NCBI RefSeq assembly: GCF_963921235.1
Contig: NC_086097.1
Coordinates: 53,756,001 to 53,820,000, forward strand
Reading direction: 5' to 3'
Source of the DNA: Mobula hypostoma
Taxonomy: Eukaryota
Length of the DNA: 64,000 bases
In this document: piece after piece, positions 1 to 64,000 of the stretch
How the letters are laid out: the number at the start of each line of letters is the position of its first letter
Position numbering within the stretch: position 1 is the first letter of the stretch
Notes under the pieces: generated by a model
Seen by the model: the letters and a program-made list of their open reading frames with translations, nothing else
Told to the model about the DNA's origin: nothing
The model's database searches: none
Position numbers and translations under genes: made by a program

Positions 1-984
1 TGCATTAAGATTTTTTATTTAATGAATTTCTTCTTTAAAGAATCCTTTGAAAATCTAAAGGGTATTCACTTTGGCTTGTGGAAAGAGGAGTCCTAAAGAG
101 CACTATTTGTCATGATTACATGCAAAATACATATTGATGCACTTTGAAAACGTATTTGTAAAAGATCTTTTCGTGTAGACCATTCAACACACTCATTATC
201 TTTGTCAGAAGATCTATAAATGTTTTACAGAGAGATTGTTAGGGCATATTGTCATCTATTTTCCCTTTTTTTGTCGATAATACAAACAACTAAGTAAATT
301 TTGTGAATATAAGTTTAGCATGAAATCATATTCTTTTAAAGTCAATATGAATTATATTGCACAATTTATCTTGAATTCTGAATTTCAATGGGAAGCACTT
401 GAATCTTCCTTCTGAATTTTTACCTGGCTTGGATACAAAATGCTGTTTTGAGATGTGAGTAAAAACAGAAGTTTGCGAATATTATGCCCTTGCCCAAAGT
501 CTGGATTTAGCTGCCTTTCTGGGGCAGCTAATTGCTGATGACCATGACTCAAGCTTGCCTGGAGGTTCTAAAGCACAGTTCTCCAACATCAGTTTTTTGC
601 TGATGATGTGGATATTGACAGGTAGCAACATGTTTTTAAACGGCAGAGGGCTCCCAACTTCTCAGAGAGATGACTTAGGAGGTGCAGACTTGGGAGTCAT
701 ATCAAAGGACAGAAGAGAGAAGGAACCCGCAGATCCAGTAATTTGGCTGGAAATCACTGAGGAAGTCAATACAAGCAATCATGTAGCCTACAGTGCCACA
801 AAAATATTAGTGGCTTAACACAGGGGATCAAGGTAGGATCTCATCTCTCAAACATGTCTCTTATTGATGGCACCATTGATAGCACCTACACAATGCACTG
901 ATATTCATACAAGCTACATCACTGAATTCTTTGAAGCATAGTTAACACTTCACACTCATTTCACCTCTGTCAGTCATGTGAGAC

Positions 985-1040
<56 letters not shown>
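985..1040. repeat. Compound (CT)n(CA)n microsatellite
   Basis: Directly visible run of ct repeats followed by ca repeats. Confidence 0.97.
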
Positions 1041-1042
<2 letters not shown>

Positions 1043-1049
1043 TTTGATT

Positions 1050-1266
1050 CTGAATGCTGTTGTTCACTTCAATTGTTTGCATGATTTGTACTTTTTTTCT
1101 TTCTCTTGCGCATTGAGTGTTGGTCTTTAATTTTTTTTTAATTCTTTTTGTTCTTTTAATTGGGTTCTTTCGGGTTTCTTGCTCTGTGACTACCTGTGAG
1201 CAAGCAAATCTCAAGGTTGTATAATTTATACATTCTTTGATAATAAATGTATTGAATTTTGAATCT
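1050..1266 (+). mobile_element. Rex1/Babar-type LINE 3' UTR fragment
   Basis: T-rich 3' UTR ending ...ctcaaggttgtata...aataaa...ttgaatttttgaatc, similar to the LINE 3' end at 35280-35468. Confidence 0.6.
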
Positions 1267-1357
1267 TAGTTTTAACTGCACGCTCATTCTGTTGTAGGAA
1301 AGCCCCGATGAGAACTTTGGAAAACTAAGTTGAAGTCTGAACGATAGATGAATTCTA

Positions 1358-2852
1358 TCACAAACAAGAGAAAATCTGCAGATGCTGGAAATCTAAGCAA
1401 CCCACACAAAATGCTGGAGGAACTCAGCAGACAAGACAACATACGTGAAAAAGAGTAAACAGTCGACTTTTCAGGCCGAGACCCTTCAACAGGACCAGAG
1501 AAGTCAGAGTAAGAAGGTGGGAGGAGGGGAGGAAGAAATACAAGGTAGGAGGTGATAGGTGAAACCAGGACAGGGGAGGGGTGAATTAAAGAGCTGGGAA
1601 GTCGATTGGTGTAAGAGATAAAGCTCTGGAGAAGAGGGGATCTGATAGGAGAGGACAGAAGGCCATGGAAGAAAGGGAAGGGGAAGGACAACCAGAGGGA
1701 GGTGATGGGCAGGCAAGGAGATAAGGTGAGAGAGAGAAACAAGAATGGGAAATGTTGAAGGGGGCAATTACTGGAAGTTCGAGAAATCAATGTTAATACA
1801 ATCAGGTTGGAAGCTACCCAGGCAGAAAATAAGGTGTTGCTCCTCTAACCTGAGTGTGACCTCATTAAAACAGTACTGAAGGCCATGGACTGACATGTCA
1901 GACTGGGAATGGGAAGTAGAATTAAAATGGGTCACCACTGGGAAATTAGATTAAATTAGATTAGATTATGAGGATATTCAGTCCTCGTTTATTGTCATTT
2001 AGAAATGCATGCATTAAAAAATGAAACAATGTTTCTCCAGTATGATATCACAGAAACACAAGACAGGCCAAGACTAAAACTGACAAAAACCACATAATTA
2101 TAACATATAGTTACAACAGTGCAAAGCAATACCGTAATTCAATAAGAGCAGACCATGGGCACGGTAAAAAAAAGTCTCAAAGTCCTGGTAGCCCCAACAT
2201 CTCACGCAGACGGTAGAAGGGAGAAACTCTCCCTGCCATGAGCTTCCAGCGCCGCAAACTTGCCGATGCAGCACCCTGGAAGCACCCAACCACAGTCCAA
2301 CTCTGAGTCCGTCCGAAAACTTTTAGCCTCCAACCAGCCCTCCAACACCGAGTACCGAGCACCACCTCTGCCGAGCGCTTCGACCCGGCCCCAGCCACCA
2401 AGCAACAGGCAAAGCTGAGGATTCAGGGCCTTCCCCTGCAGAGATTTCGGATCGCACAGTAGCGGCAGCAGCGCAACAGGCATTTCAGAAATCCCCCTTT
2501 CTCTGGCAGATGGAGCATAGGTGCTCGGTGAAGTGGTGTCCCAATCTATGTCAGGTCTCTCCGATATACAGGAGGCCACACCAAGAGCACCGGATATAGT
2601 AGATGGCCCTAACAGACTTGCAGATGAAGTGTTGCCTCACCTGGAAGGACTGTTTGGGTCCCTGAGTGGAGGTGAGGGAGGAGGTGTTGGAGAAGGTGTA
2701 ACACTTGTTCAGCTTGCAAGGATCAGGTGCCAGAAGGGAGATCAATGGGGAGGGGCTAATGGCCAAGGGAGTCACGTAGGGAGGGATCCCTGCGGAAAGC
2801 AGAAAGTGAGGGGCAGGGAGGGAAGGAAACATGCTTGTTGGTGGGATCCTGT
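1358..2852 (-). mobile_element. Penelope-like element (PLE) 3' part: GIY-YIG endonuclease remnant plus terminal repeat, interrupted at 1947-2490
   Basis: Minus-strand ORF 2551-2880 has GPKQSFQVRQHFICKS..IYYIRCSWCGLLYIGET (GIY-YIG motif). Pyrimidine-rich 3' region and hammerhead-like motif at 1461-1495. Confidence 0.85.
1947..2490 (-). mobile_element. Non-coding SINE-like retroposon, family X, 5'-truncated copy
   Basis: (TAGAT)n tail on + strand at 1947. Body matches 8880-9471 and the reverse complement of 34276-34952. gaaat lies at both junctions. Confidence 0.85.
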
Positions 2853-5800
2853 AGTGCGAATAGAGGAATTCTATTCTCACTACCTCACAAATTATGGTTC
2901 AGAGGAGGGGTGTTTGTGGAAAATGTTGAGGTACAGATGGGGACGTGATTGGAGGGAGTTTTGCCGTGGCTTGGTAGAAAGGCTGGAATTAGCCCACTTT
3001 TCCATAGTGTGGAGCTGATTGGTTCCATTCAGCAGCCTGTGCTGTCCTCACTTACAGTATCTAATGAATGCTGCAACATCACCAAGGTCAAACAGCTTTC
3101 TTGAATCCTCTGAAAATCCCTGACTGAAAAAAAAAATCCAAAATAATGGCAGGGAAGACCAGAGGCATTACTCTGCTCAGTCACCCACTTAAATCCATTC
3201 TGAGGTAGTGCAGTATAAAGCAGGGTAACTACAGCTGGCAGCCTCTTGAGAAAAAGCCGGACAATATTGCAGCTACCTTCTTCAGATCCTTGCTTCCACA
3301 GAGAATGTACTTCATAAAAATAGTATAATAACATTGGCCACCTCCCAAGAATAAGCATCTTAGCGAATCATTTAACATTTTGTTTGTGTCGTTTCAATGT
3401 TTTCAGTGGTACTGCTCTGCCTGGCTTTATCTCTTCACCTCCAGAACCTGAGCAAGATCCCCTAACTAACCATATCCTTTTGCCTGCTGCCCTCAATAAT
3501 ATTCCCAGTTTGTAAAGTACACTCGCACTCTTTAGGTGACCCTTACAGAATGGCAGGAATTAGTACTGATAGTCAATTAGGCAGTTTCCCAAAATATATT
3601 AAATGTCCTCTTAAAATGTGCATTTAATTTATCCCAGTACACTAGTGAAGATGGATGATAGATAGCCAAAAAAAACATTCAATTTAATGTTTTAATGCTT
3701 TAATGAGCATTAGTGCCAATTTCACCAAGGATAAGAACTTGACCCATTCTTGGACCATTTGTTCCAGGCAACAACATGAAATCCCTTACGAAGGTGGTGT
3801 CAGCACTAATTAGTTGCTGCGTCTCAGAACTCCTCCTTGGCCTTGCAGGAGATTCTAAAAGGAAAAAACCTGCAAGCACCTCAGGAGAGATTTTTATTAT
3901 AGATCGCAGAGATTACATTGATCTCATTAAGCCATGAGGCACACCTATTTACATCAGCAATGAAGTGAGTTAAGTTCTGCTCAGAATATAGTGAAGAGTT
4001 AACTAATTGCAACAATAAATGAGAAGTAAAAAAAGAACTATGGATTTGTCAGAATAAACTTTCACTTTTGGACCACCAGCTTAAACACAACTCAGACAAA
4101 TGGGATAAAGGATTTCTCCATTCATAGCCAGATAAAGATCAAAAGTAAAATGTATTTGGACAGTCCCAGTGACATGGCTAGGAGTACGCAGCTCAAAACC
4201 CCTTTCAAGCTCATGATTAATTTGAACTAATTAATTTGGCAAGCTCATTCTGGGCCCAAGAGGAAGCAGAGTGTGAGAAGAAACAAATGTGCAGTAGGAA
4301 TTCTCCTTAGAGCTCGAGGTTCAGTGTGCTGTTTGCATGTTGGTGACTGGGGATTTCTGAAAAGTTTACAAATGTTCATCCTGTCAACTGTCATCCTTCA
4401 TCTTGTTGAGTACATATATCTTGGTTCACTGTTTCCACCCCTACCCCAGAAAAAGAGGAAATCCAGCTTGCTGCACTGCCAATGATTAAATTCTCAGCAA
4501 TATCCAAATATAAACACTTCCATTACTGAAGTGAAGGAATCAATTAATGTTCAGCCACGGACAACGTAGCCATTGCACAACCTTCTACTATTTCCTGTGT
4601 GAAAAAACAGCTGCATTTCTTTGTCCAACATCTGTCACATACCAGCTGTGCACTAAAATTATAACTGTTTAAAGAAATAACATTGGATTAGTTTAAACAA
4701 CTACATGGAGCTGCAACTGCCTAGTAAATGATAGAAAGAAACATTTAAACAATACATAAACTAACTGAAGATTTCAGGAAGAAAGTTTCTACACTGAACG
4801 ATTCTAAGATTTAAAAGTCGACTGGAAGAGGCACCAAGCTTCTTTGTAAAAAAAAATCAAAGTTAAATTATCAAGAATACCTATACACAAAGACTCGTTT
4901 TGAAAATGTCAGAAATTATACCTTAGGTATGATTGGTATTTCAAACTTGCTGAAACATGGGCAGTTTGATAAAATTGAATTTAAGTTAACCTTATTTGAG
5001 TTATTCTTTTGTAGGACATTTTTTTCCAGATGGACAAGAGAAACTGGTGAAGAAATTTATCTCATCCAAGAGTTTTGAACCCATCTATTTAGAAAAGAAA
5101 ACCATCCCAAATGCTTATTTATGGTTCACTATTTAGTGACTCTAGTACTGTCTGCATGTTTCCTTTCTATGACTTTATCGATTTAAAAATTGTGTTGTAA
5201 ATCGTGTGTTTCATCATTCTGTTCAGAATCAGCAGCAAGGAATTTAAAAGAACATGTCCACCTCTCAAGTGTCATTTCCTCTCATAAAACACTGGAATTC
5301 TTTCATGTTTAAGAGGTTTTATTACCATGTAGTTGTTTATGGGTTTTGTTTCCTTCTTAGGTCAATAAAGCAATGCAGGATTCTAGAACAAATTCTGCAG
5401 TGTTAATCAAAAAAGAAAATCCTTAAATAAGTAACTTTCGCTATTTCTGCATGAATTATCTTGACATCTCTGAGTCAAAAGAGTGCAAGAGTGTTGAGTA
5501 GTTCATGGTTAAGCGATGAATTATTGTTGAAGGATTGGTACTTCCTTTGGGTCAACCACAATATGGTTAATCAAATACCAATCAATTATAGATCTGGCAG
5601 TTGAATAAATGTCAAGCAAACCACAAGAAAACAAAATCCCCAGATACTTTACACAATAACAATCAAGCGAATGGGGACATATGACAAAGAGAAATTATAA
5701 ATTCATCTGCCCACTAGTTAGTGAGTTATGACATATTGGTCTCATAATTCTACTCTGTGTGTTTAATAACAGATTTTGAGAACCACCACCAATTCTATCT

Positions 5801-5919
5801 ATTATTTTCTGACTTATGAATGTTGTGGGAAATTTCCTGCGATGAAGCAACTTGAAATATTTTTCCAAGTGAAAACCAATGTATAAATTCAAGTTGTTTT
5901 GACTTGATGTATTGTGTAT

Positions 5920-6272
5920 AAGATGATGAGAGGCTTTGATCGTGTGGATAGTCAGAGGCTTTTTCCCAGGGCTGAAATGGCTAACACGAGACGGCACAGT
6001 TCTAAGGTATATGAAAGTAGGTAAAGAGGAGATGTCAGGGGTAAGTTTTTTATGCAGAGAGTGGTGAGTGTGTGGAATGGATTGCCAGCGACAGTGGTGG
6101 AGGCGGATACGATAGGGTCTTTTAAGAGACTCCTGGATAGGTACATGGAGCTTAGAAAAATAGAGGGCTATGGGTAACCCTAGGTAATTTCTAAAATAAT
6201 ACATGTTTGGCACAGCATTGTGGGCCAAAGGGCCTGTATTGTGCTGTAGGTTTTCTGTGTTCTGTGTTCTAT
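5920..6272 (+). mobile_element. CR1 LINE 3' fragment
   Basis: Encodes YKMMRGFDRVDSQRLFPRAEM..TRRHS..; closely similar to 45200-45525; ends in a ttctgtg tail repeat. Confidence 0.88.
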
Positions 6273-6449
6273 ATTTTATCTTGATTTGATTTTGATTACC
6301 AGTGTGCATGAAAAGAGTCAGAATTTACCAATAACCAGTTGACCAAGCGTAAACCCATAAGTGGAATGGTAGTAAATTGATGTTTAATTACTGAAACAAA
6401 ATCCAAATATTATTGTAGGCCAGTTGGATTAAAACAATTGAGGAATTTC

Positions 6450-6759
6450 TTTTTTTTTTGGCGTGTGCATGCGAGACTGTGCGTGTGCATCTGCCTGTGC
6501 GTGTGTGCATCCGAGATGATGTCTTTTTCATGGCTTTTTTTCAGGCGCGGAGTGAGAGAGAGAGACTGCGTGGTGCGCCACTCCCCACACAGACATCTTC
6601 GCAGCACTTTTCCCTTTATTTTACGAGGTCGAGTTGCGATCTCGACACACAACCCGGCACGGATGGAAAGCATACTCGAGAGCGGACCCGACTGGTTGCG
6701 AACCTGGGAACTTCCGCTCCCGGGTCTGGCACCGATGTCATTGCACCATTAGCTGGCCC
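6450..6759 (-). mobile_element. tRNA-derived SINE with poly(A) tail
   Basis: Minus strand starts gggccagctaaTGGTGCAATG (A box-like) then GGTTCGCAACC (B box-like). Ends in about 10 A. Degenerate ~15-bp TSD caattgaggaatttc / caattcaagaaatttc. CpG-rich. Confidence 0.75.
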
Positions 6760-7149
6760 CAATTCAAGAAATTTCCAGCACAGACTGACTAAAAATTGAA
6801 CACAATCAGTCAAAGAATCATGAGGTCTATTTTAAGCTGATTAGAATGGTGGTACAGCAGGGTAGTTTTCTTAGTTTTAAAGTAATGTACATTCCTGGGA
6901 ATTTGGTAAAGACTAACCCCTTCTTTATCTGACCCCCAATTAATTGACGCAGGATATTCAACAGAAGGAAGTTCTAGGGTATCATTTCTAAATTCCTCCA
7001 GTTTAAAGATTGTTTCCTTACATTGATCATAACCTGAACCCAGGGATACTGGACAAAAATGAGGAGCAGAACCATGACACATTTTCCTCTCCTATTGCAG
7101 AGGATGAAAGACAATTGTAGCTCCTTGCTGCTGTTCAACTGATGAACAC

Positions 7150-8879
7150 TGTATCCTACTGAATGACATATCTGACAATATTAGACTTTGGTACCTCAAG
7201 AACTGTCATTTCATGGCCCAAGCAGAAGCCCTGGCAGATCACAGAGGTGTGCTCCTTACTAAAAGTCCGGGATGCTGCCTTCCCGTCTGGTGACAGAACA
7301 GCTCTCAGAGCAGTCAAGAGAAATATCATCTTAAACATCACCAGGGTAAAGGTCGCTTACGCACAAAAAAATTCAGGAACACCTGTCTGATAACAAATCT
7401 CAGTATGTATGTGGCTGGGCATCAAGGGGGATAACTGACTATACAAGGAGAAACAGCGTCGACTGTGCCAATGACACCGTCCTCCCTGACACTCGAAACA
7501 ACACATGCACACTTTGAGGAGTGCAACATAACACCAGCCATGAAAGCTATCACGGCCCCTCCGCCCCCTAATTGAGTGATTATTGTTTGTACCAGCATCA
7601 GATGTGAGAAGAACTCTTCAGAGAGTCAATCCCCTTCAGGCGGTCCGGCCAGACTACATCCCAGGCCAGGTACTCAAGGAGCATGCACACCAGCTCACTG
7701 ATGGCTTCATGGACATCTTCAGCACTTCACTCATCCAGTCTGCTATCCCGACATCCTTCAAATCAGCCACCATAATCCCTGTACCAAAGAACTCTACACC
7801 TTCAGATCTAAACAACTACGGCCCGGCAGCACTGATGCCAATTATCATGAAGTGCTTTGAATGACCAGTAATGTCACATATCAAAATCTCCGTTCCTGCC
7901 ACATTGGATGAACTCTTGTCAATATGCTCACTGACAGAACTGCTCTGTGACAGATGCCATAGAATCTTTCATGCACCTGGCCCTGACACTCGGAGAAAAC
8001 CGGGACACTTGCTGTACGTCAGAATGCTGTTTCTGGATTTCAGTTTGGCATTGAACACTATTGTCCCACAGACCTTGATGAACAAATTCCTATTTCTCAG
8101 TCTAAATACACCACCATGCAACTGGGTGTTGGACTTTCGAATCAATAAACCTCAGATAGTCAGGATGCAAAAATGCTCCTCCCTCCCCATTGTCCTCAAC
8201 ATAGGTGTCCCACAATGTGTGCTGATCTCACTGCTGTACACTCTACTCACTCGTGACTGCAAGGTCAAACACCCGAGTAATCTCGTTGCCAAGTTTGCCA
8301 ACAGTGGTGCAGCTCATCACCAACAACAATGAGTCGGCCTACAAAGAGGATATTGAAGAGCTCAAGGCCTGGTGCCAGGCAAATAACCTTTTACTCAATG
8401 TCGACAAGGCAAGGCAGATAGCCATCAACTTCAGGAAAACTCGCACTACTCTTTACATCGACAGCACTGCAGTGAAAACTATGGGCAGTTTCAGACTCTG
8501 GGGAGCGCACATCTAGCACATCTCATGGACTGTTGGTTCCCCTCCCATCAGGAAAGAGGCTATGTAGCATCTATCCCAGGACAACCAGACTCAAAAACAG
8601 CTACTTTCCCCAAGAAATAAGGCTGATCTACACCTCCAGCCATTAATCCAACCCTCTGCAACAACAAACACCACTACTTCATCAGTTCCTGTCAGTCACC
8701 TTATGTGCAGACACTCCTGTGCCTAGCGTCACTCTATGAACATACAATCAATCTACGTATGTTATATAAGCTTCTTATGTATTTATATTTATTGTGTTTT
8801 TTATTATTGTGTTCTTTATCTTATTGGGTATTGTTTTGTGCTGCATCAGATCCAGAGTAACGATTATTTCATTCTCCTT
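7150..8879 (+). mobile_element. Degenerate Rex1/Babar-type LINE (RT region and 3' UTR)
   Basis: Frameshifted pieces PKQKPW, IPTSFKSATIIPVPK..LNNYGPAALMPIIMKCFE, YVRMLFLDFSLALNTIVP, CNWVLDF, VAKFA. The tail resumes at about 9472-9488. Confidence 0.88.
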
Positions 8880-9471
8880 TAGATTAGATTAGATTATGAG
8901 GACATGCAGTCCTCTTTTATTGTCATTTAATAATGCCTGCATTAAGAAATGATACAATGTTCCTCCAGAATGATATCACAGAAACACAAGACAAACCAAG
9001 ACTAAAAAAACTGACAAAAATCACATAATTATAACATATAGTTACAACAGAGCAAAACAATACTGTAATTTGATAAAGAACAGACCATGGGCACAGTAAA
9101 AAAAAGTCTCAAAGTCTCTCGAAAGTCCCATCATCTCACACAGACGGTAGAAGGAAGAGAAACTCTCTTCCTGCCATGAACCTCCAGCGCCGCAAACTTG
9201 CCGATGCAGCACCCTGGAAGCACCCGACCACAGCTGACTCTTGAGTCCGTCCGAAAACCTCGAGCCTCCGACTAGTCCCCTGACACCGAGTACCAAGCAC
9301 CATCTCTGCCGAGCGCTTCGACCCCGGCCCCGGCAACAGGCAATAGGCAAAGCTGAGGATTTGGGGCCTTCCCCTCCGGAGATTCTCCATTGCACAGTAG
9401 AAACGGCAGCGAAGCAGGCATTTCAGAAGTTTGTCCAGATGTTCCTCCGTGCTACTTATGTCTGTCTCCAT
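8880..9471 (-). mobile_element. Non-coding SINE-like retroposon, family X, 5'-truncated copy inserted in the Rex1 3' end
   Basis: (TAGAT)3 tail and gaggac-atgca-gtcctc hairpin. Body matches 1947-2490 and 34276-34952. Confidence 0.88.
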
Positions 9472-9849
9472 CACTCTTGTGTACTTAGAATCTCCTGCAT
9501 TGTAACTTCTGTCTATCCTAGCTATTTTTCGTGTGATTTTATTCTCTTATATATTGTCCGAAATTTGATGTTTGATTTTTGTATCTTATTCCATGTGAAG
9601 CACTTGGAACTGTTTCGTGTTTGAAAAGTGTTAAACAAGTAAACTTGCTTGCTTGCTGGAAATAACATTAAGCAATCTTGAATCTGAAGGTAGACCAGCT
9701 CTTGTAAGTAAAGGATCAGGAGTTTGGTCTTTCCTGCATTTATCAATCAGTTATCTCACCCATAATTTGCACCTCACTACTGTCCTTTTCTATACCATTG
9801 TCAATCTAATGGGGTACAGATAATCACAGTCTACTCTAGAAACAAGCCA

Positions 9850-10235
9850 GTCAGTCATAGAGTCAAAGATAAATAGAGCACAGAAAAATGGCCGACTGAA
9901 TGTGCACAGAGCATTAATCACCCAGTTTTATGCTATCCTGCCCAAATCCATTTTATTCTCCCATATTCCTAAAAAATTCTCCTGGATTCATCCACTCATG
10001 TAGTCACCTTACTTGCCCGATGCCAGCCCCCTAGGCCTGAGCCGACATAATAGTAGTGTAGTCACCAAAGCAATTTACAGTGGCCAATTAACGTATTAAT
10101 CTGCATGCTTTTTTGGGATGAGGGAGGAAGCCAGAGGGAACCCATGCAGACACAGGGAGAATGTGCAAACTCCAGAGGTCAGAACTGAACTCAGGTCATT
10201 GGAGTGGTGATGGACTGGGTCTACTGTCTGTGCCT
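9850..10235 (-). mobile_element. Old HE1-like V-SINE remnant
   Basis: Minus strand has the V-domain-like ggagtttgcacattctccctgtgtctgcatgggtt and a CR1-like tail (ctctatgac). Confidence 0.6.
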
Positions 10236-11740
10236 CTCTGCTCTGTATTGTGGCATCCTCAGTGCATGTTTGATAATTATGACTTATGCTTAAGGAAAAC
10301 CAGGATAACCATTTGTGAAAAGCTGGCACTACCATGACCAGGGTTCAGTTTCCTTGGGCACTTATTGGTTTTTAAAGGCACCACCAGAGCCTGTGGACAG
10401 AAAGGAAAGTTTCTCTATCTTAATTATCTAAGCTGATCATGAATTGTCCACTACTCCTCAGCTCCCATTTTCCTGACAGGAGGCTCTCCAGAGATCCATG
10501 GAAGTTTGACCAAGATGTAACTGGAGTCACCACAGTGCCTTGCTCTATCCTGCTGTCAGCAAAATGCCATTGCTCTACATGGTGCCAGCTGCACTAAGCT
10601 GTAGTATGAGTCAGTTCCTTAGTCCTCTTTGTAATGAAGATAAAGGAAGGGACATGTTTATTAAAAGCTGCTTTTTTTAATCAAAAACAGATGCTAAACT
10701 TTGAATTGCTGACTTGTGAGAACAGCAGAGGCTGTAAAGCAGGACATTTGCAACAGGGTTATGAGGAAGTTCTGTTTGTTCTTTGAACACTGTTTGTGGG
10801 ATGAGCATTACTCCCATTTAATTTCATTGAACCAACCAACCAAACTTTGCAATGTCATTCAGAATACTTTCTGTGATTTCTGATTTGTTAAGCTAATGCA
10901 TGTATTAGATAACAATCAACCACACTTGTTGGATAAAGTTTGTATAAGCTATTATGTAGCACAAAGAATTCAAACCTGAAGACAAGATTGCGTTTTATGA
11001 ACAATCTATCGGGTGATCTTTTCCTTATTCCTAGCACATAATCTGTAGTCTTAAAGTATAACTTTTAAGATAAAATCTATCATGTAAAAATAGCATTGTC
11101 CTCAGATAACTAAAGGATTGCTAATTCAAAGCCATCAATTACAAAATTAACAGTCCGATTTTTTTCTGGTTTTTTATCAAGCAAGTAAAATATTAACTTC
11201 AACTCCTCGCCCTGGTAGATATTGGAATACTGCCTAAATTAAATTTATTTTCGTTTAACATTTCAATTTCTTGGGATAATAGCTATAATAGGAAAGAAAT
11301 TAACTGAAAAGAGCTTTGAGGATAAATAAATGAAGATGCTTTAATTATTTATTGAAGTACCAACTTACTTCCTATCATTTTATAATAGCTTTTATTTCCT
11401 TTTATACTTCATTAGTAGTATGGACATTTATAGATGTCCTTTCAATTTGCCAATCTTCAATTTTTTATAAAATGGTAGAGAAAAAAAGTTTTAAAATAAT
11501 CCAGAAAATCTGAAACAAAATTACAAAAAATGGAAACTACTTCTGGTGTTACAGAATAGTACCTTAAATGATGACAAAACATTTAATTAAAAGCTTTCCT
11601 TTCTTGAAGTGTATGTTTAATTAAATGGAAATAGGATCGATTTTCAATTGTACATAGAACCCTGTTCTTTAATTTTTGAAGGCACAAAAAATGAGCAGAA
11701 AGAGTCATTGCAATCAGATGGAATTTTCAAGTCGAGGAGA

Positions 11741-11882
11741 GCTGTGGATGTTCGGTCCCTGATCTTAAAGGAGCAGAGTTTCAGAGTGGAATGCCAGAGG
11801 GTGGTGACTGAAGTTGTGGATGTTCAGTCCCTGGGGTTAAGGGAACAGTTTGGAAATGGAATGCCAAATGGTGGTGACTGAA
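11741..11882. repeat. Diverged two-copy tandem duplication (~70 bp unit)
   Basis: tgtggatgttc(g/a)gtccctg...tggaatgcca...ggtggtgactgaa occurs twice head-to-tail. Confidence 0.8.
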
Positions 11883-12214
11883 CGATGGACAAAGGCACAG
11901 AGACGAGTAGGCTGAAGAGGAACCTAAACACCAGGATGAGAATTATAATTGTGAAGCATCATTAGACTGTGTGCTAAATATATCAGCAAGGATACAAGCA
12001 ATTGCTGCAAACACTTGTGAGAGAGGACTATGGAATGTTAGAAATCTGTATTATTTTGTGTTTCTTCTTAAATTTATAATCTTCTGCCTAACATTCAAAT
12101 GATTATCTTTACTTTCCCATTGTCTCTCTCACACAATCATTGCATTCTTGTCCTGATTTTCTGACATATGAATGGCTGAAAGTAAGGAATATAATGTGTT
12201 AATTCTGTTTAAAA

Positions 12215-12795
12215 CGTAACCCTCAGGTTCGGCCAGCGGTGTTAGCCTAGGGAAGATGGTCTCTGGCCCCACCAAACTTGTGAAATCTGAGGTGCAAAAC
12301 CTCTTGTTTGTGTGGATACTGTGTGATCTGTTCCCCCGTTACAAATCGGTACCATGAAATAACAGAAAGTACACCATATACAATTAAATGATTTAGCTCT
12401 TTAATTCTTAATTTGACTGAAGGGTTAGTAAAGAAAACAAAAAGAAGAGGGCCCATTTTAATGAAACAGTCTAATGTGCACATGTTGGAGCTCACGGTTT
12501 CCCTTCCATTGGTCCTCCACAGATTTCCCTGGGCTTTGTCCAATCCCAGCCCCACTCCAAGTCCACTCCATTCTGCTATCTACGACCTCTTCTTTCTGGC
12601 ATCTTCTTTCTTCATCTCTCACCAAACAAAAGACCCAGATCACCTCATTCTCAGGCACACAACAAGAAAAAAGAACACTCCCTTCATTGTACGGCACACA
12701 TTCCAAAGCATCCCGTTATTTCTAGTCATAACCCAAACACTGCTGCTACAGAAAAACTATTATATTAGCAGTGAAACATTTCCCAGGGTGTTACA
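12215..12795 (-). mobile_element. Putative solo LTR
   Basis: Termini (c)GTAAC...GTTACA are inverted. Shares motifs atcacacag(t/c)atccacacaaac and agtttgg..gggcc...ttccctag with the 14575-15247 LTR in opposite orientation. No matching TSD. Confidence 0.6.
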
Positions 12796-13029
12796 CATTA
12801 CTAAAACAAAACATAAATTTAAATAACAATTTAAACAAAGAATCCTATAATTAATGAGGTTTTATGATATTATCAGTTGGAAAGAATGGAGTATGAGATA
12901 GAAAGTAGAGAAGCTGCAAGTATCTATTAATTGCTATTTTTATTTTTCATGAAAGATCAGACTTCTAGGAATGGGCTTTCACCTGGAGATCAGATTTTTA
13001 GAGAGTTACTCTCTTGTCCAAAAGAATGC

Positions 13030-13752
13030 ATCCTGGAGAGTGCGAACAAAATCCTGGAGAGAGTGAGCAGTTTCAAGTTCCTGGATGACAAGGTCTCTGA
13101 GGATCTAATCTGGTCCCAACATATTGATGCAGCGAGAAAGAAGGCAAGACAGCGACTATACTTCATTAGGAGTTTGGAGAGATTTGGTATGTCAACAAAA
13201 GACACTCAAAAACTTCTATAGATGTACCGTGGAGAGACTTCTGACTGGCTGCATCACTGTCTGGTATTGGGGAGGGGGAGGGGGAGCTACTGCACAGGAC
13301 TGAAAGAAGCTGAAGGTGGTCATAAATCTAGTCAGCTCCATCTTGGGTACTAGCCTACAAAGTACCCTGGACATCTTCAAGGAGCAGTGTCTCAGAAAGG
13401 CAGTGTCCATTATTAAGGACCTCCAGCACCCAGGGCATGCCCTTTTCTCACTGTTACCATCAGGTAGGAGATACAGAAGCCTGAAGGCACACACTCAGCG
13501 ATTCAGGAACAGCTTCTTCCCCTCTGCCATTCGACTTCTAAATGGACGTTGAATCCTTGGACACTACCTCACTTTTTAAATATATGTTATTTCTTTTTTT
13601 GCATGATTTTTAATTTATTCAATACACATATTCTGTAATTGACATTTATTTTTTTCTTCCTCTGTATTATGTATTGCATTAAACTGCTGCAGTTAAGTTA
13701 ACAAATTTCACGACACATACCAGTGATAGTAAACCTGATTCTGTTTCTGAAA
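13030..13752 (+). mobile_element. Rex1/Babar-type LINE 3' fragment
   Basis: ERVSSFKFL..SEDLIWSQHID..KKARQRLYFIRSL and HPGHALFSLLPSGRRYRSLKAHTQRFRNSFFPSAIRLLN, followed by 3' UTR and a ctgattctg tail. Confidence 0.9.
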
Positions 13753-14574
13753 TGTAGGCAGCAGCAAACTGTGAATAAAAAATATGGATTGAAAGAGAAC
13801 ACAGATAGAAGAAATGAAAGGTGAGAAGATGGGCTTCCCACCAGCAATGGTAAAATTTGTGTCTTTACCATGAACACAGCATTGGATGAATAAAAATGAA
13901 AATCTAGGTATCCAGTAATTGCTTACATGGAAGGAGGTCTGGAGGATCAGAGGATATAACTACATAAAAGATAAGCATTAGGACCATAGGACATAGGAGC
14001 AGAACTAGGCCGGGGACCCATTGAGTCTGCTCCGCCATTCCTTCATGGCTGATTTATTATCCCTCTCAACCCCACTCTCCTGCCTTCTCTCCATAGCCTT
14101 TGACACCCTGACTAACCAAGAACCTATCAACATCTGCTTTAAAAATACTCAATAACTTGGCCTCCATAGCTACCCGTGCCAATGAATTTCATAGATTCAC
14201 TACCCTCTGGCTGAAGAAATTCCTTCTCATCTCTGTTCTAAGTGGACATCCCTCTATTCTGAAATTGTGCCCTCTGGTCCTTGACTCACCTACTATAGGA
14301 AACCTCCTCTCCACATCCACTCTGTCAGCCTTTCAATATTCGATAGGCTTCAATGAGATCCTCCCTCATTCTTCTAAAGTCCGGTGAGTACAGGCCTAGA
14401 GCTATCAAATGCTCCTTATACATTAACTGTTCATTCCAGGATCACCCTTGTCAACCCCCTATGGACCCTCTCCAATGCCAGCACACCTTTTCTTAGATAA
14501 GGGGCCTAAATCTGCTCATAATACTCCAGGTGTGGTCTGGCCAATGCCTTATAGAGCCTCAGATCACATCATTG

Positions 14575-15247
14575 TGTAAGGGGGTTTCGTCTTTTATGTT
14601 ACTGTGTAGGCTAATTAAAATGGCTTCTTTGTTATTTTAAACGCTGATCAAGTTCTTGCGCTAGCAGCTTGTTTTTGGTTAGACTGTGATAAGAAGATGT
14701 TACGAACCAATTGGGATAGTTGTAATGTTTTTGGTGTATCTGAAGATATTGTACGTGCGGGGTTTTGGGGGCAGAAGATGGGAGAGAGAGAGACAGAGGA
14801 TGGACTAGGTGCTGTGAGCCCACTAACAGGGTCGGACCCCAAGCGGGGCGTTCGGCAAGGAGAGGAGACGGGGACGGACTCGTGTAGAGTGTCTGATTGA
14901 CCACCGTTGTTGGTCCCAAGTGGCCGGTCGAGGTGGTTCGAGGGGTCGCAGGGTGAAGAAGAAGGGTCCTGAGCTCCAACTGTTCATGCACGAAGAGATT
15001 GAACTTTGATAAGTGTGGCGCCTTTGATTTTCCTTTTATATTTTATTCTCTATTAATTATATAGTTCCAGTCATATCTATAAACTGTAAATCATTTAATC
15101 GTATCTGGTGTATTGTCTGTTATTTGGGCGGGGTGGGGTACATCACACAGCATCCACACAAACTAATTACCCAGTTTGGCAGGGCCGAGGGCTGTTTCCC
15201 TAGACGACAGCGGGCCGAGCGACCCTGAGGCTGGCCAGGGGCCTACA
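14575..15247 (+). mobile_element. Solo LTR (673 bp) with 4-bp TSD ATTG
   Basis: TGTAAG...CCTACA termini; ATTG at 14571-14574 and 15248-15251; the CR1 host reads through when it is removed. Strand is provisional. Confidence 0.88.
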
Positions 15248-16441
15248 ATTGCTCTTACAGTATATTCTAGTCCTCTCAAAATGAATGCTAACGTTGCACT
15301 TGCCTTCCTCACCAATGACTCAACCTGCAAGTTAACCTTTAGGGAATCCCTCCCAAGGTCACCCAAACTCCTTTGCACCTCTGATTTTTGAATTTTCTCC
15401 CTGTTTAGAAAATAGACTATCCCTTTATTTTTTTTGCCAAAGTTCCCATCACTACATTCAATCTGCCACTTCTTTGCCCATTCTCCCGATCTGTCTAAGT
15501 CCTTCTGCAGGTTCCCTGTTTCCTCAACACTACCTTCCCCTCAAATTATGTTTGTATCATTTGCAAACTTCTCCACAACCCTGTCAATTGTATCATATAA
15601 ATTGTTGACATATAAAGTGAAAAGAAGCACTCCTGTCATCGCCAACCAACAAAGATAGACTCCCATTATTCCAACTCCTTGCCTCATGCTAATCAGCCTA
15701 TCTTCTATCCATGCTAGTATCTCTCCTTTAATACCATGGGGTCTCGTCTTATTAAGCAGCCTCATGTGCAGCACATTGTAAAAGCCTTCTGAAACTCCAA
15801 GCAAAAAGCATCTGCTGACTCTCCTTTGTCTAGCCTGTCTGTTATTTCCTCAAAGAATTCCAACAGATTTGTCAGGCAAGATCTCCCCTTAAGGAAACCA
15901 TGCTGACTTTGCCCTACTTTATCTTGCACCTCCAAGTACCCTGAAACCTCATCCTTAATAATGGACTCCAACATCTCCCAACCAACTGGTCTATAACTTC
16001 CTATCTTCTGCCTTTGTAATTTTCCCATCCTCTGGAATCATTCCAGAATCTATTGATTCTTGAAAGATCATTACTAATGCCTCCACAATCTCTTCAGCCA
16101 CCTCTTTTAGAACACTGGGGTGCTGTCCATCTGACTTATCTACCTTCAGACCTTTCAGCTTCCCAATCACTTCCTCCTTAGTAATAGCAACTACACATAC
16201 TTCTGCCCTCTGACACTCTCAAATTTCTGGCATACTGCTGGTGTCTTCCATAGTGAAGACTGACTCAAAATACTTATTAAGTTCGTCTACCATCTCTGTG
16301 TCCCCCATTACTACCTCTCCACTGTATTTTTCCAATAGTCCCATATCCACTCTCACTTCTCTTTTCTTCTTTATATAAATGAAAAATCTTGTAGTATTCT
16401 CTTTCATATTATTAGCTTGCTTACCTTCGTGTTTCATCTTT

Positions 16442-19400
16442 TCTAAAAGAAATAGATCCATTGCGCTTTCTACCTCTTTAGATTAATGCAACATAAAACT
16501 GTATATGTGCAAAACATTACCTTTCCCTTCCATAAACCCAAATTCCAAATATAATAACAATCCATAAAAACTTCACTGTTCTAAAGCTTCAGTCTTTTGA
16601 GTGGTGCTCTGCTTCTTTCAGGATAGCGCCTGTGGACCTGTGGTGTGGTATCAGGTTTGGCAGGTGTCTTGTATAAGACAACGTTCTCAGTTTCCGATGT
16701 CACGTTGCTGTCAGTGACATCATCACTGAGAGGCAAGTCCGGTGACTGTGATGTGTCCATTTTGTTGGATGCAGTTGACTCAGGTGTGTTCTTCCTTTGA
16801 GCCTCCAGTATCTGGTCTAGATGCCGTCTCTACGTCTGATCTCCAACATCCACTGTATACATCAGTGGTCCAATTCTTGCAGCTTTCCTACTGGGCGTCC
16901 ACTTGTCTTCTTGGAAATCATGCATTAGGACTTCCTGTCCGATCTCAAAGCTCCTTGTTGCTTCACTTGGCAACTGGCTGAACTGTTTGTTCTGTACTTC
17001 CCTCGACAGATCTGGTTTCAGGAGGTCTGTGTGAGATCTCAGACCCCTGTTCATGAACAGCATTGCAGGTGTTTGATTTGTCGTCGCATGAACAGAGTTC
17101 CGATACACAAAAAGGAAGTTGTCCACCTTGTGCTGTGGAGAAATGTCTTCCTTGTCCATCACGTTCATGGACTTTGAATTAAATTGACTTTATTTCTTAT
17201 GTCCTTCACATACATGAGGAGTAAAAATCTTTACATTACCTCTCCATCTGAATGCACACTGTGCAATTTATACTAACTTGTAATAAATAGTATGTACAGT
17301 AAGATATACAAGAGAACAGTCAATATAGCTTAGAAATACAATTGTGTCAGCGTGAATTAATCAGTCTGATGGCCTGGTGGAAGAAGCTGTCCCGGAGTCT
17401 GTTGGTCCTGGCTTTAAAGCTGCGGTACTGTTTCACCAATGGTAGCAACTAGAACAGTTTGTGGTTGGGGTGACTCAGGACCCCAATGATCCTTCGTTTC
17501 CTTTTTACACACCTGTCTCTGTAAATGTCCTGAATAGTGGGAAGTTCACATCCATGGATGCGCTGGGCTGTCCGCACCACTCTCTGCAGAGTCCTGCAAT
17601 TGGGGTAAGAACATTTCCCATACCAGGCAGTGATGCAGCCAGTCAGGATGCTCTCAATTGTGCCCCTGTGGAAAGTCCGTAGGATTTGAGGAATCACGCC
17701 AAACTTCTTCAACTATCTGAGGTGAAAGAGGCACTATTGTGCTTTTTTCACCACACAGCTGGTATGTACATATCAAGTGAGGTCCTCAGTGATGTATACA
17801 CTGAGGAACTTAAAGCTGTTCACCCTCTCAACCCCAGATCCATTGATGTCAATAGGGTGAGCTGTCTCCATTCCTCCTGTCATCCACAACCAGTTCCTTT
17901 GTTTTTGCGACATTGAAGGAGAGGTTGTTTTCTTGACACCATTGTGATGGTGATGACCTCTTCTCTGTAGGCTGCATCATCATTATTATTTGAGATAAGG
18001 CCAATCAATGTAGTATCATCTGCAAATTTAATTAGCAAATTGGAGCTGTGGGTGGTGACACAGTCATGAGTATACAGAGAGTAAATGAGGGGGCTTAGGG
18101 CACAGCCCTGAGGGACTCCTGTGTTGAGGGTCAGAGGGGCAGAGGCGAGGGAACTCACTCTTACCACCTGCCGTCGATCTGGCAGGAAGTCCAGGATCCA
18201 GCTATACAAGGCAGGGTGAAGGTTGAGGTCTCTGAGCTTCTTGTCAAGCCTCGAGGGAATTGTGGTGTTGAATGTTGAACTGTATTTCAAGAACAACATT
18301 CTCACATTAGCTTCCCTCTTCTCCAGGTGTGCAAGGACGGCGTGTAGAGCTGTGGCTTGAAGGTTGGGATAAACCTTTCAGCTAACCCATTCATTACTGA
18401 GTGGCGAGGAGCTGACTTGATGCCATTTTTCTTCATGAAGAGTCAGGATTGTTCTGATGTGTATTGTGGTCTGTTGTCACTCACAATTTGTTCTGGTAGT
18501 CCTCAGAGCAGAGACATTCTTTGCTGAGGTGGTTGACTTCATTGGTATAACCTCTGGCCACGTTGAATGAGCATCCACAGCAATCAGAAGCATACAGTCC
18601 GTAAGTAGCCCAACACAGTCAATATGTACTCTTTGCTGTGGTGACAACGCTCACTCCCATGGGTGAAACACAGCCTATGGGGACACATTTTGAACTTTTT
18701 AGCATCCCCAATAGCTTTTGGCTAAGCTTTCAATCTGTTTATTTATTACCTTCTCAAACACTTTCTCATTAGCATCAAGTAGCTGTGACAGCCTCTGGTT
18801 AGTGCTACCACTTGGGCTGCAGTTGCCTGTTGATGCCACACTGATAGCTTTGATTAAGTGCAGGTCTAGTTGGATTTTTCTTAATCATTCACATCCAAAA
18901 AGTGTTGACTCTCCTCTTTTCAATACATAAAGCTCTAACTGTTGTTTGGTCTCCATATGTCACACTTAATTTCAGTTTGCCTTTGGAAAACACTTTTTCG
19001 CCTGTGTAAGTCTTTAGCATCATTGAGGTCTTCCCTAACAGTATCTTAGAAAACACTCTGTTGTAGTCAGCCTCTGGGATTATGGACAAACCTGACCCTG
19101 TATCCAGCTCCAATTTCAGTTTCGCACTGGACACATCTATTATGATCCAGATGATTTTGTGATCTACTTCAATTATACTATGCAGTTCTAGGCATGACAG
19201 TTCACTTTTGTCAGACTCTATGTAGTCTGATTCTGTTTTACTTTCGGTAACTTTATGGATTTGCTTAGTTTTGTGTTTGAGTCTTTTCACTCGGTTGTGT
19301 TTTTTGTCTGCCTTGCACATTCTCTCTATGTAACCTTGTCTGTGACACTTTCTGCAAACTTTTTCTTTGAACCAATAGTCATTTGAATCATGGGAAGATT

Positions 19401-20319
19401 TGCCACATCGATAACATCTTTGGCATTTTGCACCATTCAGGGACATTTTGTGCATTTCACATTCTAACCTCCTTTTCTGTAGTTCTGCAGCAGCCTTTGT
19501 TGTAGTCCCTATGGACATTGCAATGGTCAATGTCCATTCTAAGATTAGGTTTCTTTTAGTCGCTTTGACTATGTATGCCGCTTAAAAGTCTGCCCCTTAA
19601 TGCATCAGAAAGTCCATCTCTAAAGTCACAACACTGGGAAAGTTTGTGCAGTTCTGCAATGTACTCAGAAAGGCTTTCATCTTTTGACTGGTTCCACTTG
19701 TAAAATCTAAATCTCTCGGCCATTACCAGTGGAATTGGGCTCAAGTAATTTTGAAAAATTGTAACAATTTTGTCGAACATCTTACTTGTTGGCTTTCTTG
19801 GGCTCATTAAGCTAAGAAGTGTAGGGGCTTTCTTTTATTCCTCCACGTCATTTGCATTACAATACAGTTCCACCCTCTCGATATATGACTCCCAGTCTTC
19901 TTTAGTGCTATCAAATTCGTCAACTTTTCATATTGAAGCCACCAGCATGTTATTTTCACTTTAAATTCAGTGCATCTTTCACTGTTACTATGCACTATAC
20001 TTGTGTGTTTGTTGTCATCTGTGACGGCCTTCCCGTGCTGTTTAATATCACCAACAGCACCGACAGTCGTCCTGTAACTGTCGGTGCTGTTGGTGATATT
20101 CTCTGACACTCAGGTTCGCACTCGTGGCCAAGTCGTTGTGTCTGAGGACAACTACATATATATACTAAATAAAAGCACGCACACAGCAGACCGGTTTAAC
20201 TGGTTTATTCACATTGCAGCGAGAGAGAGTGAGAACAATGTACATACACAGACAGCAGATCAATTCGTAGTTCTAAGGGGAGAATCATTGCTCTAAAAGA
20301 AATAGATCCATACATGACA
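16442..20319 (-). mobile_element. Gypsy LTR retrotransposon (Mag-like), RT/RNaseH-less, copy 1; 3' LTR mostly deleted
   Basis: 5' LTR ~20134-20319; PBS TGGCCACGAG next to it; gag (AERFRFY..QSKDESLSEYIAEL), two CCHC-type knuckles, protease LELDTGS, integrase (FLFVYRNSVHATTNQTPAML); 3' LTR remnant 16442-16465. Confidence 0.88.
17179..18355 (-). mobile_element. 5'-truncated Rex1/Babar LINE nested in Gypsy copy 1 integrase
   Basis: WILDFLPDRRQVVRV..TGVPQGCALSPLIYSLYTHDC..KFADDTT and GTIESILTGCITAWYG; ttgaa at both junctions; copy 2 lacks this insert. Confidence 0.92.
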
Positions 20320-22854
20320 GTAGGCATTCTACAAATTTCTTGGGATCTGACTTGGGATTCTCTTGGGATCCAGCACCAACCTGATTTTCCCTATCTACCT
20401 GCATATTGAAATTGCCCATAGCTATCATAACATTGCCGTTAATACATACTTTTTCTATTTCCTGTTGCAATTTATATCTTACATTCTGGCACAGTTTGGA
20501 GGCCTCTATGTAACTTCTACCAGTGTCTTTTTATCTGTGCAGTTTCTCAACTCCACCTACAAGGTCTCTCCATTTTCCAGTCCTAGGTCACTTCTTTCTA
20601 AGGATTTGATTTCATATTTTACCATTCGAGCCACTCCACCCCCTCTGCCTACCTGCCTGTCCTTTCAATACAATGTGTATCCTTGGATGTTAAGCTCCCA
20701 ACTATGATCTGATTTCAGCCACAATTCAGTGTTGTCCTCAATGTCATACCTGCCAATCTCTAATTGTGCTACAAGATCATCTACCTTATTCCATATACAT
20801 ATACCGCGTGCATTCTAATATTTATCACCATCAGTCCTGTAGTCATCACCCTTTTCAACTTTGCCTCCATATTACATTTCAACACATCCCACTAATTGCA
20901 ATTTTGCCCTATCATCTACCTGTCCTTCCTCACAGTCCTATGACACACTATCAACTTGTATACCACCTGGCCCACCCTCAGCTCTATCACTCTGATTCCC
21001 ATCCCCCTGCCAACTTGGTTTAAACCTACGCCAACAGCACCAGCAAATCTGCCCGCAAGGATATTAGTCCCCCTCAGTTTTAGGTGTAACCTGTGCATTT
21101 TGTATAGGTCAAACCTTCGCCAGAAGAGATTCCAATGATCCAGAAATCTGAAACCATGCTCCCTGCACCAGTTCCTCAGCCACTAATTCACCTGGGATGT
21201 GGTACTAGGAGTAGTCCGGAGATTTTTACCTTGGAGGTCTTGCTCTTCAGACTCTTCCCTAGCTCCCTATTCTCATTATGCAGGACCTCTTCCCCTTTCT
21301 ATCTATGTCATTGGTGCCAATGTGCACCGTGACTGCTGTTGAGAATCTTGTACAGCCACTCTGAGATGTGCTGAAGCCTAACATCTTAGGGGACAACACA
21401 CCATCCTGGCTTCTCTTTCATGGCCACAGAATCTGCTGTCCATCCCCCTAACTATTGAGTCCCCTTACAGTAACACTCTGCCTGACTTTACTGAGCTTCC
21501 GAGCTGGCCACCTTGCCACAGGCCTGGCTGCTGTTGCTGTGCCCTGATGGGTTAACCCTCCTGAAGCAGTATCCAAAAGGGCTGAGGGGGAATGCCCTTT
21601 CTTCATAAAGAAGTAGTCAGATCCATATAAAGCACACTATATATCATGATCGAGTTACCTGGTTATATTCTAAAGGGCTTCTAGATCCATTTTCTGAACA
21701 ATGGGTGAGGCAGATTCGCTCAATGTCTATTTTGCAGCTTGCTTTGTAATCCTGGAATGCACAATTTGAACTTGGGACTCCTACTCTTGGTCTCTTGGTC
21801 TATCTCTATAGATGGATGAAATAATTCAAGATTTTTTTTTCCATTTAGATGCTAACAATTCACATGAGATACATACCCTATACAAATCTGCAAACTTTAT
21901 GAGCATGGACAATATTTATCATAGATTTCAAGAACATGATACACTATAACTATTACTTTATGTTTCTTCTTTCATGTGTTTTCTATTTTTATTAGTAGTA
22001 AAACATAGTCTTTAATGAATGAAGAAATCACACCTCAACCTTTGTTAAAACATTGGCAGATCTCGTAATGTCTATATTCTCGTTCATCCACTGAGCTACA
22101 CCACTGCATCTTCCTGCAAGAATTAAGATTGTGGTGAACTTGCTACTTGGAAAGTTGCCAGATGACAAATTCAAGGCATTTGAATTCGCCTTCAACGCCG
22201 GTAAAATCTGCCATTTCCATTGGAAAAGAAATGTAGCTATTCCTAATGCAAAGAAACCTGGTCACTTCAGGAAGAAAATAATGAGTGCCAAACCAGCAAC
22301 AGCTTGGAAGCATATTCAAAATAAGTTAAGAACCACAGGAATTCATGTTCATGGTGAACTTGCAAACTACTGGGTGAATACACACAGTGACCTTGAAGGA
22401 TGGAATCACAATGCACGCCCTTGTATGGTTCTCGGTGTAGCAGCAACAGTTACCATATTTTGTGTCACATCTCTTTGTGAAGTGAAGGACACTTAAATAG
22501 TACTCCTCAGTAAACTTAGAACAGAAAAGTGCCTTGAAGATCCACTGTGTCGCCTTCCTCTGTCAGCTTTTAAGCTGCTTCTCCTATCCCAGTCTGCCTC
22601 ATTCCTCCCTCTTGTCATTCAGGTATCTAATTCAGGAAATAATATTCCCTTAATTGAAGTCAGAAATCTGTTCGCTGGAAGAAAAAAAAACCTGATGTGA
22701 AAATGGTCTAATAGGACAGATGTTCGAGACTACCATGGACATGGTGAATGCCCTAGGGTGGTTGTCAGCCTAAAATGGATCTGGAATCGGAAAAGGTAAA
22801 TTAACAACTAACCAATGTGCTATTGATCAGCCTTTTTAAACGACACTGTTGTCT

Positions 22855-23325
22855 GTTGCAACACACACAAAATGCTGGATGAACTCAGCAGGCCAGGCAG
22901 TATCTATAGAAATGATTAAATAGTCAACGTTTCCGGCTGAGAACCTCCTTCAGAACTGAGAAGGAAGGGGGAAGATGCCAGAATAAAAAGTTGGGAGGAG
23001 GAGGAGGAGGAGGAGGACAGCTGGAAGGTGATAGGTGAAGCCAGGTGGGTTGGAGAAGAAGGAATCTGATAGGTGAGGGGAGTGGACCACAGGTGAAAGA
23101 GAAGGAGAAGGGGAAGTGATGGTCTGAATGTAAAGCCATATCCTGGGAACAGATGTGGCAGAGGTGAAGAAACTGAGAAAAGGAAATAGCATTTTCACAG
23201 GAGATGGGGTGGGAAGAGGTATAGTGGAGAAAACTGTGGGAATCAGTAGGTTTATAAAAGATGTTGGTTGACAGTTTGTCTCCAGAGATGGAGACAGAGA
23301 GATTGAGAAAGGGGAGGGAGGTGTC
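22855..23325 (-). mobile_element. Penelope-like element remnant
   Basis: acacacaaaatgctggatgaactcagcagg end shared with 1400-1440; hammerhead-like motif at 22921-22958; purine-rich tract. Confidence 0.8.
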
Positions 23326-24958
23326 AGACTATTGTCTGTTACTGCCTCAATTTACTGACCAGGTTATAATGTGGAGAGTTTGGCTTCTGGGCAGAGCAAT
23401 TTTATTCAATCTCAATGAGCCTCAAAGGAGTCAGCTTTTTTGAAATCTTAAAGCCCTGTAAAACAAGATAGATTAATTTTTTAGTCAAAACATACAAGAC
23501 TGAACCTTACTCCTCCTTGTTATATATATTGTGTATTTTGTCTTAAGATTTTAGTGGTTGCCTCTTCAAAATTCGATCACTGTACTTCAGAAGTTGTTAA
23601 AGCAACTAAACCTACGGTATGCCCATCATCCTGGCCTACAGTTCTGACCGCATTAATGTATGTAGGAGACAGAAGGAGTCTTGTTAATTCATGCTTGTCC
23701 AGTGGATACCTACATTATGAAAGACACATCTTAGCTGCCTGTCAACTGGGAATGCTGAGAATCCCAACCACTGCTGCCCAACAATTGCACTCCTGGACTC
23801 CCGGATATCAGTCTCAGCCAGGTAGAAATGAAAACGGTTCCACAGAAACTGAACTCTTTTACAGAGACTGGATCTCAGTTTTTTCACTCCCACTAGATTC
23901 CTGGTGAACTTCTGCAAGTGTGCTGGAAAACTTCAGACGCTGTCTTCAACCAAGACATAATGTTGTGAGGTTGTTATGATGGTCTCTCTGGTAACAGGCT
24001 TAAGAAGGGCATAGCACATAATTTTTATATATGCAGACTTCATCTCTGGTTCGGCTTATGTTTGACTAACAGTTCCCTTTTGAATTTGAGGTGCCAGTTT
24101 TCAAAGTCCATAAGATTCCAGTAATTCCTTCCAAGATTAAAAAAAAAGTGCCTGTCTCTTTGGTCTGAGAATTGATAGCAGGAGAATTACACAGAAAAGT
24201 GACTTATGAAGTAACTAACATGAAATTTGGAGACATTTTGGAAAGAATGGATAGAATAAAATTCTTGAAAGTATGAAAAATACTTTCATTTCTTACAAAA
24301 TTGAGGCTCCGTTTTGGTGATTCAACATTACTTTCTGCCTGGGGGAATCTCGCGGACCCTGGTCAATCCTTGAGCCTCTGAATAGTGTTACCTTCCATCT
24401 GGAGACTCCTGCTGAGATGAGGGCTGGATCCCCAGGGTGCACCTCGATATGAGAATGTAATCAGCTGCCATGGTGCCTATAAAATGGGTAAAAACTTTCA
24501 AATTGCTTATGGGACTGTTCAGTCTATCACTCTGAGAGCAGTTAAACAACTCCAACCACCTGGAAACATTTCTGCTCCCTCTCAATAACCTGGGAACACT
24601 GGATGCCTGAACCTAACAGTTGTCCCTTGTGCTCTATATTAAAGCAAAAGGAAATAAAAAAAAATTTATAATGTATTTTTCATATATATGCATATACACA
24701 ATATTCTACCTGAATAATAAGGAATGCTGACCTCGGAGAGAAAGTGGGTCAGGGATTGGGAAGAAGCTGAAATGGTAAAGCAAGATTGGTGGAGATCACA
24801 AAAATATATCCCTGAGCTGCCATCCGCCGTCAACTTCAAAACAAAAACCAATAAGTTTATGGGAAATCCAGAATGTTGTGCGCAATTAATGAAATTACAT
24901 TGTTTCATTCAATTTTTTAAAGTTACGACTGCTTTACTTGATCACAAAGCCAAAAAGA

Positions 24959-25881
24959 ATATCTACCTTTTAAATATATTACTGTTGTATCACAGTTAAA
25001 TTGCTTATCATCTGTGTAGTAAGTTCAATTCTTGTTATGAATTTTAATTGATATTTTATATGAATACCGTACTGTTTTTGAAACCCAGCATGTAGATTTA
25101 TGGAAGCATAAAATGACTGAAGGCCATTATCATATATGCTTGCTGTTAGTTAACACATGTAGACTGGCAGCAGCTCATTTTCATCAGGGGAGGCTGGGAC
25201 TCACAAAGGAGATGCTGGGAGTTATGAATGCCAGGCTCCTGAGGATACATAGAGGCAAAATTGTCAGCATTCCTCATCATTACCATGAAACTGACAATCT
25301 GTGGTCTCCCTTTGCCAAGTTAAACACAGAAATCTGCTGCAATCATATCCTGTTTCTCAGAAATTGACATTTTCGAGGATTGAAATCCTTTTAAAATTAC
25401 TGAGTTGACTTTAAGGTTTAATGCAATTTTCTTTCTGCAAAGGCTTAAGCCTTGTTGAATGGCAAGTATCAACTTCGTGGCATGAGTCTGAATTACTGCT
25501 GAACAACTCTCCATCCCTAAAATTCCTCAGTCCAATTATTTTAAAGTTTGGTCTTTAAAAAGCTCATTAAATTTATTTTATTAAGTTTTGCTTGCTGTGT
25601 CAACTTCAACCATGCACTCATGAAAATATACCAATCTTTTTTATGCTCCTGGTAAAATGTTTGTAAAATTAATTTAAAATATGTGAACTCTGGTTCCTGT
25701 TTTGGTTCCTATATCTACCCTTTTAAATATATAACTGTTATGTCACAGTTAAATTGTTTATCATCTGTGTAATAAATTCACTTCTAGCTTTAAATTTTAA
25801 TTGATATTTTGTATGAATACTTTACTGTTTTTGAAACCTAGAATGCAGATTTATGGAGGCAGAAAATGACTTGAAGGCCAT
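24959..25881. repeat. Dispersed direct repeat pair, ~170 bp (24959-25127 and 25711-25881)
   Basis: atatctacc..ttttaaatatat...cacagttaaattg..tatcatctgtgta...ttttaattgatatttt..atgaatac..tactgtttttgaaacc...gatttatgga...aaaatgact(t)gaaggccat present twice with scattered substitutions. Confidence 0.9.
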
Positions 25882-25919
25882 GTGACTGGCTACTGCTGAT
25901 AACAGCAGTGTTGCTAGTT

Positions 25920-27210
25920 GCCTGATGTACCATTCAGCTGTACCTATAATAACATCCCTCCATCTTCTGCTGGCAGAGCCAATTTTGAATCCAATCTACC
26001 AAGCCATTGTGCATTCCATAAGCCCTAATTTTATGGATCATACCGTGAAGGAACTTGTTGAATGCTTTCCTCAAGTCCGTGTATACGTTGGCTGCCCTAT
26101 CCTCTATCAGTTTTGTCACCTCCTCGAGAGACACAGTCAAGTTTTAAGACATGACCTCGCACACAAAGCCATGCTCGCATTTGTTAACATGTCCACAATT
26201 TCACAAATGCACATAAATATTATCCCCAAGAAGCAGAATCAGGTTCATTATCACTGTCTTAGAATATGTGAAATGTACTGTTCGTTGCAGCGGTACACTG
26301 CAATTACTACACTGTAGTAATTACTATAAATTACAAAATCAATAATTAATATAAAAAGAAATGAAGCCCTGTTCATGGGTTCACGAACGTCAGGAAGGAG
26401 ACATCAAGGGAACACACGCCAGTACTCATCAGGGGATCAGCAGTGAAAAGGTGAGCAATTTCAAGTTCCTGGGTGTCAACGTCTCTGATAATCTATCCTG
26501 GGCCCAACATATTGAGGCAATTACAATGAAGGCAGCACAGTGTCTATATTTCATCAAGAGTTTGACAGGCCAAATCTCCTCAAACTCCTAATGAAGTACA
26601 GCCACTGGTATGCATCTTTCATGATTGCAAATGTGTTGAACCCAGGCCAGATGTTCTGAGATGTTGATATCTAGGAACTTCAAGCTGCTCACTCTTTCCA
26701 CCACTGACCCCTCAATGAGGCATGTTCTTCCAATTTCCCCTTCCTGAAGTTGACAATTAACTCATCGGTCTTGCTGATGTTGAGTGCAAGGTTGTTGTGA
26801 CACCAATCAACCAGTTGATCTAGCCCACTCCTGTACAAATCCTCAACACTATCTGAGACTTTACCAACAACAGCTGCGTTGTGTCATCTGCAAATTTGTA
26901 GATGACATTTGATGCACTGAGACAGGGCTCACCAGTTAATAATTACTGGCTTATCCATTAACAAAGTGGCAATATTGGCAGCAGTCCAAACTTCTGGGCC
27001 ATCATTTCTGGTTAAAGAGGATTCAAAGATCTCTGTTAAAGCCTCAGCCTCTTCTCTTGCCTCCCTCAATAACTCAGATTAGGTTCCATCAGGTCCTGTG
27101 GACATACCAACCTTAATGTTCTTCAACAGGTTCAACTGCCTCTCCCTCTTAATATCAGGATGGCTTAGAAAATCAACATACTCCCCCCTAATCTCACAAT
27201 GCTCCATGTC
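25920..27210. mobile_element. Mosaic of old CR1 (minus) and Rex1 (both strands) fragments
   Basis: CR1 YTDLRKAFNKFLHG..WIQNWL at 25934-26140; Rex1 EKVSNFKFLGVNVSDNLSWAQHI at 26400-26570 (+); Rex1 minus piece at 26600-26910; CR1 GPDG-like piece at about 27000-27200. Confidence 0.7.
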
Positions 27211-27379
27211 TATGTGATGGCAGCCATTTTATGATAAAGACGTAGAAACATTAATACAGGAAATATGCAGTAATACGCAAATCCCCAGGTTCAGTTATTA
27301 GGTAGTGCTGAATCTTCAGTAAATTGTACCAGTGAAAGAGATCTCAAATTGTAATTAAGTGTAGATGAAACATGATACC

Positions 27380-30300
27380 TGATGTGTCTGTGCATGACTA
27401 CGTATATATTAAATAAAAGCATGCATGTGGGAGATGGCTTTAACTGGTGTATTCCCATTGCAACGAGAGAGAGAACAATGTGCATGCACAGGCATCAGAT
27501 CAATGCGTAGTGCTAAGGGGGGAGGAACAATTGCTCTAAAAGAAATAGATCCAAACCTTACATTTCCTCCCCCTTTAGATTAATGCAACATAAAACTGTA
27601 TATGTACAAAACATTCAATTTCCTTTTCATAAACCCATAATTCAAATAAACATGCTTTCACAATAACAGTCCATAACTGTTCTAAAGGTTCAGTCTTTCG
27701 GGCGGTGCTCTGTTTCTTTCAGGATAGTGCCTCTGGACCTGTGGAGTGGCATCAGGTTTGGCAGATGTCTTGTCAATGATAACCGCTCTCGTTGCGCCTC
27801 TGGACCTATGGGGTGACATTGGGTTTGGTAGGTGTCTTGTCTATGACAATGTTCTCAGTTACTCATATCATGTTACTGTCAGTGACATGATCATCACTGA
27901 GAGGTAAGTCCGGTAACTGTAATGTGTCCATCCTGTTGGATGCGGTCGTTTCAAGTGTGTTCTTCGGTTGAGCATCCAGTATCTAGACAACATGACGTCT
28001 CCATGTCTGATCTTCTACATCCACTGTGTACATCAGTGGTTCAGTTCTTGTAGCTATCTTACCGGGTGTCCACTTGACTTCTTGGTAGTCATGCACTGGG
28101 ACTTCCTCTGAAATCTCAAAGCACCTTGCTGCTTCACTTGGCAACTGACTGAACTGTTTGTTCTGTACTTCCCCCTGGAGGTCTGGTTTCAGGAGGTCTA
28201 TGCAAGATCTCAGATTTCTGCTTATGAACAGCATTTCAGGTGTTTGATATCTCGATGCATGAACAGAGTTCTGATACACAAAAAGGAAGTTGTCCACCTT
28301 GTGCTGTAGGGAAATGTCCTCTTTGTCCATCTAATTAATGGACTTCTTGAAGCTTTGGATAACCCTTTCAGCTGACCCATTGATTGTTGGGTGGTGAGGA
28401 GCTGACTTGAAATGTCTGATGCTATTTTTCTTCATGAAGACTTAGAATTCTTCTGACTTGAATTGTGGTCTGTTGTCGCTCACAATTTGTTCTGCTAAGC
28501 CATTACTGGTGAAGATAGCCCTAAGAGCGGAGACAGAGGTGGCTGACTTCAGTGGTATGACCTGTAGCCACTTTGAATGAACATCCACAGCAATCAGAAA
28601 CATGAAGTTCATGAATGGCCCAGCAAAGTCAATATGTACTCTTTGCTATGATAAAGATTACCAGTCCCACAGGTGTAACAGTGCCTGTGGGGGTGCATTT
28701 TGATCTCTTTGGCATCCTGAATAGCTTTTGGCCAAGTCTTTAATCTGCTTATCTATTTCCTTCTCAAAAACCTTCTGATTAGCATTAAGCTGCTGGGTCA
28801 GTTTCTAGTTAGTGTTAGCAGTTGGGCCGCCTTTGCCTGTTGATGTCACGCTGATAGTTTTGATTGAGTGCCAATCTAGTTGGATTTTTCTCAACCATTC
28901 ACATCAGAAAAGTGCTGGCCCTCCATTTTTCAATACATAAAGCTCTAACTGTTGTGGTTGGCCTCCATACGTCACATTTACTTTCAATTTGCCTTTGGAA
29001 GTCTTTAGCATCACTGAGGTCTTCTCTAATGGTATCTTAGAAAACAGTCTGTTGTAGTCAGCCTCAGGAATCATAGTCAAAACTGACCTTGCATCCAGCT
29101 CCAATTTCAGTTTTACACTGGACATATCTATTGTGATCCAGATGATTTTGTGATCTATTTCAATTACGCTATGCAGTTCTAGGCATGACAGTTCACTTTT
29201 ATCAGACTCTATGTAGTTGATTCTGTTTTACGTTCTATAACTTTATGTATTTGCTTAGTTTTGTGTTTGAGACTTTTCAATCTGTTGTGCTTTTTGGCTG
29301 CCTTGCACATTTTCTCTATGTGACCTTGTCATAAAACAAGTACCCAACTTTTGCTACTTAGGAAGCTGGGTGACATCAAATGGCAGGTGCGACATGGACA
29401 TCAAAAGAAGAATAGGGATGGCAAAAGACACCTTTACAAGAATGAAGAGTATACTGACCAATACTAAACTAGGCATGACAACCCGCCTCAGAGTACTGAA
29501 ATGTTACATTTATCCAGTTATGTTATATGGATCAGAATGTTGGACAATATCTAGTAACATGAGGAATTGAATTGTAGCAACAGAGATGTAGTTTTTGAGA
29601 AGGATGCAAAGAATATCATGGATGAAATGAGTATCTAACGAGGATGTCATGAACAGAGCAAACACAAAAAGAGAAATAATGTATGAGGTCATGAAAAGGC
29701 AATGTAACTTCATTGGACATGTGACTGGGAAAGAGGAGTTAGAATGCACAGTAATTATGGGAAAGGTTGAAGGGAAGAAAGCAAGAGGAAGACAAAGACA
29801 AATGATGATGGAGACAGCAGCCAGAGAACTGAAAACGAATACCAATGAATTGATCCACTTGACCCGAAACAGGAGTGTGTGGGTCATGGCAGTCAAAGCT
29901 CAAACTGGGCATGGCACCTGATGATGATGATAATGATGACCTTGTCTGTGACACTTCCTGCAAACTTTTTCTTTGAACCAACAGTCATTTGAATCATGGG
30001 AGGATTTGCCACATCGATGACATCTTTGGCATTTTGCACCATTCAGGGACATTTTGTGCATTTCACATCCTAACCTCCTTTTCTGTAGTTCTGCTGCATC
30101 CATTGCTGCAGCCTCTATCGACATTGCAATGGTCAATGCCCATTCTAGGGTTAGGTCTCTTTCAGACAGTGGCCACCTTTGAGTGCTTTGACAATGCAAG
30201 CCACATAAAAGCCTGTTCCTTAATGCATTGGAAAGTCCATCTCTAAAGTTATAGTACTAGGAAAGTTTGTGCAGTTCTGCAATGTGTTCAGAAAGGCTTT

Positions 30301-30939
30301 CATCTTTTGACTAGTTCCTTTTGTAACATCTAAATCTCTCAGCTATTACCAGTGGTTTAGGGCTCAAGTGATTTTGTAATATTTTAACACTTTCATTGAA
30401 TGTCTTGCTTTCTGGCTTTTCAGGGGTTACTAGTTTGTACTTCATTAAACTAAGAAGTGTAGGGGCTTTCTTTTGCTCCACCACGTTGTTTGTGTTACAA
30501 TATAGTTCAACACTCTTGATATACGACTCCCAGCCTTCATTAATGCTATCTATTCATCAGCTTTCCTGACTGAAGCCATCGTCATGTTATTTTCACTTTA
30601 AATACAACATATCTTTCACAGTTACTCACAAGTCTGTCGACTTTCTCAGGCTGTTTAACTCGCATTGTTTTGTCCCATAACTGTCGGTGCAGTTTGTGAT
30701 ATTCTCTGACATTAAGATTCATACTCATTGTCAATTTGTTGTGTCTGTGCGTAGCTACATAAATATAAATAACAGCACACATGTGGGAGATGGCTTTAAC
30801 TGGTGAATTCACAATACAGCTAGAGAGAGTGAGAACAATGCACATGCGTAGACCGGGTCACGCGCAGACAACAAATCAATGTGTAGTAGTGGGGGGGTGG
30901 AAGATCATTGCTCTAAAAGAAATAGATCCATGCATTACA
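27380..30939 (-). mobile_element. Gypsy LTR retrotransposon (Mag-like), RT/RNaseH-less, copy 2; both LTRs and 5-bp TSD ATACC
   Basis: 3' LTR 27380-27562, 5' LTR 30737-30939, TG...CA ends; PPT aaagggggaggaaa at 27563-27576 (minus); TSD at 27375-27379 and 30940-30944; knuckle CHRCGKSSHDSNDC, protease LELDARS, integrase HIDFAGPF. Confidence 0.93.
29331..29936 (+). mobile_element. 5'-truncated RTE-clade LINE nested in Gypsy copy 2
   Basis: DIKRRIGMAKDTF..RLRVLKCYIYPVMLYGSECWT and GKVEGKKARGRQR; (GAT)n tail; perfect 10-bp TSD tgaccttgtc at 29321-29330 and 29937-29946. Confidence 0.93.
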
Positions 30940-31875
30940 ATACCCATGCTTTGGCCAGTTTGAACAAGTTTACATTAAGATGTGCTCAACTGAACACTTT
31001 GGAAGAAAAGCACCAGTTAGCGCTGTTCCAAAACCAAGGAAAATACTGCACCCGATTGCAAGCTGAAGCAGGGTTCCTGTCAATGCTTAAATGAACGGAA
31101 CCCAACCCCCAACGTCCATCCCATAGGGCAGCATCCTACCAACATTAAGCTTGTAGCAAGGGCATGTAAATGTCTACCCCTATTGTATTGCACACTTCAA
31201 CCTGTACTGAAAGTCATTTTGAACTCTGGAAGAAGAACTGCAACAACACTTCTGCATTCATTGAAAAGCAAAGTATCGGTAGTGAAAGCTAAACCATACG
31301 GACCAACAACCAACCCAGACAATGCCTACACTATGTCAAATTAATCGATCTTATCCAGGCCTTTGGGATTTGCAGTACTGTTGCTCAATTTTTCAGTGCT
31401 GAGGGGGCATTTGGCAGAGTTGTTAATTATGTTGCTGTAGGAATCTGTGAGCACAATTGTTGGATTCAGACAGATTTATTCTCAGTTGTGATGTATGTCC
31501 TCTTATATAGACCGCACCAAAAATAAATAATGATTTATATTTTGTTCCCACGCTCAGTCAAACCAGTAATGGATAACTGAACACAGGATAAAGACGAACA
31601 GGTTTCAAGTTGCAGTGAGGAGTCTCTAATTCCAGGTAGGGGGTCGTAGATATACAGTAGAAAAAGAAATTTGGGGGAAAAAAAACAAACTTACCTTTGT
31701 CAACAAGTATTTGAAATATGAAAACACTGTCATTCAGGTATATTTATACACATTGCTAGAATAATCAGAAAATTGCGATGAAAATAAATTAGGCTTGGAA
31801 AACAATGACGTCAGCATGATTTAAAAATTATACTGAAGCTTAACTATGTACGACGATGTCCAGTGGTCACAAGAC

Positions 31876-32198
31876 GTACCATAGTCATCATCACACATAA
31901 CGTTACCAGCTACATCATCACATATAACGTTACCATTGTTATTATCACATATAACTTTACCATATCATCACACATAACGTCACCAGCTACATCATCACAT
32001 ATAACGTTACCATTGTTATTATCACATATAACTTTACCATATCATCACACATAACGTCACCAGCTACATCATCACATATAACGTTACCATTGTTATTATC
32101 ACATATAACTTTACCATATCATCACACATAATGTTACCAGCTACATCATCACACATAACCTTACCATAGTCATCATCATACATAATGTTACCAGCTAC
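31876..32198. repeat. Minisatellite with 77-bp higher-order repeat (27+27+23 bp subunits)
   Basis: accagctac recurs at 31905, 31982, 32059 and 32136 (period 77) and at 32190; subunits share ataac(g/t)ttacc..atcaca. Confidence 0.93.
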
Positions 32199-33092
32199 AA
32201 GACAGGAATTATTGTAGGTCAATAAAAACTCTGGATAGTAAAAGGCATTTCTCTCACATTAGAGAGAAAAGAAAAATGTACGTAGATAAGCATGTGAAAA
32301 TTGAATTTGAAGGCCTAGTCAGTTTTAAAAGAAGCCCAATAATTTCTTTCTGTGTTGTTGTTGAACTTACAGAAATCAAATATTTTGCAACTTCTTTGAT
32401 AGTCATGGAATCATTTAGGCTAGGAACATGCCCTTCAGCCCACTATGTTTCTGCCATCCTTCTACACATCTATAGTCATTCTATCTGCTGTATCATACAC
32501 TCATCACACTGTCAGATCAGCATTCATTTACACTTCTCTTCCCGCTTCATACTGCAGCCGATCACTTTTGCACATCCCTTAGTTAGTTGCGTCTTTGCCC
32601 TGGCCATTCTTACTTCTGGTTACCTTACAGGGTGGGTCAGGCCTTCTCCCTTTCAGGTCTGCCTGATCTCCACCTGTCTCACACTTCGTTCTCCCTTCTC
32701 ACTTTGTTCATGTTTTAACCTACCTGGTGTGCTGGCTCACTCCCCTGCACCCCTTCACATTGCTTGCTCCACTTCCAATTAGCTGCTATTTCTGCTTCAC
32801 TCTGTGGCTGATTAATGTGGCACGTTCCTGGGTTAGTTGCCCCCTCACTCTGTCCCTGGTTTACCCGACATGTTCCACCAAACTGCTGCTCTTTCAGCTG
32901 CCCGTATTGTATATCCAATTATCCTCTCTACACTGTGACAGCTTTTCTTATGTAAGCTTGTGCAATATTTACAAAGACTTTCTCAAAAGGGCTAAATAAC
33001 TGCATCATCAGCAACCCAAAATTCACTCCAAATATAGAAAGCCAATCAAACTTCCAAGATGAATTCACCTTTTGTGTTAACCCATTTGTAAA

Positions 33093-33630
33093 TATATGCA
33101 GTGACCACTTTATTTGGTACATCTGTACACCTGCTTGTTAATGCAAATATCTAATCAACTAATCATATGGAGGCAATTCAATGCATAAAAGCACGTGGAC
33201 ATGGTCAAGGGGTTCACTTGTTCGGAAGAAAGAGCAGAAACAGGAAGGAATATGATCTAAGTACAAACGTACTTTGACCATGGAATGATTATCAGAGCCA
33301 GGCAGGGTTGTTTGAGTATCTCAGAAACCGATGATCTCGTGGAACTCTCACATACAACAGTGCATAGTGCTAAAAACAAATACAAAAAAAGATCCAGTGA
33401 GTGGCAGTTTTGTGGGCAAAAATGTTCTGTTAATGAGAGAGGTCAGAGGAGAATGGCCAGACAAGAAGGTGATAGTAACTCAAATAATAATGAGCTACAA
33501 CAGTAATGTGCAGAAGAACATATCTGAATGCACAACATGTAAAAGCTTCAAGTGAGTGGGCTACAACAGCAGAAGATCATGAACATACATTCAGTGGCCA
33601 TTTTACTATGTACAGGAAGTACAGTGTATA
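33093..33630 (+). mobile_element. Internally deleted Tc1/mariner element
   Basis: Terminal motif cagtg(a/g)cca(c/t)ttta..t..gtaca near both ends; N-terminal HTH remnant MIIRARQGCLSISETDDLVELSHTTV..CGQKCSVNERGQRRMAR. Confidence 0.75.
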
Positions 33631-33834
33631 TCATTGCTCATGTTAATTTATCCTTAAGATTGTCCCACAATGAAGGAAATAGTTCGGGTATATTTTAAAC
33701 TTTTTACTCAAAACATAACATATTGGTCTTGGAAAAGTGGATCTTAAAATGTCTGGGCTTTCCATGTGTTTGCTGAACTGCTGCAAGGAAGCAGGTCAAG
33801 GTGCCTGCTAGTTCTACTCACTTGAAACTTGTGA

Positions 33835-35468
33835 CTGTGAGGCTAAGCACAGCTCCAGTGCCATATTTAGGTTTGCTACTGCCCTTGGTTGAATCAAAGG
33901 TGGTAACGAATCAGCCTATAGGAGGGAGATTGAAAATCTAGCTGAGTGGTGTTACAACAACATCCTCTGACTCAATGCCAGCAAAACCAAGAACCTGCTT
34001 ATTGACTTTGCGGGAGGAAGCCGGAAGACCACAGGTCAGTCCTCATTGGGGATCAGAGGTGAAGCAAATCAGCAACTTTCAGTTCCTTGGTGCTATCATT
34101 TCAGGGATCTGTCCTTGGCCCAGTATGCAAGTTCAATTAGAAAGGAAGCACAACAGTGCCTCTACATCCGTAAAAAATTGCAAACATTCAGCATGATATC
34201 TAAAATTTTGATGAACTTCTAAAGATATGGGATGGAGAGCATATAGACTGGTTGCATCAAGGCCTGGTATGAAAAGTCGGGAGGAGAAGATGGCGGCATG
34301 ACGCAGCTCGCAGCGGCCACTCCGTTGGTGATGTCTGTTATTTGTCAAGTAGGGTGCCGTGCACAATCCTGATTTGATGGAGACTGACGTGAGAGCACGG
34401 AGGAACATCTGGAGAAACTTCTGAAATGCCTGCTTTGCTACTGCTGCTACTGTGTGGTCCAGAATCTCCGGAGGAGAAGGCCCCGAGTCCTCGGCTTTGT
34501 TTGTTACTCGACGGCCAGGGCGGGGTCAAAGCGCTCGGCAGAGGATGGTGCTCAGAGAGGCTGTATCGCAGGGGCTGGTTGGAGACTCAAAGTTTTCAGA
34601 CGGACTCAGGGTCTGCTGCGGTCGGGTGCTTCTAATGGTGCTGCATCAGCAAGTTGTCGGCGCTTGGAGGTTCATGGCAGGGAGAGTTTCTCCCTTCTGC
34701 CGTCTGCATGAGATGATGAGTCGATCGGGACTTTAGACTTCTTTTTTTACTGTGCCCATGGTCTGCTCTTTATCAAATTATGGTATTGCTTTGCATTGTT
34801 GTAACTATATGTTATAATTATGTGGTTTTGTCAGTTTTCGTCTTGGTTTGTCCTTTTTTTTGTGATATCATTCTGGAGGAACATTGTATCATTTTTAATG
34901 CATGCATTTCGAAATGACAATATACGAGGACTGAGTGTCCTCATAATCTAAAAAAAACAATTCTCTTGAATGGAAAATCCTAGATCAGAAGGTAGTGGTT
35001 ACAGCCTAGTCCATCGTGGGTAAAGCCTTCCCCTCCACTGAGCACATCAGCACGGAGTGCTATCTCAGGAAAGCAGTATACATTATCGAGGTCTCCCACT
35101 ACCCAGGCCATGTGCTCTTCTCACTGCTGCCATCAGGAAGGAGGTGCAATCCTGATTTGACCCACAGGACCCACACAGTTATTACCCCTCAACCATCATG
35201 ATCTAGAACCAGAGGAGGTAACTTCACTCGGCCCATCACTTTCAAGAACGCTTCATCTCATGTTCTCAATATCTGTTGGGTTTTTTTGGATTTGCACAGT
35301 TTGTTGTCTTTTGCACATTGGTTGTTTGACCGTCCTGTCAGGTGCGCTCTTTCATTAATTCTATTGTGTTTCTTGGATATACTGTGTATGCCTGCAAGAA
35401 AACAATTCTCAGGGTTGTATATGGTGACATGAATGTAATTTGATATTAAATTTACTTTGAACTTTAGT
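33835..35468 (+). mobile_element. Rex1/Babar LINE 3' fragment interrupted by family X
   Basis: EWCYNNIL..NASKTKNLLID, ISNFQFLG, GCIKAWY, HYPGHVLFSLLPSGRR; 3' UTR ending taaatttactttgaacttt. Confidence 0.82.
34276..34952 (+). mobile_element. Non-coding SINE-like retroposon, family X, longest (apparently full-length) copy
   Basis: Starts gtcgggaggagAAGATGGCGGC; GC-rich 5' part, T-rich 3' part; hairpin gaggac-tgagt-gtcctc at 34926-34942, then taatcta. Confidence 0.88.
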
Positions 35469-35712
35469 TTGTTGTTATTCAAAGTCAGTACAAGTCTTTT
35501 CAAAAAAAAACTGTGCATTTCTTCTTTTATTCTATGGTTTCCAAGCACTCCAGGTGTGGCTACAAAGAAAGCAGCCATTGTTTTTTTACTGTAAAGTAAA
35601 AACAAAAAATGCTGGCAATTTTAGATTAAATTAATTACAGATTACATTTGTAATGAGGTTGTAAGCCTGGGATTGCAGTGACACAAGGTAAAAAAATAAG
35701 AGATACTAGGAA

Positions 35713-36712
35713 AACATCAGACCATAAGATATAGGAGCAGAATTAGGCCATTTGGCCCATCAAGTCTGCTCTGCCATTTCCTTATGCCTGACATATGTTT
35801 CCTCTCAGCCCCAATCTGCTGCCTGCTCCCTGTATCCCTTTGTGACCTGACCAATCAAAAACCTATCAACCTCTGCCTTAAATATATGTAAAAATCACCT
35901 CCACAGTTGCCTGGGGCAATGAATTCCACAGACTCACCACTCTCTGGCTAAAGAAATTCCTCCACATCTCCATTCTAAAGGGACGTCGCTCTATCCTGAG
36001 GCTGTGTCCTCTGGTCTTAGTCTCTACTAGCATAGGAAACATTCTCTCCACATTCACTCTATCAAGGATTTTCACCATTTAACGGGTTTCAATGAGGTCA
36101 CCCTCATTGTTCCCAATTCTAGTGAACCCAGGCCCATTACCATCAAACACTTTTCACGACAAGCCATTCAATCCTGGGATCATTTTCGTGAACCTCCTTT
36201 AAATCCTCTCCAGTTTCAGCACATTCTTTCTAAGATAAAGGACCCAAAGCTGCTCACAATACTCCAAGTGAGGCCTCACCAGTGCTTTATAAAGTCTCAA
36301 CATTATATCCTTGCTTTTATATTCTAGTCCTCTTGAAATGAATGTTAACATTGCATTTGCATTCCTCACCATCAACTCAAACTGCAAATTAACCTTTTGG
36401 GGAATCTTGTACAAGGAATGCCAAGTCCCTTTGTGCCTCAGTTGTTTGAATTTTCTCTCCATTTAAAGAATAGTCAACCTTTTCATTTCTTCTACCAAAG
36501 TGTAGGACCATACACTTCCCAACACTGTCTTCCATCTGCCATTTCCTTGCCCATTCTCCTGATCTGCCCAAATCCTTCTGTAGCCTCTCTACTTCCTCAA
36601 AACTACCTGCCCCTCCACCTATCTTCATATTGTCTGCAAAGCTTGCGACAAAGCCATCAATTCCATCATTCAAATCATTGACATATACGATAAAAAGAAT
36701 CGGTCCCAACAA
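35713..36712 (-). mobile_element. CR1 LINE 3' fragment
   Basis: LGPILFIVYVNDL..FADNMKIGG, LYKALVRPHLEYCEQLW, RNFFSQRVVSLWNSLP and 3' UTR. Confidence 0.9.
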
Positions 36713-38399
36713 AGGGTCCCAGAAGTGCTCAGAATAAGTTCAATGGAGGCATCACAAGTACTTTATAAAGCTGCAATATTACATAATTGTTTTTATATAC
36801 TAATCCTCTTGAAATGAGTGCTAACATCGCATTTGCCTTCCGCACCACAGACTCAACCTGAAATTTAACTTTTAGCAAATCCCGCACAAGGACTCCCAGG
36901 TCCCTTTTCACCTCAGATTTTTGAATTTTCTCTCCATTTAGAAAGTAGCCTACCATTTATTTATTCTACCAAAGTGCATGATCATACACTTTCGGACACT
37001 GTATTCCATCTGCCACTTCTGTACCCATTCTCCTAATCTGTCTAAGACCTTCTGTATCTTCTCTACTTCCTGAAACCTGCTCGCCCCTCCACCTATCATT
37101 CACAAACTTTGCAACAAAGCCATAAATTCCATCATCCATGTCATTGACATATAATGTAAAAAGAAACGGTCCCAACACAGACCCTTGTGGAACATCACTA
37201 GTCACTGGCAGCCAACCAGAAAAAGCCCCCTTTATTCCCACTCTTTGCCTCCTACCAATCAACCACTACTTTATCCATACTAGTATATTTCCTGTAATAT
37301 TTCTTCCTCTTTGGGATGTTTACATACTGTGCCTTCTGAGTTGCTTCCAGAAATTCCAACCATTACTACTCCACCATCATCCCTGCCAGTGTTCTTTTCT
37401 AATCAATTCTGGCTATCTCCTCTCTTATGCCTCTGTAATTCCCTTTACTCCACTGTAATACTGATACATCTGATTTTAGCATCTCCTTCTCAAATTTCGA
37501 GGTGAATTTGCTTATATTATGATCACTTTTCCTGAAGAGCTCCTTTACCTTAAATTCTCTAATCAATTCTGGTTCATTGCACAACACCCAATATGGAATA
37601 TCTGATCCTGTAGTGGGCTCAACCATAAGCTGCTCTAAAAAGCAATCTCATAGGTATTCCAGAATTTCCTCCTCTTAGAATCCAGCACCAACCTAATTTT
37701 ACCATTCTACCTGCATATAGAAGACCCTTCATGACTATTGTAACAGTACCCTTTTGCCATACATTTCCTATTTCCCATTGTAATTTGTAGATCACATCCT
37801 TGTTATTGGTTGAGGGTCTATATATAACTCCCATCAGGGTCCTTTACCCCTGCAGTTCCTTAGCTCTATCCACAACAATTCAACTTCCTATTAATTTCAT
37901 TTCATTTTTTTCCCAACAGAGCCACACCACCCCTTCTGCCTACCTGCCTGTCCTTTCAATACAAGAGGTGGGGGCATGGGACTGTCGATCAGGGATACTA
38001 TCACAGCTGCAGAAAAGGAGGAAGACATGGAAGGATTGTCTGTGGGTAGAAGTTAGGAATAGGAAGGGGTCAATAACTCTTCTGGGTGTTTTGTATAGAT
38101 CACCCAATAGTAACAGGGACATTGAGAAGCAGATAGAGAGAGAGATTCTGGAAAGGTATAATAATAACAGGGTTGTCGTGGTGGGAGATTTTAATTTCCC
38201 AAATATCGATTGGCATGTCCCTAGAGCAAGAGGTTTAGATGGGGTGGAGTTTGTTATGTGTGTTCAAAAAGGTTTCTTGACACAATATGTAGATAAGCTT
38301 ACAAGAGGAGAGGCTGTACTTGATCTGGTACTGGGAAATGAACCTGGTCAGGTGTCAGTTCTCTCAGTGGGAGAGCATTTTGGGATAGTGATCACAATT

Positions 38400-40320
38400 A
38401 GAACCATAGAACATTACTGCACAGAAACAGGCCTTTTGGCCCTTCTCGGCTGTGCCAAACCACTTTTCTGCCTAGTCCCACTGACCTGCACCAGGACCAT
38501 ATCCCTCTACACACCTCTCATCCATGTATCTGTCCAACCTTTTCTTAAATGTTAAAAGTGAGCCCGCATTTACCACTTCATCTGGCAGCTCATTCCACAC
38601 TCCCACTACTCTCTGTGTGAAGAAGCGCCCCCCCCCATGTTCCCTTTAAACTTTTCCCCCTTCACCCTTAACCCACGTCCTCTGGTTTTTTTCTCCCCTA
38701 GTCTCAGTGGAAAAAGCCTGCTTGCATTCACTCTATCTATACCCATCATAATTTTATATACCTGTATCAAATTTCCCCTCATTCTTCTATGCTCCAGGGA
38801 ATAAAGTCCTCACCTATTCAATCTTTCTCTGTAACTCACTTTCCCGGCAACATCCTTGTAAATCTTCTCTGCACTCTTTCAACCTTATTTATATCCTTCC
38901 TGTAATTTGGTGACCAAAACTGCACACAACACTCTAAATTCAGCCTCACCATAACATTCCAACTCTTATACTCAATAGTTTGATTCACACACAGAGAGTG
39001 GTGAATCTGTGGAATTCTCTGCCACAGGAAACAGTTGAGGCCAGTTCATTGGCTATATTTAAGAGGGAGTTAGATATGGCCCTTGTGGCTATGGGGGTCA
39101 GGGGGTATGGAGGGAAGGCTGGGGTGGGGTTCTGAGTTGGATGATCAGCCATGATCATAATAAATGGCGGTGCAGGCTCGAAGGGCCGAATGGCCTACTC
39201 CTGCACCTATTTTCTATGTTTCTATGTTTCTATAAAGGCCAATGTATCAAAAGCTCTCTTTACGACCCTATCTACCTGTGACGCCACTTTTAGGGAATTT
39301 TGTATCTGTATTCCCAGATCCCTCTGTTCGACTGCACTCCTCAGTGCCTTACCATTAACCCTGTATGTTCTACCTTGGTTTGTCCTTCCAAAGTGCAATA
39401 CCTCACACTTGTCTGTATTAAACTCCATCTGCCATTTTTCAGCCCATTTTTCCAGCTGGTCCAAATCCCTCTGCAAACTTTGAAAACCTTCCTCACTGTC
39501 CACTACACCTCCAATCTTTGTATCATCAGCAAATTTGCTGATCCAATTTACCACATTATCATCCAGATCATTGATATAGATGACAAATAACAATGGACCT
39601 AGCACTGATCCCTGTGGCACACTGGCAGTCACAGGCCTCAAATCAGAGAAGCAATCCTCCACTACCACTCTCTGGCTTCTTCCATTGAGCCAATGTCTAA
39701 TCCAGTTTATTATCTCTCCATGTATACCTAGCAACTGAATTTTCCTAACTAACCTCCCATGTGGGATCTTGTCAAAGGCTGTACTGAAGTCCATGTAGAC
39801 AATATCCACTGCCTTCCCTTCATTCACTTTCCTGGTAACCTCCTTGAAAAACTCTAATAGATTGGTTAAACGTGACCTACCACGTACAAAGTCATGTTGA
39901 CTCTGCCTAATAAGTCCCTGTCTATCCAAATACTTGTAGATCCTATCTCTTAGTACTCCTTCCAATAATTTACCTACTACTGACGTCAAATTTACCAGCC
40001 TATAATTTCCGGGATTACTTTTAGAACCTTTTTTAAACAACGGAACAACATGGGCTATCCTCCAATCCTCCAGCACCTCACCCATAGATACCAACATTTT
40101 AAATATATCTGCCAGGGCCCCTGCAATTTCAACACTAGTCTCCTTCAAGGTCCGAGGAAATACCCTGTCAGGTTCTGGGGATTTATTTACTCTGATTTGC
40201 CTCAAGATAGCAAGCACCTCCTCCTCTTCAATCTGCATAGGTTCCATGACCTCACTACTTGTTTGCCTTATTTCCATAGACTCCATGCCAGTTTCCTTAG
40301 TATTAGTAATTAGCCTTAGT
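38400..40320 (-). mobile_element. CR1 LINE 'B' nested in A, TSD AATT
   Basis: 372-aa RT ORF 39222-40340 (VPQGSVLGPLLFVIYINDL..KFADDTK); AATT at 38396-38399 and 40321-40324. Confidence 0.92.
38986..39230 (+). mobile_element. CR1 3' stub 'C' nested in B
   Basis: QRVVNLWNSLP piece and (TTTCTATG)n tail; near-identical to the reverse complement of 49980-50220. Confidence 0.9.
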
Positions 40321-40549
40321 AATTCTATCTCCTTTACCATAGCATTAGAAAGGGGTAGGAACAGACAAGTTAGGAAAGCGTTTAATTAGCATAAGGGGAA
40401 ATATGAGGCTATCAGGCAGGAACTTGGAAGCATAAATTGGGAACAGATGGTCTCAAGGAAATGTACGGAAGAAGTATGGCAAATGTTCAGGGGATATTTG
40501 CATGGAGTTCTGTACAGGTACGTCCCAATGAGACAGGGCAAGGATGGTA

Positions 40550-43500
40550 TGAGGGTGGTGTTGGCTAATGTGCATAGGGAGCACAGCTATTTGGTAGGAC
40601 AGTTGAGGAACAGTGGAATACTTTCGAAGAGATTTTTCACAGTGCTCAACAAAAGTGCATTCTAGTCAAAAGTAAGGACAGTAAGTGTGGGGAGATCCAG
40701 CCTTGGATAACTAAGGAAATAAAAGATAGTATCAAATTAAAAGCTCGTGTACAAAGTCGCAAAGAGTAGTAGGAGACTGGAGGATTGGGAAAACTTTAAA
40801 AAGCAACAGAGAATAACTAAACAAGAAATAAGGACAGCGAAGATGTAGTATGGAAGTAGATTAGCACAAAATACAAAAACAGATAGCAAAAGTTTTTATA
40901 AAGATATAAAGCGGAAGAGGGTGGCTAAAGTCAATGTAGGTTCCCTAGAAGACAAGAAGGGAAAATTGATATTGGGTGATAAGGAAATGGCTGAGGCATT
41001 GAATGACTATTTTGTGTCAGTCTTCACGGTGGAGGACACGTCTAATATGCCAAAGACGAAATGGGAGGTGAGGACCTTGATAAAATCACTGTCGCTAAAG
41101 AGATAGCGATGAGCAAACTAGAGGGTCTGAAGGTAGCTAAGTCCCCTGATCCTGTTGGGATGCATCCCAGGGTGCTGAAGGAATTGGCGGAGGTTATAGT
41201 AGACGTGTTGGTAATCACTTATCAAAACTCTCTAGACTCTGGGCAGGTCCCGGCAGATTGGAAGACAGCAAACGTCACGCCACTTTTTAAAAAAGGATGT
41301 AGGCAAAAGATAGAACATAGAATAGTACAGCACAGTATAGGCCCTTCGGCCCACAATGTTGTGCCGACCCTCAAACCCTGCCTCCCATATAAGCCCCCAC
41401 CTTAGATTCCTCCATATACCTGTCTAGTAGTCTCTTAAACTTCACTAGTGTATCTGCCTCCACCACTGACTCAGGCAGTGCATTCCACGCACCGACCACT
41501 CTCTGAGTAAAAAACCTTCCTCTAATATCCCCCTTGAACTTCCCACCCCTTACCTTAAAGCCATGTCCTCTTGTATTGAGCAGTGGTGCCCTGGGGAAGA
41601 GGCGCTGGCTATCCACTCTATCTATTCCTCTTATTATCTTGTACACCTCTATCATGTCTCCTCTCATCCTCCTTTTCTCCAAGAGTAAAGCCCTAGCTCC
41701 CTTAATCTTTGATCATAATGCATGCTTTCTAAACCAGGCAGCATCCTGGTAAATCTCCTCTGTACCCTTTCCAATGCTTCCGCATCCTTCCTATAGTGAG
41801 GTGACCAGAACTGGACACAGTACTCCAAGTGTGGCCTAACCAGAGTTTTATAGAGCTGCATCATTACGTCGCGACTCTTAAACTCTATCCCTCGACTTAT
41901 GAAAGCTAACACCCCATAAGCTTTCTTAACTACCCTATCCACCTGTGAGGCAACTTTCAGGGATCTGTGGACATGTACCCCGAGATCCCTCTGCTCCTCC
42001 ACACTACCAAGTATCCTGCCATTTACTTTGTACTCTGCCTTGGAGATTGTCCTTCCAAAGTGTACCACCTCACACTTCTCCGGGTTGAACTCCATCTGCC
42101 ACTTCTCAGCCCACTTCTGCATCCTATCAATGTCTGTCTGCAATCTTTGGGCAACTATAGGCCAGTTAGATTAATGTCTGTAGTCAGGAAAATGCTTGAA
42201 GCTGTCATTAAGGAAGAAATAGCGAAACATTTAGAAGGAGTGGTTCCATTAGACAGACGCAGCATGGATTCAGAAAGGGCAGGTCCTGTTTGACAAGCTT
42301 ACTGGAGTTCTTTGAGGACATAATGAGTGCAGTGGATAGAGGGGAACAGGTGGATGTCGTATACTTGGATTTCCAGAAGACGTTCGATAAAATGACACAC
42401 AAGAGACTTATAAATAAGATACGGATGCATGGAGTCGGAGGAAGTGTATTGGCATGGATAGTGGATTGGTTAACCGATAGAAGGCAGAGAGTTAGTATAA
42501 ATGAGTGTTTCTCCAGTTGGCAGTCAGTGGAGTTGCCGCAGGGGTCAGTGCTGGGCCGGCAGCTGTTTACAACTGATGATTTGGAAGAGGGGACTGAGTG
42601 TAGCATAGCAAAATTTGCTGATGACACTAAACTGAGTGGAATAGCAAATTGTACAGAGGATGTGGAGAGTGTGCAGAGGGACATAGATAGGTTAAGTGAG
42701 TGGGCCAAGGTCTGGCAGATGGAATACAATGTTGGCAAATGTGAGATCATCCACTTTGGAAAGAATAATAGAAGAGCAGATTATTATTTAAATGGTGAAA
42801 GATTGCAGCATGCTGTTGTGCAGAGGGACTTGGGAGTGCTTGTTCATGAATCGCAAAAAGTTGGCTTGCAGGTACAAGTTATTAAGAAGGCAAACAGAAT
42901 GTTGAACTTCATTGCTAGAGGGATTGAATTCAAGAGCAGGGAGGTCATACTGCAACTATGCAGGGTATTGGTGAGGCCGCACCTAGAGAGCTGTGTGCAG
43001 TTCTGGTCTCCAAAGTTGTCGAAGGATATACTGGCTTTGGAGGCAGTGCAGAGGAGGTTCACCAGGTTGATTCCAGGGATAAAGGGGTTAACCTATGAGG
43101 AGAGATTGAGTCATCTGGGACTATACTCTCTGGAGTTCAGAAGAATGAGAGGGGATTTTATAGAAACATACAAAATTTTGAAAGGGATAAATAAGATAGA
43201 AGTAGGAAAGTTGTTTCCATTGGTAGGTGAAACTAAAACTAGTGGACATTGCCTCAAGATTCAGGGGAGAAGATTTAGGATAGAGATGAGGAGAAACTGT
43301 TTTTCCCAGAGAGTGGTGAATCTGTGGAATTCTCTGCCCAGGGGAGCAGGTGAGGCTTCCTCTCTAAATATACTTAAGAAACAGTTAGATAGGTTTTTAC
43401 ATAGTAAGGGAATTGAGGGTTATGGGGAAAAGGCAGGTAGATGGAGCTGAGTTTACAGACAGATCAGCCATGTTCTTATTGAATAGCAGGGCAGGGTTGA

Positions 43501-43550
43501 TGGGCCGGATGGCCTACTCCTGCTCCTATTTCTTATGTTCTTATGTTCTT
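40550..43550 (+). mobile_element. CR1 LINE 'D' nested in A, TSD ATGGTA
   Basis: 386-aa RT/C-terminal ORF 42290-43450; (TTCTTATG)n tail; ATGGTA at 40544-40549 and 43551-43556. Confidence 0.92.
41311..42147 (-). mobile_element. 5'-truncated CR1 'E' nested in D
   Basis: WAEKWQMEFNPEKCEVVHFG..LVRPHLEYCVQFWSP and FFTQRVVGAWNALP; D reads through as ggcaaaaga|tgggcaactatagg. Confidence 0.92.
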
Positions 43551-46500
43551 ATGGTAGAGTACAGGAAACATGGTATACAAAGGCTGCTGTAAATCTAGTA
43601 AAGAAGAAAAGAAGAGCTTATGAAAGGTTCAAAAACTAGGTAATGATAGTGATCTAGAAGATTATAAGGCTAGCAGGAAGGAGCTTAAGAAAGAAATTAG
43701 GAGAGCCAGAAGGGGCCATGAGAAGACCTTGGTGGACAGGATTAAGGAAAAGCCCAAGGTATTCTACAAGTACGTGAAGAGCAAGAGGATAAGACGTAAG
43801 AGAATAGGACAATGGAAAAGTATGTATGGAACTGGAGGAGATAACAGAGGTACTTAATGAATACTTTGCTTCAGTATTCACTACGGAAAAGGATCTTGGC
43901 GATTGTAGGGATGACGTACAGTGGACTGAAAAGTTTGAGCATGTAGATATTAAGAAAGAGGATGTGCTGGAGCTTTTGGAAAGCATCAAGTTGGATAAGT
44001 CACAGGGATCGGACGAGATGTACCCCAGGCTACTGTGGGAAGCGAGGGAGGAGATTACTGAGCTTCTGGCGATGATCTTTGCATCATCAATTGGGACAGG
44101 AGAGTTTCCGGAGGATTGGAGGGTTGCGGATGTTGTTCCCTTATTCGAGAAAGGGAGTAGAGATAGCCTAGGAAATTATAGACCAGTGAGTCTTACTTCA
44201 GTGGTTAGTAAGTTGATGGAGAAGATCCTGAGAGGCAGGATTTATGAACATTTGGAGAGGTATAATATGATTAGGAATAGTCAGCAAGGCTTTGTCAAGG
44301 GCAGGTCGTGCCTTACCAGCCTGATTGAATTTTTTGAGGATGTGACTAAACACATTGATGAAGGAAGAGCAGTAGATGTAGTGTATATGGATTTCAGCAA
44401 GGCATTTGATAAGGTACCCCATTCAAGGCTTATTGAGAAAGTAAGGAAGGCATGGGATCCAAGGGGACATTGCTTTGTGGATCCAGAACTGGCTTGCCCA
44501 CAGAAGGCAAAGAGTGGTTGTAGATGGGTCATATTCTGCATGGGGATCGGTGACCAGTGGTATGCCTCAGGGATCTGTTCTGGGACCCGTACTCTTTGTG
44601 ATTTTTATAAATGAGCTGGATGAAGAAGTGGAGGGATGGATTAGTAAATTTGCTGATGACACAAAGGTTGGAGGTGTTGTGGATAGTGTGGAGGGCTGTC
44701 AGATGTTACAGTGGGACATCGATAGGATGCAAAACTGGGCTGAGTTCAGTTGGAGTTCAACCCAGATAAGTGTGAGGTGGTTCATTTTGGTAGGTCAAAT
44801 ATAATGAGAGAATGTAGTATTAATGGCAAGACTCTTGGCAGTGTGGAGGATCAGAGGGATCTTGGGGTCCAAGTGCATAGGACACTCATATCTGCTGCGC
44901 AGGTTGACTCTGTGGTTAAGAAGGCGTATGGTGTATTGGCCTTCACTAATCGTGGGACTGAGCTTAGGAGTTGAGAGGTAATGTTACAGCTATATGGGAC
45001 CCTGGTCAGACCCCATTTGGAGTACTGTTCTCAGTTCTGGTCGCCTCACTATAGGAAGGATGTGGAAACCATAGAAAGGGTGCAGAGGAGATTTACAAGG
45101 ATGTTGCCTGGATTGGGGAGCATGCCTTGTGAGAATAGGTGAGGGAACTCGGCCTTTTTTCCTTGGAGCGACAGAGGATGAGAAGTGACCTAATAGAGGT
45201 GTATAAGATGATGAGAGGCATTGATCGTGTGGATTGTCAGAGGCTTTTTCCCAGGGCTGAAATGGCTGGCACGAGAAGGCACAGTTTTAAGGTACTTGGA
45301 AGTAGGTACAGAGGAGATGTCAGGGGTAAGCTTTTTTTTTTATTTTTTTTACACAGAGAGTGGTGAGTGCGTGGAATGGGCTGCCGGTGACGGTGGTGAA
45401 TACAGATACGATAGGGTCTTTTAAGAGACTCCTGGGTAGATATGTGGAGCTCAGAAAAATAGAGGGCTATGGGTAACCCTAGGTAATTTCTGAGGTAAAG
45501 ACATGTTCGGCTGTAGGTTTTCTAGGTGTATCCTTGGACATTAAGCTCCCAGCTACAATTTTCTTTCAGCCATGATTCAGTGATGCCTACAATATCATAC
45601 ATATCAATCTGTAACTGTGCTACAAGTTATTCTACCTTATTCCATATGCTGCGTGCATTCAAATATGACACCTTCAGTCCTGTATTCACCCTTTTCAACT
45701 TTGTCTGCCTTTTACATTGCAACTCATCCTGTTGACTGCACTTTTCCCTTATCAACAGCCTCGCCCAGCTAGGAGTCTCACTACATATTGCTTTTGTTTG
45801 TCAACCAACTACCTCATCCTCAGCACTATCACTCCAGTCCCATCCCTCCGCCAAGTTAGCTTAAACCCACCCGACCAAATCTGGCAAACCTGCCTGCAGG
45901 GATATTGTACCCCCCGGGTTCAGGTGCACCCTGTCACTTTTGTACCGGTCATACGTACCCCGGAAGAGATCCCAATGATCCATAAATCTGAAGCCCTGCC
46001 CCCTGCACCAGTTCCTCAGCCGCACATTCACCTGCCAAATCATCCTATTCGTACCCTTACTAGCACGTGGCACAGGCAGCTATCCAGAGATTACCACCCT
46101 CGAGGTCCTGTTTTTCAGCTTTCTACCTAGCTTGCTAAAATCTCTCTTCAGGTACCTCCGCACCTTGTCTACCTGTGTCATTTGTTCTAATATACACCAA
46201 GAATTCAGGCTGCTTACCCTCACCCATGAGAATGCCATGGGTCCAATCTATGACATCCCTGACCCTGGCACTAGGGAGGCAACATGCCATTCTGGGTGTC
46301 TCTATAGCGCCCACAGAATCTCATCTCTGTTCCTCTGACTGTGGAATCTCCTATCAATACTGCCATCCTATTCACTTCTGCTCTCTGAGCCACAGCACCA
46401 GACTGAGTGCCAGAGACCCAGTCACTGTGGCTCCCCCTGGTAGGCCTTACCCCTCAACGGTATCTAAAGTTGTCTACTTATTATTGAGAGGAATGGCCAC

Positions 46501-47039
46501 AGGTGTACTCTGCACCGGCTGTGCATTTCTCCTCCTTCTCCTGACAGTCACCCAGTTACCTGTCTCCGGCAACCCAGGGGAAACTACCTCCCTGTAGCTC
46601 CTGTCTATCACCTCCTCATGCTCCTGTATGAGTTGAAGGTCATCGAGCTGCAGCTCCAGTTCCTTAATACATTCTCTCAGGAGCTGCAACTCGGTGCACC
46701 TGGTGCAGATGTGTTTATCTGGGAGACCTCCAGTCTCCCAGACCTCCCTCATCCCACACAGAGTACAAAACACTATCCTTGGAGCCATTCGCACTGCCCT
46801 ACTATGCCGCAATAGACAAGGAATGAACAAATAAGAAGAAAAAGAGAGAAACTTACAGGACACTTTACCTCGCCCAAGCTTGACAGCCACAGCCACTCTA
46901 AAGCCAGTACGCTCAAAAGAATGCCGTGTCACTTGCACTTGCATTACTTTGATTCGCCCTTTCTAACGAATCCGTCTCATTTCACTTCTCAACCTGGAGA
47001 AACTGCCGCGAAGCTCTGCTGTTTAAACCTTGATCTTGG

Positions 47040-47180
47040 ACCAGATTGAAAGGTACTTCTTTTTATGCAAACCCACACATTCCATGTGGAGGACGTACAG
47101 AGACTCCTTACAGAGGACACCAGGATTGAACTCTGGCATCCCAAGTCGTAATAACGTTGCGCTAGCCATATGCTACCGAA
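47040..47180 (-). mobile_element. tRNA-headed V-SINE 5' fragment
   Basis: Minus strand cggtagcatatggctagc...gagttcaatcc (B box-like)...gtacgtcctccacatggaatgtgtgggttt (V-domain-like). Confidence 0.6.
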
Positions 47181-48089
47181 TCGTGATGATGAGCTCAAAA
47201 TGCAGGCAATTGAGAAGTAACAAAAAAAATTAACAAGTGATCACCTGCAAAAGATATAAAACTGATTGAGCTGTTTATGTCAAAGACATTGTTTGATATC
47301 AATGATCATAGAATAACACTGTGAGTAGAATCATCAAAGAAAACAAACACCAGGTCCAAAATGTTTCCATTTACAGGCTCCCATCAGAATTCCTCAGATC
47401 AGTTTGTTCATTGAAGATTAAAACTCATTGTTCCTGGAATTGTTTCTGAAACATCATTACCCAAGCATTGTAGTGCTCCAGGATGGCCAAGTTGTTTGGA
47501 AGGAGCAGCATTTCCTTCATTGGTTCCCCACTGAAAAGTTCAAGTACACTTCGGTGACATTGACTATATGCCGTCAGTGCGCTGAGTTCAGGCTGGATGG
47601 CATCCTTTAGGCCTGTGCTGTGGATAAGGTCAAAGGCCACCAGCTTTGACAAGGTTGTGAGCATCTGACAGTTTGAATGATAGAGGGGGACCATCAGTTT
47701 GATTGGTGAAGGAGGTAGGGTGGACAAGCAATTCCAACGATGATGAGTAGGTGAGAAAGATGGAAAGATGTGAGAGTGGAGGGAGGAAAGAATCAGAAAT
47801 GAAGCTTCTGTGATGGATGGAGCGGAAACAAAAGGAAAATAATCAGAACCAACAAATTGTATAGGGGGTCATTGGATTGTGTGGAAATGGCCATTTCCTG
47901 GAATTAAATTACTAATTGTGTCAGAAATAGGATTGGGGAGTGGGGGACGTATAGATGGGGTGCCACAACATAGAAGCTGATGGTGACATCTTGAAGAATG
48001 AAATAAGTAACTTACATAAATTTTTAATCTTAATTCTTAAAATTTTTGGAATTTTTGTTTTGAAAATTTGCTCTGCAACTTCCAACACA

Positions 48090-48630
48090 TCTCTTTGTTC
48101 TCAAACAAGGGGATTCCCCACCACATATAGAGCCCTGAACAATGTCTGCTTTATTTGCTACACCCCTTCTCACTCCTAGAAACACTTTAAGAATACACCT
48201 TATCTTCACTTTCCATCTGAACCCATTATCACGTAATTTTGGATACCTTTGGTATGATGCCATATCCAAGCACACTTTTTCTTCACTTCTCCATTCAGTA
48301 TTCCAAAGGGACCATTTATCAATGACCAACAATACCATTCATTTCCCTTACAAACCAAGAGCTGCAGCATATCATATACATTTCTCCAGTTCCTTTCTGA
48401 AGTATTTAACATGTGCATATATCTTAAGAATTGTGTGCAGCATGGTATAACCTCCAAGAGGGTGGTATCAACCTTCGCTGTGAGCTGAGTGTTGTTCAGC
48501 TTCCAAGGAGGATGGAGATACAAGAAGGCAGATGTTGGAATCTAGAACTGTTGCAGGGTATTGACCTGAAACTGCAACAATTCCTTTTTCCCCACAGATA
48601 CTGTTCAACCTAATGAGTTCCTCCAAAAGA
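48090..48630 (+). mobile_element. Old Penelope-like remnant
   Basis: LIFTFHLNPLSRNFGYLWYDAISKHTFSS..SVFQRD resembles the PLE RT-endonuclease linker; degenerate hammerhead at 48548-48575. Confidence 0.6.
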
Positions 48631-49234
48631 TTGTTTGTCATCATAAGGTGAATGTTTCTTTGCCAGCTCTGTTCTTTTGCTTGCCATAACAAGAACCTAT
48701 ACATAGTACACTTTTCCATCTGCCAAGGATGCATTCTTTCCAGCTGAAGAGGTAATTCACTTCTTCCAAGTGAATACTCATTCCCAACAATGCAGTCTGC
48801 ACTACACTGAGGCCAAATGCAGAACAAGTGGCTGTTTTGCAGAACACCTTTATTCAATTATTACACTTTCAGAGAAAAAAATTCTAATTATAATGTTCTG
48901 CTCTTACCACTTTTAGGAAACAAACGTCTTCTCACATGACCTCACAATGTCCCCAGTTTTATGTTAAATAGAGCAGACAAGCATCTTTGGCTAAAGTTCA
49001 TAATAGTTCCCAGCTCCTTTGCAAACATTACGCAGTTGTGTCTATTGCTTTTCCAGCTTTTTTTCATAAAGAGAATTGATTTAATCATTGCCACAAATCA
49101 CTTGAGAGCCAGTGGAAATTCGCCAGCAATCCAAAGGCTGGCACTCAGTATGTGAAATAATTTTTTCTCCTACTGAGCATCTAAGGGTGCAAACCTGCCT
49201 TGTAAATGGACGGAGGGTAGATGCTCAGCAAAGC

Positions 49235-49760
49235 TCTTTCCACCAGAACAAGCAGGATCTCCCAGTGGCCACCCATTTTAATTTCACTTCCCATTCCCAT
49301 TCTGATATGTCCACTGTCTTGATGAGGCCACATTTAGGTTGGAGGAACAACACGTTATATGCCGTTTGGGTAGTCTCCAACCTGATAGCATGAACATTGA
49401 TTTCTCAAATTTCTGGTAATGCACCTCACCCCACACTCCCTTCACCATCCCCTTTTCCCTCTCTCACCTTATCTCCTTGCCCACCCATCACCGCCCTCTG
49501 GTGCTCCTCCCCCACTTTTCTTTCTTCCACAGCCTTTTGTCTCTTTCACGAATCAACTTCCCAGCTCTTTGCTTCATCCCTCCCCCTCCAGGTTTCACCT
49601 ATCCCCTGGTGTTTCTCTACCCCCCTCCCCCCCACTTTTCAAATCTACTCCTCAGCTTTTTTTTCTACTGTCCTTCCAAAGGGCTTTGGCCCGAAACGTC
49701 GACTGTACTTTTCTCCATAGATGCTGTCTGGACTGCTGAGTTTCTCCACCATTTTAAGTA
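49235..49760 (+). mobile_element. Penelope-like element 3' fragment
   Basis: QDLPVATHFNFTSHSHSDMS..RLEEQH..RLGSLQP..MNIDFS (GIY-YIG C-terminus), pyrimidine tract, ggcccGAAACGTCgac. Confidence 0.87.
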
Positions 49761-49977
49761 TGTACACTGTTCGCTGAAAGTGACAGAAAAATATGAAGTT
49801 TGATTTTTAAAAATTTGATCCTCAGCTTTATTAACAGTGGTGTGAAATGTTAAGTAAGAAAATTTTGCTAATACTTTTGCCTTAGATGGACTGTAGTGTC
49901 AGGCGTTATACTTTAGTGGGAGAAGGGCATTTACTAGACTGGTACCACAGATGCTTAGCATGTATTACAAGAAGGAA

Positions 49978-51028
49978 AGAAACATAGAAACACAGAAAAT
50001 AGGTGCAGGGGTAGGCCATTTGGCCCTTCGAGCCTGCACCACCATTCAGTATGATCATGGCTGATCATCCAACTCAGAACCCTGTACCAGCCTTCCCTCC
50101 ATACCCCCTGATCCCTTTAGCCACAAGGGCCATATCTAACTCCCTCTTAAATATAGCCAATGAACTGGCCTCAACTGTTTCCTGTGGCAGAGAATTCTAC
50201 AGATTCACCACTCTCTGTGTGAAGAAGTTTTTCCAATCTCGGTCCTAAAAGGCTTCCCCTTTATCCTCAAACTGTGACCCCTCGTTCTGGACTTCCCCAA
50301 CATTGGGAACAATCTTCCTGCATCTAGCCTGTCCAATCCCTTTAGGATTTTATACGTTTCAATAAGATCCCCCCTCAATCTTCTAAATTCCAACGAATAT
50401 AAGCCTAGTCGATCCAGTCTTTCATCATATGAAAGTCCTGCCATCCCAGGAATCAACCTGGTGAACCTTCTTTGTACTCCCTCTATGGCAAGAATGTCTT
50501 TCCTCAGATTAGGGGACCAAAACTGCACACAATACTCCAGGTGTGGTCTCACCAAGGCCTTGTACAACTGCAGTAGTACCTCCCTGCTCTTGTACTCGAA
50601 TCCTCTTGCTATGAATGCCAGCATACCATTCGCCTTTTTCACTGCCTGCTGTACCTACATGCCCACTTTCAATGACTGGTGTATAATGACACCCAGGTCT
50701 CGTTGCACCTCCCCTTTTCCTAATCAGCCACCATTCAAATTATAATCTGTTTTCCTGTTCTTGCCACCAAAGTGGATAACCTCACATTTATCCACATTAA
50801 ATTGCATCTGCCATGAATTTGCCCACTCACCTAACCTATCCAAGTCACCCTGCATTCTCTTAGCATCCTCCTCACAGCTAACACTGCCACCCAGCTTCGT
50901 GTCATCCACAAACTTGGAGATGCTGCATTTAATTCCCTCCTCTAAGTCATTAATGTATATTGTAAACAACTGGGGTCTCAGCACTGAGCCTTGCGGTACC
51001 CCACTAGTCACTGCCTGCCATTCTGAAA
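49978..51028 (-). mobile_element. Young 5'-truncated CR1 LINE
   Basis: TSGVPQGSVL..KFVDDTKLGG and LYKALVRPHLEYCVQFWSP with few lesions; ttctatg-type tail; flanked by older CR1 debris. Confidence 0.92.
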
Positions 51029-51214
51029 GCGTTTCTCAAAGAAAGAAACTGTGGTGGTCACTTTGGGTCAGAAAAGGTTAAGAAGACATGTAATAAATGT
51101 TTAAATCATGAAATGTTCTGATAGATTAAATAAGGAAAATAAACTCTTACACTATCGCCTGAGTCAGTAACTGGACAATATAGATTTAAGGTGAATGGCA
51201 GAAGAACCAGATCT

Positions 51215-51849
51215 TGATGATGCTGATGAAGGCAAGGCAGAGGATGTTGTCTACATGGACTTTAGACTGGGTCCTGCATGGGTGGTTGGTCAAGATAACT
51301 CAGTCGCCCAGCATTCAAGATGAGGTAATGAATTGGATTAGATACTGGCTTTGTGGGAGAAGACAGAGAGTGGTCATAGATGGTTGCTGTCTGACAGGAG
51401 GACTGTGCCTAGTGGAGTCTCATGGGGATCAGTGCTGGGTCTGTTGTTATTTGTCATCTATATCAATGATCTGTATGGTAATGTGGATAACTGGATCAGC
51501 AAATTTCCGGATGACACTAAGTCTGGGGGTGCAGTGAATAGTAAGGAAATCTATCAGAGTTTGGATGAGCTGGAAAAATTGGGCTGAAAAATGGAAGACG
51601 GAATTTAATGCAGATGAGCACGAGGTGTTGCACATCGGTACGGTCAACCAGGGTAGGTCTTACACAGTGAACAGCAGGGCACTGAGGAGTGCTGTAGAAC
51701 AAAGGGATCTGGGAATACAGGTGCATAATACATTGAAAGTGACAGCACAAGTAGATACGGTCATAAAGTTTTTGGTACATTGGCCTTCAAAAATCAAAGT
51801 ACTGAGTACAGGAGCTGCCATGTTCGATTGAAGTTGTATAAGATGTTGG
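51215..51849 (+). mobile_element. CR1 RT fragment
   Basis: GSVLGLLLFVIYINDL..ISKFPDDTK and WAEKWKTEFN. Confidence 0.85.
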
Positions 51850-52965
51850 CAGGGTAATCGGTCAGCATCTGACTACACTATTGAGCTTTTGACTTTGGCC
51901 CAAGGGAGTAGCTGGACCGGGGAGGCCTTGGCACTCTGTACCACCACGGACTCCGAGACAAACTAAAAGGAGAGCTGTCAGAGGACTTGGAGGCGCTGAT
52001 AGATCAGTCCGTTCACCTTGATAATCGCCTGGCGGAGAGAGAATGGGACTATGTCAAGAGGTCAGGGAGGGTTAGCCCAAGCCTGGTCACAATACATCAC
52101 AGTTCCACATCCCTACCTCAGATAATACCAGCTCAACTCCTGCTCAGGATCCTGCTGAGGCCATGCGAATCAGCTGCGCAAGGCTCCCCGTCTCTCCCCG
52201 TGAGAGCTCCTGGCATCGTCACTGAGGTTGCTGCTATTACTGCAGGGAAACAAGCCTCCTGCAGTTTGAATGTCCAAAGCTGCAGCCGTCGGGCGGGCGG
52301 TGATGGAAACAGCCACTACTCCCAACCCCATGAATCCAAGTTCTCGTAAGGTAAAAACTAATGAGAAGTGAATGCTCTTGTGGACTCCGGGACAGCTGGT
52401 TACTTCCTATTGGGGACTGCCAGTGATTCAACACACTTCTGCAGGAGGTGATCCAGCCCATGCCTGCAGCTGCCCTGGACAGCCGTCTGCTCGAGATTCT
52501 GCAGCAGACATCGGTTTGGTGGATGAGGATTGAGGATCAGGTGGAGGACATTAGTTTCTATTAGTTTTTATATCATCATCTCCTCACATAATGCAAGGAG
52601 AAATAGTCTAGGGCAAGGGACCAGCTTTGCAGCCCGGGCAACAGCTGTGGCTGTCTACTCAGGATCTGCCCCTCTGTTGGAGTCTAAGAAGTTAGCCCCC
52701 AAGTTCATCGGACCCTTCGAGATTGCCAAGGAAGTAAGCCAGTGGCTTGCACTTTACAGCTCCCCAAAACTGTTAAAATCAATCCCACTTTCCACATTTG
52801 CACAACAAAACCTATAAATACTCGTCCTTTAGCCCAACCACTATCAGTCCCACAGCCACCCAAGTTTGTGGATAGTGAACAGGTCTTCACTCTAAAAAAA
52901 GTTCTGGATTCATGAAATGTTTGGGGTGTTCAGCAGTTCCTCATGGACCGGGAAGGATTTGGACA
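51850..52965 (+). mobile_element. Highly deleted chromoviral (Sushi-like) Gypsy remnant
   Basis: gag QGNRSASDYTIE, LEALIDQSVHLDNRLAER, knuckle CCYYCRE, protease VNALVDSG, GPY/F KLAPKFIGPFEI, chromodomain-like VFTLKKVLDS..QQFLMDREGFG. No LTR seen. Confidence 0.8.
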
Positions 52966-55225
52966 ACTCTTTAAGTTTTAAGATAGCTATAGATGAGAAT
53001 AAGTATAGATCTTGCATACTCAAATTGGAGCTGGGCAAATTATGAGAGCATTAGGCAGGAACAAGGGAGAGATCATTGGGAACAGCTGTTTTTGGGCAAG
53101 TCCACATCTGACATGTGGAAGGTGTTTAAAGACAAACTGCACAGACTACAGGACAGGTATGCCCCAGTCAGAAGGAAGGACAAGAATGGCAGGATGTTGA
53201 GAGAAGTGATGAATTTAGTCAAGAAGAAAATAGAAAAATATTTAAAACATCAGAAGCTAGAATCAAACAGAGCTCTTGAGGATTACAAAGAAGCCAGAAA
53301 AGAACTGAAGAAGGGAATTAGGAAAGCCAGCAGGGACTGTGAAAAGTCCTTGGCAAATAGGATGAATGAGAATCCCAAGGCATTCGATAACCAGTTTCCC
53401 CTGGGATTAATAAAGTATGACTATGACTATATGCATCAGGAATTAGATTAGATTATGAGGACACGCAGTCCTCTTTCATTGTCATTTAGTAATGCATGGG
53501 AGGGTAACTAGGGAGGGGGTGGGACCATTCAGTGATAAAGAGGGGAACATCTGCTTGGATGTGGAAGATGTAGGTGAGGTGCTTAATGAGTACTTTGCAT
53601 CAGTATTTACCAAGGAGAATTGAGTGGAGTTTAGGGAGATCAGTGCTGAATGTACTAACATGGTAGCGCATTTAGAAGTAAAAGAAGAGATTCTGTTGGG
53701 TCTCTGAAAGAGTATTAAGTTGGACAAGTACCCAGGGCCTGATGGAATATACCCCAGGTTATTGAGAGAGCCAAAAGCAGAGATTGCAAGGGCCTTGATC
53801 AATAGGTTTGTGTCCTCTCTCACCACGTCAAGGTCCTGGAGGACAGGCAAGTTGTGAACGTTATTCCAGAAGGGAACCAGGGTTATTCCTGGAAATGACA
53901 GATGGGTGAGCCTCATATCAGTGGTAGGGAAGTTACTGGAGGGAATTCTTAGGGAGAGAATTTATGAGCATTTGGAGAACCATAGTCTAATTAGGGAGAG
54001 CCATCATGACTTTGTGTGGGGCAGGTCATGTCTCACTAATTTGACTGAATTTTTTGATGAAGTGTCACGGGTGATTGATGAAGGTAGAGCTGTGGGTGTT
54101 GTTTATATGGATTTTAGTAAGATATTTGACAAGGTCCTTCAGAGGAGGGTATTCCAGAAGATTAGGATGCAATGGATCCATGGTGAATTGGCCATTTGAA
54201 TTCAGAAATGACTTGCCCATGGAAGGCAGAGGGTAGTTGTTGAAAGGACTCATTTGAGCTGGAGGTCTGTGATTAGTGATGTTCTGGTGGGATCTGTAGT
54301 GAGACCTCTGCTGTTTGTCATGTATATAAATGACCTGGATGAAAATGTAGATGGCTGGGTTAGAAAGTTTGCAGACAACACAAAGATTGATGGTGTTGTG
54401 GATAGCAGAGAAGACTGGCAAAGAGCACAATGATATGTTGCAATAGATCAGTTGCAGATATGTGCAGAGAAATGGCAGATGGACAAATGATAAGGGTTGC
54501 ACCTTGGTAGGTCAAATGTAGAGAGACAGTACACCTTTAGGGTAAGACCCTTAACAGTGTTGATGAGCAGAGGGACCAAGTTCACAGCTCCCTGAAAGTG
54601 GCTGTGCAGGTTGATAGGGAGGTAAAGAAGACATGTAGCATGTTCACCTTTATTAGTCAAGGCACTGAGTTCAAAAGTCGGGCATACAGTTCTGGTCGCC
54701 CCATTATAGGAAGGATATTGAGGCTTTAGAGAGGGTGTTCAGAAGATGTTTAACAGGATGCTGCCAGGATTAGAGGACATGTGCTATGATAAGCGATTGG
54801 ACAAACTTGGGTTGTTTTCTCTAGAGTGGCAAAGGCTGAGGAGAGATCTGATAGAAGTTTGTAAGATTATGAGAGGCAGAGATAGAGTAGACAGACCATA
54901 TCTTTTTTTTCCCAAGGTTGAATTGGCTAATACCAGAGAACATACATTTAGGGTTGACAGGGGGTAATTTCAAAGGAGATGTGAGGGGCAAGTTTTTTTT
55001 TTACACAGAGAGTGGAGGGTGCCTGGAATGCACTGCCAGCAGTGGTGGTAGAGGCAGCTACATTAGGGACTTTTAAAAGATGTTTAGATGATCACATGAC
55101 TGTGAGGAAAATTAAAAGATATTGACTTTATGTTGGCAGAGGGGATTAATTAGGTTGCCTATCTGATTACTTATTTAATTGGATTTGCACAACATTGTGG
55201 GCCAAAAGGCTTTTTCCCATGCTCT
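52966..55225 (+). mobile_element. Degenerate CR1 LINE with two tail-only inserts at 53390-53498
   Basis: WSWANYESIRQE, SLISVVGKLLEGIL, VYMDFSKIFDKV, KFADNTK and 3' UTR ending ctctactgttcta. Confidence 0.88.
53443..53498 (-). mobile_element. Family X 3' stub (56 bp)
   Basis: ttagattagattatgaggacacgcagtcctctttcattgtcatttagtaatgcatg matches the tail end of 8880-8940. Confidence 0.85.
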
Positions 55226-55319
55226 ACTGTTCTAAATTGTACGTTAAATGGCTTCCATTAAACACAAAAACCCCTGATGTACTCTTTTGGACATATATTG
55301 AACCAGCCTTTCCTGAAAG

Positions 55320-55634
55320 AACCATTCTGCTAGAGGAACTCAACAGCCAAGCAGTGTCTGCAGAGGGAAAGGAACTGTCAATATTTTGGGTCTAAACTCT
55401 GGAACAGGACTAACTGTGGAAAGCAGAGACAGCCAGGAGAAAGAGGAAAGGGTGAATAGTGAGACAGATCACAAGGTAATTGGTGGATTGGGGAGGGGTA
55501 AAGGATCACAGCCAGGTCAGAGCAGTTAGGGGAGTGAAGGAGTGGATTTGGGAGGCAAGTGGTTGACAAAACATAGCTGGTGTGGTGTGGGCGGGGGAGA
55601 ATGACTGTAGATACTGAAAAATGGACTAGGGAAA
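55320..55634 (-). mobile_element. Old Penelope-like terminal remnant
   Basis: ctagaggaactcaacagcc..tctgcagagggaaaggaactgtcaatattttgggtc resembles the ends at 1410-1495 and 22860-22960. Confidence 0.55.
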
Positions 55635-58600
55635 CAGTGGCGGCACCAGAGATTTTTTCTTGCTGGTGCTACGGAGGGGCTGAATTATTCAGTGATGGTG
55701 CTGAGGGATGCACTGTATGGTAATACGTATTCGCAAGGCCAGACGCATGGCATTAAAAAGTCAGTTTCCAGCACTATGTGCCTGCTATAAGTGCCTCTGT
55801 TGATTCACAAGCAACAGCAATTGATAGATCTAATATAGAAGTGAACTGTTACAGTGTCAACAGCATCGGAGACAACCTGGGCTACACGGAGCATAAACAA
55901 AAAAAAACAAACAGAGATCCGAGCAAACAGCGCACAACGTGAATCATGCACCAATCCCGCAATCAGCGTCAAATGCGTGCTTTTCAACTGAAAAGCACAA
56001 CATAAACCCGCTGCTATTCGTATTACATAGACAGCAATGCCAAAAGATACACCATTATTAAAGTCAAATAAGGCAAACAACAGATGCAAGGCTTTACCAG
56101 GAGTTGGACAAATCATACTCTGACCATGCAATACCTCAATTAATTCGGCTATTGAATTTAAAACAAAAATCAACAGAATCACCGCTTGGAAGTCTAAGCA
56201 AAGCCAGTAGGCTTAATAGCAGTAAATGTAATATTCTAGGATTTGCAGGAAACATAAGGACTATGGGGTATCCACCACAGAATAATAATAATAATCAGCA
56301 TTAGTCTTGGCCCAAATTTTTAAAAAATCAACTGCACTACCATTAATATTTTCAGAGACGCACAATCCATCTGTTGTTGTGATTGGTGGTGAAAGCATCA
56401 ATGATTTTCTGGTTGTCAAGTACTTTGGTCCTCCGGCTGTTTATGGCCAACAGGGTCAAGTTGCTGTTCTGAGCATCGACGCTGCTATTCCTTAAGTAGT
56501 TTTTGACGTGTCTGAGGCAAGAGAAACTCCGTTAGCATGAGGCAGATGTCACAGGCAGAGTCAGTGATATGCACATTAGTTTGTATGAATCTATAAATGC
56601 ATCGCGGTACGGTCTCATTAGAGCTAGAAATTCCACTGTGTCATTCACTGTCTGTCCTCGCTTTTGTTTTGTTTCCAGCAGACTCCGAACCTGATGTAGC
56701 TCTGCAGTCAGTTTCACTTCAGTCACCCCATAGTATTGGGCCATTGGCCAAAGACAGTTCTTGTCTAGGAAGAACTTGTGTTTGGGACTCAATGCTGATA
56801 CTCCAGTCAGAACACTCCCAGTCTCAACTGAGAACTGTCTTTTCATTTCAGTCAGAAATCTGTCTATAACTGGATAGAAACAATGGTTGCGAAGGTCAAC
56901 AGAGGATGTGACAGGTGTGTGTTCAGTTTGGGCCTCAACAACAAAATCATGTAGGCAGCGGGGTGGCTGGGCCTGTCTCCTTTCATGTGGTCTGCTCTGT
57001 ATACCGGCCTTGACGCACAGGTCCCTAGCTCTTGTCTGAATTTCACTCCATAATTCCTCTCCCCGTTTTGCTAAAAGTGCATTGATAACAGACTGAGCCA
57101 AGTCCACAACAGATGAAAGCTCCAAACTGGGGGATTGTAGCTGGTCTGACCTGAACCTGGTGACTTGGAGTAATTCCTCAAACAGAGTGAGAAGTAAAGC
57201 AAACTGCTCGTCAATCAGTCCATTTACAGCTCTGGCCTCCGTTTTCCTCCGTGCATTTGGTTGACCCATAATATCCTGTAGTGTAGGTAGAATGGCAGGG
57301 AGTGATTTCCTTATAGCCCACAAAGCTGTATACTGCCATGCCCAGCGTGTATCTGACAATTTCTTCAACTCCACGGGCTGTGTAGTTAATTCCTGTTCTC
57401 TCTGTTTCTTCATGAAAAGATCGTGGGCAGCAGAGTTTGAAAAGAAATTGTAAAGCAGCTGCACAGTTTCAAGAAACTCACCCGCTTGTGGTACATTGCT
57501 CACAACATCCACTAAAACAAGGTTAAGTCTGTGAGCATGACAGTGTATATATAATGCCTGTGGGACCTCTTTCCTGAACCTCTCTTGTACCTTGTTATTG
57601 CACCCGGACATCACTGCTGCCCCGTCATAACACTGACCTATACACGCATTCTTATCAATAACACACTGGGCGAGTGTCTGTTCAATGCTTTTAAGAAGCG
57701 ACTCTGCGTCCAACCCTTCTGCTGGAGTGAAGTGCAAGAATTCTTCTAGCACTGTTTCGTTATTCAAATACCGCACCACCACTGATATTTGCTCCTTTTT
57801 ACTCAAGTCTTTACTTTCATCCACCATGTTGGCAAAATATCCAGCCTCCTTGATTTCTGCACTTATTTGACGTCTGACCATATCTGCCATAATACCCATA
57901 ATTTCATTTTGGACATCGTGATGGGTGTTTTTTTGCATTTCCAGGATTTTTTTAGCTACAGTCTTATCAAACTTCCCAATTACGCTGAGCAACTCAACAA
58001 AGTTTCCCCTATTGCCAGATCCATCATCCTCCCGGTGTCCTCGCTGGGCAATGCCTTGGCACGCAGTATAGCATAGAGACTCAACCACTGCTCTCATATA
58101 CTCACGATTTTCCTGGACAATCTTTGCATGTCCTTTGTCAAGCATACTTCCCAATCTTGAACCGTCTTGTTTTCTCAATCTGAATTCAGCCCAAGCCTCC
58201 ACAGCAAACTTATGAGCTGCATTTACATAGTGGGTTTTGAAAGCTGTTGCAGCTTTCCGCCAGTTGTGGTAACTGGTGACAGTGAAGGTAGACTCAGAAT
58301 GGAACCCATGTCCTCCACACAGGAAATGCCTGCATGCGAAGCAGAATGTAGCATCCTTTGTGATTGAATATTCCAGCCAGTACAGGCCAAACCAGCCACA
58401 AATACTCCTTTGCTGATTGCCAAACTGTTGCGAAGGGTACTTTTTCAATGCTGGCTGACAGGGTCCTTCCTCAGGCTGCTGGCTAACATCGCTAACAGTA
58501 TTCCCACTTGCACTAAGAGCAGCTTCATCCATTCTCTTCCGAATCCCGCTCCATTTCTTGTTCCTCTACTTCGCCCTCACACTCCTTCGATGAACTGCTG

Positions 58601-59158
58601 TCGTCCTCATCCCCACTTACTTCTTTCTGCATGTCACTTTCAATTAAGACAGACTCAGGCTGAGACACCACTGATTCCTCTGGATGAGGTCGTTTTCTGA
58701 CTAAAAATGGATCCATTTTCATGCCAGCCAAAATAATGCACGTGCCAGGCCCACGCTCGCTTGTAAAAGCATAATGTGCGCGTGTGTCATCCGTTAGTCT
58801 CGCGAGACCATGGATCTGCGCCTGGATATATACTATCAATCTCTCGTGTGAGTGAGAGTGAGTGACATCACCACCTTAAGTGATCTTAGAGAGGACAGCA
58901 ACGGCAAGACATTGACAACGAACGAATAAGCAGAAGTGTAGAGTGGATCTGACAGAGTTTATAACTTTATTGCTGCGTGAGTGCTATAGTAATTGGGGCC
59001 GCTGTTTCACTAGATCAACTGGAGAAACAAGCTGTATTTAAAACTATACAGAGAAAGCAAAGCAGCTGCAGTTAATTTCTTGGTGGTACTATGGTGGGGC
59101 TATTGCAATTTCTGCTGGGGCTATAGCCCCAGCTAGCACCACCTTAGCGCCGCCCCTG
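55635..59158 (-). mobile_element. Full-length hAT DNA transposon (Tip100/ZMYM1-like transposase), 3524 bp
   Basis: Imperfect TIRs CAGTGGCGGCACCA / CAGGGGCGGCGCTA; 8-bp TSD TAGGGAAA (55627-55634) / CAGGGAAA (59159-59166); internal transposase ORF. Confidence 0.93.
56352..58722 (-). pseudogene. hAT transposase, disrupted (TTF Zn finger, DUF4371-like core, hAT dimerisation domain)
   Basis: WLEYSITKDATFCFACRHF, MVDESKD, CYDGAAVMSG, YIHCHAHRLNL, LSDTRW, LPVTSASC*RSFS. N-terminus MKMDPFLVRKRP is in another frame (frameshift near 58530). The frame continues past the TAA to TGA at 56352. Confidence 0.9.
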
Positions 59159-60961
59159 CAGGGAAACCACGAGAATCCACAGGACCAGTACAAGGCAGTC
59201 TGGATAACAAGGTGGAAAATGTCATAGGCAGCTCCAACTCATGTTCAGGATTTCCACAGGGATTCCCAGTTTGCCCTATTGAAGTGCTGGCAGCAGGGCA
59301 GAAGATCTTTTCCAACTAATACAAAGGCACTTAACTTATTTCCCAGCTGTGTGATATTTCTCCATTATTACAATCACTGGGTCTTTAAAGCTTACCATTA
59401 AAAAATGATCAATATTTTTGGGTGAAGGGAGAAAGGACTTTCTGTGAAGAAAGCAAGGGTAGATTCTCATGGATCTTTTTGCTTACCTAGGTTGGACAAT
59501 ATTAATTTTCTCCAGTTACACAATGAATTTGAATTAGTGAAACAAAAGATAAGGAAGGTGAATCAGATTTCAAGTCAGCTTCACTGTACTAAACTTCCTT
59601 CACAAAACATATTAAACTCCCTTTTCAAAGTGAAGAGTTACTGCAGGCTCTCTAGCACATTACATTTGGTGAAGGGGATACAATTTAAAACATGTCATGA
59701 TTGAATTTAATATAAGCACATGTCCCATTTGGGTAAATGACAGATTCCAATTCAATATGTCAATGTTTTTGATGTGTTTTTAATCTATATGCTAAAAATA
59801 TGAAAATAATTGCTTTGAAGTTAAATCAGAGCTTAGGACAAAGTGGGTGAATACTATGTATAAAATGATACATTATTACTTTGATAGATCAATTTCATAA
59901 CAAAAAATCTGCAAGCCATTTACTATTAGTTTAGACTTTAGTATCAAATAATAATTAAAAAGTTCAAAGTTTACAAATGAAAATATCAGCAAGTGCAGAG
60001 CAAATTTACCAGATTGATACTATGACAAATTGATAGTAATTTTGAGGAGAGATTACATAAACTTGAGATCTAGCTCCTAAAATATTGGGTGAGGAGTGAT
60101 GCCACTGAGGTTTTCCAAGATCACTTGGCAGATCTTGTGCCCTTGTGAAATCATTTCTGTTGGGTTTCTCTGTTTATCTGCGAAAGTCATTACTGGCATT
60201 TACTTTAGCTGGCACAGTGCTTAAAGACACACAAAGTCAGTACAGATTGGGCCACACCCCATATGGTTGCTTATTCATATGGAAAAAGATCCCTTGGAAT
60301 TATTCATCTTCAAAAAGGTATCTGCTGATCTATAATGGTGTGTGCTGGCAGAAAACAAATCGTCACATTTCTCAAGTACTTCAATGACTGTAAAGTGCTT
60401 CAGGATATTGTGAATTATATAAACACCAATTCTTCTTTCTTAATACCAGAACTAGCTATGCCAGGTCTCCATTGCTAGGTTATTTGTGATGCTTCCTCTG
60501 CTTGCTACCATCATGGTAACGGGATTCAGTCACTAATAATGTCACACCGACAGCATGCAAATAACACGAGAGACTGAAAATAGCCAGACCCACCACCATG
60601 TAGACCTGTTTCAAATCCCAGGAAATATAGTGGCAATCCCAGCTAAATTGGTACTGAGTAATACCATCTTTACAAAGTTTATTGTTCAACTTTAACCAAT
60701 ATTAAGTCCTATGCAGTTATTCACAAGGCATGAAAGGTCTTTATGAGTAATTGGTTACTTGTCTTATATTGCACTTACGAAAATTTAACTTCAAACTCCA
60801 ATGTTAAGCTGTGGCAAACTCAATATTCTGCAACTTACTTAGAAATGAAATAGTTACTACAGAGGCTTACTGAACAGTCACTGATGTTTTATAAGTATAC
60901 CATTCTCTAACATTAGCATTTTTCAGTTTGATAATCACAACAAATTAAGTTAAAATAAAAA

Positions 60962-61592
60962 AACATAAGATATAGGAGCAGAATTAGGCCATTTGGCTCA
61001 TTGAGTCTGCTCTGCTATTTCATCATTGCTGACCCCATTTTCCTTTCAGCCCCAATCTCCTGCCTTCATTCCCACTCTTTACCCCCTGGCAATCAGCCAT
61101 CGCTTTATCCATGCTAGAACTTCCCTGTAATACCATAGGCTCGTAGCTTGCTAAGAAGCCTCATGTGTGGCACCTTGTCAAAATCCTTCTGAAAATCCAA
61201 GTACACAACATCAACCAATTCTCCTTTGCCTACCCTGCTTGTTATTTCTTCAAAGAATTCTAACAGATTTGTGGAGCAAGATTTTCCCTTCAGGAAACCA
61301 TGCTGGCTTTGGCCTATTTTATCATGTGCCTCTATGTACCCTGAAACCACATCCTTAACAATCAACTCCAACATCTTCCCAGCCACTGAGGTCAGACTAG
61401 CTGGCCCATGGTATTTTTTCTTCTGTCTCTCTCCCTTCTGGAAGAGCAGAGTGACTTTTGCAATTTTCCTTTCTTCCAGAACCATCCAAGAACCTAGTGA
61501 TTTTTGAAAGGTCATTACCAATGCCTCCATGACCCCTTCAGCCACCTCTTTCAGAACCCTGTGGTGTAGTCCATCTGGTCCAGGTGACATCT
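60962..61592 (-). mobile_element. CR1 fragment with internal deletion (RT joined to 3' end)
   Basis: SPGPDGLHHRVLKEVA..SQHGFLKGKSCSTNLLEFFEE..YLDFQKDFDKVPH joined at about 61070 to a CR1 3' UTR. Confidence 0.88.
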
Positions 61593-63804
61593 CATTAATA
61601 TATTAAATTATAAAGTAGCACATGAAATAATTTCTTCACTATTGGAAAGAGTGAAAGAAACAGAAAGAAAAACTGTTAAGATGAAGAAGATCAACTGAGC
61701 ACCCTTACAACTGAGTATAGGTTCCCTTTCTTCACAAATGAGCATAGGGTCGTGGTGTGAAATACAAGTGTGGAAACCTGGAATGCCTTCCCACTTTGAA
61801 ATTGAGTCTTAATATCCACTCTCACATCAGGTACAGCAGGAGTCAGTCGGAGAGTGAAAGATCACAGTACTCTTCCTTAACAACTTGACTATTATAAGCA
61901 CAGAAGAGTATCAAAGCTGCAAACTTGGAGCATTTGAATTTGAGATGACAGCCAGCCACTGCAAATTAAGATTTGCCTTCTTATGGCTAAGTTGTGTTTT
62001 TGAGTGATATTATCCTATGGATTCAAAGCACTGGATTGAAAGGTGGTTTCAATTTAAAGGTGGGCTGCACCCAGCACGTATTCTGACGATGTTGGTCGTT
62101 GACACAAGTGGTACATTTCACTGTATGTTTTGATATACATATGACAAATAAAACTAATCTTTCATCTTTTAATCTTTAATTGACCTGGCCCAAGTTCAAT
62201 TAAACTGAAGTACAAATGTCACTGTGCAACAACATTCTCAGCTTACCTACATTTGTACATAAGATGTGAATCAAAAGACAGCAATTGATCTGTCTTTTCA
62301 ACCTTTAAAAATGCAAAATGTTTTATGAAGTTTTTGGAGAAGGACTATTTTTCCTTCATTATATATCACTTTGTCATTTGGCCTTCTCATCTGCCTCTTT
62401 GCTGCATTCAAATTATTGAAAGTGATCCCAACAAACTCCAACTTTAATAAGTTTTGCCTCGTGGGATCAAAATTACACAGAATCTTTTTTCTGGAAACCA
62501 CTACTGCCATGCTATGTATTGTACTTTTAAGAATTTGGGAACAGAAGAACTGAGATATTTACATATGCTGCTTCCCCTCTTCTCCAATTTGCTTTCTCAT
62601 CCAGAAAAGATGAAAACACATGATTCACAGATCTCATCAGGCTTCCCAAATCTCTTCATAATAACTATTAATTCTCTGTGAGCTGCAAACACAAATGATA
62701 TCTTAATATCCTCAAACGTGAGATGGCTTGAGTAGGAATGAGGACTGGGAACTTGGATGTTTACTTTAAGTGTTCCAAGCCCAGAAATAACTGTTCATCT
62801 GATTCTCCCATATTGGTCCTGATAAGATAACTGACAATCCCAACCTCTACAGTTCACTTTATGTTGCTTGTCGAGTTATCTACATACTGTACTGTGTAAA
62901 GAAGTCTATCCTGTTTCCTATCAAATAACAATGATTTTGGAAGTTCAGATTTCCCAGTTCTGCAGTTCCTTAGTTCATTGCTTTAGTAGACCACAGACTG
63001 GCTAAATATCCCTGAATTACAGACCTTCAGAACTCAACTATAACAAAAATTATTTACACAATCTTCTTTCTAAAAATGTATGCAATGTTTTAAACCAGAA
63101 TACTCTGTGTAATTTCTTTCTGGCTTATGAATAATGCCTACATTAGTCCATTCCTGTGGCATTGTAAACAAGGGTTAAGGACAGGGAAAGTGTTGGAAAC
63201 ATCTCCAAAGCAGTGATGACATTAAACAGTAAATATTGGAAAACATATTGTCATGGAAATTAAACATGGATTGAGTAAGTTTTCTAACTTAAATACAACA
63301 AAATATGCATTAGTTTTTCCTCATTATTAAACCACAATGGGGGAGGGGAGAGCGTTCAACCCACAGAAAGCACGTCACCACTCACTGCCAAAGTTGAACA
63401 ATTGCCACTGGACATCGGAGCACAGCTGACCAAGCATTGGTGAATTGTAAATAAATTGTAAGAGCACTCAAATATGCAAATTTATGCTGTGCCAGTTGCC
63501 GGCAAATAACAAAATGAAGCAGAAATAGGCATCAAAATTAACTAAAAATCATTAATAGAGAAGTGGCAGTGGGGATTTTAATAAACTACCACAAGAGCAA
63601 ATGTCACAACACTAAGCAGCAAAGGAGAAGCAATAGCACTAAATGAATAAATGAGCAATGGAAAGTTGAAGTTAATTAGTTAATGGAACCTTTGGAAGCC
63701 AAATCAACAAATATTTATGTGGGTAGCTATGAATCTGAACCACAGTCTCAAGAACCTGAGCATTAATCACGATGATATTTGATCAAAAACAAAATTCTAC
63801 TTAC

Positions 63805-63817
63805 CAGATTAATAGAA
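63805..63817 (-). other. Candidate 13-nt microexon
   Basis: Minus strand ...tttttgcatgtttacAG|TTCTATTAATCTG|GTAAGT; about 120 nt upstream free of AG. Confidence 0.45.
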
Positions 63818-64000
63818 CTGTAAACATGCAAAAAATAAGGAAAAAATGACAGAGTGATTATTCACCCAACAATGTGCATTTTAGCGCAAATAAATATTAG
63901 CAATTGTGTAAAACAATATATCAACAAATGGAGAAAATGCTCATGGTATTCAGTGTTCAGTGCAGAACTAAAATCATAAAGTTGGGAGGCTTATGCTGGG

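Follow-up and report, generated by a model that had tools for sequence, protein, structure and literature searches.

Introduction

LTR retrotransposons that lack a reverse transcriptase (RT), parasites on a parasite, are a known kind of element. The mouse IAP 1Delta1 elements, described as endogenous retroviruses that are still active, have in common one internal deletion of 1.9 kb, which takes out portions of gag and pol and leaves an in-frame fused ORF; they are non-autonomous and trans-mobilised, and the fusion reportedly acts in cis (PMC6466679). In wheat, the high-copy Gypsy families RLG_Sabrina_SA/RLG_WHAM (with RLG_Wilma) and RLG_Quinta (with RLG_Cereba) are described as keeping GAG or GAG-protease with RT and the whole integrase coding sequence absent, as having long-lived intact ORFs, and as matching the autonomous partner in primer site and LTR termini (PMC9744471, PMC11302176, PMC5738225). 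LTR-mediated template switching, according to Tan et al. (2016, PMC5131818), yields chimeras in which the internal ORF is lost at microsimilarities (median 6 bp), host mRNA is captured, and the product behaves as a non-autonomous LTR element.

This article describes two decayed Gypsy copies in a 64-kb stretch of DNA (the window), which probably represent an old and abundant non-autonomous family. Among the papers searched, chiefly open-access ones, none describes this family or any Gypsy family made up of Gag, protease and integrase only.

Structure of the two copies

Both copies are on the minus strand, about 7 kb apart, and align over their full length with 76-84% nucleotide identity. They were compared with L001, an intact relative from another assembly that is 67-73% identical to them, and with the fish "K02A2.6-like" single-ORF Gypsy polyproteins P0126-P0129. 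Their features, in positions of the window, are as follows.

Copy 1
20134..20319, minus: 5' LTR, TG...CG, ~185 nt, inserted in LINE sequence that we take, by its motifs, to be CR1-like
20121..20130, minus: primer-binding site, TGGCCACGAG, 1 mismatch to TGGCGACGAG of L001
18751..19948, minus: gag (CCHC knuckle) and aspartic protease, matching P0126 residues 1-424, with private frameshifts and stops
18747..18750, minus: junction left by the deletion of RT, RNase H and the His-bearing half of the integrase zinc finger
18356..18746, minus: integrase, comprising what remains of the zinc finger and the opening part of the catalytic core
17175..18355, minus: nested 5'-truncated non-LTR retrotransposon (RVT_1 match) within the integrase, presumably Rex1/Babar-like
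16584..17174, minus: integrase, C-terminal part
16442..16479, minus: polypurine tract and ~25-nt 3' LTR stub; remaining LTR deleted, then CR1-like sequence

Copy 2
30940..30944, plus: target site duplication (TSD) ATACC, upstream side
30737..30939, minus: 5' LTR, TG...CA, 203 nt
30724..30733, minus: primer-binding site, decayed, TGACAATGAG
29937..30585, minus: gag 5' part, up to the CCHC knuckles
29331..29936, plus: 3' end of a nested 5'-truncated LINE, antisense in gag, with (TGA)n tail and 10-bp TSD GACAAGGTCA, assumed to be RTE-like
28761..29330, minus: gag end, protease and short post-protease stretch to the junction
28757..28760, minus: deletion junction, coinciding with that of copy 1
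27685..28756, minus: integrase remnant (rve match, E 3.8e-7), with a private ~100-nt internal duplication near 27776-27868
27563..27576, minus: polypurine tract
27380..27562, minus: 3' LTR, 183 nt, 80.8% identity to its own 5' LTR
27375..27379, plus: TSD ATACC, downstream side

A candidate host exon was also noted at 23485-23907.

With LTRs of 203 and 183 nt and a 5-bp TSD, copy 2 has the ends expected of the Ty3/Gypsy lineage (TG...CA, 4-6-bp TSD). A first-pass annotation of this DNA had regarded the copies as independent insertions of about 3 kb when the nested LINEs are left aside, and both points hold: copy 2 has its own ATACC on either side and measures 3,560 nt, or ~2.95 kb after removal of the nested LINE. 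Copy 1 has no checkable TSD because its 3' LTR is reduced to the ~25-nt stub before CR1-like sequence.

A deletion common to both copies

Relative to L001, the same block of 1,692 nt (564 codons) is missing from both copies. The identity of the breakpoints, claimed at first pass with an alignment as the check, was borne out when that alignment was run: the protease-integrase junction aligns between the copies without gaps, and the best split against L001 (18750-18747 in copy 1, 28760-28757 in copy 2) falls on a single L001 point, 1441->3133, GGCATTG/GGAATTG. The endpoints in L001 are two Gly-Ile codon pairs, alike at 6/7 nt. At the protein level, the copies align to P0126 residues 1-424 and 986-1318, residues ~421-985 being deleted, His964/His967 included. 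The junction does lead into the integrase zinc finger, as annotated, but of this finger the Cys end alone is left in both copies, both zinc-binding His having been deleted; one of the remaining cysteines is also lost through a Cys997->Tyr change common to both.

The absence of RT and RNase H was confirmed by two approaches. A profile made from 10 relatives to represent the missing block had no match in the window better than iE 7.4 but matched 4/4 control loci (best scores 128-718 bits), and Pfam detected neither domain in the 6 junction frames. What marks an autonomous Gypsy element, RT/RNase H together with a complete HHCC zinc finger, is thus lacking in the window copies. One clean deletion removed the copying enzyme from the source element.

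The passage from protease to integrase in one frame, also reported at first pass, is true locally: both quoted peptides are present, but private stops and frameshifts interrupt the frame elsewhere in both copies. Among comparable microhomology pairs in L001 (918 at 6 of 7 nt), the fraction that would join in frame is 0.36-0.45 in 6/6 settings.

Relatives and cis-acting signals

The polyproteins P0126-P0129 and L001 show 54-63% amino acid identity to the copies in Gag, protease and integrase despite the decay of the latter; unlike the window copies, they have RT, RNase H and the H2C2 finger in full. P0126 has by Pfam the domain order PR-RT-RH-IN expected of Ty3/Gypsy relatives; P0129 comes from Poecilia mexicana. 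Since they belong to other assemblies, these proteins and L001 are relatives of the helper and not the helper itself.

Both copies share with L001, and can be aligned to it in, their LTR termini, primer site and polypurine tract, in agreement with the proposal of a deletion derivative that kept its cis signals; primer site and tract are decayed in both copies. The exact TGGCGACGAG primer site, which we take to match tRNA-Ser, is present in L001 and in neither window copy, so that the tRNA-Ser-type site annotated earlier applies exactly to the relative and inexactly to the copies. No tRNA gene was found within the 64-kb window. The single ORF and CCHC knuckles presumably reflect a resemblance to the Mag clade. 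Priming by tRNA-Ser/Leu is described for Mag-like elements (PMC3286476).

No intact protein with the same junction was found among 120 listed of 140 matches, among 67 matches or among 9 short matches, nor in the best 150 of 23,832, where no best stretch begins before query residue 146. Among 337 proteins, 100 have protease and integrase and 0 have the two adjacent at the same junction point. Two other RT-less protease-integrase predictions, P0171 and P0244, have an intact zinc finger and may be gene-model artefacts. The viral contigs yielded 0 junction-motif matches and no relatives. No RNA record carrying the element was listed, a result that says nothing about expression.

Copy number and spread

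Sequence related to the copies is abundant: contig depth, summed in each of 27 bins along the element, reached a median of 1,100-1,600x the unique flank in 4/4 runs, a measure that also counts full-length elements and other derivatives and is not a copy number; the junction bin stood at 600-790x, including contigs that merely touch it. Four listed contig pieces reach the junction. Two of them, from run X5, bridge it (~81% identity, with difference counts unlike those of copy 1), one extends just 12 nt past it, and one (X9 record 31) continues unlike for 122 letters and is a candidate for the autonomous partner. The shared breakpoint in two window copies and two bridging contigs represents several independent insertions. 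The junction is absent among the 24 loose contig ends listed (5,744 further ends lie outside the listing), which is not taken as proof because a 21-nt deletion private to copy 2 is absent from the same lists. The copy 2 insertion appears to be common to four labelled organisms.

Decay and selection

Both copies are old and dead and have decayed neutrally since insertion. Over 668 aligned codons they carry 7 and 10 stops, private ones among them, besides private frameshifts; at a single codon both have a stop, by different triplets. Changes between them are spread over the three codon positions (99/93/101), and 0-fold and 4-fold sites differ by 14.0% and 17.1%, respectively (P=0.28). A Nei-Gojobori dN/dS of 0.57 between the copies (Fisher P=7e-5), the check suggested in the first-pass annotation, was rejected as a sign of selection and put down to transition bias, since 300 runs simulated under neutrality yielded 0.69 +/- 0.10, 11% of them lying at <=0.572, and the site-class tests were null; it carries no purifying signal. 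With just two copies from one burst, the power to detect earlier selection is low. The K2P distance between the LTRs of copy 2 (0.227) is close to that between copies (0.234-0.257), and the copies are therefore of similar age and from one source. Shared changes at conserved sites number 1/55 in Gag, 3/30 in the protease region and 3/64 in the integrase core, where 42/64 conserved residues are kept by both copies and 59/64 by at least one. Near the junction, identity is not above that of the rest (61 differences in 272 nt).

Origin of the family

The copies probably descend from a Gypsy deletion derivative that arose by template switching and that full-length relatives mobilised in trans, a case comparable to mouse IAP 1Delta1. 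The source would have been a single-ORF, env-less element of the L001/P0126 type that lost the 1,692 nt once, most likely when RT jumped template between the two Gly-Ile-coding microhomologies; DNA-level microhomology repair could make an identical scar. What the derivative retained is seen in the copies: the LTRs, primer site and polypurine tract, together with gag, protease and an integrase without its zinc finger. Full-length relatives would have provided the proteins for packaging, reverse transcription and integration of its RNA; the supply of RT in trans, already proposed at first pass, was required because the derivative has none. Multiplication would have taken place in one old burst that preceded the split of several related host species. 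The in-frame join would be a by-product, the integrase remnant was probably inactive, and the derivative may have produced a Gag or protease of its own without any need for it.

The same derivative might instead have been selected in cis for an open frame, translation to the natural stop protecting the RNA or coupling it to particle assembly, in which case the fusion enzymes need not have worked. The copies have no frameshift and just one stop position in common and share few changes at conserved sites, and the IAP 1Delta1 fusion is stated to act in cis (PMC6466679), all of which would suit such selection; nevertheless, a single junction falls in frame with ~40% chance and a master freshly derived from an intact parent inherits an open frame, and we consider this reading unlikely. 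Equally doubtful is a wider form of it, in which one vertebrate lineage harbours a swarm of Gypsy derivatives devoid of RT, this element being the one free of cargo, and their success is tied to a frame open to the natural stop, cis-translation licensing trans-mobilisation.

The in-frame junction had also been taken as a hint that a Gag-PR-IN product was useful, a view not supported in the light of the chance of ~40%, the destroyed zinc finger and the neutral divergence. A complementing pair, in which a partner gives RT only and this element gives the rest, namely Gag, protease and an active integrase, is very improbable: although the source apparently still had most of the conserved residues of the integrase core, the deletion took both zinc-binding His, the two copies share a change at one Cys, no such partner was seen, and no purifying signal is seen between the copies. 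In retroviruses, zinc binding is described as driving the fold of the HHCC domain, which belongs to the conserved intasome core (PMC11054761). A usual full-length element of the L001 type suffices as helper, no complementing half being required, although no RT-bearing helper of this genome itself was directly observed. Just as hard to credit is the loss of the same block by two full-length insertions at a microhomology hotspot, or conversion of one by the other. The microhomology at the breakpoints and the proximity of the copies in the same orientation would allow it, but L001 offers hundreds of comparable pairs, a radical change adjoining the junction is common to both copies, identity at the junction is not raised, and further contigs cross the junction.

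Comparison with known systems

The trans-mobilised deletion derivative preferred here resembles IAP 1Delta1, as the latter is described, in its one shared internal deletion (1.7 kb here), in-frame fusion and non-autonomy; it differs in that gag and protease are whole, all RT/RNase H and half of the zinc finger are gone, and the copies are dead. It is like the wheat elements in keeping gag and protease and lacking RT; unlike them, it keeps most of the integrase, and its two copies, which stem from one burst, differ neutrally and bear no sign of a maintained ORF. The likeness to the chimeras of Tan et al. (2016, PMC5131818) lies in the loss of internal coding sequence at a microsimilarity (6 of 7 nt); those described there capture host mRNA, whereas the present element is a plain internal jump with none captured.

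Annotation based on RT would miss or misclassify such Gypsy derivatives, and insertions common to several species are usable as lineage markers. Should the derivative families of this genome prove to keep their frame as a rule, control of LTR-element parasitism by cis-translation could be tested on sequence data alone; such licensing, if true, would mean that the effect described for IAP 1Delta1 extends to Gypsy elements as well.

Two insertions of a Gypsy derivative

The window contains two Gypsy LTR elements that lack reverse transcriptase (RT):

16442-20319, minus strand: copy 1, LTR element
27380-30939, minus strand: copy 2, LTR element

The copies align end to end at 76-84% nucleotide identity when the LINE fragment nested in each of them is excluded. 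The window holds the LTR motif four times, where 0.03 matches were expected. Both LTRs of copy 2 are present (203 and 183 nt, 80.8% identical, K2P 0.227) and are flanked by the 5-bp target-site duplication ATACC, as the first-pass annotation had claimed. The 3′ LTR of copy 1 is reduced to about 25 nt, so that its target site is not checkable; the sequence around this copy is CR1-like. The flanks and the nested insertions differ between the two copies, which speaks against a local duplication, already rejected in that annotation. The K2P distances of the copy 1 5′ LTR to the copy 2 LTRs (0.234 and 0.257) are comparable to that within copy 2, which fits separate insertions of similar age from a common source.

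Among other features, the 5′ leader of copy 1 carries a long inverted repeat (20042-20100, self-match 88% over 59 nt) that copy 2 lacks. Between the copies, a 140-codon open frame of host-exon-like appearance (23485-23907, plus strand) received no identification by Pfam, PDB or Atlas. A tandem array with spacing alternating between 27 and 50 nt lies upstream of copy 2 (31810-32220), 37791-45450 holds several frames for LINE RT and endonuclease, 254-412 codons long and in both orientations, and a 677-codon open frame at 56532-58565 (minus strand) matches DUF4371 (E 1.6e-20) and may encode a hAT-type transposase or be a ZMYM-like gene.

The missing block and its junction

The nearest full-length proteins are single-ORF fish Gypsy polyproteins of 1,311-1,318 aa (P0126-P0129, annotated 'K02A2.6-like') that carry protease, RT, RNase H, H2C2 finger and integrase core. 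Both copies match residues 1-424 and 986-1318 of P0126 and nothing between. L001, a full-length relative of 4,586 nt from another assembly, is 67-73% identical to the decayed copies in the common coding parts (80% in one short 3′ piece) and has the same LTR termini and polypurine tract; its primer site is exact TGGCGACGAG. Against L001 the deletion measures 1,692 nt (564 codons), and the two copies have their best split at the identical four positions, bearing out a common breakpoint. A missing-block profile built from 10 relatives found no RT/RNase H match in any of the window's six frames (best iE 7.4) and matched all four control loci, so the reported absence of these domains holds. The feature is genuine and clearly defined.

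L001:1-4586 is a circular assembly that passes through one LTR, with a 55-nt terminal overlap, and its similarity to elements of bony fish, P0129 (Poecilia mexicana) among them, raises the question of a possible horizontal transfer. Two gene models including a Gypsy integrase or whole polyprotein, P0013 (Mobula birostris SHCBP1 isoform X1) and P0162 (Rhinoraja longicauda EMC2 isoform X1), are probably annotation chimeras.

At both breakpoints L001 encodes Gly-Ile (VFEK-GI-GKL and WWP-GI-DRQ; GGCATTG vs GGAATTG). Such a microsimilarity scar is the expected product of an RT template jump, according to PMC5131818; DNA repair could leave an identical scar. The integrase finger loses His964 and His967 to the deletion, and Cys997, kept in at least nine of the ten relatives, is Tyr in both copies. 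Although confined to one site, this common change favours a single origin and a finger that was dead. According to a review, zinc binding drives folding of the HHCC domain, a member of the conserved intasome core in retroviruses (PMC11054761); given this role and the loss of the finger, DNA integration by the remnant is unlikely.

Selection and decay

The naive dN/dS between the copies is 0.57, and neutral simulation gave 0.69 ± 0.10; purifying selection as a reading of the former disappeared under controls for codon position, site class and neutral simulation. Differences by codon position were 99/93/101 (668 codons), and 0-fold and 4-fold sites differed at 14.0% vs 17.1% (P=0.28). The copies contain 7 and 10 stops, one at a common position through different triplets, and no common frameshift was found. 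With two poorly aligned far-tail sites excluded, conserved sites carry a common change at 1/55 in Gag, 3/30 in the protease region, 1/14 in the finger remnant, 3/64 in the core and 0/18 in the tail, mostly conservative or of CpG type. These few common changes and the lack of a common frameshift point to a source that lay close to an intact parent and whose frame was probably open. Both copies decayed neutrally after insertion; this pattern is compatible with earlier selection and equally with its absence.

Family size and age

Assembled contigs from four of the 24 listed public sequencing runs (X1, X5, X9 and X14; four organism labels) were placed on 27200-29330. The unique flank was covered by one contig per run (depth 7.6-14.3), the element bins (n=27) at 216-13,047x flank depth (medians 1,109-1,634x) and the junction bin at 600-791x; as summed contig depth pools all relatives and is not a copy number, this indicates only that related copies number on the order of a thousand. 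In organisms B, C and E, the contigs of the flank apparently continue into the LTR for 30-60 nt, reaching 27413-27437 as judged from contig-end positions, and the copy 2 insertion thus seems to predate the split of these organisms; organism C shows 16 listed differences within the ~180-nt flank.

Four of the listed contig pieces extend as far as the junction. Two of them, X5 records 21 and 22, cross it and show 56 and 51 differences, against 63 and 61 for copy 1 over the same intervals; by these counts they are probably additional junction-bearing copies. Record 23 extends only 12 nt beyond the junction, and X9 record 31, which departs at 28751 with 122 unlike letters thereafter, may be an RT-bearing copy. 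Among the matches listed in protein searches, none had the same protease-integrase junction; P0171 and P0244, two unrelated predicted proteins, likewise have protease joined to integrase with no RT between.

Origin of the derivative

The directly established facts (deletion, single breakpoint, retained cis signals, independent insertion and neutral decay) are probably best accounted for by a deletion derivative in which an RT template jump at the microsimilarity would have created the deletion, a full-length helper of L001 type, a candidate, would have supplied packaging, reverse transcription and integration, and the derivative would have spread in one old burst. Recurrent deletion or conversion is a rival that, with the common Cys997 change, we regard as very improbable.

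The first-pass annotation took the in-frame junction as a hint of a useful product, possibly half of a complementing pair. Comparable microhomology pairs within L001 preserve the frame in 36-45% of cases under all six settings, so that a single junction in frame argues only weakly for selection; with the dead finger and neutral decay, the hint is unsupported. A complementing pair is accordingly hard to credit. Selection in cis that kept the frame open agrees with a source probably open in frame and has some, rather small, likelihood; if true, the derivative would merit more attention. Helper mobilization of a template-jump derivative remains our preferred reading.

Comparison with known systems

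The window element is of Gypsy descent but, by the tests applied, non-autonomous. No published description of it was found in the literature, repeat databases lying outside that search. It resembles wheat Sabrina, WHAM and Quinta, which retain GAG without RT or integrase (PMC9744471, PMC11302176, PMC5738225). It would work like mouse IAP 1Delta1, which a review describes as a trans-mobilized subtype with a common 1.9-kb in-frame deletion and a reported cis action of its fusion (PMC6466679).
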